From: Leucoraja erinacea
Taxonomy: Eukaryota
DNA length: 64,000 nucleotides
Assembly (NCBI RefSeq): GCF_028641065.1
Contig: NC_073401.1
Coordinates: 23,126,001 to 23,190,000, forward strand
Direction: 5' to 3'
In this document: positions 1 to 64,000 of the stretch, piece after piece
Numbering within the stretch: the first letter of the stretch is position 1
Layout of the letters: each line of letters opens with the position of its first letter
The notes under the pieces: model-generated
Database searches by the model: none
What the model was told of the DNA's origin: nothing
What the model saw: only the letters and a program-made list of their open reading frames with translations
Translations under genes and position numbers: made by a program

Positions 1-56
1 TTTTTCCCCTCCACATATACTGACTGACATTTGCTGAATGCTTCCAACATTTTATA

Positions 57-200
57 AAGGTCAACACAAAATACTGGAGTAACTCAGCGGGACAGACATC
101 ATCTCTGGAGAGAAGGAATGGGTGACGTTTCCTGATCATTACCCTGAAATGTTAACTCCATACAGATGCTGTCTCATCTGCTGAGTATGTCTAGTACTTT
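57..200. mobile_element. Degenerate fold-back Penelope-like (PLE) terminal-repeat remnant
   Basis: ACACAAAATACTGGAGTAACTCAGCGGGACAG...GGGTGACGTTTC followed by its decayed reverse complement (CAGATGCTGTCTCATCTGCTGAGTA); same family as the copies at 37465 and 63490. Confidence 0.7.
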
Positions 201-3200
201 ATATTTATACTCACCTTGGCAATTAAGGCATCTCCAAAATTGGATACAATTTTTTTTTTAAACTTTAATTTGGCTTGTATAAACAAAGGCCAAGTCAAAG
301 ATTAAAAATTAAATCAAAAGTGTCTCTCTCCTGCATTCCATGCTATGAGGTTTTATTTCAGTAGGCTAATGTCACACAAGGCCAAACACTGATAACCACA
401 TGCAGAATTTGTCCAACGTAAGCCAAAGTTTAACTCGGTTAACATTGAACAATTGTAGTTTTGTGAAAACCAAAAACTTACTTAGACAGACCCATTCTAA
501 GCAGGGTAGTAATTGTATAGCAATGACTTTAAAAGTGAGTAGAATGCAATTGATTCTGTACCTTTGTCACTAAAATGATCTTAGTATGGGTAACATTCAC
601 TAATGGGGAGAAAAAAGCATTTTTGAATTATATTATGTAATTTTGACCTCTCACAGTGACACAACAGGCTGCTATCACACAGCCAGTGACGTAGATTCAA
701 CCCTGATCTTGGGTGCCATTTGTGAGTAATTTGCATGTATTCTTTATGACCAGGCGGGTTTCCTATGCGTGCTCTGGCTTTCTTCCACATTCAAGAGATG
801 CAGGTAGATCAAGTGGCTACTGTACATTGCTCCAAGTATTCATGGGTGGCAGAAGAATTGGGAGTCAACAGGCAAGAGAGAATATATTTCTGGGAGGTAA
901 GAAGGGAATGGGACTGAGGGGAATTCTCAGACCCAGCACAGATCTTATGAGCTAAACGACATCCTTAAAGCTGCAAGAAAATACGAAAAATGTTGAAATG
1001 TGAGGAAAGTCCATTTTAGTTTCCTTCCATATAGCAAGCACCAAAGGCATATTAACAAAATGGCAGCACAAGTAAATTCTAAATGGGAATTAGATGCATG
1101 ATTTCTTTTTAGTTTCAGGCTTACGGGGGCAGGCCAATAAAGTGGAATTAATTGTATGGATTTGTCAAGAAACAGTAAACACTCTGGGCCATTTCTCTGT
1201 GCGAATTTAGAACTGTTCTGAACAATTTAATAAGTGTCAGTAACAAAAGCCGATGATAAGAACGAACACGTTTCCTTTAAAACAGCAATCCTGCAATAAA
1301 ACAGCAACCCTTCAATACAAGCTAAACATTTTACTTTCAATACCAAACACATAAAAACATAACCACTGCAACTGATGGTGATCCATGGATGGTGATCTAA
1401 AAATCCAATGTACTTTTGATTTGATTCGACAATTTGAATGTTTATAATAAATAATTTCACAGACAGTCCATTCAAAAGGACACAAAAACTCTTTGAAATC
1501 AAGAGTTTTGAAAAAACAGCTTAAGAATTTACACAAATTTGATATGGGACCTAAATCTGAATCATCACTATTGGTACCAAGTAGGTGGATTTCAAATCTC
1601 AATTTGCAAAATGCTCAGTTTGTTGCATACAACATCTTGCTAATATGTGGAAGAGGAAGCTGGAAAATAGTATCTTGCCATCTGCCATCTCTCTTAAGTC
1701 TCATGGGAAATGAAAGAAGAAATTAAGGTGGTACTATCCTATACTCCTAAATGAACCAAAATGTACAATAGGGGGGTGAAATATAAAAAATGGACGAATA
1801 AAGTACTATTCTTATACAAACCAATGCACCTTGTGCACAATACAACAGCTTTTATCACTGATCATTTTATGGAGTTAGACAGACAAGTATCTTGCGCTGG
1901 TTCAAAATGCTATTCTATTTGAAATTAAAAGAGATGAATAACTGCAGATTGAAAGGGATACAAGCTAAATGAAACAGTGGCCATTTCGTCGTATCTTAAG
2001 TATCTATGTTAATTATTTAATTTTAATTATTTTACTTGCACTGAAAAATGTAAAAAGTTTCCAGTCTGTACTTCAATCTCCCATAGCTCAATCCATACTT
2101 TGAGGTGGCAGTTAACAGTCTTTTACTGCCAGAACATAAATATCTTAGCCCTTGGTGTAAAATTAAGAGGTCTATGAACGGCAACATGAGGCAGCTTTTA
2201 AAGCTTTTAATAAGGATAGTTTTGTCTCGGGGAAGAGAGATTTATGACCTTACAACTATGTGGCATTTGAGTTTATAAATAACTTATGTCATACAATTCC
2301 TAGATGTGCAGACAATTCTAAACAGCATTGAGCAAAGCAATCTGATAACAAGGAGCAGTTAATCTGTTCACAATAATCAATAGCTGTTCTCATCAAATGG
2401 AAATTGTCCAATTTAAAAGTTTTTATTCAATTTTGGAAATAAACGGCAGAGCTTAATTAACAACACGCAGTTCTGCTGTGGATTAAACGATTGCTTAGAA
2501 TACAGTAGCCCCTCTTAAGTAACCTGCACTTTATAACAAACAGTACAAAACAAATTAACATAAGTAACTGATTAACTTGATGTTGTGGAGTTGTAAGAAA
2601 TTAATAATAGGTGGATCTTTATTACCTAAATGAATTTGAGTTTTGAGGACAACTATTAACAGTATCAAAAAAATGTTTCCTCAATTTGCAATGCTTTGGA
2701 ATTTATGTATGATTACGTACAGGAAGGTTCCTAGCCTTCTTTGGCAGGCTGTCAGATTACAATCTGTGGAGTAATTTACTGAGAATGTAAAGATTGAAAT
2801 TGCAATAAATCTGTCCTGTGAGCTTTTGTTTTTAACTGGAACAAGTAATTGCTAAACAGGACTTAGCTTTTTGCATACCCTGAAAGGCAAGGACAGCTGA
2901 AAGCATCTTAACATGAGGCATACATTAGATACAGCTTTGTTTCAATGTGATAACATATGATTGAATAGCTTTAGAGAAATGATAATATATTGTATTTGAT
3001 TCATTTAAACATGTCCTTCATTGTATCATTTCAAAATGACAATGTTTAAAAATTATATAAACTGTGGGAAGTCAATGTTTATTTCCAATCATGAATTAGC
3101 TAACATATTTTGATAGCCAGCGGCTATGGAAGGAGAAACTAATTTGGCCGGGATTAATTAGCATTAAAAACATAAATATTGCTATTATTTTTATTACTCC

Positions 3201-4829
3201 ATTGAAACGAAGTGTTTCAAAATTCAATTTAAAAAATGCACATAACTAGAAATTAAAATCTAACCCAGTTTAAATAGGTTATTTCTCTTAGAGTTAGTAC
3301 AGATTGGTGATGCATAACTCCCTCAGATAGACCAAAATTAGCCACAATTTGCTGCAATCTTAAGTCTTCTGGGCATGCACCACATTAAGTTTGCTGGCTT
3401 GGAAAGTAAACTAATACTACAAATCCATCGGATTTGTCCCTTACTTAATACCAATCCTTGTGAAGGAATCAACATCCATTCCAGTTCTAAATGTTGATCT
3501 CAGCATTGAAGCATTAACACAAGGAGCATTTTCAGATGTCATCAAACCTAATATTTAGCATAGTGATCTAATACTCCTCTGATGGAATACTTTGTCCTTC
3601 TGCACTATTTCATTTTCTTTGACTTCATCAATATAGCAGCAGATGCCACTAGAAACTTGAATTAGGTAGTATGAAGCAATGCCATCTGGGTCAGAAGATG
3701 AAAAATGTGCTCCAGTATAAGTACAGAGCAGGTTCATCCTCATTAAGATATATATATATATATATACACAGGTGTATATATATCTAAACTCTGAGTAATC
3801 TCATCCTAATTTGCAGCACTGTGTTCACAGCTAAATTCAGAGCTTTCGCGAAAGGTGCCGTTAGTCCCAACTGTACAATTAGACAGAGGGCACTCAAGAT
3901 TTATTTTTATCTATAAATACTAATGAAACCAATTAATTTTAAATGGAAATCCTAATAACATTCATATATGTATGATAAAAGTTTCAAAAGGGCATTCAAA
4001 GAATATCTAATTCCACTTGATACACTTGAGCGACCTCACCATACAAATATGCACTGCATTAATTTTGGGTTCCAAACTGATAAAATAAATCAGCACCTTC
4101 CCTGCAGGCCCATTTATAAAGAAATCAGTTTTCCTTCCCACCAACAAATCTCAATGGTGGCAACATAGAATCTACATTTTCATTCATTTTACTTTGCAAA
4201 CACTTTTTTTTGTTAAATGCATATACAGGCTACCAATTGATCCCATTTTTTTAATCAGATATGATAATCAATGGCATTACGGTGGTGACGATGGCAGTAA
4301 ATTTTAAGCAATAATTTATTTGAATATCCGTGTTTTGTTATAATTTCTAATTTCAATTTAGTTGCACTTTAGAAGCCAAAGTCAGTATAATTCTTGACTG
4401 TTATTTCATATAACCTAAAAATACCCATTTTGCTAAACAGCAAAAAAGGCCTGTAGTCAAATCAAAAGTAAAAGCTGAAAAATTAAAGCCATACAGAGCA
4501 ACATATTTTCAGGGTAGTAGATATCTGCAAAACTGTGGAATGTGACCCTTTGTGTGGGATTTTGCAAATAATTCCAGGAATACAAGGAGGTTTATGTTCC
4601 TCACTAATGATGCCAGTGATTAATTTCTAAACCACCTTTATCTCTTTCCCAATTAGAAATATGTGAATAAGCACCATAACATGGAAAACACACTTCCATT
4701 TTTTTTTTGTTCTTGTAGGACCTCTTTTATCCAAGAGAACAATATTATAAATGCATACTGCTGAAGATGTGATACGTTAAAGAGGGAGAGAAACAGTTGG
4801 TGAGACTTATTCTTTTGATCCAGAGGACC

Positions 4830-5200
4830 AGGAGAGCTGGTGCTTCACAGTGCCTCTGATTTGAATTCAATCCTGCACTCTGGTGCTGTTTGTGTGGTTA
4901 CAATTTGACATTTGAAATTTATTTGAACAAATACCTAGATATCTAGGTTTAGAGGGATATAGGCCAGGCAAGTGGGAGTAACCTGGTTAGACAGGTTGGT
5001 CAGCATAGCCAAGTTAGGCTTATGAGTCCGTTTCTGTGTTGTATTCCATGTGTGAAATTGTCTCCCCATAACCACTTAGGTTTCCTCCAATTCCTCCTAT
5101 TCTCACAAAGAGCTAGTTGGTAGGCTTTCGTAAATTATCCCTGGTGCAAGTCGCTGTTGGGAGAATCAGGGAAGTTCAGCAAGAAAGAAATGGTTACTGG
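4830..5200 (+). mobile_element. Old tRNA-SINE / CR1 3'-tail remnants
   Basis: Decayed SINE head and body (GCTGGTGCTTCACAG, TTCAATCCTG, GGTTTCCTCC, AAATTATCCCT) interrupted by a CR1-type tail (GAGGGATATAGGCC...GTTTCTGTGTTGTATTCCATG). Confidence 0.5.
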
Positions 5201-6374
5201 AAATTAAGTAGGGGAAAGGGAATTGTTCCATGAGCCAGCATAAATGTGGTGGGTTACATATCTCCTTTTATGTTCAAAGAAAATATGAAATAAAGGAATA
5301 GTGGTTTGCATGGTTTTTTTTGCTGCCTTTGAACTGGCCAGACAGATGTCTCAATTAATGCAGAGTCATATATAGGATGAGGTTGGGCAGCCAGAGATGC
5401 TTCATCATGAATGGACAAATTTTATGATGGTTCCCAATGCAGAATTAGACATTCAACCTTTTATCATTTATCACATGGAGGTGGTGTAGTGGCAGATGAT
5501 AAATATTCTGTTTTTTGCTTATGCTTTGCTGCTCAAGTCTTGATGCCACATTAAAACATCTGCTGTGGCCTTATGAATGCCAGCCATGCCCCCCCCGGAA
5601 AAGACCCAATGGTTAGTCTTTGGCCTTCATTGCTGTTTTCATAACTAGATCCCAAATTGAGTTTCATTAGTGCAAACGCCCAATTCACAAACTGGTTAGG
5701 TCTGTCTATCTATACAATGCACCAAAGGTCGAATACTGATTCCAGGGGAAGGCAAGGTCTTTGTCCAGGATTTGTTTTTCCATTAAGATCTCCATTGTTC
5801 CTTTGCTATTAATCAATATCTATCTAAAGTGGTGGTTTTTTGATTTGAGCTTCCATCTTGTCTTCCCTTCCACTCAGTTGGCAATTCGACATAGCAGGCT
5901 CACCAAGATCAATCAGTAAAGCCGCTTCACAAAAATCCCTGAATATTTTGAAGTAACGTTCACCATTGTTGAGAACAGGTTAACAACCACTCATTTATTA
6001 TTGGAATCATACATATTCCTCTGTGTAATTCTACATCCATTGCCCTTATACGACACCTCATAACACAGAGTAATACGCAACACACAGTAGAATATACCAG
6101 GGCCAAGCTAGATATTTATAAACTCATTGCACCTTCACCACATGATTTCCATGTTTCTGCTGAATGCTTTTATTTCTGATATGTTCTGGGAAGCTGCAAG
6201 TTGAAAAAGCATTAGAACAGCTTACCATAACTAGGTGAGGGAGAATTTTTCAGAAATAGCCACTTGTGCATATATGCAGAATTCATGCAAGACATCTCAT
6301 TTGTGGGTGTGAGAGCAGTTTAAAAAAAAAAAAGAAAACCATCTCATCAGTAGTAAGTTACAATATCCATTCAA

Positions 6375-6845
6375 GATTGCAAAAAAATTGCAGAGTTGTG
6401 GCATAGTTCAAACCATCACGCAAACCAACCTTCCTTCCATTGACTCCATCTACACTTCACGCTGCCTTGGCAAGGCCATCAGCATAATCAAGGACCAGCC
6501 TTACCCTGGTCGCTCCCTCTTCTCCCCCACCCCATCAGGCAACGTAAGAAAACGCATTCTTCTAGGTTTTGGGACAGTTTCTTCCCAGCTGTTATCAGCC
6601 AACTGAATCTTCATCTCACCAGCTGGAGTGCGGTCCTGACCTCCCATCTACCTCATTCCAGACCTTTGAACTATCTTTAATCGGACTATCAGACTTTATC
6701 AACATTATCAACGTAATGTTGTACCCTTTACCTGTACACAGTGGACGGTTTGATTGTAATCATATATAGTCTTTTCTTTGACTAGTTAGCTAGCCACAAA
6801 AAGCTTTTCACTGTACCTTGGTACATGTGGCAATAATAAACTAAA
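6375..6845 (+). mobile_element. Rex/Babar- or L2-type LINE 3' fragment
   Basis: Encodes LPSIDSIYTSRCLGKAISIIKD..PG..LF, homologous to the C-terminus of the ORF at 14171; ends GCAATAATAAACTAAAC. Confidence 0.75.
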
Positions 6846-9029
6846 CAAAAATAGTAGTTGATAATAGTATCAAAAGTCTTCTCAGAAAGAGATTGGACAA
6901 AATATGCTGTTGAGGGATAAGGAAAATAGGTCAGTCAGAAGGATCTATTCCCAGCACTACATTCATTTTAATCTACAGGACTCTTTCCCTGATTTCAATC
7001 ATCACCTAACCACCTAATCACATTCCAGCCACCTTCTAAGCTAAGTTTCCTTTAGTGAAAATTAACATTATTGCCATTTCATCGAGTCGAACAATCCATA
7101 TGCTAGATGCAAGAACAATCCATATGCAATAACCCACAATGAGATATCAAATAAAAGTTGGAACGAAAAATGTAAGTATAACCAAACTAGACATGAATAA
7201 TGAGATGAAGCACATTTTCATGTTTGCTATCAAGAGTTGATACTAAAATAATTCTATAGCATTTTGAAAACAAATAATTGAATAGTGCATCAAACACAAA
7301 GCATAAACAGGGGGACAGCCAAGAACAGATTCTGTCTCGCTCAATGTTATAATTTTAAAGATGCGTTTGAGAACAAAATAAAAAACAGTAAATTCCTTAT
7401 GCAAAAAATAAACTGCTGTAAGAAATTAGAGGATCAAGCAACCTATATATGACGCAAAAGGAGATCAACATAGTCAGGTGAAGGCCTTGCATTCTGATTG
7501 AGAATGTAGAGGGAAGGTAGCCTGTATTTAGCAGCGAGAGGCAGTGGCAAGACGGAGGCTGGCAACCAAATGTTGAGAATGAGGTTTGTAAGTAATAGGT
7601 GGAAGCAGACAAGGAGGTCCTTTCAGCTTTCTGCAGAGAACCATTCTCTCCATGACTCCCTGGACTGAACCGAGCTAGTTTTGTGAATCAACATGTTTTC
7701 CTACATCATAACTTTGACAATATTGCTTGTAAAGTGACAGAGGGCATCTTAAATTTATAAAAGGTGATTTAAAAATACAACATATTTTTAAACACATTTT
7801 TTTCAACGTACATTTAGCACTAAATCCTAAGAACAGGCATTAACCTTTACCCCAATTTTTCTAGATCATGCTAAAAGGATTCCCAATCTGAGATGTTTTA
7901 ATTATTTTTTCTACTGATGTCGCAATAGCCGAACACCTTCATGACTGCAGGTCATAAAATCTGCTATTTTGTACCATCGTTTGCAGAGTAAGTACGGGAG
8001 TGATCAGAAGCCAAATTGGTCACCTTCATAAAACAAGTAACCAATCATATTTAAAAAGGAAACAATGTCCCTTTGCCTTTTGATTTAACCTGGGTTGTTT
8101 TATGTTGTTAAAATCATTTTCAACTGTGCTTTCCATTTACTTTTGTTTCCATCTTCTCTTTGTCGGGAAGTCCTCTTGCATCTTAATACAAAGATTCCTT
8201 CACCATCAACAAACTAAATAGGGCACACAGCTCTCTATTAAATCAACAAAGAACTACTCGTATTCACTGGGTTCCGGTGTAGAATTCATGTTCGTGAATC
8301 AAAGAAATGGCTGTAAATATGAATGAAGAGAAATGTGGCATCCAATCTATAAGTGGAAAGTGGTTACTAAGTGCTCTGGAAAGAGAATATGCTTTTTTTA
8401 AATATAAAGAGTGGAAAGGGCTGTCACTGCAAATGTTTCTGCTATAAACAGACGGGTATCTGCTGCACCCAGAAATCAATCTTTAGCCCACGACATTTTG
8501 CTTTCTATCCCTTACATCAAAGTCACGAAAATAGATTGGTGAAGGAATATCATCCTGCACATTCTGCTCTGAGGTACGGTTCACTCATCCATAATGTACT
8601 ACTGTGGAAAATGTTCACTGAGAGCTTGATATATTCTACTGCACTGTTTTCCATTCCTTCCTTCCTTCATCTCTCGCTTCATTGATCATCCTTCATTCCC
8701 TCTGACTAGAAATACCACTTTATTGACCCTTCATGAATCCTGAAGTGGCTTAGCTAGCCAATCAATTGTTACAAAACAGCAGGTTTTCAGAAGAACACCA
8801 TTAAAACTTATGATAATAAATGTAGTCTTGTGGAGGTGTGTCAGGCACAGATTGAAAGATGGCTGCCCATTACTAAATGCATTTTGTTTTACTGGGACCT
8901 GCAAGGTTTGTTTATTTATGCTTTCTATTAAAATACACAGCAGAAGGGCCATTTGAGCCCCTGAGACTGCTCTACCCTCTGGAGTAAAACATGCCAAAAA
9001 TACACCACCTCCGAAGCTTAAATGAAGAA

Positions 9030-9410
9030 TTTCTCCTCATCTAATCCTTCAATGACCTAACTCTTATTCTGAGATTGTGATCCTTGGAGTTCTAGACTTC
9101 TCAGCTAGGGGCAACATTCTCCCTGCATCCAGCTGCAAGAATTTTGAGAGTTTTACTGCAATCTCCTCTCATAGAGTTAGTCGAGACAATCTCTCTTTGT
9201 AGAACAAACCCACCCGTCGTTGGCACCAGTCTTGTAAAGTATTGTGCACTCCTCCTATAAAAGGTTGGTTATCTCTTGGGTAAGGAATCCAAAATGTACA
9301 TAATACTTAAGGTGTGGTCTCACCAAGGCCCTATACAATTGCAGAATGACATCTTTACCTCTACATTTACATAATCTCATATAAAAGTTCAACATACTAT
9401 TTGCCTTATT
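9030..9410 (-). mobile_element. Old CR1 LINE fragment
   Basis: CAAAATGTACATAATACTTAAGGTGTGGTCTCACCAAGGCCCTATA is the reverse complement of the CR1 YRALVRPHLEY region. Confidence 0.6.
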
Positions 9411-12389
9411 GTTTGAATGTCAGCTTTGCCCAATGTCTTACCATTAAAAATAAACAGCTTTTTTTATGTTTGTGAATGGATAACTTTACATTTTTCCACA
9501 GTATATTCCTTTCTCATTCTATCGAACCCCCAATTCTTAATTTGGGTCGGTATATTAGCCACAATTTAATGTGCTTTAATGCCAGTGACAAACCTCTTGC
9601 ATGGAGACCTCAACAAAAAGTCCAAATTTTCCACGCACTGATAATATCATCTGATGGGCTGAGCCACAAATACACAGACCTAAAATAACTTTACTATAGT
9701 ACATATACTATAAGTTTTAGTGAAAAGCCAATTGATAAATTAGTTAAGTTGTCATACAGGCCAAACGAAAGCCTTCTCAATGAGCCTTTTCAAGGGAACT
9801 GTTACTATCTTCAAATTTAATTGTGACATCAATGAAGACAGTAACAGGGCCCATTTTAAAAATAGTACCAACAACGACAAACCTTGGATTAAACAGATCA
9901 GTTATAGTCTGTTGGTTTTTTATTAATTAGAAGGTCAACAATTAGATTATATCCTAAGCATTCCAGTAGCAATATCCGCAATTTTCCATTTTCTCTCTCC
10001 TTTATGAAATAGCAAGGCCACATTTGCTTTCCCCTAATTCAGCTAAGAGCATGTCCAGAATGTATAGAATTTTGGCTGATGCTAACTGGAGCTTTGACCA
10101 TCTCTCATGGCACTTCTTTCAAAACTCCTGGATGCAGATCATAAGTTTCTTGGGGTCTATCAACTTTTAGTCTTGTCAGCTTCTCATGTACTTTTGTTTT
10201 TTTTAAAGTAACAATTAATTCTTTCCTTCAGTATTTCATTCTCAGTAGATACCTGATTCTGTGGTATTTCTGGCAATTTTTTTAGCCTCTTCCATGACAA
10301 ACACATAATCGATGTCACCAAAACTGATTATCCAATTACAAATTCACTAAGCAACAATTGTGCATAAATGTTTTCTCTTTATTGCACGAGTAATCAACTT
10401 CTATAATTGGCTGCAAAGCATTTTCAATGCTGTGCACTTTTATATTAAAAAGGTAAGTAATTTTGTGTTTAGCTCATGATAAAATTATTGTTTTTCCCCA
10501 TAAAAGTTGAACCAAGCTGTGAACTTTGAATGAAAGGCCTGTATCAAACCTGTGCCACTGCAGCTTCAAATAAGATTGGACCAGAAAAAGGAACTGAAAA
10601 TCAGATAAGGTTTGGAATCTGACCATTGCTGCTTTTTGGAAGGAAATTATGAAGTCAACATGTATTAGGCAGAGAAAGCATTTCCATCTGCACACATCCA
10701 TAACAAAAATGTTTGTTGACTTAATCCCAAGGGAATGGGAACTCTTACATGAAATTAACATTTTCTAAATAAATTCCAATTCAGGGTCTCTTTTTAGTAC
10801 ATTGTAGATATCACTGATTGCAGTTCAGAAGATCCCTCGAGCAGTTGTGACTCAAAAGGCTTCACTGAACTCAAAATGTTCACTTACTCAGTTGTCTATG
10901 CCATTGCCATTAAATTCACAAAAGAACAATACCATTATTACATTGCAATTATTGTAAGCTGATTTCAGAACCAAACTCCACATTCAGTTGATGTCTGTGC
11001 TGAACAGGTCAACGGGTTATCAAACTAACCGTGACATACCACAAATAGATTTTGTAGAACCACAAAGTGGTTACTGGACAATATGAGGCAATTTAGCTGA
11101 TCACACTGATGTCAGCAATCTGCAAGAGCAAACAATTTTATTCCACGCTCCCCCCAAAGTTCTGCATTTTTCCTCCTCCATCAAGCACTTATCCAGTTCT
11201 CCTTTGAACACAATGATTCAACCCTCTTGCACTCCTACTCCTAGCAGTGCAGTTCAGACACCATCTACTCATTTTGGGGTCTTATACCAATTCTTTGTTT
11301 CATATCCACTGTCTCTCTTGGCTCTTCCTCCAGTGGGAATACATAGTTTTATGCTATCTATGACCATTCATGATTTCAAGTATCTTTATCAGATTATCCT
11401 TCAAATAAAACAATACCACATTGTCCATATACTTGAAGTCAGCCATGTGTAGAAACATTCCAGTATTTTGTGTACTTAAGATTCCATTGGTGTCTTGCAC
11501 ATTGTCTGATTTGGAGGTTCTAATGTATTATGTACACCACATAAAACTATACTTTGCATTTCTCTTTCTGGGCTGCACTCTAAAGTAAAATTATCTGTTC
11601 CTATCTTCAAAACATCTCCTTCCAGGAGGCAAAAGGAATGGCTGGTATGAAATAGCAATACATTTGATGCCTGGACATGTGTAATAATCACCATAGCTGG
11701 TTACACATTAATCAAGTATACCCTAATATATATCCCAAAACAAATACTGGCTTGCCACATGGAGAGTTGTACACATTAAGGAAATAAACTGTCTGTGGAA
11801 ATTTAGACACCAAAGGAATCTGCCCACGCCTTTCTGAAAAAAAATGAGACTATGGAAAAACTACACCAGCGGCTATGGATACTGCTTATCTTTGAAAACT
11901 ATGCCGTTTTGCATTGCTTCATTCCTCCCGAGCTGAAATATCAAAATTCACATATATCAAATCAAACGGCTAAACCTCACGATTATCGATGAAATCGAAT
12001 CGTTACTAGCAACCCCCAACTATCAAATCCCCACTGATTAGTCACCATATAAAATCTCTATTTCTTCTGATTTGCGCCCCTCTCGCAACCACGAAATCAA
12101 CCCAGTCGTTTCCTGGTGGTCATGGGGATAGTTATTCAAAGTGTGTTTGTAGTGGGCAAGTAATCAAATTATGACTGACTCCCCGATAAAGCAGAGAGCA
12201 ACAAATCATACTGCTAATCCCAACAACACGACGGGACTGACAACTTTACCACGAGCCCCCACAGCCCGAAAGGATTGCCTTTCCTCGCAGGGATCTCTAG
12301 TCCATACTTATTTCCATGTTGCTGCACGAATCCCCATCCTAAAAAGGGATAATTATCCCCACAATCCATGAGTTAATCGGATCACCACA

Positions 12390-13300
12390 GCCCGCCCGGG
12401 CGGAGCTTCTGAGACTGGGAAAGTTTGTTGCCCAGACTCCGGGTCCCTTGTGATCAAACAAATCCTTTCAGCTCCAGTGGTTCCGAACAAACAGGAAACT
12501 TTTCAGATCTTTCACACAAACTTCCAGCGGCACTGCCCCGGGACGAGGAGCGGTGGCTGAGCCCGGCGAGCTCGCTCGTCGCCGCCGCCCGTCCCCTGTC
12601 TGTCTCCCGGCAGAGCCCCTCACGCACAGACCGCAGCCGCTCGCCGGCCTCCTCTGCCCGACAGGCCGGCCGGCTGGCCTGCCAGGCACCGGTAACCAGG
12701 GCCACCTTCGCGGCCTGCCTGCCCGCCTGCCCGCCTGCCGGGTGCGGTTGCTGGAGCTCGAGTGGGTATCCGGCCCCGTTCGCTTGGGTCCGGTCCCGGT
12801 CCCGGTCCCCCTCTTCTCTCTCTCCGTGTCGGCATCTCTTACCCAAGTCGTCCATGTTCCGGCTGCGAGTGGCAGAGCCCCGGCAGCCGACGAGCTGGTG
12901 AGACCGGCGAGGACACTCCGACAGCCAGCGGCCGAGTGAGGCGGCCCGGAGCTCGTGCTGGTGGGGGGGGGGGGGGGGGGGGGGTGGTGGTGATTGAGGG
13001 GGGGGGGGGGACTTGCAGCCACGCGCGCGGGCACGGCCGGGGCGGGGAGCGCACGCGCCAATAACCGCCCCCTCCCGGTTGGGGGGGGGGATGGATTAGG
13101 CGGGGAGAGAGGGCAGCTCGCACTATGTTCTCCTCACCTCTCTCCCACGGCCCGTGGCCCCGACGTTTCTCCTCCCATCTTCCAAAGGCGGGGACACCGG
13201 GCACCTTCGCTCGACTTCACCGCATGGCCACGGCATCTTTGGCGTTAAATAACCGATCGCATGGAGCATCGCCGAATCCATCGTCCCTCAGGGAACACAT
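12390..13300 (-). promoter_or_regulatory. CpG island / PXN promoter and 5' UTR
   Basis: Abrupt GC- and CpG-rich block in AT-rich DNA; GC box GGGGCGGGG 13039-13047, NRF1-like GCGCACGCGC 13049-13058, CCAAT 13058-13062; long G tracts at 12963-13010 and 13081-13090. Confidence 0.8.
12843..12855 (-). CDS. PXN: Paxillin, first coding exon (MDDL + first base of the next codon); intron 1 extends off the left end of the window
   Basis: Minus strand reads GGAAC ATG GAC GAC TTG G|GTAAGA: good Kozak context, 13-nt coding exon, phase-1 donor. This matches the MDDL|DALLADL LD1 start of paxillin, and PXN lies next to SIRT4 in human. Downstream exons were not found in the window. Confidence 0.85.
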
Positions 13301-13384
13301 CGATCTACTCTTCACTATACTATGGGCATCTGAACCACCATTTCCCTCGGGCATCAATCACATCGTTCACTGACCAAGGGCTTC

Positions 13385-15630
13385 ACAGGCACCAGTCAGC
13401 AAATGATCATAGACACATCACAAAAAACATGCCCTTTGGCTCTTTTCACTTGGACCATCTCCGACATCTCCCTCCCCTTTTTTGATCTCTCAGTCTCCAT
13501 CACAGGGGATAGACTACAGACTGACGTCTATTACAAACCCACTGACTCCCACAACTATCTAGACTATATTTCTTCCCACCCTGCTTCCTGCAAAGACTCT
13601 ATCCCCTACTCCCAATTCCTCCGTCAACGCCGCAACTGCGCCCAAGATGAGTTGTTCCATACCAGGACATTCGATTCGAGATGTCCTCATCCTTTAGGGA
13701 ACAGGGGTTCTCCTCTACCATCATAGATGGGGTCATCACACGCGGCTCCTCAGTACCCCGTAACTCCGCCCTTGCTCCCCCTCGCAGCAACAGGGACAGA
13801 GTCCTTATCTTTCACCCCATCAGCCGTTGCATACAACACATAATCCTCTTACATTTTTGCCACCTCCAACGGGATCCCACTGCTAGACACATCTTCCCAT
13901 CTCCACCCCTTCATGCCTTCCCCAGACGGTTCCCTCCACTACTCCCCGATTAGCTCGTCCCTTCCCATTCAAACCACCCAGGTACCATGCCCTGTAACTG
14001 CAGATGCAACACCTGTCCCTATAGACCAAACATAGACTGGGCGATCGTTTTGCTGGAACACCTTTGCTCAGTCTATCTGGACCTACCTAATCTCTGTGTT
14101 GCCAAATACTTTAATTCCCCTTCCCATTCCCACACTGACCTTTCTGTCCTAGGCCTCTTTCATTGTCAGAGTGATGTCAGAGTCAAACCGGCCCCAGACT
14201 GTGAGACTCGGCCCCCACCTCTCCTCCACTCGCAGGTTGAGTACCGGTTCCCCACAGGGCTGTGTGCTAAGCCCCCTCTTATACTGTCTCTACACCTACG
14301 ACTGTAGTCCGGCCCACAACAACAACCGCATCGTCAAATTTGCTGACGACACTACTGTGGTCGGACTTATTTCAAAGGGAGACGAGGCAGCCTACAGAGA
14401 GGAAGTCCTGAAGTTGACAACCTGGTGCTCAGAAAACAATCTGGCTCTGAACACCAGGAAAACAAAAGAGCTCATTGTCGACTTCAGGAGGCACAGCACC
14501 GACTTAGTCCCCCTACACATTAACGGCGAGTGTGTGGAGAGGGTCAACACCTTCCGGTTTCTCGGCGTCCATATCGCTGCTGACATCTCCTGGACGGACA
14601 ACACGACGGCGGTCATCAAGAAGGCTCAGCAGCGGCTGCACTTCCTGAGGGTCCTCAGGAAGCACAACCTGGACTCTAACCTGCTGCTGACCTTCTACCG
14701 CTCGTCCATCGAGAGCCTGCTGACATACTGCATTACAGCATGGTATGGCAGCTGCACCATGGCAGACAGGGAGAGGCTTCAGAGGGTAACCAGGACAGCG
14801 CAGAGGATCATTGGTTGCCCTCTCCCCTCCCTGATGGACATCTACACCTCCCGCTGCCTTAGCAGGGCAAAGAAGATCACCAAAGACAGCTCCCATCCTG
14901 CGTTTGGACTGTTTGACCTGCTGCCCCCTGGAAGGCGCTATAGGTGCATCAAATCCAGGACAAACAGACTCAGGAATAGCTGCTTCCCGAGAATTATATC
15001 TACCATAAATTCAAATCCACACATGCACTGACTACACCGCCCAACACGGACTTCCATCTGTATATATGTATATATGTATGTAGCGCCGTAGAATTTGTGC
15101 ACCTATTCCCCCCCCCCATCTCCCTTCTGTTTTGTTTTTCTGTTTCTTGTTTTTTGTGTAAAATTGTATGTATGCACTGAGTACGAGCAGCTTTCAGTTT
15201 CACTGTACATGTATAGTGACAATAAATGGCATATCATATCATTCATGCTAAACGCAAATTGGAGGAACAGCATCTCATATTTCACTTGGCCAACTTACAA
15301 CCCAGATTTCTCTAACTTCATGTAATCCCTGCATTCCCTCTCCATCCCTCCCCACTCACGTTGCACCAGCTTCTTGTTCTCACCTAGCAAACAGCTAACA
15401 ATGGCCCGTTTCCTTTATCCTCATTATTTTTTTGCATATCTTTCATTAATTTGTTCCATATCTCTCAACATCACTCATTTCCGTTTCCCGTGAGTCTCAG
15501 TCTGAAGAAGGGTCTTGCCATGAAATGTCACCCATTCCTTCGCTCTAGAGCTGCTTCCTGTACTGCTGAGTTACTCCAGCATTTTAAGTCCTTTTTCGGT
15601 TTAAACCAGTATCCTCAGTTCTTTCCGATA
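13385..15630 (+). mobile_element. Penelope-like retroelement 3' remnant (RT C-terminus, decayed GIY-YIG region, terminal repeat), split by a Rex/Babar insertion
   Basis: TWTISDISLPFFDLSV...TDVYYKPTDSHNYLDY.SSHP.SCKDSIPYSQFLR.RR.C is typical PLE RT C-terminus. The sequence CATTGTCAGAGTGA|...|GCTAAACGCAAATTGGAGGAAC is contiguous in the copy at ~42110. Decayed CTGAAGAAGGG...GAAATGTC core at ~15503. Confidence 0.8.
14177..15245 (+). mobile_element. 5'-truncated Rex1/Babar LINE with an uninterrupted RT C-terminal ORF (14171-15031)
   Basis: RPQTVR...TGSPQGCVLSPLLY.LYT.DC, KFADDTTVVGLI, NNLALN..KTKELIVDFR, KKAQQRLHFLR; 3' end GACAATAAA followed by (CATAT/CATT)n. Confidence 0.9.
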
Positions 15631-17148
15631 CACACCCTTTGGCCCATCTGGTCTGTACCCATCATCAACGGCCCATTTTACATTAATCCTACCTTAGTCC
15701 CATTTTTAAATTGTCCACCCATTCTAATCAACTATTCCCAGATCCCACCACTCACCTACACACTGGAGACACAGGGGATTAACCAACCAACCTGCACATG
15801 CTTGTGAGAATGTGCAAAACTCCACACAGTTTAACACCCTTTGACATCAACATCACAGAGACAGCTCACCACAGGATTCAAATCCATCAGTCCCTAAGGC
15901 GCTATTTGTACACCTTACACCTCCAGTAAAGGAATCATATCTATCAAGGTTTGGAGGGATATGGACCAAACGCAGGTAGGTGAGACTAGTGTAGCTGGGT
16001 GTGGGCAAGTTGGGCCGAAGAGCCTGTTTCCATGCTATATCACTCTATGACTATGACCAAGTACCAGATGTATTACATCCACTTCATTGTGGTCATCACA
16101 TCCGTCATACACAATCATCCTTCGCATCAATAATTCACCATGTACATTCACAATGGTATCAGACCGGGTACATCATCTTGTTACTTGAACAGACACTGAA
16201 CATCAGTAATTAGCAATGTAAATCATCAGTACTTTTAGCAAAGTGCATATCACTTCCTCCATTCAGTGTGCTTTAAACTTCACAACGGTATTACATTTGT
16301 ATTCAGAATGGACTTTATATAAACCCTTCACCAATTTATAGATTAATTAGCCTCTGTAAAATGCTGCTAATTTGTACCCAAACAGTAGTGTATCAACATT
16401 TCACTATATGCATTACTTAGACCATTCTCTGCAGGCATATATCCACCATTTCCCTCAAGAATCCACTTACCAAATCCTGTGTGCTCCTCTGCACATTGTA
16501 GACCCGGAAAATTGGACTTAGTTTGCTGTTTTCTTATGCATCTTGTCCCTGTGTTCTCGACTCAGGTCTATTCAGATCTCTGGTCTGGGCACATGGCATT
16601 GAAAGAATTCTGGGTTAGGCTTGGTGACAGAGGACAATGTCAAAAAAGATACTGGTTCCAGACTCACATGTACCTCAGGGCCCTGGCGGACATCTGGACG
16701 TAGGGTTTAGGGAGAAGGTGGTTTGGGGTTTGGGTCCTACTTTGCATCTTCAGACGTAACCTTACTGATTTCCCGGTATTTCCCCTGAGGATGCCCTGGA
16801 ATCCTCAGGGTCTTGTCAACAAGCCAAGAACAGGTGAGGGCTAGTATGGCAAACAGTGGGAGAGGACAGAAATGGGATAACGAAAACAGCGAGATGGATC
16901 CATCCCTCAGACCAGATGTGTCCTACAGACCATGTGTTACATATCACAGCATTAAATAGATATCAGGATCTCATTAATTTTGCCAGTAAAAGCAGCTTTA
17001 CTTACATTTTCAAAATAACTGTTATTATGAGCTCTGTCATTAATTTTCTCTTAATGCTGCTCCAAATTGGAGTATTCCCCTAGCCTCTGCTAAAAGCAGA
17101 GCATCATAAATAAATCTTCTGCATATCGCATTTAAAGTTGCATAGCTA

Positions 17149-18756
17149 CAGTGGCTTGCAAAAGTTTTCATACCCCTTGAACTTATCCACATTTTGTCAC
17201 GTTACAACCACAAACGTAAATGTATTTTATTGGGATTTTATGTGATAGACCAACACAAAGTGGTGCATAATTGTGAAGTGGAAGGAAAATGATACATGGT
17301 TTTCAAATTTTTTTACAAATAAAAAACTGAAAAGTGTGGCGTGCAAAAGTATTCAGCCCCCCTGAGTCAATACTTTGTAGAACCACCTTTCACTGCAATT
17401 ACAGCTGCAAGTCTTTTGGGGTATGTCTCTACCAGCTTTGCACATCTAGAGACTGAAATATTTGCCCATTCTTCTTTGCAAAATAGCTCAAGCTCAGTCA
17501 GATTGGATGGAGATCGTCTGTGAACAGCAATTTTCAAGTCTTGCCAGAGATTCTCAATTGGATTTAGGTCTGGACTTTGACTGGGCCATTCTAACACATG
17601 AATATGCTTTGATCTAAACCATTCCAATGTAGTTCTGGCTGTATGTTTAGAGTCGTTGTCCTGCTGGAAGGTGAACCTCCGCCCCAGTCTCAAGTCTTTT
17701 GCAGACTCTAACAGGTTTTCTTCCAAGATTGCCCTGTTTTTGGCTCCATCCATCTTCCCATCAACTCTGACCAGCTTCCCCGTCCCTGCTGAAGAAAAGC
17801 ATCCTCACAGCATGATGCTGCCACCACCATGTTTCACAATGGGGATGGTGTGTTCAGGGTGATGTGCAATGTTAGTTTTCTGCCACACATAGCGTTTTGC
17901 ATTTAGGCCAAAAACTTCAATTTTGGTCTCATCTGACCAGAGCACCTTCCTCCACATGTTTGCTGTGTCCCCCAAATGGCTTGTGGCAAACTGCAAACGG
18001 GACTTCTTATGGCTTTTTTTCAACAATGGCTTTTCTTCTTGCCACTCTTCCATAAAGGCCCGATTTGTGGAGTGCACGACTAATAGTTGTCCTGTGGACA
18101 GATTCTCCCACCTGAGCTGTGGATCTCTGCAGCTCCTCCAGAGTTACCATGGGCCTTCTCTGATCAATGCTCTCCTTGCCCGGCCTGTCAGTTTAGGTGG
18201 ACGGCCAAGTCTTGGTAGGTTTGCAGTTGTGCCATACTCTTTCCATTTTCGGATGATGGATTGAACAGTGCTCCGTGAGATGTTCAAAGCTTGGGATATT
18301 TTTTTATAACCTAACCCTGCTTTAAACTTCTCCACAACTTTATCCCTGACCTGTCTGGTGTGTCCCTTGGGCTTCATGATGCTGTTTGTTCACTAATATT
18401 CTCGAACAAACCTCTGAGGCCTTCACAGAACAGCTGTATTTATACGGAGATTAGATTACACACAAGTGGACTCTATTTACTAATTAGGTGACTTCTGAAG
18501 GCAATTGGTTGCACTGGATTTTATTTAGGGGTATCAGAGTAAAGAGGGCTGAATACTTGTGCATGCCACACTTTTCAGTTTTTTATCTGTAAAAAAATTT
18601 GAAAACCATGTATCATTTTCCTTCCACTTCATAATTATGCACCACTTTGTGTTGGTCTATCACATAAAATCCCAATAAAATACATTTACGTTTGTGGTTG
18701 TAACGTGACAACATGTGGAAAAGTTCAAGGGGTATGAATACTTTTGCAAGCCACTG
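17149..18756 (-). mobile_element. Full-length Tc1 (DD34E) DNA transposon, Passport-like, transposase pseudogenised
   Basis: TA TSDs at 17147-48 and 18757-58; ~213-bp TIRs (17149-17361, 18544-18756) starting CAGTGGCTTGCAAAAG with inner and outer direct repeats; transposase 18377->17367 with GRPPK, WSDETK, QQDND.KH and [15 protein letters not shown], broken into three ORFs. Confidence 0.95.
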
Positions 18757-19224
18757 TATAGACTACCTTGAAACTAGGATTAGATTTTCAATAATAGCAT
18801 TGATAATAAAGTGAATGTGGAGTAAGGAGATTGGAATTTAACCATATGGGCCATATAGAGAAAACACATTTAATGAGCCAAATGTACTGTTCCTATGTGT
18901 TAACATTTTATGACATTTTTGATCTGGAAGAGAACCGGGCAACATATTATTTGTTTCCCTGCAAACCACTTGGTTTCCATTGTTGAATACATTGCATGAT
19001 TCAATACTTTATTGGTGTCCTCTCATACACTAATCTGAGTAGCACTCTGCACAGTCAGTATGCATTGTACAGTCCCAATGCGTTGCCAGTAATCTCCACA
19101 TCTTACTTCACTGGAATGTCCTTGTATGATACTGGTTCATGGAATATCAAATTCTCTTATACACACTTTTTCCCTCACATTCAAGATTCTTTGGTTCCAT
19201 TCACTCTGTGGCTCAGCAGGTAAG

Positions 19225-19930
19225 TTTAGTTTAGTTTATTATTGTCATATCTACCAAGGTACGTGAAAATCTTTTGTTTGCGGCTATCCAGTCAAAGAAA
19301 AGAACACATGCTTACAATCAAGCTGTCCGTAGTGTAGATAACGGGTAAAGGGTACAATTTTTAAATGCAATATAAAATCTGATTAAATATAGTTCAAACG
19401 TTTCTAATTAGATAGATGGGAGGTCAGGATTGCAATCTAGCTGACGAGAGGACCGTTCAATTACCTGTTAACAGCTGCAAATAAACTGTTGCTGAATCCT
19501 GAAGTATGCGTTTTCAAACTTCTGTAACTGATGGAAGAGGGGAGTAGAGGGAGTGATTGAGGTGAGACTAGTCCTTGATTATGCTGATGGCCTTGACAAA
19601 GCATGAAGTGTAGATGGAGTCAATGGAATGGGGGATGGTTTGCATGATGGTCTGGTCTCTGCAATTATCTTGCAGTCTTGGATGGTGCTGCTCCCAAACC
19701 AGGATGTGATGCATCTCAATAAAATGCTTCCTACAGTGCATCTGTAGAAGTTGGTGAGAATTGTTGGTCAATGTATACATACTGTATGAATACGTTAGTG
19801 TCTGTGTACTGCTTCAGTTCCTAAAGTCAATCACCGCCTCCTTTGCTTGCTGACATTGATGGAGAGGTTCTCGTCTTGGCAACCGGTTTCAAGGTTTTCA
19901 ATCTCCTTTCTGTACTCCATCTCGTCATTA
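19225..19930 (-). mobile_element. Rex/Babar- or L2-type LINE 3' fragment
   Basis: Same family as 6375-6845 in reverse orientation (SIDSIYTSCF.KAISIIKD; tail GACAATAATAAACTAAACTAAAC). Confidence 0.75.
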
Positions 19931-20032
19931 AAATAAACCCTCATTTTAATAGACCTCTTCATTTAAGTTATAGCGGATTGACCTATCAATAGCTGCCGCC
20001 CCACACCTGGCTCGCATCACCTTCCCGGCATC

Positions 20033-20311
20033 TTAAGTTGCTGAGTCGCTGACATTCTCCACAAGGTACACCAACGGGCCCTTCCTCAACAGCTGCCGCA
20101 CTGTGCGGTTGACATGGCATTTGTTGCGGCTCACATTGTAGGCCCTGGTTGACAGCGCTTTCTTCAGGCCACTGCCACCGACTAGGATGTGCTAGGTCAC
20201 CGTGGGGCTCCCCCTCCCTCTCACCAGCTACCGCTTCTTCCAGTCTGTCGTCACTTTGTCTTCACCCCTCACCCCCACCAACGCCGCATCCTCCTCTGGA
20301 GTCACCCACAT
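20033..20311 (-). pseudogene. Linker histone H1 / protamine-like pseudogene
   Basis: One frame from ATG 20311: MWVTPEEDAAL...KKR*LVRGRGSPTVT*HILVGGSGLKKALSTRAYNVSRNKCHVNRTVRQLLRKGPLV. This aligns by eye with the H1 winged helix (PPVSELI...[35 protein letters not shown]), with two TAG stops and an apparent in-frame deletion. Confidence 0.7.
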
Positions 20312-20364
20312 ACTCCCCTTTGGAGGTATGGTGCAGAGAAGCAGCACGGCACCTATTTTTTAAG

Positions 20365-20540
20365 ATGAAACAACACAGTGCAGGAGTAACTCAGCACACT
20401 GAATCAGTCTGAAGAAAATTCCCGACCTGAGAGGTCACCTATCCATGTTCTCCCAAGATGCTGCCTGACCCACTGAGTTACTCCAGCACATTGTGTTCCT
20501 TTGTGTATTAACCAGCATCTACGGTTCCTTGTTTCTACTA
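20365..20540. mobile_element. Penelope-like terminal repeat with 5' inversion (decayed hammerhead core)
   Basis: GGAGTAACTCAGC...CAGTCTGAAGAA...GATGCTGCCTGACCCACTGAGTTACTCCAGCA...AACCAGCATCT. Confidence 0.7.
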
Positions 20541-21769
20541 CATACAATGATAATCCCTTACTTGATTATGGCGGACAATCGGCAACAACAGACACCATTC
20601 ACCCCCACTATGGCCCGTTAAAACAAGGGTTTACTGTATTTGATATCCAGCCCACTATGGTCGTGTTGTCTGTGAATTTGTAAATTGAGTTAGATTGGTA
20701 TTTGGTTGCACAGTCGAGTGTATAAGTAAGTTGATTGTTTAACATTATCACAGAGAAACAGGTAAATTGCTCATGAAGCTTTTCTTGCTACATGAGTCAC
20801 CTCATCAAATATGAAGAAATTTGTATGCAGGAAACTCCCAAGTGCATCAGAGTGATTATTGCAAACAGTTTGTTGTAATGATTTTGATTGAGAAATAAAC
20901 ATTGGCTCGGCATCCTTCCTGAAAAAGATGCTATTAGACCTCTTCCGTTCAAGTGTAATGACTGATCTAAAAATTGTCAGCAGGGCCTGGATATTTAACA
21001 ATTGTTTGAAATAGTAACGTGTCAGTTTGATTAAGACCCTTACCTTGAGATGTTTCCAATGAGGACATCTCTAAGTTGGTTTGTCAGTGACTGCAGGATA
21101 TTGTTGTGGGTTCTTACTGAGAAAGTACTGCACTGACTATATAATGTTAGGAATAAGCCATCTCCCTTCGCATTTAATAGAGTTAGACATCTTTCATATG
21201 TAGCCATGACAGACTATTTACTCAGGGTGATGCCTATGCAAATAATTGAAGCATTGAGAAAGAGGAAGTAGTATAATGGTTTCATAGTTGCAGTGACATG
21301 ACCTGCTTCTGGGAAAACAGTGTTAGTGATAAGAATTTATTTTTGAAACACCGCGGATCATGATAAATTCCAAACCACAACTGTCGACTGAGCCAGTTAG
21401 AATGAGAGAATGCTGCATGCCTATTTGAAATACGCACCTTCAGCATTCTTCTCAGGAGTTTATGTCCATTTATCCACCACTGCAAAGTCTGCCAAATGTA
21501 TTTTCACAGAAACATATATCCAACTCAGATTCGGATTAGATTATCGTATCGAGTTGGGTGCAGTGAAACACCTTGTTCCCATGAAAATTACCGAGTAAAC
21601 AGCATACATATGGTATTGATAAACACAACAATAAATATTCGGACAAATGCAAAACAGCAGCATGATTATTGTGTAAAATCCGACAAGAACAAAAGGATAA
21701 TAAACTGCAACAACAGAATAATCGAATGAGATTATTCTGTAAGCAATTCTACAGTATTTGGATATAAAA

Positions 21770-22260
21770 CACAGAACAGTAGAACATATGAATAGGCCCA
21801 TTGGCACATAATGTTTGTGCCAAAATAAACCAATCTCATATGCCTGCATATGATCTATGTCCCTCTATTCACTGCAAATCCATGTGCCATTCTAAAAACC
21901 TCTTAAATGCCACCATCCTATCTGCCTCTACCATCTGACAGCATGATCCAGACACTCACCACCCCATGTGTTAGAAAAAAACTTGCCCTTGACATTTTCA
22001 TGCTGCTCTCATCTTAAAACTATGCCCTCCAGTCTTAATATTTCCACCCTGGGAAAGTTTTGACTATAGCCCATCTATGCCTTTCATAATTTTACATACT
22101 TGTATAAGGTCTCCTCTCAACCTCCAGAGAAAACAAACCAAGTTTGTCCAACCTCGCTTTGAAGCTAAGACCCCCTTAAGCAGGCATCTTTCTATTAAAC
22201 TTCTTCTGCACCCTCTGCAAAGCCACCTGCTCCTTGTAATGGGGCAACCAGAACTGTATG
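21770..22260 (-). mobile_element. CR1 LINE 3' fragment
   Basis: Minus ORF contains RLRGDLIQVCKIMKGID; CR1 3' tail with (GTTCT)n at ~21770. Confidence 0.75.
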
Positions 22261-22514
22261 TAATAAGAAAAAAAAGTGAACCTTGGATCATTAATTCCAA
22301 TTTATAGTCATCTTTGGATAATTAATTCCAATCTGGATTTGGTGAATGCATTATTTTCCGTCCTTTACATTAAATAAACCCACAATTCTTCCTGCATTCA
22401 ATACTCTTGTTTCATTCATGCAATAACATATCCCTTGCTTACTTACATTGATTGCACATCCTCCAACAACACAAATATAGAAACAAATAAATTAGAGTAG
22501 ACTCAGTGGCTATG

Positions 22515-22990
22515 AGTTCATTTTGCCAAACACATACTCCGTCTGTCAAGGCCTACTGGATCTCCTAGTTGCTAACTATTTTAAATCCTCGTCCCATTCC
22601 CATACTGACATTTCTTTCCGTGGCCTCCTCCATTGCCGGAGTGAGGCCACATGCAAACTGGGGGAACAACACCTAATAACACCTTGGATGGCTTACAACC
22701 CAATGATAAAAAACATTGAATTCTCTCATTTTAAACTACATAACCCCCTCTTTCCCCCATATAAACCTTTCCCCTTCCCTTCCTCCCTGCCCTCTCCACT
22801 GTGCCCCACCTGAACTTGCACCTATTTCTCTCCTCCGCCTCTCATTCTTTCCTCTAGTTTAACAATTTGCAACACTTCAATCTTTTGTCTCACACCTTCT
22901 GTCTTTTCATTTCGGGCCTTTATCCAACCATCTGCTTATCAAAAACCCTCTTCACATATTACCTGCCAGGCTTTGTACTGCCTCTCTTCC
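22515..22990 (+). mobile_element. Penelope-like 3' fragment
   Basis: VANYFKSSSHSHTD.SF.GLLHCRSEATCKLGEQHLI...NIEFSHF, homologous to the GIY-YIG C-terminus at 42001-42216. Confidence 0.7.
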
Positions 22991-23682
22991 ATGATCACTT
23001 AACTATATGGAGCCCTTGATCTCTGGAGTTAGTCAGTCAGGCCAGGGTGAGGCAACTATAATCAGCAATAGAGATTCAGGACTGGAAAGGTCAAGGTGGG
23101 CTGTACTGGTTTTCAACCCGTTGTTAAATAAGGTCAACATATCTGCCTGCATATTTGTTTGAATATCCAGTATAAATTACGACTGAAGCAGACTGCAATG
23201 CTTCACGTTCGCACATCAAAACAGCTTTTTCAACAAAATACCAGTTCACAACCAGCAATCTTAGATCTATTCCACAATGAGTCTTCATCTTCCAAAGGAT
23301 TACTGAAAACAAAAGTCATTCCTTTTTGGTCATAAGGATCTTGTATGAAAGCCATCAAGCTCATTTCAAGTCTTTCACAAATGCCAAACCTAGAATTCTA
23401 TTGACATTTCAAATTATTTTCTTACAAGAAGCATCCACTGTTACCGAGTCTTGATCCAAGTAGCCACTGCACTGATGGGGGATGGAGTAATTCTAAACTC
23501 TTTTCTTTTAGATTGCCCAGCTTTGGAAACACTCTATCATGCTCGGTTTAAGCCATGCACCCTGTTGTAGTCTACTTTTTTTTCAAATGTTAATGTCATA
23601 GTGTTCATAGTGCATTAGGGTATTTTCATTTGTTCTTGTTACTAGAACTGTCAGTAGTCTGTGAACCTTCTGCAATACAATA

Positions 23683-24105
23683 ATCATAATCATAATTTAT
23701 TAGCCAAATATGTTTTGCAACATACGAGGAATTTGAGTTGCCATACAGTCATAACATTAAAAAGCAAAACACACAAAATACATTTTAACATGAACATCCA
23801 CCACAGTGACTCCTCCACATTCCTCACTGATGAAAGACGAAAACAAGTTCAATCTCTTCCCTTCTTTGTTCTCCCGCGGTCGGGGGCTTCGAGCCCTTAC
23901 GGGATGATCTTGTCTCCCGTAGCCGGCAGTCGGGCCCTCCGCGATCGGGGCGATCAAGCTCCTGCATCGGGGGCGATGTCAGCTCCCCGCACCGGCCGAT
24001 CTGACCCCGGGTCGGGGCTGGTTGAACCTTCTGCATCGTTGGAGCTTCCCGACATCGGTCTCTACCCGAGACTGCAAGCTCATCGATGGTGAAATCCACA
24101 GGGAA
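23683..24105 (-). mobile_element. Non-autonomous retroposon with GC-rich head and AATAAA+(TTATGA)n tail
   Basis: Shares the segment CAGTGAGGA...TCACTGTG(G/A)TGGATGTT with the element at 26756; minus-strand tail GGCTAATAAATTATGATTATGATTATTG. Confidence 0.6.
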
Positions 24106-24755
24106 GGAATCAGCTCCATTAATAATGCTTTGAAAGCAACATGCCCATAATACCATACCACATAAAAAACCTGGCCTCACCTGTGACTTAAAGGCTTAAC
24201 TTACCTGTTTTGACTTGTTATCAAATCACCTGGAGATGCATTCCAGAACTAGATGCATCTTGCAAACAATGACTTTATATTTGAAATATTTGAATCTACT
24301 GCAAATCTTTTTTTCCCCAGCTTTTTTAAAGATGTTAAATCATCATGTAAATAGGTTTCTTGGTTGTAGTACAATGTATCTAGCCTTGTAATGTTTCAAT
24401 TCAATCTAAGCTGGCCAATTCATATTGAGCATTTACGTTTTCTCTGCCTTGTTTTCAGGATATAATCGTGTAATTAATAAAAGAACAATCATTCTTGAAA
24501 CACCCCATTCCATATTATGAACAGTAAAGATCCAAAATATTACACCAAGCATTACCTGTCAAAGAGTCTAGTATATATTTTTAATGAATTCTAAATCAAT
24601 ATGCATTTGACATCGGTTTAAACATTTTAAATATGAGAATATTAATATAGAACATTAGAAAATAACTTCCAACTAGCCTACCACATGTAGGTTATCCGCT
24701 CCTGACATCAAATACCTGTTAAGTGAGGTCAACGTATCTGTCTGAATATCCCGTG

Positions 24756-24840
24756 TCGGTGGCGCAGCGGTAGAGTTGCTGCCTTACAACACCAGAGACC
24801 TGGGTTCGATCCTGACTACGAGTGCTGATTGTACGGAGAT
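24756..24840 (+). mobile_element. tRNA-derived SINE head (HE1/V-SINE type), truncated
   Basis: A box GGTGGCGCAGCGGT, B box GGTTCGATCC; similar to the SINE at 45586-45884. Confidence 0.75.
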
Positions 24841-25924
24841 TTCATTTTCACCAATGTTATAATCCAATGAATAATGGCAGATCGTTTTTTTAGATAGCAG
24901 GATTACAAGGGTATTGCAGAATATTAGAGTGCAAACCTATTACTTATACTTGTTGAAGCCTTGCCCATTTCCTGAATAACTAAGAATTAAATGATGTATA
25001 TTGTGTTGTTCAAAGCCCTTTAATCACAATGCTTCTGACTAAGTGACGAGTCATTCGGTCATTATGGAACTAAAGGAACTCTATTTTTAAGAAACTCATT
25101 TTTCAGCAATGTCAAATGAAAATTTTGACCTATGGCTATTGTAACACGACTCACTTGAAATGTGAATTGATATGACTGAAGAGGGGCTTTGTATATTGCC
25201 ACTCATGAATAATCAGACTATGGAGGATTCAATGTTCTGATATAATCTGACACAAAACTCCTGATAATTTTGTAAAAGTCATTATCAGCCATGACAAGGA
25301 TTGCTTGCTGTGAATTTGGCTGATATTTATTTTTGAGCCAGGCTCAGACCTTTCCATCAACTAATTACGATGAAAGGATTTTGCACAGGGAAAGTATTTC
25401 CATAGTCTTTCCTGAATATCCAACTGCTATCAACAGTTTGTGTTTTTTTGTAGTAAGTACACAAAGTTAACTCTGCATCTCACAAACACATCAACAGTTA
25501 ACCACGTGCAGTCCCATGCTCTTCATTCAAGACGCTCCCTTTACACTTACAACTAAACATCTAAGATTTCAGGTTCTGCTCAGGTTTCACGTGCATTCAC
25601 ATGACCAGGCTGCTGCCCGTCTGAATCATAACAGTCTTGCCTAACTGAAAGCTGTGCATATAACTGGACACAGACAGAACCCTCTAACAGTTGAAAATAT
25701 AAATCTTTCAGAGAGCTTTGAAGACTTGTCGTGTGCCTGGGGGTAAAGTGGATTTGCAAACAATATGAGATCTGTTTTTGTGAGGACTTTCAACATTCAC
25801 CCTGGAGTGAGCTCAGCCCCTTTACAAATTTGGTATCACAGAGCATCTGAAATTGGTTTGTAATGTTATGAATACCCCTTTAAACACTATCCCGAGGCAA
25901 TCTCTTTAAAGCGTCATAATAAGA

Positions 25925-26225
25925 AAGAGGCCATTTGGCCCACTGAGTTAGTTTACCATCAAACACCCATTTATATTAATCCTACATGAACACCATTTCA
26001 TTCGGCCCATTCTCCTCGGATTCTACTACTCAGCTACAGGGCCAATTAACCTCAGGCTATGTGGGAGGAAACTGCAGAAACCCACATAGCCTGCAAAATC
26101 TCACATAGTAACAGGAAGAACACGCAAACTACACACCGACAGTGACAGTGTTGGAAATCGGGATTAAATCTGGGTCAATGGAACTGTGTCGCAGCAGCTC
26201 TATTAGTTGGGCCACCATGCTGCTC
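25925..26225 (-). mobile_element. Old tRNA-SINE (V-SINE type)
   Basis: Plus strand TGTGGGAGGAAAC...GAAACCCAC...GGAAGAACACGCAAACT...GCCACCATGCTGC is the reverse complement of a V-SINE body and head. Confidence 0.6.
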
Positions 26226-26755
26226 AAGGTTCCAGTTTCTGACACAGAAATGGGATGATGGTTGTGTATTTATTCTTCTCTTTGTGCCAAGACATTTGCC
26301 TTTTGATCTAGTGTAAAGCAATATATTTCTTCATTGCCAACTTCTTCCTCCTACCTCTCCCCATCGCCTCCTTCCTTATCTTTCTCCTGGCTCCCTTGCC
26401 AAGGTTAATTTATTACATCCTCTCTAATCCTGCTCGTCCTAAATATTTCCCTGTATCTCAGTTTCAAATAATGTCATGTCACAGGTGAATAACAGTTATT
26501 TCTGATAATAAAGTCACCCTATGAACATGGGCATGCCAAATTTTGAAAGACTGTAGAGATACATACAAGGTCAGACTGGCTGTCTAATTGTTTTTATAGA
26601 TATAACATATTCAATTTGGTTCATAGATTCTAAACAATGCACAGACCTGTATTATCCATGTATCCACCATCATCGGCATTTCCCAACACTGAATGTTTTC
26701 TTATGTACTGAGAAGTTCGGAAACAAAAGAATAACATGAGAAGGCAGTCGAGCAG

Positions 26756-27187
26756 ACCGCTTTTCGGGGCTTCCGCAACGGCGACTTCTCCCGCACGAGT
26801 TGTGGGGTTGAAAATTACCTGGAGCAGGGCCTTACATCGCCCGGCAGGGCTTTAAATGGCCACGGGACTTGTTAGCGCCCACCGGGGGCTCCAACACCAA
26901 GACCCGGAGCGTGGCCTTGCATCACCCGGCGCGGGTTTAATGGCTGCGGGACACGTACCATCGCCCGCCTGGGGCTTTGACTGACATCGGGAGGAGAATG
27001 AGGAGTGCAGGGGAGAGATAAGACTTTGCCTTCCATCACAGTGAGGAGGAGATTCACTGTGATGGATGTTTGTGTAAATTGTGTTGTGTCTTGGTTCTTT
27101 TTCTTGTGTGTATGACTGCAGAAACCAAATTTCGTTTGAACCTCAATGAGGTTCAAATGACACAATAAAATTGTATTGTATTGTATT
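26756..27187 (+). mobile_element. Non-autonomous retroposon with internal ~83-bp GC-rich tandem units and a CAATAAA+(TTGTA)n tail
   Basis: GAGCAG direct repeats at 26750-55 and 27188-93 (candidate TSD); two units beginning CC(T/C)GGAGC..GGCCTT(A/G)CATC(G/A)CCCGGC. Confidence 0.65.
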
Positions 27188-28029
27188 GAGCAGTGAACAA
27201 CTTCATTGAAAAAGGCATTTTGTTTTTCTCCTCAATAGAAATTGAAAGTTAGACCTGATCACGAGTTCCATTCTGGCTGATGGGACTTGGAACCTACATT
27301 GGTTTATCACACTTTGTACTGCACCAAGAGTGAAGTTACACCACATAACAAACTTGGGCCCAATCTAAATATGACACTAAACCTCAAAGTCTTATTTAGG
27401 CGGTCAAACTATTCCACTAAGAGTTAAGCAGAAAAAGTTTGAGTGAAGTACAAATGGCAGCATAGACTAGTTGAGCCAAGAAGCCTAATTTTGTGCTAAG
27501 TATTCCACATATAATTCAAGGAATCTCACCAAATGGTGTACAGATAGACGTGTTATGCATCATACTGCCCCCTGCTGATCATGGCAGAAAAGTTCAGAAA
27601 AGGAAAGTACTGTACACAAAGTTGGTCCAATAGCTCCTGACCATATTATTATTCAACCCACCATGTCTGGAGGGCAGCTAATTGCAATTCAGTTGTTTTT
27701 GACATGTGAATTTAGTTTACCAGTCATTTATAAACCTCAGACTTTGGGAGGAGAGCAGAAGCCCTTAACTGCAATGCAGACAGAAACAATGAACTACTGT
27801 ACACTTGCCACGGCAGGCAGAAGCCAAACAGGTCAGGACTTCCCAATGTTAAGGCAGCGGAAAATATGAAGAAAACTACAAGTTGGCATGCAACAACTGA
27901 CTGAGACCAGAATCAAGTTACTGAACAGGCTGCGGTGTAATACAAGAAACTTCATTCCTTCTACATTCCACCTGAAATTAGCACCTCATGTGCAGTATGG
28001 CATGTCTAAATATGGCATATCAGTAAAGA

Positions 28030-28715
28030 TCTCATATTCATACCCTTCATATTCTGCTTGACTAGCTTACAACCCAGTGGTATGAACATTGCATTTCTCA
28101 ATTTCAGGTAATAATCCCCCTACTCCAGTGCACACACATTTCTCCCATCACCTCAGTCATCCTGAAGGTAGACATATAGCGCTGCAGTAGCCCAGCGGGT
28201 CAGGCATTTGGAGAAAAGGGATGGGTGATGTTTCAACTCGTAACATGTTCCAGAGGTACTGCCTAACCCATTGGCTTACTCCAGCACCATGTGTCTATTT
28301 TTGGTATAAACCAGCATCTGCAATTCCTTTCTACACTACTCAGTCATCCTGATCCTTTCCCCATACACTCATTTCCCAGCCCGTGTTATATTTCCATTTT
28401 ATCCCCCTTCATCCATGTACCCTTCGACCCACATCCCTCCCTGTGGCTTGACATTTCACTCCTCTTAGCTGACACACTTTTTGTCTTCTTTCCACCTCTA
28501 ACCTTTGTCAATCATTTGATAATCACTCATCTCCACTGTATCCACCTATTACTTGCCAGGCTTTGCCCCATCCCTACCTCTCCTTTTCAGCTTTCACCCT
28601 CTTATGCAATCAGACTGAAGAGGGACCCGACCCAAAACGTTGTCCATCCATTCCCTCCGAAGATGCTGCCTGACGCGCCAAGTTCCTCAAGCATTTTGCT
28701 TTTTGCTCAAGTTCA
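28030..28715 (+). mobile_element. Penelope-like 3' fragment with a nested fold-back terminal repeat
   Basis: GCTTACAACCCAGTGGTATGAACATTG; fold-back at 28165-28335; core CTGAAGA-GGGA-CCCG-ACCC-AAAACGTT at ~28615 with GAAA mutated. Confidence 0.7.
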
Positions 28716-29849
28716 GACGGGAGCTGATTCCCCTTTTTCTAAAACTGGCATCTATTCTAATTGCACTGAAAGTGTTGATAATTAGTACAGAACAACAGCC
28801 TTGAACACAGTTTGACTTTCACGCTGCCTAAGGCGCTAATTACTGTAGCAGTATCAGTTTGCAAACATTGATGGTTCTGCAAAATTCCAGAAAGACTTAA
28901 TGAAAGTGAATTTCTTTGTAAACACACATTATGGTATAGGAAAAGCATTATATCACAGTACTGCGAGTAGTTTTATATTTTAATGCAAACTGGGAATTAA
29001 TAATTAAATGAAAATAAATATTTTTGGAGAATGTAAAACAGCAAAAGGGGATAATAAAGTATGATATTAAAATATGAGGTATAAGGTAGACCGGAACATT
29101 GCAGAAAGAGAACATAAGCCAAAAGAGACTGTGAAGAAACAAAAAAACCCAAATGAGAACAAGGCAGATAAAATGTGAGATATAATGCACATTGTACAAT
29201 CCCTGTGAGCATCTTTCATTTTGCTCCTTTCCTACATTTTCCAATGACATTGGTCCCTCCAATTTACAGTACAAATCATAAGAAGTTTTTATATGCTGCA
29301 AGGCAATCTTAAATTTTCTGCACCAACAAACCAATTACAACAGCTGCCTAGCCCACGACGGAAGATTCCAATTGACTGTAGAACAAGAACTCGTCTGGAG
29401 GGGGAAGCTGCCAAGACTTTGTAAGCGCCCTTCATGGGCAACCACTGCATACCTTGGCACACAAAGAATTTCATTGTGACAATAAAGTATTCATTTATAT
29501 GGACTCTGGGCTGCTTCTACAAATTTTGTACTTAATCTGGGATTGCATTTATGTATGGCAATAATCTTACTGAACTGTGCATAAAAATAACTTCTCTGTA
29601 CTTTGGTACATGTAAAATAAACTATTGATATTATCCTTTATATTAACTAATTATTACCCAGCAAATGGCAACCATGTTGGCGAGGCATAAGACTAAACTC
29701 AAGTTCCAGTTGGGATTTCAGCACAAAACTTGAAGTAGAAATTCAAGTGCAGTCCAATGGCAGGGGTACTGTTGGGCAAGGTCCTACCTACTGTACAGGT
29801 GGATGCAAAATAAACACCGATAGCAACACATGTAGATGGAGTGGAAAAG

Positions 29850-30110
29850 AAATAATTGGCATAGAAAGGATAGACAGTCAAAGCCTTTTTATTAAGTTGG
29901 AAATGTCAAAGACGAGAGGGCATAGCTTTTAGGTGAGAGTGGCAAACTTTAAAGAAAATGTGCGGGGCAAGTTAGTTACCCAGATTTGTGGATGCCTGGA
30001 ACGCACTGCCCAGGGTGGTGGTGGAGGCAGAAAAGAGAGTGGTATTGAAGGGGATTTTGGATAGTCATGAGGATATGCGAGGAATGGAGAGATATGAATC
30101 ATATGCAGGC
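29850..30110 (+). mobile_element. CR1 LINE 3' fragment
   Basis: Encodes KTRGHSF and AWNALPRVVVEA. Confidence 0.7.
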
Positions 30111-30915
30111 AACAATTTATTTAACGTGCTATCATGTTCAGTATGTATATTACTTAGAAAGTGCCTAGCAGCATCGTCTGAGGAGCTAAATACCAAGGTA
30201 TTTGAAAGGTATATTCTGGACAAGAGGAGAACAGAAAGAGTAAACGCAAAAGGGGCAATATTTGCATTAAGCCACAGCACATGGGTAAGATTCTTAGTTG
30301 AGAACTGGTGCTTCTAGAGATAATTGTAGTTGGAGGTTTCAGTTGGGATAGTGAAATTCTAGAACACTTTAAAATTAAAAAGTAGATATCTTAGCAGGCA
30401 TACACATGGATAAATCCCCAGGGCATAATGAGGTGTATTCCGGGAGACAAGGGAGGTTATGACTTTCTTTCTTTCGACAGGTGAAAGCTGCGCTGAATGC
30501 ACTTAAATCATCAAGGCATCAAACACACTGACCTAATGTGGGTAAATGGGATTAGTTTAGATGGATGCAATAATTGGCAAGGATAATTTGGTGTAACATA
30601 ATTTAAAAAAACCTACAAACCCCCCCAGAATAAACCTATTCCATCTCAATTGTACATCATCTTCCATTTCCCATCCATCTCTACTGTTGAACTTTCTGAA
30701 GGAGCTTGTAATTTATATACCAAGCAGTGCAAAAATATGGGCAAATAAGCTATAGGGCTTTATACCATTATGACAAGTAATATGTTTGGTGAAATTGCAA
30801 TTGTAGCTCTAGTTGTAGTATCAGCTGATTAGTTAGTACAGTATAGCTTTGATGTTGATGTATGTGTACTATAGTTTGAAATACCGTGCATAGATATAGG
30901 ACGCACACAACTCCA

Positions 30916-30936
30916 TTTATTAAATTACTTTTTATT
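30916..30936 (-). terminator. Candidate CTU1 polyadenylation signals (two AATAAA on the minus strand)
   Basis: TTTATT at 30916-21 and 30931-36, about 1.7 kb downstream of the CTU1 stop; not confirmed by transcript data. Confidence 0.4.
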
Positions 30937-32597
30937 AAAATAAGTCCAGCTGTTAATGTGTATAAATATAAAACTAAATAGATTGACTCTGTACCAAGTT
31001 AAACATGTTTAATGTATAACCACAACAGGCTGCATTGTCAGAGCAGTACAGCGCAGACATCATTGTAAACCATTTACCTCAATCATCACAAAACCCTCAA
31101 ATATCTTTTAGACTGAGAGGCTAAAATATTGTAAATAAATTATTTTTACTAAAACAGATACTATTTTAAAACCATTGGACTTACTTATCTGGTCAAGAAC
31201 ATGGTTCTGACCTTACGTTTGTGGGTAGGTTCAAGTATGGATAGACTGGAGAATTAACTGAAGAAACTCCTCCATACTCATTTCTGCCAAGTACAATTCC
31301 CAGTATTTAAAAACAGAAAGAGCCAGAATGAATACCTGTACATGTTATTGAAAGTTATGAGCACTTTTAGGTACCAAGTAGGTAGAACAGCCACCAATGT
31401 GCTAAACTGTGTAGCCTAAAATAAAAACAGCAGAAACAGTTATCATGTTAGGCAGCATTGTTAGAAATGAATAAAAGAATATTTGAAGTCAAAGATCTTT
31501 TTATCAGAACTGGAAAAGCGCAAAAATAATTCAGTTTAAATTTGCAGAGCGTAGGAAAGGGATTAATAGCTGATTAGACAAGGACACAGTTGCGCTGGAG
31601 ATAGTCTTGGTTAAATCTGTTTCTGTTTTCCCACAAGTTGCCTGACCTGCATCATTTTTTTCAACATTTTTCTATTTCAGATTTTCAGCATCTGCTGTTT
31701 TTTTTAATTTTCAGTAAATAGTCTGGGCTGACTAGAACTCAGATTTATGTGCCTCCCACACACAGCAGCTGTGTCCAAATCAATTAAAGACATACCATAG
31801 GAAGGATATCACTGAATCATACAGCATGGAAACAGGCCCTTTGGCCCAACTTGCCCACATCGGCCAACATGTCCCACCTACATTAGTCCCATCTGCCTGC
31901 GTTTGGCCCATATCCCTCTAAACAGATTCTAGCATGAAGCACTCCAGATAACAGCAATTTGTTGCTCTTTTTCTCTGGGCATTCTTTCCCCGTCCAACTA
32001 CAAAGTTTATATTTCCAATTATGAGAAAATCTGACGAATTCTGCCCAATTGAGCCAAATTAGTTGTGTTCTTTCACAAAATAGGAAGAATACAGAAATAT
32101 CAAGGTTATAATGCACTCTTCCTCTCGAAGAAGAAATTTCATCACATTTGCTGCGTTTGTTTTTGCTTCCTATAATTACATTAAAGCTTGTGAATATAAA
32201 GACATGATAAACTATTTTTTATAACATGGTGCAAATTATAAATTACCCATCTTTAACTATTGTACATGACCTTCATCTAATATACTCAAAAATCCTAGTG
32301 CTTTCCCAAAAAAATCAGTATTATAATTCTATTGTATGAAAAAAAAAAACAGAATGGTGCTGGACCCTCAGCTCCAGATTCCATCTGTTAAATATGAATC
32401 CAAATGTTGCAATGACAAGAGGATAGTCCTTGCCATTTTACTTAAACATTTGGAATTTTGCTTCATGGTATTGCTTCGTTGGCAGCAGTCAACATGATAA
32501 ATAGGATTGTTTGAGCAATACGATACAGTTTAATCAAAGCACCTTAGTCTTAAATTGGCCAGTTGATATGTTAAAGCAGCTTCAGTCAGATACACAT

Positions 32598-33127
32598 TCA
32601 GAAATCAACTGCTCTTAATTTCTTCATCTCTGCCTCAGTGAGTGGTTCCTTATTTAGCAATCGATTATGCAATTTTGCATGCTTGCCGATACCGAGTTTA
32701 GGAAGTCCACGGTTCAGTCCCTCCAACAAAACGCAAGCCTTGCAGAGTCCTTGGCTAGAAATGTAACCACACCGTGTGCACGTGCCTTGTGTGGGCATCT
32801 TCACATCCTCCTTCACAGAGAGGTTTTCACCAGAGTGAATCACATCCATAATAGCACTTGGCCGTATTGACTCCAAGTCTTTCAGGAAAGCACGCGCATA
32901 GCCCCTGTATGCATTAGGGGAATACACACATTCAGTGGAGAAGTAGTCCAGCTTTTTGAAGTAAGCATACAGCACTATTTCTTTCTCATAAGCATACTTG
33001 AGAGGTTTGCAACGAGGAATTGCCCCTTCACTATCCGTGGTAATTGCTGTACAGCGGCGCAGTCGAGCAATGTCTCCACGCAGGAAATTCATCAAGACGG
33101 TCTCAGCAATATCATCTGCATTGTGAC
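32598..33127 (-). CDS. CTU1: Cytoplasmic tRNA 2-thiolation protein 1, last coding exon
   Basis: Acceptor CATGCTCAG|GT completes [20 protein letters not shown]; [20 protein letters not shown]; C-terminal CxxC...CxxC; TGA stop. 496+530 nt gives 341 aa. Confidence 0.97.
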
Positions 33128-34148
33128 CTGAGCATGAAAGGAATAAAAGGAAGGTGCGGTTAATCGTTTAAACACACTGGTACACTTGTTCCTGGATGGA
33201 TGGATGCATTTCATCTACACGGCAGTTCACCTCTAGCTGGTCTTCAAAGTAAAAATAGTCAGACTATTAAGCCATCAGAGTACATAGAATTTTGGGAAAG
33301 CAGTGTTGGTGTGAAGTACTGGATTAGTTGAGGTTCAGCCATATAATATGATCCCTGTCAGATTAAGACTACACAACTAAAATAAATTTTTTTAAATCTC
33401 AAAAGCCTATCTGCACAAATATTTTTGGTGCCCATGTCTAAAATTAATTGTGAAAGCAAGCTTTGAGCATTCCATTATTTGATTATTTTCTATTTCTGTC
33501 CTTTAATGCAGAAATATTTCCAAAGCTTTAGTATCCCATTTATGCCGATGACATTTTACATTATTTAATCCAGATTTAACTGTAATTTAATGTAATGAAT
33601 GATTCTGGGAAGATTCCCCAATGTTAAAGCAAGTGCAAAATACTGTTGCTAAAACAGTGTAATTATCACCAAGTGGATCTATACCAGTAAATTTCCAGTT
33701 AGCCGGTTTGCTTCCATGTTTGTGGGGGAAATAACAAGTAAAGTGGACGATGAAGGACGAGAAAGATTAACATATTCCAATGGGTTTGATTTGGGGAGGA
33801 GAGGGTGGAGATAACAAATAATTCTACACATTTAATAGCTAGCATAATATGGAAACTGGCATAAATATAGAAGCAAATGACATTTAACAAAATAAGGCTC
33901 GAACTAATGTTAAAAATTACTTAGACTTTAGAAAAGAGAGAAGAAAATGTTACAGTAAGAACTATTCTTAAATTGAATCTACTCAAATAAAATAAATGGG
34001 GTTGTTCAAAATCTCATTAAAAAGATTAGAGGGGTAGAGATAGGAGAAATATATTTATTCAATGGAACTGGATCAAAGTCCCAGCAAATATTTTGAAACC
34101 ACTCAAAACGCATGCTTGTAGGAATGTAGGAAGTTATCAATGCCTTAC

Positions 34149-34644
34149 CTGTGCAGACCTTGTCTACTTTCAGCATCATGGCCCCACGATCAAGAGCTTG
34201 CCGTCTGAAGACCCCACAAAATGTGCAATTGTTCTTCAAACCAACTTTCCTCACAATCTGGTCCATTGTCCAGCCGTATAACTCTTCGTAGGAAATAATC
34301 TTCAGTGGCAGATCATACTGTTGCTGGTTTCTCTTTACTGTCTCCAAGGAATCATCACGATAACCACTGATGCCTTCGTCCACAGAAAGCAGCATCAGAT
34401 TTAAGCCATAATTATATCGATCATTTAAGACTTTCAAAACATGAGCTAGAACAGTTGAGTCTTTCCCACCAGAAGCCCCAATTCCAATGGTCTCTCCCTT
34501 CTGGAAAAGCTTGGCAGATACGATCATCTGATGCGTCTCCTCTTCGAAAGCCCAGAAAAAGCACTCTTTGCAGAGGGTGTGCCCTGTTTTGGGACGCCTG
34601 AGAACTGCTGCATTCTTGCCACAGCAGCTGCAGTGAACCGGCAT
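34149..34644 (-). CDS. CTU1: CTU1, first coding exon (exon starts at 34656)
   Basis: Acceptor TTTTTCCAG|ATTAGCTTCGAC ATG; MPVHCSCC...LCKECF, PP-loop [18 protein letters not shown]; phase-1 donor ACAG|GTAAGG. Confidence 0.97.
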
Positions 34645-34856
34645 GTCGAAGCTAATCTGGAAAAACAGCCAAAATGACTTGTTATGCGAGGCGCAACAAA
34701 GTAAAACGGAGCTTAATTGGAAATACAAACACATGGACTTTGTTCATCTTATTAGGAGCTGCACTGCTACTAGTGCCATGACAACTAGAGTCACAAATCT
34801 AGACCGATTGCTTTGGTTTGATTAGGAGGTTTGTAATTAGGAGGCAGCCAAGACCC

Positions 34857-34910
34857 AGGGTGGAAGATTGCAACCTTCACGTGGTCCGCCCTGTTTCGAC
34901 TAATGCAATC
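34857..34910 (+). ncRNA. Predicted HDV-like self-cleaving ribozyme, 54 nt
   Basis: P1 AGGGTGG/CCGCCCT (34857-63/34886-92), P2 GATTGCA/TGCAATC (34866-72/34904-10), P3 ACC/GGT, L3 TTCACGT, P1.1 G34893, vestigial P4 around TTCG, J4/2 CTAA with the catalytic-position C at 34900. Confidence 0.8.
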
Positions 34911-34994
34911 AACTCGACGTGCACAAAACGGAAGACAAATAGAACAAGTTGTCCAACAACTTTAGGCTGTGCACGCCACACGAAAGAAGAAGAA
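34857..34994 (+). mobile_element. ~135-nt retroposon (copy 1): minimal HDV-like ribozyme head plus Vingi/ingi-like tail
   Basis: Flanked by AGCCAAGA(T)CCCA duplications (34846-57 and 34994-35006); ends GCCACACG(AAAG)(AAG)n; near-identical to copy 2 at 50946. Confidence 0.85.
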
Positions 34995-36199
34995 GCCAAG
35001 ATCCCAGGGTCCTCGTTGCCTAGCGACCATAAAAACAAAGTGCGCGATTGAGGTCGGATGCCAATTGACCAATGTCGGACGTGCATTGCTTGGAAAATTT
35101 GAGGTTTTTCTCATATGTTTAATAAATGTGCAGGTTTTGGTCTTGACGCGTTTCAGGTATAATTTATAATATTTTTACACAATATGTTAAAAATTCCGGT
35201 AGTTCCGTTAGTTGGGTCACGAACTTGAACGAAAAAGCTCCTCGGTCCACAGCCTATATAGTGGTGTTTTACATAAGCACATAGAAATTCAGGAAATGGA
35301 AGGATCTGGATTACATGCAGGCAGAAGAGACCAGTTCAACTTGGCATAAGGCACAGACATTGTGGGGTGAAGGGCCAGTGCCTGTGCTGCTCTCTGTTAC
35401 GCAATCACAAAGCAAAAAATCTTCAGGCACTGCAGTCTTCTCATGCTCTAAACTAAGCATTTCATCTATATTAGATGGACCCATGAAAGTCTCACGCTCA
35501 TTTGTACATTTGTACCTCCACCCTTGCCAAGCACTGCAACCTCATGACAATGAACACAAATAGAACAGAAATCCAGTGCCATTTTGCAGTCTGGCCAATA
35601 ACGATCTGGTTGACATTTAAATGCCCTTCAAAATGGCCACTTATTTAAAAAGCTAAAATAAAACTGCACAGACATCTCAATACAAGCCTAGACACCAAAT
35701 TTGGAAAAGGTGTAGATACTTCTAGCTCAATTTAGACTGACATCTAAATTGGGAGAGTTGTCTCAGTCTGCAAAGGAAGCAGCTTCAAGGCAGCTCTATT
35801 ATGACCGTTGCGGATATCCTGTCCAACTGCTTGTCAGAATCAAATAAAATGTGATCATACTGTGTTACATAGTCACAATCAGTAATTTGAGGAATTCTCA
35901 ACATCAACCATAATGGCTCTCAACCAATGAAGGAGCATTGGATTATGTCAGTCACAGTTAAGGGAATCTTTGCTGATTACCACTGACCGTCATTCCTTAG
36001 ATGAGACATCAGTACTCCTTCATGTTATAGGCAGTACTCAAAGTAGCAAGGACAGAATTGACTTTGGGTGTGAGCCTTCAGGTAGCTCAGAGGCACCACC
36101 AATGACAACTCTGGCTTGGACCTGACGAACATAGCTGCCTGACATTCACAGGCAGGCAATTTAAAGAAATCGGATGTGTCAGTATTGCAGCTGAGCAAA

Positions 36200-38490
36200 G
36201 GGGACTACAGAGGCATGAGCTGGCTAACGTTTACTGGAAAGGAACCCTAGCAGGGGTGACGGTGGAACAGCTATGGCAGGAATTTCTGGAAAAAATCTGT
36301 AAGACGCAGGATCTTTTCATTCCAAAGATGAAAGATTCTAGGGGGAGAAAGAGTTGACTGTGGCTGACAAGGGAAGTCAAGGACAGTATAAATCTAAAAG
36401 GAAGAGAAGCAAAGATTAGTGGGAAGCTAAAGGATTGGGAAACTTTTAAAGAACAGAAGGGAACTAAAAAGACAATACACAGAGAAAAGATGAAATACGA
36501 AGGTAAACTAGCCAATAATATAAAAGTGGATTGGAAGAGATTCTTCAGTTACATAAAGAGTAAGAAATAGGCAAGAGTGGAAGCTGGGCCGTTGGAGAAT
36601 GGTGCAGGAGAAATGATAATGGGGAATAAAGAAATGGCAGAGTGGTTGAATAACTTGAATAGCATCAGTCTTCACGGTGGAAGACATTTGCAACGTGCCC
36701 GAAATTCAGGAGTCAGAGGTGGAAGTTAATGGAGTTGCTATTATTCGGGAGAAGGTGCTTGGGAAGCTGAAAGGGCTGAAGGTGGATAAGTCACCTGGAC
36801 CAGATGGAATGCACCCTAGGTTTCTGAAAGCGGTGGTTTTAGAGATTGTGGAGGCATAGACAGTGATATTTCAAGAATCACTAGTAGTGGTCCCAGATGA
36901 TTGGAAAATTGCCAATATTAGCCGCTGCACAAAAAGAGAGCAAAGCAGAATAGTGGGAACTATAGGCCAGTTAGACTGACTTTGGTGGTTGGTAAGATTT
37001 TAGAGTCCATTGTAAAGGATGAGGTTACGGAGTACTTGGAAGTTCACGATAAAATAGGCCAAAGTCAGCATGGCTTTGTGAAGTGGAGGTCTTGCTTGAC
37101 AAATTTGCTAGAATTCTTTGAAGAAGTAAATAGCAGGATAGACAAAGGAGAGTCAGAAAGCCTTTGATAAGGTGCCACACGTGAGGCTGCTGAGGAAGAT
37201 GAGAGCCCACGGTATCAAAGGGCAGATAGTAGCATGGATAGCAGGTTGGCAGAAAACAAAAAGTGGCAATAAAGGGGATTTTTCTGGTTGGCTGGCATTG
37301 ACTGGCAGAGCTCCATAGGGGTCGGTGCTGGGACCGCTACTGTTCACGTTGTATATTAATGATTTGGACGAGGGGATTGTAGGCTTTGTGGCCAAGTTTG
37401 TGGATTATATGAAAATAGGTGGAAGGGCAGGTAGTGTAGAGAAACCAGGGACTCTGCAGAAGGATCTATGGAGCGAAGGAAATAGGCAAAGTTTCGGGCA
37501 GAAACCCTTCTTCAGACTGAAGAAGGGTTTCGGCCCGAAACGTTGCCTATTTCCTTCGCTCCATAGATGCTGCTGCACCCGCTGAGTTTCTCCAGCTTTT
37601 TTGTGTACCTTCGATTCTCCAGCATCTGCAGTTCCTTCTTAAACACTCTGCAGAAGGAATTGTACTGGTTGGGAGAGTGGGCAGAGAAGTGGCAATGGAA
37701 TATAGTGTAGCAAAGTGTGGAGTCATGCATTTTGGTAGTAGGAATAAGGCATAGACCATTTTCTAAATGGGGAGAGAATCCAGAAATCGGACATGTAAAG
37801 GGACTTGGGAGTGCTGGTGCAGGATTCCAAAAAAGATAATCTGCAAGTCGAATCAGTAGTAAAGAAAGCAAACACAATGCTAACATTTATTTCCAAGAGG
37901 GTTTGTATACAAAAACAGGAACGTAATGCCGAGGCTCTATAAGGTGCTGGTTAGGCTGCATTTGGAATATTGTGAGCAATTTTGGGCACCATGTCTGAGG
38001 AAGGATGTACTAGCTCTGGAGAGGGTCCAGAGGTGGTTTACAAAAATGATCCCAGGAATGAAACACTATGATGAGTGTTTGTCTGCACTGGGCATGTACT
38101 CCCTGGAGAATGAGGGGAGACCTCATTAAAATATACAGAATTGTGAAAGGCTTGGATAGTGTGGATGTGGAGCATATGTTTCCACTAGTGGGAGAGTTTA
38201 GGACCAGAGGTCATAGCCTCAGAATTGAAGGACATTCTTTTAGGAAGGAGAGGAGGAGAAATTACTTTTGTCAGAGGGTGGTGAATCTGTGCAACAGAAG
38301 GTTGTAGAGGCCAAGTCAGTGGATATTTTTAAGGCAGAGATAGATAGATTATTGATTAGTACAGGTGTCAGAGGTTATGGGGAGAAGGCAGGAGAGTGGG
38401 GTTAGGAGGGAGAGATAGATCAGCCATGATTGAATGGCAGAGTAGTCTTTATGGGCTGAATTGGCTAATTCTACTCCTAACACTTATGAC
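36200..38490 (+). mobile_element. CR1 LINE, ~2.3-kb decayed ORF2 and 3' end, in CTU1 intron 1 (antisense)
   Basis: KSPGPDGMHPR.LK, SQHGFVK.RSCLTNLLEFFEEV, LGPLLFTLYINDLDEG...KF, LYKVLVRLHLEYCEQFW, RTRGHSLRI; many frameshifts; tail ATGACCTT. Confidence 0.92.
37465..37644 (+). mobile_element. Young Penelope-like terminal-repeat insertion with 51-bp fold-back and minimal hammerhead core
   Basis: 14-bp TSD ACTCTGCAGAAGGA (37451-64 and 37645-58); arms 37465-37515 and 37517-37567; core CTGAAGA-A-GGGT-TTCG-GCCC-GAAA-CGTT at 37517-37544. Confidence 0.85.
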
Positions 38491-40819
38491 CTTAATGCGA
38501 ACATCAATGAGGGGTAAACACCGTCATCACCAACGTAGCTTTTGCAGCTGCATGTGTAATGGCCAATGTGACAATAACTAGTGGGAAATTGTTACCATTA
38601 CATTGCGGAGGTCCTTCATTGTACAGGTACTGCGTTGAATTACAATGATATTAAAGGGAAACTATTCAGAACAGACTTGGCAACTCTAAACTGGCATTTA
38701 CAAGTCAGTATGGGCCATCAACAGGATAAATATAATCTCTGGGCCTAGCAAAATCCTCAATCTAATATTACTAGGTTGAATGTGCAGTGTAAAAGAACAC
38801 ACCAGCAAGGGAAAAGAAGATCAAAAATTTAAGTGACAATCTGGTGGAGCTTCCGCACAAGACCACATGTCCCAAAAAGCAGAACCTGCATGCAGTCAAC
38901 TGTCATAAAGGATAGCTAACTAAAGAGTAGATACTTTAGGAACATTTCCACTCCCAGAAGTGATCGCCAGCTGATCCATATGCATCTCCTCCTGTGTCAC
39001 TTCCAACCTCAGACAATTTGATTTCACATCAAGAAACCAATGAGAGCAACAAATATAATGAAATTCATGGACCAGGAAGATATTACAGCTGTAATACTTA
39101 CCACTTGCACCCAAGATTAACCAATCTGTTATATACAGCTATAAAACCAGCATTGACTTGAATGTGCAAAATTGTCCAATTATGTGCTTCTCACCAATAT
39201 AAGTTTAAGAACATAATGCATGGATGAGGAGTAGGCCAATCAACTATTTAAGTCTGGTCTATCAATCAAGAAGTTCATGGCTAATTCATCACGACATCAA
39301 GATTATTTTGCTGTTCTCCACAGACAAATGCAGATTGGCAAATTACTGTCCCCTCTATTCAGAAATTTTAATAGGGTAGGTCTCTATTGACAGCAATGTC
39401 AAGCAGTGCTCTCTCACAAGTAACCTGCCCACTGATACTCTGGCTATCATTGCAGCCTTAGTTCTTATTTATTCATTCACAGAATTTGAATAGTTGTTGC
39501 TCAAAATGCTAACATTTGTTCCAAAATGCTCCTAAGCTCAAAAAGCAGTTAAAAGTTATACAGGGTTAAGACAAACTAAGAATGGGAGATTTTCTTCCTA
39601 GAAGAATGTGAGTGAATCAGGTGTGATTTTATGACTATAAAATACTCCTCTTTAGGCCACATTGAACCAGACTAGAACAAACACAAATATTCTCTGATTG
39701 CAAGAGCAGGGCAGAGATTATTTATTCTCCAGAAAACAACTTGCCAGCCGATTCACTAGAATCTTTCCAGACCTCCCAAAAGCACAAATCTTTGTGATGG
39801 AATACTCTCTACTTAAATTAGTAAAATAGTTCCAATGGTAGGATTCACCTGACACCATGCATGGCAATCTTTGATAATGTTGGCTGCTTTACAGAAGCAG
39901 CATGAAATACTGCCTGGTAGGTCTCATGGGGTTTGTGCCAAATTTGAGTTTGTGAGCTTCAACCATTATTTTCTTCAGCCAGTCATCAACATTTACCTTT
40001 GCTACGAATTGGCACTGAAGATATAGCAAATATCTAGGATTTGATCTGGGACCTTTATTGTTGGAGAGTGATGCTCCACAGCATGGACACATTGATGGAG
40101 GACATTAGTTTTATTAATGTTTGTAACACTCATCCTCTCTTATGCTTCATTGAGTCAAAGATGACCTGTAACAGTATCAAAATAGATGTATCTGCAAGCA
40201 TCACCTCTGTATATTGCATATGGAGTGTCTTTTATACTGGAGAGGATGTTTTGCAAGTTGAACAGTTTGCTTTGGTCAAACAATTAGCTCCATTCTATGC
40301 TACAGAATAATTTCTCTAACGATAGATACAGGGAGCTAGCCAAGGAGTTAAGAACGAAAGATCACAGTTTCAAAGGTAAGGGATGGATGAAAAAAAATCC
40401 TCACTCCATGCTTGGTGAATCTTTGTAATTCTCTACGCTATAATGCTGTGAGGGCCCAAACGTATTTACATACAAAGCAAAGTGCAGTCGATTACTGGAC
40501 ACTAAACTCGTTATAGTCAACTAACCTGGACCCCCTGATCATTCTGCTTAAACCCCATTCCCAACTCTTTCTGAAACCACATCACGGGCGTTAATGATGG
40601 CTCACTACAGGCCGGGCCGGGAGTACACACGTTGTCTGCGAGGCGCTCTAGGGGCATCTGCAGGACCGAACCTATATAAGCCTTTTCACTGGGTGTTACA
40701 TCTCCCTTTTAACATTCGCGGTACTTCATAAAGCCAAGTTGACCGAGGTAAAAGGAGGAAGCTTAAAGAGCATCACTTCATAAATATAAACATAAGCCTT
40801 CACACACACTTTAACTCAC

Positions 40820-41000
40820 CCAGTGCCGTGTTCCACACGTTATCGTGCCAGGCCCGCGTGGTCAAATGTGCTAAACAGATGCGATCTCTCGCTTCTCCTT
40901 TAACCGAACAGCCACGCCATGCAAGATTGACAAACCCCGACGGCAGATGAACACCTTCACCGGCGATGGCCGACTCTGATCGCCGCCATGCTTGACCGGA
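40820..41000 (-). other. CTU1: CTU1 non-coding exon 1 (5' limit unknown)
   Basis: Consensus donor GTGAGT at 40819-14 inside the CpG island; the ATG exon has its own acceptor, so an upstream UTR exon is required. Confidence 0.65.
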
Positions 41001-41082
41001 ACTGATCATCCGTAGGTCGGCGATGCCGACGCCTGATCACGTGGGCCGGCGAATGGTGGTTTCCGGGCGAGCCGTCCGATAG

Positions 41083-41107
41083 CGCGGTGCGCGCCGGGAA
41101 TTGTAGT
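41083..41107 (-). promoter_or_regulatory. Composite ACTACA + ZNF143/Staf binding site
   Basis: Minus strand ACTACAATTCCCGGCGCGCACCGCG matches the ACTACAnnTCCC motif plus the Staf consensus, which is known to be enriched at bidirectional promoters. Confidence 0.8.
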
Positions 41108-41119
41108 GTTTGATCTGTG

Positions 41120-41171
41120 GCGCCAGTCACCTGTCAGAGGCGGTTGGCGGCGGCGGCGGCGGGTCTGGAAG
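41120..41171 (+). other. SIRT4: SIRT4 non-coding exon 1 (5' limit unknown)
   Basis: (GGC)n leader ending AAG|GTGAGT; the next exon begins at the ATG. Confidence 0.7.
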
Positions 41172-41269
41172 GTGAGTTGCCGACGGCGGTGGAGAAGGGT
41201 CGCGCAACCCCTCGATCTCCAAGCCTTAATTACCGAGATGTTGCGTTTTGGGAAGTCTAACAGTGAATG

Positions 41270-42295
41270 GTGAGGTTCTGGGGAGTGTTGTATAGCAGAG
41301 GGTTCAAGAGGTGTTGGCAGATAGATCCTTGAAAATGGTGTGACGTAGATAAGGTGGTCAAAAAAAGGCTTTTGGCACATTTGCCTTCATCAGACAGAGT
41401 ATTGAGTATAGAAGTTGGGAGGTCATGTTAAGACATTCCACAGTGAGTCCACAACTGAGTATTGTGTTCAGGTTTGGTCACCATGTTGTAGGAAAGATGT
41501 TGTCAAGCTGGAGGGGGGTGGGTATCATAGCTGAAGCCCTTACTCGTGTTTCCTCGGTACACCGCAGCTCCGCCCTTGCTCCCCCTCCCCCTAGCCACAA
41601 CAGACAGAATCCCCCTAGTCCATACCTTCCACCCCATTAGCTGTCACATAAAACACATAATCCTCTGAAATTTCTTCCAGCCCCCAACGGAATCCCTCAC
41701 TAGCCACATTTTCCCATCTCCACCTTTTACAGAGACCGTTCCCTCCACCACTTCCTGGTTAATTCATCCCTTCCCACCCAAACGACCCCCTCCGCAACCC
41801 AAACCTTCCCCTGCAACCGCAGAAGATGCAACACCTGTCACTATACCTCCTCCCTCGACTCTGTCCAGGGACCCCGACAGTCCTTTCAGGTTAGGCAGAG
41901 GTTCACTTGCACCTCCTCCAACCTCATCTACTGTATCCGTTGTTCAAGATGTGGACTCTTATACATCAGCGAGACCAAATGCAGACTGGGCGATCGTTTT
42001 GTGGAACACCTTTGCTCAGCCTGCCTGAACCAACTTGATCTCCTGGTTGCTGGACACTTTAATTCTCCTTCCCATTCCTACACAGACTTTTCTGTCCTCG
42101 GTCTCCCCCATTGTCAGAGTGAGGCTAAATGCAAATTGGAGGAACAGCATCCCATATTTCGCTTGGGCAGCATACAGCCCAGTGGTTTGAATATTGATTT
42201 CTCTCACTTCAGGTAGCGCTGGCATTCCATCTCTCTCTATCCCTCCCCCACCCAAGTCGCACTAGCTTCTCATTTTCACCTTACAAACAGCTTAC
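41270..42295 (+). mobile_element. CR1 fragment (41270-41520) followed by a Penelope-like GIY-YIG fragment (41525-42295) in SIRT4 intron 1
   Basis: CR1: GAGTATTGAGTATAGAAGTTGGGAGGTCATG. PLE: FTCTSSNLIYCIRCSRCGLLYISETKCRLGDRFVEHL...VAGHFN...GLNIDF. Confidence 0.8.
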
Positions 42296-42868
42296 ATTGG
42301 CACTTTAACCATATGTGATTTTTTTTTCTCTATTACAAATCTCAAATTGTGGAGTATAGAGGCAAATAAATAAATGATGGGTCTTTGTTTCAAAAATTAT
42401 GGAGGGTACTGTATCTTTGATCTGGAGAATAAGGAAAATATTCACTAACCTCTGATCAATCGTCATACACAGATCACTTTAATCCATTTCCCGAAGCTGC
42501 TGTGCGCCCTAATCTCAGGCTCTCGGATTCGAATTTAAAGTTAATGAATTTAATCATTTTAGCTGATATCAGCCGTGATAACTCCAGGTTAAACCATTTA
42601 AAGGAGTAGCACAGGCAAAAAAAAATTGCAAAGCAGCATTAAATGTTCCAGAGGGGCTGCAAGTTACTAAGAGGTAAATGTTAGTGATCAATCAACTCTT
42701 TTCCATGCAGTTATCGCTCTTTATACAAATGTCACCTGGTTGCTGAGGCATTAACTGATTCCAATCTTAATCCTAATCAAAAATATAAACTCTTATTCTG
42801 TTTTTTGAAACATTTGCAAGAAAAATCCAGGTCATCGATGGTATCAATGTGAATGTGTTTATTCCTAG

Positions 42869-43663
42869 ATGTGGTTTCTGACTGTTTTGCCAGCTGCTGA
42901 GAAATGCCGCTTGCTGAAGCAAATCTGCAGGAACTATTATTCAGCCATTGCTTCTAATTTCCCATTTGTTCCTTCTTGCCTTCCTTTGGACTCCATCGAA
43001 TTGGAGGATCTTCAGGAATTTCTGTTTCAGTCTAAGAAGCTGTTTGTGCTATCTGGAGCAGGCCTGTCAACGGAATCTGGTATTCCTGATTATCGCTCGG
43101 AAGAGGTTGGACTTTATGCTCGGACAACAAGACGGCCCGTTCAGCACCATGCGTTTGTCTGCTGTGCCAAGAGTAGGCAGAGATATTGGGCACGAAATTA
43201 TGTTGGCTGGCCACAATTTAGTTCGCGCCAGGCAAATGAAGCACACAAAGCTCTGAGTAAATGGGAAACAATAGGGAAGCTGCATTGGCTGGTGACCCAG
43301 AATGTGGATGCTTTGCACACAAAGGCAGGTAGCCAGTACTTGACAGAACTTCATGGCTGTACACATAGCGTGATCTGCCTTGGCTGCGAGAAGATAACAC
43401 CCAGGAGTCACCTTCAAGATGAATTTGCAGCTCTGAACCCTAATTGGTCTGAAGAAACACAAGGAATATTTCCAGATGGAGACGTTTTCCTGGCCGATGA
43501 ACAAATCAAACATTTCAATGTTCCCTCGTGTAAGAATTGTGGTGGTATCCTGAAACCCGATGTCACCTTTTTTGGAGACACAGTAAATAAAGAGAAAGTT
43601 AATTTTGTGTATGAACGTTTGACGGAATCTGATGCAGTTCTGGTGGTCGGCTCTTCTCTACAG
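42869..43663 (+). CDS. SIRT4: Mitochondrial NAD-dependent sirtuin 4, first coding exon
   Basis: Acceptor TTCCTAG|ATG; [41 protein letters not shown], catalytic ELHG, Zn ligands CLGC and [14 protein letters not shown]; donor CAG|GTGAGT, phase 0. Confidence 0.97.
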
Positions 43664-44148
43664 GTGAGTGGCTGAAATGACCAAAGACTTTTTATTGAAT
43701 ATGTTTGGATAATTTAGATAGATTGAGGAATATTCAATGGAAGCAAGTTATAACCAAAGTTATTTATGGTTTGAAGAGGGAATTCCAGGATTTAGGAACA
43801 GTGACAAAAAAGGAAAGGTGATAATATTTTTAAGTCAGGATGATGTGTCACATGAAAGAGAAACTACAGCTTGTAGTTTTCCATTGCCTGAAGCACTTGA
43901 CACTCATGGCAACAGCAATTGCAGCTTTGGCTCTTGGAATAGCTGTGCAGACTTGGTATGTAGGTTGTGGAGGGAATAATGTCTAGGGTGTGATGAGTGG
44001 GATGCCAGTCAAGTGGGCTGATTAGTCTTAGCTCTGTAAGGAATTTAGATCGTACCTTAGAGTTGGGTTCAGACACATTATGGATTGCACATGTCTGGCA
44101 GTGGCTTCAAACTGAAAATAATTAACTTTTTATGTTCTTTGTTAATAG

Positions 44149-44301
44149 GTATATTCTGGATATAGGTTCATCATTGCAGCCTTTGAGAAGAGGCTGCCTA
44201 TTGCAATACTAAACATTGGGGCTACCAGAGCAGATAAACTGTGCACTCTGAAAATCAGTGCTCGATGTGGAGAGGTTCTGCCATACGTTCTTCCCTTTTA
44301 A
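44149..44301 (+). CDS. SIRT4: SIRT4, last coding exon
   Basis: Acceptor TTAATAG|; [50 protein letters not shown]. Total 948 nt, 315 aa. Confidence 0.96.
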
Positions 44302-44543
44302 CACTGTCAAGCTGTACAACAGGAAAACTCCTTGATTCTGGTAATATTACAAACATATGGAACAAAATTCTATGAAAAATAATCCATATAGATTAGTAAT
44401 AGCAATTTCTCACGCAGTGGTATCTTTATATACAGGCTGCATTTTGTGTATATGAAGATCGAAAGATTTGAGAAATGATATCTTCAACAATTTCCTGAGA
44501 AATGGATTGCAACCATTACCAAGTTCTTGCAAAGTTTCCTATA

Positions 44544-44588
44544 AATAAATACAAAAGTTTGTTTCATGAAATCTATTGTTTCAATAAA
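44544..44588 (+). terminator. Candidate SIRT4 polyadenylation signals
   Basis: AATAAA at 44544-49 and 44583-88, followed by T-rich sequence. Confidence 0.55.
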
Positions 44589-45585
44589 TCACATTATTAA
44601 TTTATGGTCTCAACCTTTTTTAATTGTATAATGTTGTTGAATAATCTTACATTTTTTTCAAAGAGGAAAATGTATAGATTTCTTATTGATCCCCAAAAGT
44701 AAATCAGAATCCAAGGCTTATTTGATCACGTCATATTTCACATATCACATTTGGATGGAGCTAAACCAACAAAAATCATTGTAGGATATCGACTATAGGC
44801 TCCTAAACAGCCGTACGGTAGGGGGATGGCGTAACTTAGGAAATTAGAGACTCGTCCTGAAGGAATCAAACAATAATCATGAAGGACTTTCATCTACCTA
44901 GAGATTGGGCAACCTAATTATCAATAGTAGTGTAGGCTGTATTCATGTAGAAAATATAGTTTTATAGATCGAAAATTAGGTGGTGGACTATTTTATGCAT
45001 AGCAAATGGCAAAATGTATTAAAATATATTTAATGTTTATTGTTTAATTGCAAACAAAGCTGTAAAAATAAAATCACAAGACAATTACAATATTAAATTT
45101 ATTCTGAAGAATTGCATTTAAATTGCATGGAAGTATAGTTTTACAACAAGAGAAACTACATTTTAATGATAAGGATTCACGTTTCATGAGGTTGTTTGCC
45201 GAGCTCATACACAAACCCACTAGACCCAATAAAGCTACAATCCAGCAAAAAGTTAAATTTTATTAAGATTGTTCTTGCAGTATGTAAAAAGGAATTAATG
45301 AATATTTAGCTCCGAGGACAAACTGTGTGCCAGTCTGTTACGCCTCTACATTTTCTGAAGGCATAGAAATTGAAGGCCAAGAAAGAAAGTTTCAAAAAAG
45401 TAATAACTTTTGAAAATCAAAGTAACCTTAAATGAAGAAAGCACATCCATTCACCTATCCATTGTTGAAAGACAAATTAAAAGCTACAATGGATGTACAA
45501 AAAAAGCCATATATTTTCCCATGCTATTATACAGCACACTGAGTACTGAACCAAATGGGGTAAGGTTACGAAATGTAAAGTAATA

Positions 45586-45884
45586 AGTTTAGTTTAGAGA
45601 TATAACACAGCGGAAACAGGCCCACGGAGTCTGCAACGACCAGCGTTCTCCACACATTAACACTATCCTACTACTAAGGACAATTTACATGTACACCAAG
45701 CCAATTAACCTACATACCTATACATCTTTAGAGTACGGGAGGAAACCCAGGATCACAGAGAAAACCCACGCGGTCACGGGGAGAGCATACAAACTCTGTA
45801 CAGACAGCACCCGTAGTTGGGATCGAACCCGGGTCTCCAGTGTTCAAGCGCTGTAAGGCAGCAATTCCACTGCTGCGCCACCGT
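45586..45884 (-). mobile_element. Full-length tRNA-derived V-SINE (HE1-like) with CR1-derived tail
   Basis: Minus: GGTGGCGCAGCAGTGG (A box), GGTTCGATCCC (B box), GTGGGTTTTCTC...GGTTTCCTCCC core, GGGCCTGTTTCC...(CTAAA)n tail. Confidence 0.85.
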
Positions 45885-46175
45885 AAAGCATATCGGCACG
45901 AGGACCAATAACTTACAACTACAACTAAGTAGAAGCTTAAGTTATCGTATTCAGTAAACAAAGTCTCAATCAGTGGAGTCATTCAATATTTTAAATGTTT
46001 TAAAGCTCAAGATGACCAATGGAATTTCTTCCAAAAATCACCCCAAATTTGCAGATGTTACTCAGCAGATTGACATTCCATTGATGAACAAATGCAATGG
46101 TATAATGGAATACACCTACATTTCAGTATTGACACCAAATTGCACACGCATTCTGGTACAATTATTGCAAGATTA

Positions 46176-46500
46176 AAAGATTTCACATAAATAAAATTAC
46201 CACGTTCTACTTTTCTAAAATTGAACAAAAATTGCAATCTTCTAACCATAGAACTTGACTTGCATTTATATAGTAATTTACTGTTATTTTCCAAATATGT
46301 AATAACTAGTCAGTGCATGGCAAAGATTCACAAACATGGATGAAAGATTTCACATAAATAAAATGTTCTACTTTTCTAAAATTGAACAAAAATCGCAATC
46401 TTCTAACCATAGAATCTGACTTGCATTTATATTGTAATTTACTGTTATTTTGCAAGCAAGTATGTAAAAACTAATAGGTGCATGGCAAAGATTCAAACAA
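46176..46500. repeat. Local tandem duplication, two ~160-bp units (period ~167)
   Basis: AAAGATTTCACATAAATAAAAT...GTGCATGGCAAAGATTCA starts at both 46176 and 46343, with few differences. Confidence 0.9.
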
Positions 46501-49500
46501 CAAATGACCTACTGCTTTGATTTAGGTGTTAATGATTAAAACTGTCAAAGGCAACTGCAGAATCCTACAATTAAAAAAAAAACACCACCATGAGCATATT
46601 TCACATTCACCTCAATAAGTAGAAGAGAATATGTGGGTGGGAGGAAGGAGGAGGTGGGAATGGAGGCTCATTCTAACATCTCGTCTGAAAAACAATTTCA
46701 TAGAAATTGTTTACACAGAAGGAAGCCATTTTCCTCTCAAGCTTCCTTAATTTTAAGTGTATTATAATTCGATTCACCTGAGATTTCTCTTTCTCATATT
46801 TTCTATTTCAAATACTTGTTCAGATATGCTCAAGATATCATTAGAAATTTTGCATCAATAGCCATTTGTGCTTTGAGTTCTACATGCATTAAATTGCTTA
46901 ATATTTTCTCAGACCCTTTTCCAATAGTTATCCTCCATTTTCTTGCTATTGATGAAAAAGCCTTTCATGCTTCCAGAAACCTGAATAATTGGAAAACCTG
47001 AGATCACTACGAAGTTTTAATGTCCCCAAATCGACATATAAATATCTACTGATTCCTTAATCATTTTAGAACCGTGAATAGTTCAGTACTCATCTAAACA
47101 TGATGGAATGCTAGCCAAATACACGTAACCTGTGCTAATAATTTGATCCCATCAACATTCTGGTGTATCTGCGCTATATTCTTCCTAAGGCCAATATTTA
47201 TCTTCTGTGTTCAATAACCAAAGAAAACATACCACCCTGACCAAGGACCTGAACAACTGAGAGCTTACAAGAAGACCACTGAAACATCTACATGCATTTG
47301 TCTATGTATTTTAATTCAAAACTAAATTTTATTCCAATCCAAATTATAAAGTTTTTTAATAATTCCAATTAATCTGTTGCTACTGACTATGAGATTAAGA
47401 GGGATGAATTAAATCAGAGCAGACATTAATGAATTTTGTGCTCCGTCACATTTGGATTTTATTTGTGAGAAGTGCAGGACCTGCCTGCACAGAAACAATA
47501 CTTAAACTGAGGACCTGGTTCATCAAATGTGATCAGAATAATATACTTGCATGAAGAGTAATCTTCATCATTCTTGGGTGGGGTGAATGTTCTTTCTTTG
47601 TGGTGTAATACTTATCTCATCCCTACCCAAACTGTTCCCGCAGGCGCCACTTTATATTGTCATTAATAAATGACTGAATAACCAGGAATAGTACAGCAGG
47701 TGGACTCAATTTACTGCTCCTCCTCTCCATGATGGCAGCATCTAATAATGCATTCACCCCCCCTGATCAACCCATCTTAGAATAGAGATTGGTCATTAAA
47801 TAACCACTTGATGGCACTATAGAAAAGTATCAAAAATACAATTTTAAAGTCTACTGACCAATAACTTTGGAATCCAAGAATTGTAGACAGAAACAAAAAA
47901 ACAGTACAAACTATAGCAATTGAAAATGAGATATGTCTCCAATACCCTGATACCTGTAGTTGGAAGACGGGATATATGTAAACTAAACTTGTATATTCAC
48001 GAACAGGAGTCTCAGGAATAAATTGACACAAATATAGCAGTGCCGTAATGTCAAGAACACTGGTAACTAAGTTGTAAAGAAAAGGAAAATCCAGTTTTTG
48101 GCACATTCATCTTTGTTATCGGGCTGACTTTTCCAGTTTTAATTAAACTTACTGTTTCTCAACAAAACAAATGAGCCTGTTTACTAATGTTTAGAAGGGG
48201 ATACAGGTGCTTTAATATATTGCAGATAATTTAGGGTTTCCATTAAAAAAAAAGACGTTACAAACAGCTGCCTATAGACATTAGACACTATGCATGCTAA
48301 ATGTACGATATACACAGTGCTAATGCTAAACCAGAATTCACAAAAGTGATTTGCAAGATTGTGACATTCTTGATACAGCTTTCTCACCTTTCTGAGCATT
48401 AAAGTTAACCTTTGTATTTCAGGAAGCAATGGTTGAAATTGGTGAAATTGGGTCAGAGCTTTTAAAGAGATCTCTCTGCCGCGGGCATCCCCAACAAACC
48501 CCAGCTCTGCAGCAGGATCACGTCTGCAGATCGAGTGATCCATGTATGATATTTTCCAGCACACAGAAGCTGGATTTTACATTAAAAATGGACGTGCTAA
48601 TGGTGGGGTATCACTTGAAATCATGTATAGTTCATTTTCAAGATGAATGAATGCCTTGTTTAATCACAAGTTGTAAACATGGATCATAAGTTGATACTTA
48701 TTGAGCATTAATTTAAATAGCCACTAACAGTTCACATTTTAACTTGTATGAGATACTGTTGGGAAATGACACCAGTGGAGGACGAATTTCAACCGGAATT
48801 GTCTGGTCCAATTTCCCTACTTGTAGGAACACACAATTCCAAACAAGTGCAAAACAATCTGTATGCATACTTAGTGCATAAAGAATATGTGCATTTGGTG
48901 CATTTCCTACATTGCATACATCACTGCAAGGCAACGGAGCGAGATATTCACTACACACTTTAAATTTAGAAGAAATGATTCACAAGGGTGCTAAATCATC
49001 ACATAGTAAATTTAGATAATCATTACGTTATTTTTTGGAAATCCTTGTTATAACAATGATGGGAATGGCTTTTGACAGATGAGTTTTACACAGGGCTCGT
49101 ACCGTCCTTGAAAGACCTGGAATTTGAAACTGTTTTTCAAGACCTTGAAAGTACTTGGATTTATCAAAGGTCCTTGAAAAGGTTTTTTAATGACACGTAT
49201 TCATTCATGCAGAGTAATGTGGCGTATTTTCATCAAGTTTATAATGCACATTTTAAATTAAAAGTCGGGAAACATTGTTAGATACGTTTGCCTTTGTCGC
49301 CTATTTACCTATTTTTTGCCTGCTTTGTCGCTGAGAATAAAGACACTGAAGAATTAGGAATGTGTGTCCTGTCTGGTATTCATTTACGAATATGATCTTG
49401 AATTACGGGCGCACACAGAAAGATCAAAGGAACTGCCAATTGACAAACATCGTTTTTTTCTCCCAAACTTTCAGAATAGCTGGCATGAGAACAACTCACA

Positions 49501-50945
49501 GGCTCCCCAAGTATCATACAGTAATGAGGAGTAAAATCTGAGCTTCAAGCTCATGCAGGTGGTTCCAATAAATAGGGGGTGTGGCTTCAACTGTCTGGAG
49601 TTTTCTGGGTGTACAGAAAGCATTAACTGCACTGCTGCAGCACTTCTCTCTCTCCCTCTCTGAGTGTGTGAAAGCTCACACACATACTGCATGCACAATG
49701 CATTTCCCATATAGAAGGCATGCATGCACCATGGAGCAGGAAATGTCTAGCTCCATGCATGCACTGTACTGTGTGCATGCACTATGTACGCGTGTATGTA
49801 TGTCTATGAACACCGGACAATTTCATTTTCTCTTACAGGGATGTGCAAGGTACAAGAGTAGAGTAATACACTGCTGGTAATATAATGAAAGTACTCTGCT
49901 AAATGTTTTCTCTACGAAAATGATGTGGAAATGACATCTTCCAATAAAATAAGAAAGTAACGACTATAGCAAATCTTATATAAATCCTCTGGCATATGGA
50001 ATAAATCTACTCATGCACCCCTCTGCTGAATGTATCAGTCTCTACTGATCTGCAGCTATGACATACATATTCATAAACTGCCAGATTGCTTGTGTGTATC
50101 ATACCACATCAAGAACCTTTTTTTTTCTTATGCTGACGCCTAATTACTGATTGGAGAAGACTCGGAGTTGGAGTGAGAAATGATCATGCAACAAGTCATG
50201 ACAGCCATGAAAGTTCACTCCAGTCACTGACCGAGATTTCAGTAAACAGCAATGCCGGGAAGTTGTGTGCTTAACACCAGATGGATCCATGATCCAAAGT
50301 ATTAAGAGTAGATTGCTAAAGGTGACATACATCATGCTAAATGTCAACCCTGTCATAAGACAATAGACTTGACCAGCATGGGTGAATCGGCGCTCACTAG
50401 TCATGGAAAAGGAACTAAACACCAAAAGTTATTAGCTAACTTACGTGAAGAAAACCGGAACAAGCATCATTCTTTACAAAAGAGTCAAGTAGTAAACCTA
50501 CTTCAGGCTCAGCCGCACCAGCAACTGCCCATGAACCACCAGATGCACCGTTTTGATCCTCTTTCAACTCGGGGACTACGTCAGCAAACCCCGTGCACAA
50601 TCACTCCAGCATCATTTGCGAGCAACACGGATACATTAAAAGCCAAATTACGGTGGGTATTGAAACAAGTGACAGCACACAATAGTTAAAAATCATCCGA
50701 GGACGCAGGTGAACTGTTCAGGATGATGTTTCCTGATGGCGAGAAAGCCTACGGGTTTCAGTGTGGTGAGAAAAGAACCTCCTATTTATCCGTCTTTAAT
50801 GATTTGTTGACATCACGTGTAAAAGCACAAGATCATTATGTCCTCCTCTTCGACGAGTTGCTTAACTCCAAAACGCACAAGCAGATGGACATATATGTCA
50901 GACTGTGGCATGGGGACAGAATTGTTTCCCTTTTCCTAGGATCCT

Positions 50946-51071
50946 GGGGTGGAAGATTGCAACCTTCACGTGGTCTGCCCGGTTTCGACCAATGCAATCA
51001 ACCCAGCGTGCACAATCAAATAGAACAAGTTGTCCTACAACTTTAGGCTGTGCATGCCATATGCAAGAAGA
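50946..51071 (+). mobile_element. 126-nt retroposon (copy 2): minimal HDV-like ribozyme head (50946-50999) plus Vingi/ingi-like tail
   Basis: Perfect 10-bp TSD CCTAGGATCC (50935-44 and 51072-81); removing it restores the transposase reading ...VSLF-LGSQFMGH; the element starts at ribozyme G1 after one extra T. Confidence 0.88.
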
Positions 51072-51278
51072 CCTAGGATCCCAGTTTATGGGGCATGGAT
51101 CATCTGAAATCATGCTGGAAAAATTCCTTATGGGTCTCGGTGATTTGCCATTGAGGAATCTAGTGCAAATCTCTATGGATGGACCAAATGTCAACTGGAA
51201 GTTTCACCGCCTGTTACAAGCAGAGGTAGGCTAGGTCTTGTTCATAATTTTTCATAATTATTTCATATTGGTCTAGAT

Positions 51279-52270
51279 CAGTGGTTCTTAACCTGGGGGT
51301 CGTGACCCCCATGTGGGTCATTTGGGGTTTTCTGGGGGTCATGAAGGGGTTGTAAATATTGTTGAGCCGATGTTTAGGAACCTAACAAAGGTACATACCA
51401 CACACAGTATTTTGTTCTCATCTGTGCGTATGTATACACAGGGCCTATGAGAGGTGGGTGCAGAGGTACAACGTACCCGGACCCGGAGTCCAAAAGGGGG
51501 CCCGGGAATTTCCTGAAATCTCAGAAAATGTTTGCATATATTTTGTGAAGACTAACATTCATATCTTATGTAAGCCTACATAGTTTTATACAGGCACGGA
51601 AATGGCTATCAAAACATGGGGGACACACACACAATTTCTTGGTGGCCATGCGCGCGCATGAGCACACACACGAGGCTTCGGCCATGGGCCCTGTGGACGG
51701 TAACATCGGGAGCTGATCAGGTTGGTAGACCGACTCCGAACTCCAGCAACAGCAGCTTCGTCCGCCCCGAATCCGCCCATTCGCGGGGCCTTTCATCGGG
51801 AGCCTCGATGCAGCAGTTTGATTTTAACCCCGCCGGGCGCTGAAAAGCCCCGCGAATGGGCTGATTCAGCCGTTAGAAAGCGTCTGATAAAGTGCACATT
51901 ACAAAACATTGGGTGGGATTGCCCCCTCGCCCCCCCCCCCCCCCTCAGGATTACCGCCCATGGTTTTATACACCGTAATTCGTAGAAATTGTGATCTATA
52001 ATAAAGCAGGGAATTTTAACAAGCGGGTGTGTGGTCGGGGTAACCTGATTAAAAGAGGGAAAAGGGGAAGACCCATCACTACTGAGGTTCCCTGTAGGAG
52101 GGGAGCACTAGGACCTAACAGAGTCAGACCACGTGCTGTCAGCATGGTGGAGGTTGTGGGCCAGTGCTGCATCTGGAGCTCTGGTGAGTTGACGGCTCAG
52201 GCCCGCTGGTGGCTGGTGGAGAGGCGAGGGTTGGCGGAGTCGCTGGTCGAGGCCCGTGGTGAGTCGAAGT
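51279..52270. mobile_element. Nested non-autonomous DNA-transposon fragments replacing the central part of the hAT transposase
   Basis: Charlie-type start CAGTGGTTCTTAACCTGGGGGTCGTGACCCC at 51279; second CAGGGCC-type start at ~51439; GC-rich hairpin 51769-51867; right boundaries unresolved. Confidence 0.5.
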
Positions 52271-53927
52271 AGAGATACATGGCCAGGCCACTGTAGAAGG
52301 TGGCTTTTCAATCAATCGTTAAGTGGAAACTGACAACCTCAGTTGCTGCACAGCGTATTATCTGTGACCATGCAGCATCGGTCGGTTACAAGAACATAGA
52401 ACTGACAAAATCATTGCTTCTTTCAGCTTCCAGTGCACACCACAGGTATATGGCACACCTTGATGATAAGCAGAAAGCCAAGAAGAATGTGACCATGCAG
52501 CAAAAAAGAAATGCTTTGATGGCAGAACTAGATCAGATGAACTGCAAGAAGAGGTGTTTGGAAGAAGACATCAGGGCATTAACAGAGAGTGCTGATACAT
52601 ATGCTGAGAAGGCAGAAACATCAAGAAGCTTCACCATGATCACCAAGTCCAACAGCATGTGCAGATCTGCCAGTGAAAATAGTGTTGAGCTGAAAAAAGT
52701 GCAACAAAACATAGAAGACAAACTCACTGAAATAAAAAACTTCTAAAGAAGAGCTTGAAAAATGAAATAGCAAAGTTTTCCATTATCATGGTTTCAGATT
52801 GAACAACTAAGAGATGTGAAAATGGTGCTCTATTGAAGTACGACTATAGATAACTTAACCATCTTTTGTGTAATTATTATGTAGTTTAGTGTCGTTCCGT
52901 GCAACCTGGGCTAATGAATTGACTGATCACCTTCTCAGATTTCCCTGAAAATCAGTGTTTGTACATCAGAGCACACAACAGAAAACAAGGTCTCAACTCT
53001 AAATTTCAATGGGCATTTGGCAATAATTCGAGTTATATCAATGGTTCATAACTTCAAAGGAACCTTGAGTTGAAAGTTGATTTTTTTCTGCAGTTCTTTG
53101 TACAGGGTACCAGAGGTGTGCAAAACATGATTTTCAATCAAATCTGAGATGGTGACCAGCCAACCTTCTTATTTACTTTTAATTGGTACAGAATCAAATC
53201 ATCCAATATCAAGCAATTTATATACAAGTCTCTGATAAGCCATCAATGTTTGCTGGATTTTTGTCCTTGAAAATCGGATTTTTGGACCTTGAAAGACCTT
53301 GAATTTATAGCTGTTCCAAGTGTACGAACCGTTTACATTAAAGAGGATATCACTTTAAATCATGTAAATCACACTTCCAATATGGCTTTTTTAAAAATTA
53401 TGTGCTGTTCACACCGGTCATATGTATTTCAAGGTTTGTTATATTTAAAATCCAAATTCTCTTCCCATGCTCTCCACCTCGGAGTGAAATAGCTATAACA
53501 AACAATGTCGAAAACTCAAGGGCATTTAAAGATATATACTGCATCTACACATGACTGCCATGTTCCCAAACAAAAAGTTAGAAATATTGAACTTTGCAGA
53601 CTAATAGCTTGGGATTATTTAAAGCATCGTAAGTAACAAGATCATTCTGAAAACTAGCACTGCTCACTGAGATATGTAACCATTGTCTTATGTTAAGTAG
53701 AACAACAGACGCTGCCATATTACCTGCACAGGAAACCATTGCTGGTATAAAAATAAGGACCTTTTCCTTACATTTTTGGTCTTCAGCAGTAATGATTGGT
53801 TCAATGACATGGATTCTCAACCGCTTTCTACCAAAATGAAAATTCCAAAAGACGACTCCTTTTTGATTCAGTAGGGTTCTCTGGTTAGAGTCAGTAATTC
53901 CAGGGACGGTTGAAGGCATTGCCTCCC

Positions 53928-54126
53928 TCATGGGCTCCCTGGAGGGGTGGCAAATCCTGAGCTGTCACTGTCACTGACGGCTGGAGATCGTGGAGCACTC
54001 TCAACAGGGCTCTTAGCATTACGAAATTTATCTAACAAAGTTGTATTAAAGGCAGATGCAGGAGTGCTCATTTCCCCTTGAGCTGCATTGTCCTTGGGAG
54101 TTTTGGATGGAGTCCCACCAGGAGAT
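53928..54126 (-). CDS. PRR11-like proline-rich protein, coding exon 6 (last)
   Basis: Acceptor CTCTTTTAG|A; (R)SPGGTPSKTPKDNAAQGEMSTPASAFNTTLLDKFRNAKSPVESAPRSPAVSDSDSSGFATPPGSP*; phase 2 matches exon 5. Confidence 0.85.
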
Positions 54127-54838
54127 CTAAAAGAGGAGGCGACAGGAATTAGTAAAGTGCATTGAGTGGAGAATAGTTACTAATAAATGACGTGCATTAA
54201 AGCAATCTCGACCACATATAGGCAATAAGTACCAGGTGAGGCATGCTTATTGATTGGGGTCTGGCCACACCACCATAACTAAATGTAGCGTGGGTTGTGG
54301 TGACGGAGAGGGTTCCATGGGTGTGAGGTTGTTCCGATCGCTGGCCCGATGGTGTGCATTTTCCCCCTCCAGGTACCTACTCGCCTTCTCTCCCTTCTGT
54401 GTGAGACCAATGTTGATCTAATGGTAGCTACCACCCTCTCTAATGCACTCAATGTATAACAAATGAAGAGAAGGACTCCAGGAAATTGATGGTATCTGAA
54501 TGACCCAAGTCCTTTTTATAAAATTCAAACTTGGGGTTAAAGCATTAATAATTAGATACTTGGAATGTTCGGACTCTCCAACATAATGTCAGAAAGGCTT
54601 TATATATCTCAAGAAAACAGAAGCAAATATTTCTGTGGACAGTTCTATCACCTATTAATATGGCACTGTGTGAAAGTAGAACCTATCTATTCACTTTTGC
54701 AGCTCACAGAATTATACAGCACAGATATGTCCTTTGGATCACCATTCTATGCCAGCCATGGTGCCCATCTATACATCGCACTTACCAGCATTTGATCTCT
54801 GGCCTTGTGTGCCTACATTTAAACATAAGTCTACATAC

Positions 54839-54952
54839 CTGTCCACCCCTGTTGAACGAAGCCTCTGAAAATGGTTTGCAGCCAGCAGCTCAGAGTAGAT
54901 ACTGACAGGATGACGGTTGTCGGCATTTCCAGTGTCTCTCAGGTCCCCAATA
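54839..54952 (-). CDS. PRR11-like protein, coding exon 5
   Basis: TTTTTAG| ... AG|GTATGT; 114 nt, phase 2-2; (S)IGDLRDTGNADNRHPVSIYSELLAANHFQRLRSTGVD(R). Confidence 0.8.
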
Positions 54953-55609
54953 CTAAAAACAGATTAATTAACAAAGTAAATTTGAGCAGCCACCAAAAAC
55001 ACATTATAATCAGTGGGAACAAAGATGGTTATTACGTTTCAGAAATCGAGTTTTAATCTTTCTTGTTTTGTACACAACGATTCAAGCTCATTAGTAGCAA
55101 CGATTTTAAGATACTTAACGATTTTAAGATACCGAGTAAGTGACAAATTATTTTAGGTACCAGCCAATCTACCATGTTCTTCAACCGAAGAGACTAAGTC
55201 TATATTCTAAAGTTTAGAAGAATGAGGTGTCTAGAATCAGGTATCAGTCTCAAATGAAGCGTTGAACAATCACAAAGATGAGAATGTTATGCATAGAATT
55301 ATGGAATTCACAGTCCAAGTGGCAAAGGTAAATCGCCCAAAGAGCAAGTGTTTCTATCCGAGGTTTATACAAGTTCCCCTGGCAGTAAATGGCTCCAAGA
55401 GTTATGAATTAAAAGGTCCTTGGTATAGTTCCAAATACCTAGTTAATAAAATTTGAACCTGTAGCACATTGGGTTTCTGTTAACCTCCCATGACTTCCCC
55501 ACTCCCAAAGGGATCTGGAATCGTGGAAGTACCACTTTAGTCTGCAGGATTCACATTTTTCATGTTTGGCAGTGCCATGGATGTATCAGATTACATTGGA
55601 TAGCTGTAG

Positions 55610-56290
55610 GAAGGAACTAGATGTTGGTGTACACCGAAGATGGACACAAAATGCTGGAGTAACTCAACGGGACAGGCAGCATCTCTGGGAAGAAGGAATG
55701 AGTAACATTTTGGGTTGAGACCCTTCTTTTCCATAAAAATGCTTAAAATGCTCGACACATCAGGCAGCATCTATCAGAGTACATGTATTACTGCTTGGTA
55801 CGCAATGTTTTGCCTTAGTTAAATCAGCAGCATAGGTTATTGCAAAAACAGCTGAGCAATGGGTTTTACACTCCAAGTATTTCCCTGGCTGTGCAGCAGC
55901 GACCCAATGTAGACACAAAATGCTGGAGTAGACCTTTCATTTTTTCAGAGTGATACAGCATGGAAACTGACTCATTCGGCCAAACTTGCCCATACATGTC
56001 CCAGCTACACTAGTTCCACCTGCCCATGTTTGCACCATATCCTACCAAACCTGTCCTATCCATGTGCCTTAAAGATTGGGATAGTCCCAGCCTCAACTAC
56101 CTCCTCTGGCAGCTTGTTCCATACACCCACTACCCGTTGTATGAAAAAGTTACCCCTCAGATTCCTATTAAATCTTTTCCCCTTCATCTTAAACCTATGT
56201 CCTCTGGTCCTTGATTCCCCTACTCTGGGCAAGATTCTGTGCATCTACCCAATCTATTCCTCTCACGAGTTTATGCATATCTCATGACTT
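55610..56290. mobile_element. Penelope-like terminal-repeat pieces (55610-55775, ~55910) and CR1 3' end (55945-56290, minus)
   Basis: GACACAAAATGCTGGAGTAACTC...GAGACCCTTCTT; minus ORF SRTRGHRFKMKG...FFIQRVVGVWNKLP. Confidence 0.75.
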
Positions 56291-57491
56291 TGTACACAAA
56301 TCAGGTTTTCTGTTTCAGTTTCAGATTTAGAGCACTGTTTGCTCGGGTGCTGAAATGTTCAAGGCTAAAAACACCAGGTTTTGACAATGGAATTAAAAGG
56401 TTTGGGGATAACATGAATTTGAGGTAACAGATCAGGCACAATCGTATTGAATTGCAGAGTAGGTGTGAGGGACTGCTGGCTTCAATCTCCAGGTTATCAT
56501 AATTCTTCCATAACATGAATGTGTGTGTGATTTTTCCAAATCGTAACATTACATACATCTTCCATTATTTACATAGAATATTTCCTTAAACTGAATTTTT
56601 GTAAAACATTAAATTACACTAATTTTATGCTGGATATCCACCTTTACCATTAAACTCATATCCAGAACCGATACTCTTTGATCCACTCATTTTTACCATA
56701 TTCATTAAGAACTTTCACTCCACTAGGGACACAAAACCATGGATATTTTCATTCAGATGTATAATGTAGTTGTGTGAGCAAAGTGTTCAAGGATTACCGT
56801 GCACACAATTCATACTGACTCGTGACATGCACTATCTTGGCAAGTTCAGAATATTGTTTTTATATGCTATAATTTTAATGTCATTTTCTTATTTTAAATG
56901 TGGGAGATATACAAACTGCATTCTATTAGGAGTGCTCCTAGCCACAATTAACCTCCAAATTGTTTCCTTCACATAATTGCAATCTCCACATTCTTGCCTT
57001 AAGAGCATCGCTCATCTTTTCAGTTATTTATTCCTACACAGTGTCTAACACGATGCAACAAAGGATTTGTATTTATAAAGTCAGAGCAACTTTGTAACTG
57101 ATTCTATTTATTTTTGTGATAACCCGCTATACCCAAGTCCTTATATAAATAAACAAGTGTCAATATTGGCTCACTGGTGATAAAACTGTGTTCCAAGCAC
57201 CAAGTTTTAATGGAAAAGAAAATGAATGGGAGCATATGTTTAAAGTTTGCCCTTAGCTATCATGTGTTTGTGGAATAGTGGGATGCACTGATCCAAAAGG
57301 CTTCAACGCCTTGATGTTGTTGCTCTTTATGGTCAGTGACATTGAACAGCCTGCACTGGTTAATTGTGCCCCCATGTTGCACACTGACACAACTGACCAC
57401 CAGTCATGTTCATGTGAGAAACGCCAACGGTTTAGCTTCAAATGTTAACATGTAGTAACTATGCTTCAAATTAAATGTTGCACCCTCTCAC

Positions 57492-57568
57492 CTTTTCGAA
57501 CGTCGATTCAGTCTGGCCAGTCCATAACTCTCCAGTAGGTCTGGGGTTGCCATGACCATTTGTCCTTC
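57492..57568 (-). CDS. PRR11-like protein, coding exon 4
   Basis: CTCATCTTGCAG| ... AAAG|GTGAGA; 77 nt, phase 0-2; EGQMVMATPDLLESYGLARLNRRSK. Confidence 0.8.
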
Positions 57569-58085
57569 CTGCAAGATGAGAGAAAAGCAACAGAGACGGC
57601 ACTTTAAATTTATCAAAGTAGTTGTGAAGCACTTGACCCAAGGTGCGTGATTTTTCTTAAAGTCAAAAACGCAAAACTTCCCAGCTCCTTCTGGCAAGGT
57701 CTACTTTTCTTTCCAGGGCATTCATTTTTTCTGAACACAAAACTTTGGGTTTGTCAATACAGGTGACCCCATATTATGGCTGTTCAGACAACAGAAATTC
57801 ATATATCACTACCCAAAAATTTAAGATATAGAATAAAATTCGCTCTCACAAAATTTAAGTGAAAAAAGTAAAATCAACACAAATTTATTTATTTAAACTC
57901 ATGTTTCTGACATTTGTGTAGATGACGTGGTTTTGTGTTACAGGTAATTGCTATCTGGAACATTTCCTAGCAACGCAACCTCATTGTGATGTGGGGTTTG
58001 CCTGCAACCGCTCCCACGCCACACCGTCAGCCACTAAGCTAAAACAAAATGCATTTGTGGTTTTGCTTCAAGCATGGCTACTTAC

Positions 58086-58327
58086 TGTGCAGAGGTTGGA
58101 CTTGTCTTTCAGAGGGGTTTTGAGCGGCAGATTACGGAAGGATAGAATTGGTAGTGGTGGTGGTGTTGGAGGAGGAGGGGGAGGGGGAGGAAGAAGAGGA
58201 GGGGGAGGAGCAGGAGGAACCGTAGCAGCCAATACAGGTCGGCAGGAACCCGTCTTTGTAGAATTCTCGGCCTGCTCCTTCTGCCTCTTTTCAGCTAGTC
58301 GCTTAGACGTTCTTGGTCCTTTGGCCT
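58086..58327 (-). CDS. PRR11-like protein, coding exon 3 (polyproline)
   Basis: TTTTATAG| ... ACA|GTAAGT; 242 nt, phase 1-0; (E)AKGPRTSKRLAEKRQKE...PPAPPPPLLPPPPPPPPTPPPLP...KTPLKDKSNLCT. Confidence 0.85.
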
Positions 58328-58352
58328 CTATAAAACACAAACATCCCAATGA

Positions 58353-59935
58353 ACTGGAGTCAATTATTAAAGAGGTAATAATGGGGCATTTGGATAGCAG
58401 TAAAAGGATTAGTCCAAGTCAGCAAGGATTTATGAAAGGAAAATCATGCTCAGCTAATCTTCTGGAATTTTTTGAGGATGTGACAAGTAAAATGGGTGAA
58501 GGGGAGCCAGTGGATGCAGTGTATCTAGACTTTCAGAAAGCCTTTGATAAGGTCCCGCACGGGACACTGGTGACTAAAATTAGAGCACATGGTATTGGAG
58601 GTAGGGTGTTGACGTGGATAGAAAATTGGTTGGCAGACAGGAAGCAAAGAGTAGGAGTGAACGGGTCCTTTTCAGAATGGCAGGCAGTGGCGAGTGGAGT
58701 GCCGCAAGGCTCGGTGTTGGGGCCGCAACTGTTTACCATATATATTAATGATTTGGAAGAGGGAATTAGGAGCAACACTAGCAAGTTTGCGGATGACACA
58801 AAGCTGGGTGGCAGTGTGAACTGTGAAGAGGATGTTAGGAGGTTGCAGGGTGACCTGGACAGGTTGAGTGAGTGGGCAGATGGGCAGATGCAGTATAATA
58901 TAGATAAATGTGAGGTTATCCACTTTGGTGGCAAAAACAAGGGGTCAGATTATTATCTCAATGGGGTTAGGTTAGGTAAGGGGGAGGTACAGCAAAAACA
59001 AATTAAGGGGGCCAGATTATTACCGCCATTCAAATGATCATGGGGTTAGTATCCCGTTAGGTACCCCCTGATCCCCTTAGGGAGGGTACATCTAACTCCC
59101 TCTTAAAAGACTTGTGTGTACCCTCTGTTGTACAGTTCCAGAGATTCACCACTCTCTGTGTGAAAAAAGTTGGCGCACAGGTTTTAAAGCATCCTTAAGC
59201 TGTGACCCCTTGTCCTGGACTCCCCAAATGGAATCCTGGCCTTCATAACAATTTTGTAAGTTTCTTGGGTGTCCTTTCAGTGAAAGTTGGGAGTACAGCA
59301 GGCAGAGCTAATGGGTTCTTCTAACAAGAGGATTTGTATTAGGGGTTCTTCTGCTGTTTAGGGCTCTGGTAGACCACATCTGGAGTATTGCATACAGTTT
59401 TGGTCTCCTAATTTGAGGAAGGACATCCTTGTGATTGAGGCAGTGCAGCGTAGGTTCACGAGATTGATCCCTGGGATGGCGGGACTGTCAGATGAGGAAA
59501 CATTGAAAAGACTAGGCTTGTATTCACTGGAGTTTAGAATGATGAGGAGATATCTTATAGAAACATATAAAATTATAAAAGGACTGGACAAGCTAGATGC
59601 AGGAAAAATGGTCCCAATGTTGGGTGAGTCCAGAACCAGGAGCCAGTCTTAGAATAAAGGGGAGGCCATTTAAGACTGAGGTGAGAAAAAACTTTTTCAC
59701 ACAGAGTTGTGAATTTGTGGAATTCCCTGCCACAGAGGGCAGTGGAGGCCAAATCACTGGATGGATTTAAGAAAGAGTTAGATAGAGCTCTAGGGGCTAG
59801 TGGAATCAAGGGATATGGGGAGAAGGCAGGCACGGGTTATTGATTGGGGAAGATTAGCCATGATCGCAATGAATGGTGGTGCTGGCTCGAAGGGCCAAAT
59901 GGCCTCCTCCTGCACCTATTTTCTATGTTTCTATG
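58353..59935 (+). mobile_element. CR1 LINE, 5'-truncated, with a scrambled segment at ~58995-59355
   Basis: QQGFMKGKSC, YLDFQKAFDKVPH, SGVPQGSVLGP.LF.IYINDL, KFADDTKLGG; 3' tail TTCTATGTTTCTATG. Confidence 0.92.
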
Positions 59936-61029
59936 AACTCTGAATATCAGTGGTGCCTAAATCAATGAATGGTGGCTGTGACGCTAATAAGGTCATGCAG
60001 AAAATACACACAAAGGGCACCAATCAGTTTACGCTCAGTCATTGTGGCACTATCACATTGGAGATGTTGGCAAGTTTGATTAACCTGGAGGGAAATTACA
60101 GCATGTGGTCACTGGCATGCCAATTTTCATGGAGAGGTGATGCACTAAGATAGATGGAAGTGGGATTCGTCTCAAAGCAAGGAGGGGCTGAATAACCGCC
60201 TTTCATGTCATACATTGCTGAGAGATTTCATAATTAGAACAAATCCCAATAAATAAAATAAAATCAAGGAAAACTAAAATATTTGCTCTCTCCAAATGCC
60301 TAAAGATCAATAATTTCTCAATATCCATTATATATTGGTCCCTCAATTACTTCATTTCAGTGTCATATAGTTCCGTCCCAACAGCATTTGAAGAGAAAAC
60401 ATGCTTCCGTTGGATGTAACTTGTTTAACACGAAGTGTCCAACAGAGGGTCTCCTTACCGAGAGGAAAATGCCTCAGCCCCAAATACATCATCAAAAAAA
60501 GTCGTCCTGAGGACTAATGTGAAGCACATCACACATAGTACACCAGTAACACCACTTATCCGTGCTCATACATAGAGAAAAAAACACACCATTCCAGTGC
60601 AGGGATTTAGCTTTCGCTCTGCATATGGAGAAAGGCTTCAGCATTTAAGACGTGCCTTTTGGTTATTGCAGAACTGCAAACCAATTCATGAAGATTTCTC
60701 CTAATAACCATCTTAGCTCCCATTTCAATTTGTTTTTGTTGTATAGCTACTGCAATGAAAACATTTGGAAATAAAATGCTGATGTTAGCTTCACTCAAAG
60801 AGTGTGCCTTGAAGTGGTGAAACTAGGTGTCCTCTAAATACGAGAAGGCGTCTGTCTATTTTGTTAATCCACAAAGAAATATTGTGATGATCGACAACGC
60901 TTTTGGATGGGTTTTCTGAATATATTTGATTTCATCAGCTAAATTCACTTGTTATGCCATAACCTTTGATCAACTTTCTATTGAATTGTAAACTGAAAAT
61001 CTTCCCAATTCTTCTTTCTAATGTCCTAT

Positions 61030-61355
61030 GATCACCGTCGGGGTTCGGCGTCAGCGTTCCACCAGCCCGGCGTGAGGGCCTGAACATCGGGCCACCCGGG
61101 GCGGCGACTGCGGGTGCTCGGAAGGCCCCGACCACGGATGGACACGGAGGGGAGGCTGGCTGGACAGCCTTCCCACCTGGGTGCCATTTATGTATGTTGT
61201 GTTGTGGATCAGAATATTTCAATTTTATTTTTAATATGTTTTATTATTTAATTTTCATTAATCTTGTGATTTTTTTTAACGATACTGCCTGTACGGGAAA
61301 TTCATTTCGTTGTCTCAAAGTGAGGCAATGACAATAAAATTTGAATACAATACAA
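61030..61355 (+). mobile_element. Non-autonomous retroposon with GC-rich head and GACAATAAA+(ATACA)n tail
   Basis: CpG-rich 61035-61180; tail ATTTCGTTGTCTC...ATGACAATAAAATTTGAATACAATACAA resembles that of 26756-27187. Confidence 0.6.
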
Positions 61356-61641
61356 GAATACGTATTGAACAGTCTGGATAAACAGCTGCAGCCCCGATAA
61401 TCAGAATACATAAAAATCAGAATATTAATATACCCTGACTGTACACCACACTACATAATCCTGAATTGTTTATGTACAGTCAATGTTTGCCAATTACAAG
61501 GGAAAAATGTGACTACTTTCATGCATATTGCAAGCAAACCATCACATTCTTCCAAACATACTCCTAAATTGCCTACCTATCTCCTCATTAGATTGACTTG
61601 AGATTGAAACTTTGACAATCCATTAAGAATAGCAATCTTAC

Positions 61642-61765
61642 CACAAGCATACATCTGCACTTTCGTCATCTCGTCCTTCAAACCTTGGAGTCTTTCTTGT
61701 AACTCATCAATTTCAACAGCATTGCAGCGGTTCATTTTACCATCCACAGCTGAGAAAAATTTGGC
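61642..61765 (-). CDS. PRR11-like protein, coding exon 2 (predicted coiled coil)
   Basis: TTTCTTTACAG| ... TGTG|GTAAGA; 124 nt, phase 0-1; AKFFSAVDGKMNRCNAVEIDELQERLQGLKDEMTKVQMYAC. Confidence 0.85.
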
Positions 61766-62299
61766 CTGTAAAGAAAGTGTTCATGTTTAATAATTCCAGA
61801 CAAGTTTAATAGTTCTGCATTTATTGCTAACCTTGCAACATTTAATGTGGGAAACGAACAAATTAATGGAACATAGTAATTCAGAGGTCTACCCTCCACA
61901 AAGGCCTAGGCACTAATAATAACGCATTTAAACAGTTTTTAGTACAGGTAGTATAATTTCTCAAGGCACTTCATATCAATGATATTTTGATTACAAAAAA
62001 CCCATTGGACACAGATGCAATGAAGATCTTGACTGCAGTTGCATCACAAGAACATAGACAGAGAGAATACTCAAAACCATAAATTACACAAATTCTACAA
62101 AACAATGAAATAAAAATAAATACACAGAAAAAGGGATTATGCAAAAATGTATAAATTGAACGTCTTTTTTGTTACCTTCAAATGTCAAGGAGAGAGTTGG
62201 TGAGCGGCCATTTTGAAGGACAGAAACCTTTTTTGAAAACTAAAATTGGTAGGATGGTTGCAATAAAGACCAAAAAGATGATAGGAGACTTGTTAGTTA

Positions 62300-62715
62300 G
62301 TGGGAGAAGTTGGACAGACGGATTGTTTTCTCTGTAACACTGGAGGTTGCGGGGAGACCCGATAGAAGTATATAAAATTCAGTCTTAGACAGGATAGACT
62401 GTTAGAAACTTTTTCCTACCAATGGAAAAACTTTTTCCCACCAATGGAGCTGAGCAAAGTTTAAAACAGGTGTGCAGGGCAACATTTAAAGAAAAAAAAA
62501 AAGAGGATGTGAAATGCTGGAAAATGACATTGTGGGTGGAAATTCAGGCAGGTACAACAGTGGCATTTAAGATACATTTGGAGAGACATGTGGATGTGCA
62601 GGGATTGGAGGGATATGGATTATATACAAGGAGATAAGAGGTAGCCTTGGCATCATTTTTGGCACAGACATTGTGGGCTTAAATGCCTGTTCTTGTGTTG
62701 AAAAGTTATATGTTC
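62300..62715 (+). mobile_element. CR1 LINE 3' fragment
   Basis: GGAGGTTGCGGGGAGACCCGATAGAAGTATATAAAAT (RLRGD.IEVYK); CR1 tail. Confidence 0.7.
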
Positions 62716-63017
62716 TAATTTTAAATTGTATTAGTAAAGATAAAGTGGAGAGAAAATAATAGACTAAAATCTCATGGTCTACGCCCAAACGAATATTTTA
62801 AAGAGATAGTTGTAAATAAAATAGGAGTTGTCTCATCGTCAAAAACTGTCAAGATTCTACAACTATGACCATGGTTTGGAGTAAATTAAATGACATTATA
62901 AATAAAGGAGAGACAAAATGGTGGGGGTTCTCAGTCACATATTAGAATAATAATTCTTTGAGTGGTTCCAAGTGTAACTGAAACAACATATCAACCAGCT
63001 TCTGATATCGACAGTAC

Positions 63018-63242
63018 CTTGATGAAAGATTTCAACCCAGCGTTCTCGAGTTCGGCTTGTTTGCGTTTGCGTACAACCTTCTCACACAACGATGGGTTCT
63101 GATCCATTGAGCGAAATAAGTCCTGCAGTGCCTTTTCTGTGTAAGTCATTGCCTCGATGTCAAATTCCTCTTTAGTCATACGTTTACAAAACATCTTACT
63201 CAGAGGATACTCTTGGTCAAATTCTTCCAGAGTTTCCATCAT
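63018..63242 (-). CDS. PRR11-like protein, coding exon 1 (exon starts at 63246)
   Basis: TCCACAG|ACCC ATG ATG G; 225 nt to AAG|GTACTG; MMETLEEFDQEYPLSKMFCKRMTKEEFDIEAMTYTEKALQDLFRSMDQNP...KSFIK. Confidence 0.82.
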
Positions 63243-63489
63243 GGGTCTGTGGACATGAAGGTGGCGGAAAAAGTATTAAAAGGGTAAGAATATATTGCAC
63301 ATTAGCTTCACACGTGCTCACTGACTTGTTTTCTTATCAAATCTCACTAGGGCATCACTTCAATGTAAATTACTCAATTACAACCAAAATCATATAAAGT
63401 TAAGGGAGTTATTGCAAAATTTAGAGCAGAGTTTGCCCATTATGTAGGTATGTTGAATACAGTGCCTCACACATATTGTAAATCTCCGA

Positions 63490-63725
63490 GGATAGACACA
63501 AAATGCTGGAGTAACTCAGTGGGACAGATAGCATCTCTGGAGAGAGGGAATGGGTGACGTTTCGGTTCGAGACCCTTCTTCAGATTGAGAGTCTGAAGTC
63601 TGAAGAAGGGTCTCGACCCACAACGTCACCCATTCTTTCTCTCCAGATATGCTGCCTTTCCTGCTGAGTTTCTCCAGCATTTTGTATCTATCTTGGGTTT
63701 AAACCAGAATCTGCAGTTCCTTCCT
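63490..63725. mobile_element. Fold-back Penelope-like terminal repeat with hammerhead cores on both strands
   Basis: ~95-bp inverted arms; flanking duplication ACACATATTGTAA(A/G)TCTC(C/T)GA at 63469-89 and 63726-46. Confidence 0.85.
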
Positions 63726-63771
63726 ACACATATTGTAAGTCTCTGATTAGTGTCTTGCATGAAAAAAATAC

Positions 63772-63916
63772 CTCAAGCAATTCTGGTGAACTATTTTTTA
63801 CAAATTTAAAATGATCTGAGCCGTTCTTAAAAAGGTCAGGGGGGGTTAAGCGCAGTAATTTCGTAATGGAATTTAGAGTGGTGTCAAAGCTGGGGTTTCC
63901 AGGATGTTTCTGTAAT
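63772..63916 (-). other. Candidate 5' UTR exon of the PRR11-like gene
   Basis: TTTTTGTCTTCAG| ... GAG|GTATTT; 145 nt with no ATG and a stop in frame with the downstream ATG. Confidence 0.45.
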
Positions 63917-64000
63917 CTGAAGACAAAAATCATTTTGGAAGAAAACTTAAAACAGAGCACAATCACCAAATGATTATCCTCTGGAGAAAATAATAAAAGA

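What the first reader, a model, noticed from the sequence alone, without database searches (positions are those of the whole stretch)
34857..34994. Ribozyme-headed mini-retroposon: a 54-nt minimal HDV-like ribozyme fused to a Vingi-like tail (copy 1)
Seen: every element of the HDV nested double pseudoknot in the right order: 7-bp P1, 2-nt J1/2, 7-bp P2, 3-bp P3 ACC/GGT closing L3 UUCACGU, G for a single P1.1 pair, P4 shrunk to a UUCG loop, and J4/2 C-U-A-A with C at the catalytic position. About 80 nt follow, including CAAATAGAACAAGTTGTCC.ACAACTTTAG (reads like the last codons and stop of an ORF) and GCCA(T/C)ACG(AAG)n, inside a TSD. There are no Pol III boxes. Known: HDV-like ribozymes process the 5' ends of R2, RTE and trypanosome ingi/L1Tc elements, and Vingi elements produce internally deleted derivatives. 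Inference: a promoter-less SINE-like element that cuts itself out of host read-through transcripts and is mobilised by a Vingi/ingi LINE. Two copies in 64 kb suggest a high copy number. I do not recall this family being described in cartilaginous fish.
Basis: partly seen in the sequence, partly recalled or inferred. Interest (0 to 1): 0.9.

Follow-up and report, generated by a model that had tools for sequence, protein, structure and literature searches.

The report
Ribozyme-headed mini retroposon, cartilaginous fish
A very abundant jumping element of about 135 bases begins exactly where a stripped-down hepatitis-delta-type self-cutting RNA fold would cut, and public RNA data show RNAs starting at that base, so it probably trims its own front end out of host transcripts, although cutting itself has not been shown.

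Summary
Observation confirmed. A second copy (50946-51071, 86% identical) keeps all of them except the closing P1 pair.

- **Insertions:** both copies have target-site duplications of at least 11 bp. One contig of a related organism shows the empty site of copy 1, and copy 2 splits an ORF.
- **Family:** public contigs and reads show a very abundant family whose copies begin at this base. The family consensus there is G, which gives a G.U closing pair.
- **RNA 5' ends:** in a template-switch cDNA run, 1083 reads have loose letters before this base, and their consensus is the switch oligo. RNAs therefore start at the predicted cut site.
- **Rfam:** the only match among 4227 families is an HDV-type ribozyme, end to end, but far below threshold (16.6 vs 44 bits).
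- **Pol III:** no sense-strand boxes and no tRNA, 5S or 7SL likeness.

Against: cleavage is untested. Ordinary poly(A) RNA shows mostly uncut read-through. No covariation test was possible. The partner LINE (Vingi or other) was not found.

Best reading (0.65): a SIDE-like, promoter-less retroposon that trims its 5' end with a P4-less HDV-like ribozyme. This scan has already noted the same family about a hundred times elsewhere in this genome.

The parts
34846..34856 (+). 5' copy of the target-site duplication of copy 1 (AGCCAAGACCC; lacks one T relative to the 3' copy)
   Evidence: One contig of run X2 joins 34849 to 35000 (table 5c).
34857..34910 (+). Head: candidate minimal (P4-less) HDV-like ribozyme. 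The predicted cut is 5' of 34857.
   Evidence: Rfam RF02682 matches exactly 34857-34910 over the full model, 16.6 bits.
34857..34863 (+). P1 5' strand (AGGGTGG). Pairs with 34886-34892. 34857 is A here and G in the family consensus. AGGGT is shared with the target.
34866..34872 (+). P2 5' strand (GATTGCA). Pairs with 34904-34910.
   Evidence: No variant at 8% or more in four runs.
34873..34885 (+). P3 (ACC/GGT) closing L3 TTCACGT. C34878 is the candidate partner of G34893 (P1.1).
   Evidence: The only variant at 8% or more is 34880 C>T.
34886..34893 (+). P1 3' strand (CCGCCCT) plus G34893
   Evidence: 34888 G>A (13-24%) turns T.G into T-A.
34894..34899 (+). Remnant of P4: TTTCGA (one U-A pair around UUCG)
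34900..34903 (+). J4/2 CTAA. C34900 is at the catalytic position. 34901 is the family's variable letter (T, G in about a third, A).
34904..34910 (+). P2 3' strand (TGCAATC)
34911..34945 (+). Linker. 34914-34936 is the part that differs between subfamilies (depth dip, loose ends at 34927 and 34936, 8-nt gap against copy 2).
34918..34975 (+). 3' module: stem 34918-25/34968-75 enclosing hairpin 34946-52/34956-62 with loop CCA. Presumed LINE reverse-transcriptase recognition site (inferred).
   Evidence: centroid fold. The variants 34955 (loop) and 34974 C>T (G-C to G.U) keep the fold.
34983..34993 (+). (AAG)n tail. The last AG (34994-95) is ambiguous with the TSD.
   Evidence: loose ends behind 34992-34996
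34994..35010 (+). 3' copy of the target-site duplication of copy 1 (AGCCAAGATCCC, plus AGGGT shared with the element's first bases)
50935..50945 (+). 5' TSD copy of copy 2 (CCTAGGATCCT)
50946..50999 (+). Head of copy 2 (P1 6/7, P2 7/7, P3 3/3, J4/2 CCAA)
51000..51071 (+). Linker, 3' module and short AAG tail of copy 2
51072..51082 (+). 3' TSD copy of copy 2 (CCTAGGATCCC). It encodes the same LGS as the 5' copy in the ORF that the insertion splits.

Best explanation
This is a short internally deleted (SIDE-like, 'bipartite') non-autonomous non-LTR retroposon of about 126-139 nt.

The proposed mechanism, step by step:
1. Copies lie in host transcription units and are transcribed passively as part of longer RNAs (shown for most reads).
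2. The first 54 nt fold into a minimal, P4-less HDV-like nested double pseudoknot and cut the RNA just 5' of base 1 (inferred).
3. This leaves an RNA that starts exactly at the element's first base (RNA 5' ends at that base: shown).
4. The 3' module, a stem enclosing a hairpin followed by (AAG)n, is taken by the reverse transcriptase of a 'stringent' LINE. The LINE copies the RNA into a nicked target by target-primed reverse transcription (inferred; the LINE is unknown).
5. This produces target-site duplications of at least 11 bp (shown).

Because the RNA begins at ribozyme position 1, every new copy carries a whole ribozyme and needs no promoter of its own.
For: **Fold**
- All helices and core letters are present in both copies.
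- The strict descriptor hits by chance at 3.6e-6 per position. It starts at the base where family similarity begins.

**Family 5' end**
- Loose ends lie 'before 34858' in all 4 runs: 197 and 193 contigs, 879 and 1083 reads.
- Each upstream consensus ends in G, so the family's base 1 is G opposite T34892.

**Rfam**
- On 74 nt, 1 of 4227 families matches at E<=10. It is RF02682, an HDV-type ribozyme, over the full model at 34857-34910.
- E is 0.19 for all families, about 4.5e-5 for that family alone.

**RNA 5' ends**
- In single-cell run X23, 1083 reads have loose letters before 34858. Their consensus (agreement 0.61) ends ...GCAGAGTGAATGGGG. I recognise this from recall as a template-switch oligo plus one extra G.
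- cDNAs therefore end at base 1.
- The G count (4 before GGGTGG) does not fit simple strand invasion.

**Variation pattern**
- Of 54 head positions, 5 vary at 8% or more: J1/2 34864, L3 34880, P1 34888 (T.G to T-A), P4 loop 34898, J4/2 second letter 34901.
- None breaks a pair. P2, P3 and C34900 show none.
- At most 1 of 5 falling in the 34 paired positions has p=0.057.

**Mobility**
- TSDs flank both copies.
- One contig of organism B shows the empty site.
- Copy 2 splits an ORF whose frame runs on across the insertion.
- 8687 and 7528 contig pieces were laid. Summed depth is up to 2.9 million against 24 in the unique flank.

**No Pol III head**
- ARAGORN finds 0 tRNAs.
- No sense-strand A or B box at up to 2 mismatches in either copy. 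The same scans pick up box pairs elsewhere in the window.
- No tRNA, 5S, 7SL or snRNA match in Rfam.

**Precedent**
- R2 and R2/R1 SIDEs, and NARTc (passages of PMC3414825; PMC3185411).
- 'Minimal drzs lack the P4 domain' (passage of PMC10879173).
Against: - No cleavage assay exists, and 5'-OH ends cannot be told from triphosphate or capped ends in these data.
- The Rfam score of 16.6 bits is far below the gathering score of 44. At gathering thresholds the window has 0 hits. Copy 2 gives no HDV-type match at E<=10. The Rfam models for HDV proper and CPEB3 do not match at E<=10.
- Nested folding energy is ordinary (z -0.29 and +0.07).
- In the oligo-dT RNA run X24, 95% of laid reads run on into unlike flanks.
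- In X24, reads crossing the 5' boundary (879) are about as many as those listed crossing the 3' boundary (183+155+646).
- The tool lists no place where many molecules begin. Most copies in mature poly(A) RNA are therefore uncut.
- P4 is reduced to at most one pair. Activity of so small a form in this sequence is assumed from other minimal ribozymes.
- This copy has A at base 1, and copy 2 has a G/G mismatch there.
- Covariation between families could not be tested. I held only two copies and per-position variant shares. Within one young family the pattern partly reflects CpG decay and descent from few master copies.
- An RNA 5' end at base 1 is also what an internal promoter would give.
Confidence: 0.65

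Rival explanations
1. It is an ordinary SINE-like retroposon transcribed from an internal or upstream promoter. The RNA 5' end at base 1 is a transcription start, and the HDV-like fold is a coincidence or a dead relic of a LINE 5' ribozyme that lost P4.
For: - cDNA 5' ends at base 1 fit a start site as well as a cut site.
- Rfam is below threshold.
- There is no depletion of reads spanning the 5' junction in poly(A) RNA, and no pile-up of read starts.
- Folding energy is ordinary.
- The L1Tc head is reported to be both promoter and ribozyme (abstract of PMC3383444 in the listing).
Against: - There is no sense-strand A or B box at up to 2 mismatches, no tRNA, and no 5S/7SL/tRNA/snRNA likeness.
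- The chance of the strict descriptor starting at one given base is about 3.6e-6.
- Common variants avoid breaking pairs, and the catalytic-position C shows none.
- The head matches an HDV-type model end to end and no other Rfam family.
Confidence: 0.17
2. It has a dual head, as in trypanosome Pr77/L1TcRz. The same 54 nt both promote transcription and self-cleave, so 5' ends come from both routes.
For: - Precedent in L1Tc/NARTc (abstract of PMC3383444; passages of PMC3185411).
- Run X23 shows more reads on the + strand than on the - strand over the element (for example 1152 vs 450 at 34880-89). This could mean element-specific sense RNA.
Against: - No promoter motif was identified.
- The strand excess could equally come from stable cleaved products or from the library design.
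- Nothing here tests promoter activity.
Confidence: 0.13
3. It is not a mobile element of its own. It is a fragment of a larger repeat or a tandem/satellite unit, and the flanking direct repeats belong to the repeat.
For: - The two target duplications resemble each other (shared GATCCCAG; 7 of 8 at a fixed register has p about 4e-4).
- The flank 35000-35035 is itself repeated.
Against: - Flanks of the two copies are otherwise unrelated.
- Upstream and downstream consensus over about 190-200 contigs per run is AT-rich with agreement of only 0.34-0.37.
- One contig of organism B shows the empty site.
- The ORF frame is continuous across copy 2.
Confidence: 0.02

Closest known systems
[quoted passage not shown]
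   Same: - A short element made of a 5' HDV-like ribozyme joined to the 3' end of a non-LTR retrotransposon.
- No Pol III head and no ORF.
- It relies on co-transcription and on a partner's reverse transcriptase.
- Hybrid SIDEs have 14-bp TSDs.
- The P3-L3-P3' letters are close. The paper's R2 catalytic-region primers contain ACCTCCTCGTGGT, against ACCTTCACGTGGT here (11 of 13, by eye).
   Different: - SIDEs sit in 28S rDNA at fixed sites, are rare, and have full-size ribozymes that were shown to cleave.
- This family is dispersed, very abundant, in a vertebrate, has virtually no P4, and is untested.
NARTc / RIME / SIDER of trypanosomatids, sharing the Pr77/L1TcRz head (PMC3185411, passages read; PMC4035085 and PMC3383444, abstracts only)
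   Same: - Abundant dispersed non-autonomous elements whose first ~77 nt are an HDV-like ribozyme cutting at +1.
- A single-pair P1.1.
- Release from long co-transcripts.
   Different: - A different host kingdom and a larger ribozyme.
- The head is also a promoter.
- The partner (L1Tc/ingi) is known.
- There is no detectable sequence relation here. Rfam gives no such hit, and I ran no comparison beyond Rfam.
Bipartite ORF-less non-autonomous LINEs of the RTE, Vingi, Ingi and R2 clades (Kojima 2018, PMC5786205; passages read)
   Same: - The element consists of the extreme 5' end plus the extreme 3' end (with a microsatellite tail) of a LINE.
- The paper links keeping the true 5' end to 5' self-cleaving ribozymes.
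[quoted passage not shown]
   Different: - The parent LINE of this family is not identified, so 'bipartite LINE derivative' is an inference.
- Vingi is not among the clades listed there as having a ribozyme.
Minimal (P4-less) HDV-like ribozymes from metagenomes, and theta ribozymes of gut phages (PMC10879173; passages read)
   Same: - A nested double pseudoknot without a P4 domain, about 50-60 nt.
- The best Rfam match here is to a bacterial HDV-type model (RF02682).
   Different: - Those are of unknown origin or are phage elements next to tRNAs.
- This one heads a retroposon in a vertebrate genome.
Mammalian CPEB3 ribozyme
   Same: - An HDV-like fold in a vertebrate, sitting in transcribed non-coding DNA.
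- From recall only: the same L3 heptamer and similar letters after P1' and in J4/2.
   Different: - It is a single-copy intronic element with a full P4.
- The Rfam CPEB3 model gives no match here at E<=10.
- I could not compare the sequences directly.

Membership tests
HDV-like (delta-type) self-cleaving ribozymes | Nested double pseudoknot in the order P1-J1/2-P2-P3-L3-P3'-P1'-(P1.1)-P4-J4/2-P2' | tested here: met
   Copy 1: P1 7/7, P2 7/7, P3 3/3. Copy 2: 6/7, 7/7, 3/3. The strict descriptor hits both. P4 is reduced to TTTCGA.
HDV-like (delta-type) self-cleaving ribozymes | Cytosine in J4/2 at the catalytic position, followed by N-A-A before P2' | tested here: met
   CTAA (copy 1) and CCAA (copy 2). 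It aligns to CUAA of RF02682. No variant at 8% or more at 34900, 34902 or 34903, while 34901 varies.
HDV-like (delta-type) self-cleaving ribozymes | G.U wobble closing P1 at the cleavage site (feature recalled) | tested here: inconclusive
   Copy 1 has A-T and copy 2 has G/G. The family consensus base before 34858 is G in all 4 runs' loose-end consensus, opposite T34892. Per-position agreement is not given.
HDV-like (delta-type) self-cleaving ribozymes | Score at or above the gathering threshold of an Rfam HDV-type model | tested here: not met
   RF02682 scores 16.6 bits against a gathering score of 44. There are 0 hits at gathering thresholds. Copy 2 has no hit at E<=10.
HDV-like (delta-type) self-cleaving ribozymes | Compensatory changes in the helices across relatives | tested here: inconclusive
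Only pair-preserving single changes were seen: 34888 G>A, and C>T at the 34887 position in copy 2. No second family was in hand.
HDV-like (delta-type) self-cleaving ribozymes | Mg2+-dependent self-scission giving a 5'-OH product | not testable with these tools
   Only cDNA 5' ends at base 1 were seen. The end chemistry is unknown.
CPEB3 ribozyme family (Rfam CPEB3 model) | Match to the family's covariance model | tested here: not met
   No CPEB3 match at E<=10 on 451 nt or on 74 nt.
SIDE / bipartite non-autonomous LINE | Retroposon anatomy: TSDs, defined ends, no ORF, many dispersed copies | tested here: met
   TSDs flank both copies. There is an empty site and a split ORF. 8687 and 7528 contig pieces were laid, with unrelated flanks.
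SIDE / bipartite non-autonomous LINE | 5' and 3' parts shared with an autonomous LINE of the same genome | not testable with these tools
   No LINE with this head or tail is in the window. The two RT fragments are unrelated to it.
Classical SINE (tRNA-, 7SL-, 5S- or snRNA-derived Pol III head) | Head derived from a small RNA gene, with an internal A and B box | tested here: not met
   ARAGORN finds 0. There is no such Rfam match. No sense-strand A or B box at up to 2 mismatches is in either copy; the only hit is an antisense B-like site at 50981-50991. The box consensus was typed from recall.
   No Vingi sequence was on hand, and Kojima 2011 is not held. PMC5786205 lists Vingi among the clades that make bipartite derivatives, which makes it possible but not shown.

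The most novel reading that the evidence does not exclude
The family is an active, promoter-less parasite of host transcription whose P4-less ribozyme really cuts in vivo. That would give the 'minimal' HDV-like ribozymes their first eukaryotic home and function. It would also put a very large number of self-cleaving sites inside a vertebrate's transcripts. Its unpaired core letters are, as I recall them, those of the mammalian CPEB3 ribozyme, so that 'mammal-only' ribozyme would be a domesticated head of an ancient retroposon of this kind.
Probability: 0.2. Interest if true: 0.85.

Novelty: new variant of a known kind. Interest (0 to 1): 0.62.

Why it matters
Ribozyme-headed non-autonomous retroposons are known from fly rDNA and from trypanosomes. 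I found no description of a genome-wide, very abundant family in a vertebrate with a ribozyme pared down to 54 nt. The searches were made, in the held library only.

If cleavage is confirmed:
- It would show that a minimal delta-type ribozyme plus a LINE tail is enough for a successful mobile element.
- It would supply a natural set of thousands of sequence variants of one small ribozyme.
- It would raise the question of how many host transcripts are cut by embedded copies.
- It would give a testable route for the origin of intronic HDV-like ribozymes such as CPEB3.

Tried and rejected
**Searches that gave nothing**
- Rfam at gathering thresholds on the window: 0 hits.
- Rfam in E-value mode on the whole window: 11 weak matches, none HDV-like.
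- Rfam around copy 2: no HDV-type match.
- Nested folding: no energy signal. I gave this little weight because pseudoknots are not modelled.
- blastn-short of both copies and the tail against the window: only the two copies, nothing longer than 14 nt elsewhere. No partner LINE and no old or truncated copies are here.
- Scans for further copies or a LINE with the same tail: metagenome contigs twice (head; tail), viral contigs, genome contigs. All gave 0.

**The route through proteins**
- I meant to collect more copies through homologues of the window's LINE reverse transcriptase.
- The protein search ran. It showed only that the closest named relatives are elasmobranch proteins: Hypanus sabinus 77%, then Chiloscyllium, Pristis and Callorhinchus.

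**Ideas considered and set aside**
- A tRNA-like or Pol III head was rejected.
- A third descriptor hit at 52149-52206 was read and set aside as probable chance. About 0.47 such hits are expected per window.
- The 'last codons of an ORF' idea: one frame is open through copy 1 up to TAG 34963-65 by my own reading. The 8-nt gap in copy 2 breaks any shared frame, so I dropped it.
- Target preference: the two targets share GATCCCAG, but the family-wide flank consensus is AT-rich with low agreement. This is left unexplained.

**Literature and earlier notes**
- The literature search for the L3 heptamer gave 1 irrelevant paper.
- One badly designed search (min_terms 2) gave nothing useful.
- Three word look-ups in the scan's findings found nothing holding all the words. 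One search listed two partial matches.
The supplement of PMC5786205 (alignments of SINE and LINE parts) could bear on the Vingi/RTE question.
Full report
**What is there**

The stretch 34857-34910 reads AGGGTGG-AA-GATTGCA-ACC-TTCACGT-GGT-CCGCCCT-G-TTTCGA-CTAA-TGCAATC. A script that only counts pairs gives P1 7 of 7 (one T.G), P2 7 of 7 and P3 3 of 3. This is the order of a nested double pseudoknot of the hepatitis-delta type. There is a C in L3 and a G after P1' for a one-pair P1.1. P4 is shrunk to TTTCGA, and a C sits four bases before P2'.

A second copy lies at 50946-51071. It is 86% identical over 121 nt. It keeps P2, P3, L3, the G and TTTCGA, has J4/2 CCAA, and has P1 6 of 7.

**Is it more than chance?**

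Helices alone are cheap. A loose helix-only descriptor found 13 distinct start positions in the window, and nested folding energies are ordinary (z -0.29 and +0.07).

A stricter descriptor adds C in L3, G after P1', and C 3-5 nt before P2'. It hit three start positions in the real window: the two copies and 52149. In 60 simulated windows it hit 0.47 on average, with none in 37 of 60. That is 3.6e-6 per position. The 52149 hit lies in G-rich sequence and I take it for chance.

Rfam gives nothing at curated thresholds. In E-value mode the only family of 4227 that matches the 74 nt around the head is RF02682, an HDV-type ribozyme. It matches from model position 1 to 74 on exactly 34857-34910, with ACCU..ACGUGGU and CUAA aligned. 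The score is 16.6 bits against a threshold of 44, with E 0.19 over all families (E 1.2 on 451 nt). Copy 2 does not reach E 10, and no CPEB3 or HDV-proper model matches. On sequence statistics alone this is suggestive, not proof.

**It is a mobile element and a very common one**

- **Copy 1** is flanked by AGCCAAGA(T)CCC.
- **Copy 2** is flanked by CCTAGGATCC(T/C).
- **Empty site.** In the contigs of run X2 (organism B, name coded), one contig at single-copy depth 27.3 joins 34849 to 35000 with four other letters between. That is an empty site (table 5c).
- **Split ORF.** The left flank of copy 2 ends ...DRIVSLFLGS. The right flank begins LGSQFMGHGSSEIML...ISMDGPNVNWKF in an open frame. The duplicated 11 bases encode LGS twice, so the insertion splits an ORF. 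Pfam does not name that ORF.
- **Abundance.** Laid on 34790-35060 at 90% likeness, 8687 contig pieces of X1 and 7528 of X2 fit the element. Summed depth rises from about 24 in the unique flank to 2.9 million. The tool warns that this is not a copy number.
- **Other organisms.** Runs of three further coded organisms hold a share of the 651-nt query (0.21-0.25) about equal to the element's share of it. I did not lay them.

**Where the family begins and ends**

In all four runs the parts of reads or contigs that stop fitting lie before 34858. The counts are X1 197 contigs, X2 193, X24 879 reads and X23 1083 reads. At the other end they lie behind 34992-34996. The flank consensus is AT-rich and weak (agreement 0.34-0.46). 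Each upstream consensus ends in G, and copy 2 has G there. The family's base 1 is therefore G at the place of A34857, opposite T34892. That is a G.U closing pair, which I recall as typical of this ribozyme class.

In copy 1 the bases AGGGT are also present in the target (3' duplicate and empty site). Here they may come from the target through microhomology.

**RNA**

- **X23 (single-cell cDNA).** The 1083 reads with loose letters before 34858 have the consensus ...AGCAGTGGTATCAACGCAGAGTGAATGGGG (agreement 0.61). I recognise this from recall as a template-switch oligo ending in GGG, plus one more G.
  - cDNA synthesis therefore ended at base 1 of the element in a large share of the 2814 reads laid.
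  - Strand invasion by the oligo's GGG would give fewer Gs than the seven seen before TGG, so I take these as true RNA 5' ends.
  - 221 reads of the same run carry an A-run after 34985. This is either oligo-dT priming on the tail or a poly(A) tail.
- **X24 (ordinary oligo-dT RNA).** This run tells the other half.
  - 95% of laid reads run on into unrelated sequence.
  - Reads crossing the 5' boundary (879) are about as many as those listed crossing the 3' boundary (183+155+646).
  - No pile-up of read starts is reported.
- **Conclusion.** Unit-length RNAs that start at base 1 exist, but most copies seen in mature poly(A) RNA are uncut passengers.

**Variation**

At 8% or more, 5 of the 54 head positions vary:
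- 34864, in J1/2 (A or G).
- 34880, in L3 (C>T).
- 34888, in P1' (G>A, which turns T.G into T-A).
- 34898, in the P4 loop.
- 34901, the second letter of J4/2 (T, G in about a third, A).

None breaks a pair. P2, P3, C34900 and the two As of J4/2 show none. The chance that at most one of five falls in the 34 paired positions is 0.057.

Three of the five are CpG sites. The copies descend from few masters, so this is weak support.

The linker 34914-34936 differs between subfamilies (depth dip, loose ends at 34927 and 34936, 8-nt gap in copy 2).

The 3' part is again conserved. It folds into a stem (34918-25/34968-75) around a hairpin (34946-52/34956-62). Its common variants lie in the loop (34955), make G-C into G.U (34974), or lie between the stem and the tail (34979-83).

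**What it is not**

- ARAGORN finds no tRNA in the window.
- Rfam finds no tRNA, 5S, 7SL or snRNA likeness in the element.
- Scans with the A-box and B-box consensus (typed from recall) find no sense-strand site at up to 2 mismatches in either copy.
- The same scans do find paired boxes at 24760/24803 (+) and 45870/45819 (-), which look like ordinary tRNA-type SINEs.
- The head is therefore not of a known Pol III type.

**Partner and host**

- The window holds two LINE reverse-transcriptase fragments (14171-15031 and 57922-59037). Neither they nor anything else in the window shares the element's head or tail.
- The closest named relatives of the second fragment are elasmobranch proteins: Hypanus sabinus 77%, then Chiloscyllium, Pristis and Callorhinchus. 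The species itself stays coded.
- The Vingi attribution could not be tested.

**Comparison with what is known**

- Eickbush & Eickbush 2012 (PMC3414825, passages) described SIDEs: an R2 ribozyme joined to an R2 or R1 3' end, not Pol III transcribed, cleaving in vitro, rare and confined to rDNA.
- Sanchez-Luque 2011 (PMC3185411, passages) showed cleavage at +1 for L1Tc and NARTc, with a one-pair P1.1. Upstream bases that extend P1 inhibit cleavage.
- Kojima 2018 (PMC5786205, passages) notes that only RTE, Ingi, Vingi and R2 are reported to make bipartite ORF-less derivatives. The paper links this to 5' ribozymes.
- Kienbeck 2024 (PMC10879173, passages) states that minimal delta-type ribozymes lack P4 and that their origin and function were open.

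The present family works like a SIDE or NARTc. It differs in host, spread, abundance and in the minimal ribozyme. I found no paper describing it:
- 'HDV-like ribozyme'+SINE+retrotransposon: 12 papers, none on vertebrates of this kind.
- 'CPEB3 ribozyme'+retrotransposon+origin: 19 papers.
- ribozyme+skate+SINE: 0 papers.
- ribozyme+shark+retrotransposon: 17 papers, none relevant by title or abstract.

Ruminski 2011, Webb & Luptak 2011 and Kojima 2011 are not held. What I say of them comes from citing passages or from recall.

**Earlier notes of this scan**

A word look-up returned 101 notes on HDV-ribozyme-headed retroposons in this same genome. They report abundance, RNA 5' ends at base 1, an (AAG)n tail, a second family with different stems, and a 190-nt family with a fuller ribozyme.

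I used them as leads. With my own calls I re-derived the abundance, the 5' boundary and the RNA 5' ends. I could not test the two-family covariation or the link to a full retrotransposon.

**Verdict**

The best reading is a self-trimming, promoter-less, LINE-dependent mini-retroposon (confidence 0.65). The main rival is that the 5' end is a transcription start and the fold is inactive. It is a new variant of a known kind. Cleavage assays and 5'-OH mapping would settle it.

Noticed in passing
window 34846-34861 / 34994-35010 and 50935-50947 / 51072-51084: The two target sites resemble each other. Both contain GATCCCAG next to the element's 5' end. 7 of 8 identical at a fixed register has p about 4e-4. 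Family-wide flanks in public contigs are AT-rich with low agreement. This may be a target preference, a 5' microhomology effect or chance.
   Followed up: partly
window 34999-35035: The flank just downstream of copy 1 is itself repeated. Summed depth is about 4,000 (X1) to 23,000 (X2) against about 24 for unique sequence. Nearly all contigs differ from the window at 34999 and 35016. Copy 1 therefore sits at the edge of another short repeat.
   Followed up: no
window 50690-50944 and 51073-51231: Copy 2 interrupts an open reading frame (...YVLLFDELLNSKTHKQMDIYVRLWHGDRIVSLFLGS | LGSQFMGHGSSEIMLEKFLMGLGDLPLRNLVQISMDGPNVNWKF...). Pfam names neither piece. From recall it looks like a transposase-derived protein of the hAT kind.
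   Followed up: partly
window 37451-37582: A long near-perfect hairpin matches several miRNA precursor models on both strands, below their thresholds (mir-577 44.5 bits, mir-722 38.3 bits). It is probably an inverted-repeat element rather than a miRNA gene.
   Followed up: no
window 24760-24813 (+) and 45819-45880 (-): These are paired matches to the Pol III A-box and B-box consensus at 0-2 mismatches, about 40-50 nt apart. They are likely tRNA-derived SINE copies. ARAGORN calls no tRNA there. They served as a positive control for the box scan.
   Followed up: no
window 14171-15031 and 57922-59037: Two LINE reverse-transcriptase fragments (RVT_1, the first also with PF09004). The second is closest to unnamed ENA proteins (93%, 82%) and to elasmobranch proteins. 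Neither shares a head or tail with the mini-retroposon.
   Followed up: partly
window 52149-52206: A third hit of my strict HDV-like descriptor, in G-rich sequence and without the core letters of the family. About 0.47 chance hits are expected per window.
   Followed up: partly
window 32598-34734 (-) and 42869-43675 (+): Host-gene-like ORFs lie near copy 1. On the minus strand just upstream there is a PP-loop family match below Pfam's cutoff (25.1 vs 27 bits) and a zn-ribbon_14 piece. On the plus strand there is a Sir2-family ORF of 268 aa.
   Followed up: no
window 34985: In single-cell run X23, 221 reads continue after 34985 with a run of about 29 As (agreement 0.91). This is either oligo-dT priming on the A/G-rich tail or polyadenylated unit-length RNA.
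   Followed up: no

Follow-up and report, generated by a model that had tools for sequence, protein, structure and literature searches.

A 64,000-nt stretch of the genome of the skate Leucoraja erinacea (hereafter, the window) holds two copies of a short repeat, each headed by a sequence that is predicted to fold as an HDV-like ribozyme. The question raised by this locus is what sets the front end of such an element and how it spreads. Our answer is that the element is probably a non-autonomous non-LTR retroposon, the RNA of which is released from host transcripts by self-cleavage and re-inserted by a LINE enzyme, probably Vingi. The features of the predicted ribozyme in the second copy, and the position of the first copy, are as follows.

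50946..50999, plus strand: predicted HDV-like ribozyme of copy 2, 54 nt, P4-less (pairing check and published descriptor)
50946-52/50975-81, plus strand: ribozyme stem P1 of copy 2 (pair-by-pair check)
50955-61/50993-99, plus strand: ribozyme stem P2 of copy 2 (pair-by-pair check)
50962-64/50972-74, plus strand: ribozyme stem P3 of copy 2 (pair-by-pair check)
50965-71, plus strand: ribozyme loop L3 of copy 2, UUCACGU
50982-83, plus strand: ribozyme J1/4 of copy 2, GU, followed by a 5-nt spacer and then J4/2
50989-92, plus strand: ribozyme J4/2 of copy 2, with the predicted catalytic C50989 first
34857..34993, plus strand: copy 1 of the family, with an A-U first pair, a CUAA junction and an 8-nt loop insert
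about 34846-57/34994-35006, plus strand: target-site duplication (TSD) of copy 1, plus GGGT microhomology

A pairing check found the nested double pseudoknot, in the order P1, P2 and P3, in both copies. P2 (7 of 7 Watson–Crick pairs) and P3 (3 of 3) are complete in each and L3 is identical, as a first-pass annotation of this DNA had claimed. P1 forms 7 of 7 pairs in copy 1 and 6 of 7 (two of them G·U) in copy 2, in which G50951·U50976 is a wobble and G50946 faces G50981 as a mismatch. The annotation listed this wobble and first-pair mismatch correctly, although its count of two changes omits a third, at +1, where copy 1 has A and copy 2 has G. The U..C-G letters of L3 and the C-G pair of P1.1 match the descriptor given in PMC6326823, and the single P1.1 pair is as in the CPEB3 ribozyme. 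P4 is missing in the copy 2 ribozyme, where the 5-nt spacer joins J1/4 to the catalytic C.

A structural descriptor run on both strands of the 64-kb window matched only copy 1 and copy 2; it found 0 matches in 40 of 40 second-order Markov resamples. A 21-mer common to the two copies occurs twice in the window versus 0 times in 100 shuffles. No Rfam family qualified at the gathering score in the whole window; by E-value, nothing relevant appeared for copy 2 and a weak HDV-F-prausnitzii match for copy 1 (16.6 bits, E 0.65, threshold 44), from models that score neither pseudoknots nor a missing P4. The minimum-energy fold of copy 2 keeps P2 and pairs the 5′ G run with 50999-51004, not in P1 (z −0.52). 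The energy-folding program cannot form pseudoknots, and its fold is not used as support.

The remainder of copy 2 comprises a 3′ stem-loop, a tail and the flanking duplication.

50935..50945, plus strand: 5′ TSD of copy 2, perfect over 10 nt; probable length 11 nt, taking T50945 as a deaminated C
51005..51058, plus strand: 3′ stem-loop (energy folding, z −1.96 for 51000-51071)
51005-14/51049-58, plus strand: outer stem of the 3′ stem-loop, 10 bp with the family's majority letters, with one wobble and one mismatch in copy 2
about 51028-51044, plus strand: inner hairpin of the 3′ stem-loop (folding)
51063..51071, plus strand: tail of copy 2, a short (AAG)n, longer in other copies
51072..51082, plus strand: 3′ TSD of copy 2, with C51082 as the probable 11th base

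Copy 2 is a non-coding element of 126 nt (50946-51071). Its ends are as first described: a perfect 10-nt repeat, CCTAGGATCC, at 50935-50944 and 51072-51081, then a single additional T (T50945) and GGGGTGG starting at 50946. The duplication is probably 11 nt long, with C51082 matching T50945 through a CpG transition. Read most simply, the extra T would be the deaminated last base of the duplication, which once stood in a CpG with G+1. We rejected the idea that this T is a quirk of copy 2, as T at −1 is common in the family (50–58% in the junction rows listed, versus 29% T across the window), an excess for which CpG decay of the last TSD base would largely account. By analogy with R2 junctions, non-templated addition is a possible alternative source of the T.

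To place copy 2 in its family, we drew on four of 24 sequencing runs, mapped on 50750-51270 at 80% likeness: DNA runs X1, X3 and X12, which represent three organisms (related fishes), and RNA run X24, a single library of which 5 in 100 was sampled. Matches numbered 9,663, 8,355 and 8,512 contigs in the DNA runs and 3,460 reads in the RNA. Summed DNA depth is 18–170 in the flanks versus 0.64–3.7 million in bins inside the element (50948-51073). The lowest listed position divided by single-copy contig depth gives 14,000–23,000, a figure that conveys an order of magnitude and is no copy number. Loose 3′ ends behind 51071 start AGAAGAAGA, in 576, 573 and 486 DNA contigs and 1263 RNA reads. In runs X1 and X3, one contig each, at single-copy depth, links 50845 to 51073 with TCTT between; these junctions skip the element and about 90 nt of its left flank and may represent an allele or a paralog with a deletion. 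One contig from organism C covers the left flank, where it shows 9 differences and 3 gap letters in 217, and continues across the boundary of the element. The copy 2 insertion thus probably predates that split; the flank contig of organism B ends at 50943.

Behind 51011-51014, where the edge of the stem and the internal loop of the 3′ stem-loop lie, the family carries indels. The letters left loose in the rows at 51015 and 51022 are element sequence, which marks these rows as insertions in the loop rather than truncations. Between 51011 and 51022, subfamilies differ by insertions of 8–10 nt in this internal loop, and the copy-1 type with the insert is frequent among the RNA reads. The 3′ stem-loop is likely to be a LINE-derived recognition element.

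The family majority has a G1·U first pair (T50981 in 98–99% of DNA depth) and a CGAA junction, and fits the G1-Y, U19/C23/G24 and CRRA positions of the descriptor in PMC6326823. The best-supported six among the differences listed between copy 2 and this majority lie at 50976, 50981, 50990, 51005, 51055 and 51062, and four of the six are CpG transitions. Majority letters at the three ribozyme sites are C50976 (82–92%), T50981 (91–99%) and G50990; the last, the second base of J4/2, is G in 45–63% of family depth, C in copy 2 and U in copy 1. Copy 2, with its G·G first pair and CCAA junction, is therefore a decayed copy. Neither its first pair nor the A-U of copy 1 follows the G1–pyrimidine rule, and a G1A change lowered CPEB3 cleavage from 92% to 3% in experiments described in PMC8233481. 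From their sequences, both ribozymes are predicted to be impaired; for copy 2, where the G·U first pair and the purine that followed the catalytic C are gone, the prediction is slow cleavage or none. The first-pass statement that copy 2 keeps its catalytic C is accurate as far as it goes (C50989 is present, in a CCAA J4/2), and it understates the damage, as two descriptor positions failed. In the family majority the catalytic C itself sits in a CpG (CGAA, 50989-50990), so methylation-driven C-to-T decay would switch copies off.

The 5′ boundary bears most directly on self-cleavage. The first-pass annotation had proposed the distribution of 5′ ends as a check on its view that self-cleavage sets the front end and, among the rows listed, junctions pile up at 50944-46 in every run. 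Loose 5′ ends at 50944, 50945 and 50946 number 48, 86 and 96 in X1 and 155, 520 and 523 in the RNA run; at 50945 and 50946 they number 95 and 85 in X3, and 77 and 77 in X12. Short elements are often full-length whatever sets their start. The RNA adds a second kind of boundary. The loose end before G50946 (523 reads, median 25 nt) has a consensus that closes with 22 letters of the SMART template-switch oligo (Table 1 of PMC8579666), which adds three G ahead of the four G of the element. Adaptor-ended reads make up roughly 130–160 of the 523, as back-calculated from the agreement value. RNA molecules thus end at G50946, the predicted scissile base. The first full bin reaches 90% of plateau RNA depth; the 5′ boundary is crossed by 1,198 reads and the 3′ boundary by 1,468. 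About 1,050 of the 1,198 continue into the flank, which antisense, dead or uncut copies would be expected to produce.

Because both genomic copies and RNAs start at the predicted cut base, self-cleavage likely trims the front end of the element. The RNA ends at G50946 fit self-cleavage and transcription starting at +1 alike, and this part of the first-pass view therefore stands for the position of the end (junctions at 50944-46 in three organisms, RNA ends at G50946) and falls short of separating cleavage from a start at +1. One rival holds that an internal Pol II promoter starts transcription at +1, as does Pr77 of L1Tc/NARTc, with the ribozyme fold inherited from a parent LINE and secondary or acting alongside. 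In L1Tc/NARTc the same 77 nt are described as both promoter and ribozyme (PMC3383444). Capped RNA template-switches more efficiently (PMC8579666), so the adaptor-ended reads could be capped starts, and a cap-derived G would be invisible within a G run; the same source, however, has template switching capturing uncapped RNA too. Against a promoter, the boundary matches the scissile position to the base, and the family keeps both its near-universal G·U first pair and an intact core. We regard a +1 promoter as the source of the 5′ end as quite unlikely.

An artefact in the RNA reads is unlikely as well, if somewhat easier to entertain. A G run within a stable helix is prone to artefacts from reverse transcriptase stalling or strand invasion, and the element's 5′ end is just such a site, with GGGG available for invasion and a single library sampled; the element would then still be a retroposon with a fixed 5′ boundary. 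Strand invasion, however, would use the genomic G's and leave the adaptor T against T50945, whereas the adaptor appears with three extra G in the consensus of the 50946 row and not in that of the 50945 row. Stalling should stop reverse transcription on the structure's 3′ side rather than precisely at +1. Self-cleavage remains our preferred reading of the 5′ end.

The two insertion sites in the window share an 8-mer, GATCCCAG, on the 3′ side of both copies and in the same register to +1; in copy 1, the 5′ TSD copy of the word has lost the T. The RGATCC noted earlier at both targets is present, and the shared word is longer than was reported. Among 200,000 random pairs of 20-nt segments drawn from the window, 0.33% share at least 8 letters and 0.11% do so in near register, in a comparison for which the word was picked after the fact; the hint was therefore a fair one. 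The endonuclease bias that the annotation built on it is not supported by the family data. All seven DNA flank consensuses listed at 50944-46 (48–96 contigs per row) are AT-rich, with agreement of 0.34–0.37 and without GATCC, and, from the RNA depth in the bin 50930-50947, no more than about 91 of 1,198 reads (about 8%) could have a GGATCC flank. We rejected a fixed RGATCC target on these consensuses and the upstream RNA depth. The broader proposal, that the mobilizing endonuclease prefers GATCCC just upstream of the 5′ junction, can draw on the shared position of the word relative to +1 in both window targets and on the insertion signatures of RTE-related retroposons (PMC6007223); against the seven flank consensuses and the RNA depth, we judge it improbable. 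A minority or register-variable target preference is possible.

Two further features frame the setting of copy 2.

53928-63242, minus strand: neighbouring gene with six coding exons, running from 63242 to 53931
49091..53331, plus strand: decayed repeat hosting copy 2, with broken frames and inverted-repeat-like ends

Copy 2 lies between the stops of two convergent genes, 2,857 nt past that of the minus-strand gene and 6,646 nt past that of a plus-strand Sir2-family gene (which ends near 44300), and we therefore rejected an intronic position for it. It is antisense to the minus-strand neighbour and sense to the Sir2-family gene. The earlier remark that both copies are antisense to the nearest host gene is literally true, although for copy 2 it describes an intergenic insertion. 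Being intergenic, copy 2 is uninformative on intronic strand bias. RNA depth on its flanks is 0–3, and hence no abundant transcript crossed copy 2 in RNA run X24; depth in this run is equal in both mate directions and cannot test strand.

Copy 1 lies antisense in the predicted first intron of a gene with PP-loop and zinc-ribbon profile matches, which we take to be CTU1-like, 197 nt upstream of the splice acceptor (acceptor 34660, candidate donor 40819). The region 40580-41200 is CpG-rich and contains, besides the candidate donor at 40819 on the minus strand, one near 41173 on the plus strand; it is likely to be a bidirectional promoter for the CTU1-like gene and a SIRT4-like gene. The product of the minus-strand neighbour of copy 2 is a proline-rich protein of roughly 320 amino acids in which no Pfam domain was found. 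In the search made, it has homologues only in sharks and rays (78–99% identity), unnamed or labelled mitochondrial fission regulator 1-like. No AATAAA occurs on the strand of this gene between its stop and 49000.

Within the 49091-53331 repeat, copy 2 is inserted in sense in a broken reading frame that reads L-G-S on either side of it, which agrees with a clean target duplication. The repeat is 4.2 kb long, with a possible 6-bp duplication (TTTACA), transposase-like broken frames and paralogous contigs in all three organisms; it is probably a DNA transposon. Pfam searches of 149 of the 152 stop-to-stop frames in 44300-56000 gave nothing below E 0.016, and the broken frame left of copy 2 had no homologue among 75 candidates. 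Further short repeats are inserted near 51278-52000. Elsewhere in the window, 17147-18758 is a relic of a Tc1/mariner-like DNA transposon (222-nt inverted repeats at 95%, DDE_3 match), and at 37455-37577 and 63486-63697 units of a short repeat, found repeatedly in the window, stand head to head as inverted pairs, possibly Penelope-type ends.

Copies in the sense strand of introns might be purged because they cut host pre-mRNA, an idea that follows from the self-cleavage mechanism and with which the antisense position of copy 1, 197 nt from an acceptor in the predicted CTU1-like intron, agrees. Against it, that is one intronic copy, copy 2 is intergenic and in sense to both the Sir2-family gene and its host repeat, and antisense bias is common among retroelements without ribozymes too. 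We place the purging of sense copies slightly below an even chance.

With fixed ends, a TSD, a simple-repeat (AAG)n tail, no ORF and dispersed copies, the family has the characters of a SIDE/NARTc-type non-autonomous retroposon; on sequence grounds we assign it there, as probably derived from Vingi; the shortness of the element and its P4-less predicted ribozyme are unusual. We rejected a tRNA-derived SINE (SINE2), as the window contains no tRNA and simple patterns found no A/B box-like motif in the element. The closest counterparts in the cited papers are NARTc/RIME and L1TcRz of trypanosomes (PMC3383444, PMC4035085), in which a short non-coding LINE partner, dispersed with TSDs, likewise carries an HDV-like ribozyme from +1 that cuts just upstream. 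NARTc is described there as 263 nt long and poly(A)-tailed, and as having a P4 helix and a demonstrated promoter, whereas the skate element lives in a vertebrate, measures 126 nt, is tailed by (AAG)n and has a P4-less ribozyme predicted from sequence. The R2 SIDEs and R2/R1 SIDEs of Drosophila (PMC3414825) resemble the element in joining a 5′ HDV-like ribozyme to a LINE 3′ end and in their promoter-independent release from co-transcripts; unlike the dispersed, high-copy skate family with no fixed target, they are reported as rare and site-specific in 28S rDNA.

Bipartite derivatives are reported from four clades: RTE, Ingi, Vingi and R2 (Kojima 2018, PMC5786205). In the sequence given there, the 5′ end of Vingi-2_Gav, compared by eye, opens on a run of G and shares L3, GU, CGAA and the end of P1 with the family majority, whereas all three stems differ in sequence yet pair, and the core is not clade-specific. 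Scans for other copies and for a partner LINE gave 0 and 3 pattern matches in viral contigs (the 3 in phage coding DNA), 1 in metagenome contigs (inside a fungal-like ORF and due to chance) and 0 and 0 in prokaryote genome contigs. With no partner found in these scans, and no LINE matched to the 3′ half of the element, the link to Vingi is a resemblance of a core common to other HDV-like ribozymes, and Vingi would be the best lead for the partner clade rather than a statement of membership.

The active CPEB3 ribozyme (PMC8233481) agrees letter for letter with the family majority in L3, J1/4, J4/2 and the first pair, again with three stems that pair although their sequences differ; it is described as a single intronic locus with P4, whereas the skate ribozyme is P4-less and heads a mobile vertebrate repeat. 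As in the minimal HDV-like and theta ribozymes of PMC10879173 and PMC6326823, P4 is replaced in the skate family, here by a 5-nt spacer. Theta ribozymes adjoin phage tRNAs, an association not seen for this vertebrate repeat in a window without tRNA. The introduction of PMC10879173 gives the origin and function of minimal HDV-like ribozymes as undetermined, with examples in phages, and, according to a review (PMC6765202), many metazoans have LINEs and SINEs that contain HDV-like ribozymes. In a separate comparison by eye, the elephant CPEB3 ribozyme (PMC8233481) and positions 2-74 of the crocodilian LINE Vingi-2_Gav (PMC5786205) differ at two of the first 40 letters and at none of the last 14 (52 of 54 agree outside distal P4), with distal P4 as the main difference; SINE2-1_AMi shares its P4 stem with CPEB3. 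No paper naming both CPEB3 and Vingi was found in the literature searched. These likenesses suggest that the CPEB3 ribozyme may be a Vingi relic.

We propose the following cycle for the element. A copy would be co-transcribed in sense from a host or repeat promoter, in keeping with the lack of Pol III boxes. Its first 54 nt, in the predicted nested double pseudoknot, would then cut 5′ of G+1, and a LINE protein would bind the 3′ stem-loop and tail and prime at a genomic nick. Insertion would occur at largely unselected, AT-rich sites with duplications of 10–17 nt, as suggested by the flank consensuses and the two TSDs seen, and CpG deamination would afterwards account for most of the decay of copies.

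Flies and trypanosomes are known to have non-autonomous retroposons headed by ribozymes, and the kind is thus not new. No description of the skate element was found in the literature searched (HDV-like ribozymes, SINE/RTE, Vingi, skate/shark), and Repbase or Dfam may list the repeat without its ribozyme. What sets the skate element apart is a vertebrate, dispersed, very high-copy family of half NARTc size with a P4-less predicted ribozyme. A more far-reaching picture, which we put forward tentatively and would not yet bet on, is that an active HDV ribozyme without P4, present in skates in copies of the order of ten thousand, stands at the head of a 126-nt promoterless Vingi parasite, among the smallest self-releasing retroposons, that cuts host transcripts in vivo, and that the 5′ ribozyme of Vingi is the ancestor of the mammalian CPEB3 ribozyme. 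If this is true, the skate family is a natural mutational scan of the CPEB3 core. Its thousands of dated copies would offer a test of self-cleavage as the process that fixes 5′ ends in vivo, and of the purging by hosts of cutting copies in sense orientation within introns, and the 126-nt module would define the minimal cis-signals of a LINE clade that, as described in PMC13708176, is now used for gene writing.

Follow-up and report, generated by a model that had tools for sequence, protein, structure and literature searches.

Results

Gene Model and Transcript Support

The window, the 64-kb stretch of skate DNA that we analyzed as a whole, contains on its minus strand a gene with six coding exons (225+124+242+77+114+199 = 981 nt) that form a single open frame of 326 aa. 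All five introns have a GT donor and an AG acceptor, and the exon structure, phases, splice sites, and lengths given in an initial annotation of the locus were reproduced from the sequence. The span of 53928..63246 given there is correct for the exon ends but not for the coding start: the ATG is at 63242, and base 63246 is the first after an AG acceptor (63248-63247). As this base directly follows an acceptor, a further exon upstream of the ATG is likely, perhaps outside the window. The 3' neighbor within the window is SIRT4; the 5' neighbor lies outside it, past 64000.

Coding exon 1 (63018..63246; minus strand, as are all features below) holds codons 1-75 with the first half of an N-terminal domain and includes a segment at 63093..63206 (residues ~13-50) where relatives weakly match positions ~185-232 of the Pfam NEMP model. 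The second half of the domain, with a long helix at residues 94-119, is encoded by exon 2 (61642..61765). Exon 3 (58086..58327) carries an RxSxRL motif (58313-58296), a polyproline run (58217-58149), and the D-box-like KTPLKDKSN (58121-58095); exon 4 (57492..57568) the vertebrate motif ATPDLL..YGL; exon 5 (54839..54952) a WH2-like helix followed by LRST (54894-54847); and exon 6 (53928..54126) SPGGTP, an FNxxLLxKF helix (54050-54024), an S/T-P tail, and the stop codon. When single exons were compared with Pfam, nothing came near the cut-off. A probable 3' UTR follows at 53082..53927, reaching at least to 53082, and is covered by records 1 and 2 of run X1 (53082-53704 and 53717-54126), whose contigs give no strand.

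The gene is real and spliced. P0001, a Logan protein from a 1789-nt contig, shares 321 of 326 aligned positions with the model and spans all five junctions, with one substitution in the 8-mer across junction 4, and the same frame was found in 11 more proteins from named sharks and rays. Run X1 consists of contigs, their RNA nature being guessed by a program, and lends support through exon coverage and depths, splice joints not being among the matches listed, where SINE/LINE repeats dominate. Its record 8 covers 63017-63228, and a 624-nt contig stops exactly at the exon-6 acceptor 54126, its other 214 nt mapping elsewhere. In the bins of exon 5, exon 4, and part of exon 2, depth is the product of contig depth and exon length (1.50, 1.01, and 0.84, respectively), and intron bins free of repeats have zero depth. 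X1 contigs thus cover exons but leave introns bare, whereas a contig of run X14 over 53854-55641 is unspliced. Coverage of the coding exons was close to nil in the single-cell run X20, and a run search with the gene gave no RNA run among the matches listed. The few X22 reads on exons 4-6 had first mates on the minus strand, an orientation opposite to that expected for a minus-strand gene in the usual stranded library.

Orthology to Mouse Todr1

The gene is very probably the cartilaginous-fish orthologue of mouse Todr1 (2610318N02Rik). The fish protein is 46% identical to mouse P0321 over 117 aa of the N-terminal domain (E 1e-35), and the names RIKEN 2610318N02 and LOC70458 appear among the family matches. 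P0321 is 305 aa long, consistent with the 918-nt Todr1 ORF of PMC8784585, and 76-77% identical to the galago and colugo proteins. A tree of the N-terminal domain (64 of 66 rows, P0012 and P0146 being omitted as too short, and mouse not being a row) follows the species tree, with amphioxus, then lampreys, then a single gnathostome clade (100/98) that includes the window-like protein together with pig, donkey, rabbit, and lemur. The mouse orthologue is a named gene, and relatives of full length occur in sponges and a choanoflagellate; this is not the PRR11-like orphan first proposed.

Three other candidate explanations were also discarded: a sole PRR11 orthologue, as the gene is the orthologue of Todr1; a low-complexity artefact, as the conserved core is nonrepetitive; and a gene born at the vertebrate genome duplication.

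An Ancient N-Terminal Domain

The conserved part of the family is a helical N-terminal domain of ~120 aa that no Pfam family covers. It is present in a choanoflagellate, sponges, cnidarians, molluscs, amphioxus, lampreys, and most vertebrate classes, in total 337 cluster representatives at E<=1e-3, the named members including Acanthoeca, Ephydatia, Sycon, Nematostella, Montipora, and Hydractinia. The choanoflagellate protein is 29% identical over 123 aa (E 6e-12), and 61 of 99 partial matches stop at most 2 positions from intron 1 or 2. By sequence similarity, we place the origin of the family before that of animals. The initial annotation noted that the N-terminus differs from that of PRR11 but missed that it is the conserved core of a family. 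The predicted fold has pLDDT of 87-97 across residues 11-120, with helices at 24-48, 51-67, 70-83, and 94-119. A Foldseek search with the domain gave nothing at E<=1e-3, an Atlas search gave no usable match, and PDB sequence searches gave nothing significant; the best VIA matches (Z 6.3, rmsd 3.9, 62 aligned; Z 6.6, rmsd 10.3, 93 aligned) were generic helices. The lack of a clear match is no evidence of a new fold.

A weak but recurrent resemblance was to NEMP (PF10225). At E<=0.1, 20 of 109 members matched it (best 3.4e-4), every time around model positions 185-232, although related sequences here amount to a single trial. The domain's first helix and NEMP region B may have a common origin, and the protein could be a soluble RanGTP effector or nuclear-envelope adaptor whose N-terminal domain is a free-standing relative of region B, the tail being accessory. 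The position-consistent matches in lamprey, amphioxus, mollusc, and sponge members argue for this, as does the domain being the only part kept in mammals, where it is followed by a strongly basic stretch (104/111). NEMP region B binds RanGTP and BAF, but its halves do not bind Ran, according to the available part of PMC4422613, and the equation of positions 185-232 with region B is our own. The matches also cover just 30-50 residues of one acidic amphipathic helix, lie in the C-terminal third of the model with none on the membrane part, and peak at 20.8 bits against a cut-off of 28.7; mammalian and shark members gave none, P0001 having nothing at E<=1. We regard this alternative as unlikely.

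Tail Motifs and Resemblance to MTFR

The remainder of the protein has the PRR11/MTFR-style tail seen by the initial annotation, with coiled coil, polyproline, helix plus LRxT, RSPGGTP, and LxxKF. Among 78 full-length members compared with shuffled sequences, RxSxRL was found in 58 (shuffle mean 3.9), RSPGGTP-like motifs in 58 (0), LxxKF in 68 (4.2), helix-LRxT in 54 (2.5), and D-box-like motifs in 35 (1.6), and the proteins have 10.6 S/T-P sites on average vs. 6.2 in shuffles; KEN (13/78, shuffle maximum 12) is marginally enriched. As the patterns were derived from the family and the members are related, these counts speak of conservation only. The skate protein has 11 S/T-P sites, bearing out the many noted earlier, and two full CDK consensus sites; its D-box-like KTPLKDKSN is present as described, though with K instead of R at the first position.

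Non-amniotes retain the polyproline/WH2-like/RSPGGTP tail, and mammals have remodeled it: among 111 mammalian proteins, RSPGGTP and D-box-like motifs are absent (0/111 each) and RxSxRL is found once (1/111), a K/R run taking the place of the latter (at least 6 K/R in 7 residues in 104/111), and MPRVFGP (102/111) and LNPGG (91/111) have been gained. The fish protein lacks mammal-type MPRVFGP and LNPGG, its tail being of the ancestral type. Pfam WH2 was not among the matches displayed in the scans of members (25 of 66 families shown in one of them), and the top-scoring actin regulator in the PDB search was leiomodin-2 (E 0.14), a match driven by polyproline.

RefSeq automatically names several shark and fish members as mitochondrial fission regulators, and a divergent MTFR1/2-like protein would also be consistent with the Atlas neighbors and with weak Mito_fiss_reg matches in 5 of 109 members (best 7e-4). 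These matches, however, are confined to the coiled coil and polyproline and never touch the model's N-terminal part (PF05308), where the TMEM11 and MIRO contact residues of MTFR are located according to the accessible text of PMC11980836, and the best score among the 109 members was 20.3 bits (P0001, 10.5) against a cut-off of 26.3. We find an MTFR identity improbable.

Probable Primate Loss, Hosted miRNAs, and PRR11

The initial annotation was right that humans have no intact copy, an absence already in print in the part of PMC8784585 available. Its argument from the 12q24 MSI1/DYNLL1/SRSF9 region misdescribes the human site, because the mammalian locus lies at 22q11 between SDF2L1 and PPIL2 (same source). 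What remains in the gibbon, orangutan, and macaque models is truncated or frameshifted. The frameshift was clear in macaque, with 21/22 and 11/11 residues matching once the frame is shifted (shuffle maxima of 12 and 7), a second stretch being marginal (18/30; shuffle maximum 17); it was also clear in gibbon (26/35; shuffle maximum 18), and in two orangutan stretches the signal did not exceed the shuffles. In the ape and Old World monkey models found, the Todr1 frame is disrupted. A literature search on pseudogenes near SIRT4/PLA2G1B found nothing usable.

An intron of mouse 2610318N02Rik contains miR-130b (PMC6914872). The miR-301b/130b pair is located at 22q11.2, with paralogues miR-301a/454 in SKA2 intron 1 at 17q22 (available text of PMC3744175). 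The 64-kb window holds no miR-130/301 hairpin, the first intron probably extending past its edge, and no Rfam family at the gathering score; weak miRNA-family matches at 63515-63669 stem from an inverted SINE pair. A literature search on NF-Y as a regulator of the host gene in mouse found nothing usable. If the locus were kept mainly as a miRNA host transcript, the protein would matter little, which would fit miR-130b in the mouse gene, a human locus still transcribed after the loss of the catarrhine frame, and a mild knockout phenotype. Against this, frames are intact, the shark and mouse proteins are 46% identical, the family has members in lineages that long predate these miRNAs, and the window holds no such miRNA; judged from this protein conservation, the idea is largely refuted for non-primates, and we give it very little credence overall.

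The two miRNA loci also bear on PRR11. Todr1 and PRR11 could be ohnologues that arose from a single ancestral gene in the vertebrate genome duplications, Todr1 having kept the N-terminal domain and PRR11 having kept and extended the tail and lost a recognizable N-terminal domain. We take it that YPEL1/YPEL2 flank the 22q11 and 17q22 sites and that the tail motifs of the Todr1 family resemble those of PRR11, and counted both in favor. Paralogous miR-130/301 clusters at both loci (PMC6914872 and PMC3744175, as far as available) and a bidirectional promoter shared by SKA2 and PRR11 (PMC9775115) point the same way. On the other hand, the 17q22 miRNAs lie in SKA2 and not PRR11, the window has no miR-130/301 hairpin, and the PRR11 gene has ten exons and its protein a reported zinc-finger region (PMC9775115). 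No PRR11-named protein was found among 40 matches or among the 120 listed of 245; sponge and choanoflagellate members appear at E<1e-12 (most listed matches being unnamed, with 187 weaker ones beyond those listed); and, when clusters with a name are compared by language-model features, MTFR2 comes closest (0.76), which is no more than a lead. Literature searches on invertebrate PRR11 gave nothing usable, and those combining PRR11 with WH2, ohnolog, YPEL, or orthologs nothing relevant. On balance, we think the ohnologue relationship somewhat doubtful. It is compatible with the explanation that we favor below and transfers the idea of the initial annotation to another paralogon; amniotes would later have remodeled the Todr1 tail.

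Discussion

Our preferred reading is that the gene is the Todr1 orthologue of a pre-animal family and likely encodes an adaptor, timed by the cell cycle, that works in stem and germ cells as they divide; we give this reading as a whole a probability of roughly 0.45, the identity being far firmer than the mechanism, which is somewhat more tentative than the whole. The predicted helical N-terminal domain would bind a partner and, as the one part conserved all the way between choanoflagellate and mouse, may be the essential interaction module. The RxSxRL motif could act as a basic nuclear or chromatin-targeting site switched by a mitotic kinase, and polyproline and the helix-LRxT motif could bind profilin and G-actin, the tail, which is disordered, probably acting as PRR11 does, whose proline-rich region recruits ARP2/3 (PMC8720695). 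S/T-P sites and the D-box-like motif would tie the protein's activity and its turnover to cell-cycle stage.

Mouse Todr1 is expressed in ES cells and HSCs, and the ectopic protein blocks myelopoiesis (PMC8784585 and PMC6223193, accessible text). A uterine table in PMC8967306 groups the gene with cell-cycle genes that follow a similar time course, which is weak support; against the cell-cycle reading, transcript levels in mouse testis increase toward the lumen together with those of spermatid genes, a post-mitotic pattern (PMC12832764). Homozygous knockout males exist, with a listed phenotype of -7% bone density (PMC7822523 supplement 2), and an essential mitotic role in mouse is therefore excluded. 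Yet all functional data come from mammalian proteins, in which the tail motifs are missing, and the mouse phenotypes need not reflect the fish protein.

A more far-reaching scenario, which we offer as a long shot, is an undescribed, soluble pre-animal family in which a RanGTP-sensing domain similar to NEMP region B is coupled to an actin module of polyproline and WH2-like elements, the whole being controlled by the cell cycle. Following the genome duplications in vertebrates, the actin tail would have passed to PRR11 and the N-terminal domain to Todr1, and catarrhine decay would have left a transcribed human remnant around miR-130b/301b at 22q11.

The gene was already annotated in RefSeq and its human absence published. 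Todr1 is one of two mRNAs whose DROSHA cleavage reportedly safeguards mouse blood stem cells, but neither a domain nor a function had been assigned to the protein, which was dismissed as lacking a human counterpart. We found no treatment of the evolution or structure of Todr1/2610318N02Rik in the open literature naming the gene, subscription papers, among them the original Todr1 paper, lying outside the search. What is gained is the placement in a pre-animal family and a well-predicted 120-aa domain open to testing; the tail kept in fish and invertebrates suggests the ancestor's role, and gene loss in primates would explain the difference between mouse and human.

Among known systems, region B of NEMP1/2 bears a weak likeness to the family's first helix, Ran binding by the family being putative. 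MTFR1/MTFR2 (PF05308) have coiled coil and polyproline in common with it and, presumably, a similar C-terminal motif. PRR11 is alike in the order of its tail elements, as the initial annotation described it, and in the proline-rich, cell-cycle, and actin links described in PRR11 papers; it seems to lack the N-terminal domain. In addition to its ten exons and zinc-finger region, PRR11 has an NLS and two proline-rich regions (PMC9775115), whereas the skate gene has six coding exons and probably one upstream, one polyproline run, and no zinc-finger Pfam match. Mouse Todr1 (GeneID 70458) shares with the skate protein the N-terminal domain, a similar length, and polyproline, and has a degenerate helix-LRxT and a final LxKF; its neighbors are Sdf2l1 and Ppil2, whereas the skate gene has SIRT4 on its 3' side.

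Gene model and transcript support

The minus-strand gene at 53928..63246 is real, and it is the orthologue of a known mouse gene, Todr1. Re-derived from the window, its six exons (225 + 124 + 242 + 77 + 114 + 199 = 981 nt; a single frame of 326 aa), GT–AG introns and phases (0, 1, 0, 2 and 2) agree exactly with those of the initial annotation. The start codon ATG lies at 63242 with an acceptor four bases upstream, which implies an additional upstream exon. A search with exon 1 by itself returned 12 proteins. One, the database protein P0001, agrees with the model at 321 of 326 positions and spans every junction; the other 11 belong to named sharks and rays and are annotated as "uncharacterized", "hypothetical" or "mitochondrial fission regulator 1-like". 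The closest named protein, from Rhinoraja, shows 91% identity, which suggests that this cartilaginous-fish window is most likely that of a skate.

We compared four sequencing runs, possibly from a related species, with the window. In run X1, the ends of contigs and the depths per bin agree with exons 2, 4, 5 and 6 to two decimals, but the splice joints themselves are masked by repeats. Bins in repeat-free intron sequence were empty in X1 and in a second run, X22, which has few reads on exons and an orientation unlike the usual stranded library; a third, X14, crosses intron 5 unspliced. A LINE fragment with a reverse-transcriptase-like frame (58340–59940) lies in intron 2, abuts exon 3 and has dense repeat-read coverage. 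Two inverted SINE copies (63486–63712) form a 99-nt hairpin, 85% complementary, in the presumed first intron; its sole interest is that DROSHA targets Todr1 in mouse.

At lower coordinates in the window, a SIRT4-like gene on the plus strand has its first coding exon at 42869–43672 (SIR2, E 3.6e-48) and its probable last exon at about 48400–48500, tail-to-tail with the Todr1 gene. Between it and a minus-strand first exon near 12840, which four residues and a donor site lead us to take as PXN-like, is a minus-strand CTU1-like gene (32598–34743; PP-loop and zinc-ribbon matches); CTU1 is not known to belong to the human 12q24 block. No Rfam family reached gathering score across 1–64000, hence no U4 snRNA genes, whose human copies separate PXN from SIRT4. 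By eye, broken frames at 17367–18389 and 50312–52746 resemble Tc1-type and hAT-type transposases.

Orthology and range of the family

A profile of shark proteins found 40 relatives, among them proteins of chimaera, sturgeon, gar, bowfin, bichir, arapaima, coelacanth, caecilian, newts, lampreys and lemurs as well as amphioxus, mussel and whelk. Searched against 1.84 billion representatives, a wider profile gave 337 matches at E ≤ 1e-3 (150 listed), and 30 look-ups added sponges, cnidarians, a choanoflagellate, ratites, lizards, echidna, koala and placental mammals. A mammalian search (245 matches, 120 listed) included the mouse gene RIKEN 2610318N02 / LOC70458; PMC8784585 identifies RIKEN 2610318N02 as Todr1, with a 918-nt ORF on chromosome 16 between Sdf2l1 and Ppil2. 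Shark and mouse proteins share 46% identity over the first 117 residues, the N-terminal-domain tree agrees with the species tree, and each jawed vertebrate sampled has a single copy. Of 99 partial matches, 61 end no more than two positions from intron 1 or intron 2 and continue with V or G, the residues expected from the phases of these introns; the domain's exon structure is therefore old. This ancient family and its domain are undescribed so far.

The only teleosts among named matches are osteoglossomorphs, and zebrafish, frog, chicken, fly and worm are not named, most wider-profile matches being unnamed; repeated losses in model organisms are possible. The divergent proteins P0157 and P0131, with full architecture and canonical RxxLxDxTN motifs (P0157 also with two WH2-like repeats), may extend the family beyond holozoans. 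Salamander orthologues (P0023, P0025 and P0136) carry a Pro/Ser-rich insertion of ~600 residues between N-terminal domain and tail. Among the whale proteins (P0085, P0184 and P0075), the orca and sperm whale models are short or altered at conserved N-terminal residues and baleen models are full length, a possible second loss in toothed whales.

Protein anatomy

AlphaFold2 (109 sequences) confidently predicted a four-helix N-terminal domain (residues 11–120, pLDDT 87–97), with the rest disordered apart from short helices at 239–245 and 281–294. The domain has no Pfam family at cut-off, and fold searches with it gave no clear match. The commonest weak Pfam match was NEMP (PF10225), which 20 of the 109 members gave at E ≤ 0.1 (best 3.4e-4). 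In every case the first helix pairs with the C-terminal part of the model, presumably region B, the segment that binds RanGTP and BAF according to PMC4422613. First helices of P0145, P0155, P0156, P0158 and P0070 match DUF7179 (PF23804) weakly, under cut-off (best E 5.8e-4).

The region C-terminal to the domain carries, in order, RxSxRL, polyproline, a D-box-like motif, a helix with LRxT, RSPGGTP and LxxKF, all of them much better conserved than in shuffled sequences; their functional labels are putative and go by resemblance. The tail of the fish protein is ancestral. The choanoflagellate protein has the motifs in the same order, RSPGGTP being absent, and mammals lack three of them and have others instead.

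Probable decay in catarrhine primates

The proteins of lemurs, galago, colugo and tree shrew are full length; no monkey, ape or human appeared among the 120 listed of 245 matches in the mammalian search, which was led by five catarrhine models. All eight catarrhine models (siamang, gibbon, orangutan, macaques) cover 35–51% of the intact placental profile, against 97–100% in seven intact mammals, and a shifted-frame reading of macaque and gibbon stretches resembles the galago protein. Todr1 was probably lost in catarrhines. PMC8784585 describes a 331-nt ORF in the syntenic transcript of human, judged by its authors to be unlike TODR1; this transcript would represent a decayed orthologue. The initial annotation's absence from the human locus is right in substance and already in print, the locus being 22q11 rather than 12q24.

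Relationship to PRR11 and proposed function

The gene had also been proposed as a PRR11 ohnologue. The family is older than animals, so an origin of the gene by vertebrate genome duplication is ruled out. PRR11 could still be a duplicate, having lost the N-terminal domain: miR-130b sits inside a Todr1 intron (PMC6914872) and its paralogues miR-301a/454 in SKA2, head-to-head with PRR11 (PMC3744175, PMC9775115), and PPIL2 is given as host of the human cluster (PMC8232258). However, no PRR11-named match occurred among those listed in the family searches, whereas sponge proteins score strongly, and PRR11's exon count and domains, as reported in PMC9775115, differ. We consider it rather unlikely that PRR11 and Todr1 are ohnologues.

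For the Todr1 orthologue, the conserved domain may bind a partner and the basic stretch may serve as a phospho-switch; with a proline-rich, WH2-like, S/T-P-rich tail bearing a degron-like motif, these putative steps would fit a cell-cycle-timed adaptor linked to actin. Mouse Todr1 is described as expressed in ES cells and HSCs, its ectopic protein blocking myelopoiesis (PMC8784585, PMC6223193), which is compatible with a role in dividing stem cells. It is, however, also expressed in the spermatid zone (PMC12832764), and homozygous knockout males exist, with slightly lower bone density (PMC7822523). The proposed adaptor would resemble PRR11 through the latter's actin link, as described in PMC8720695.
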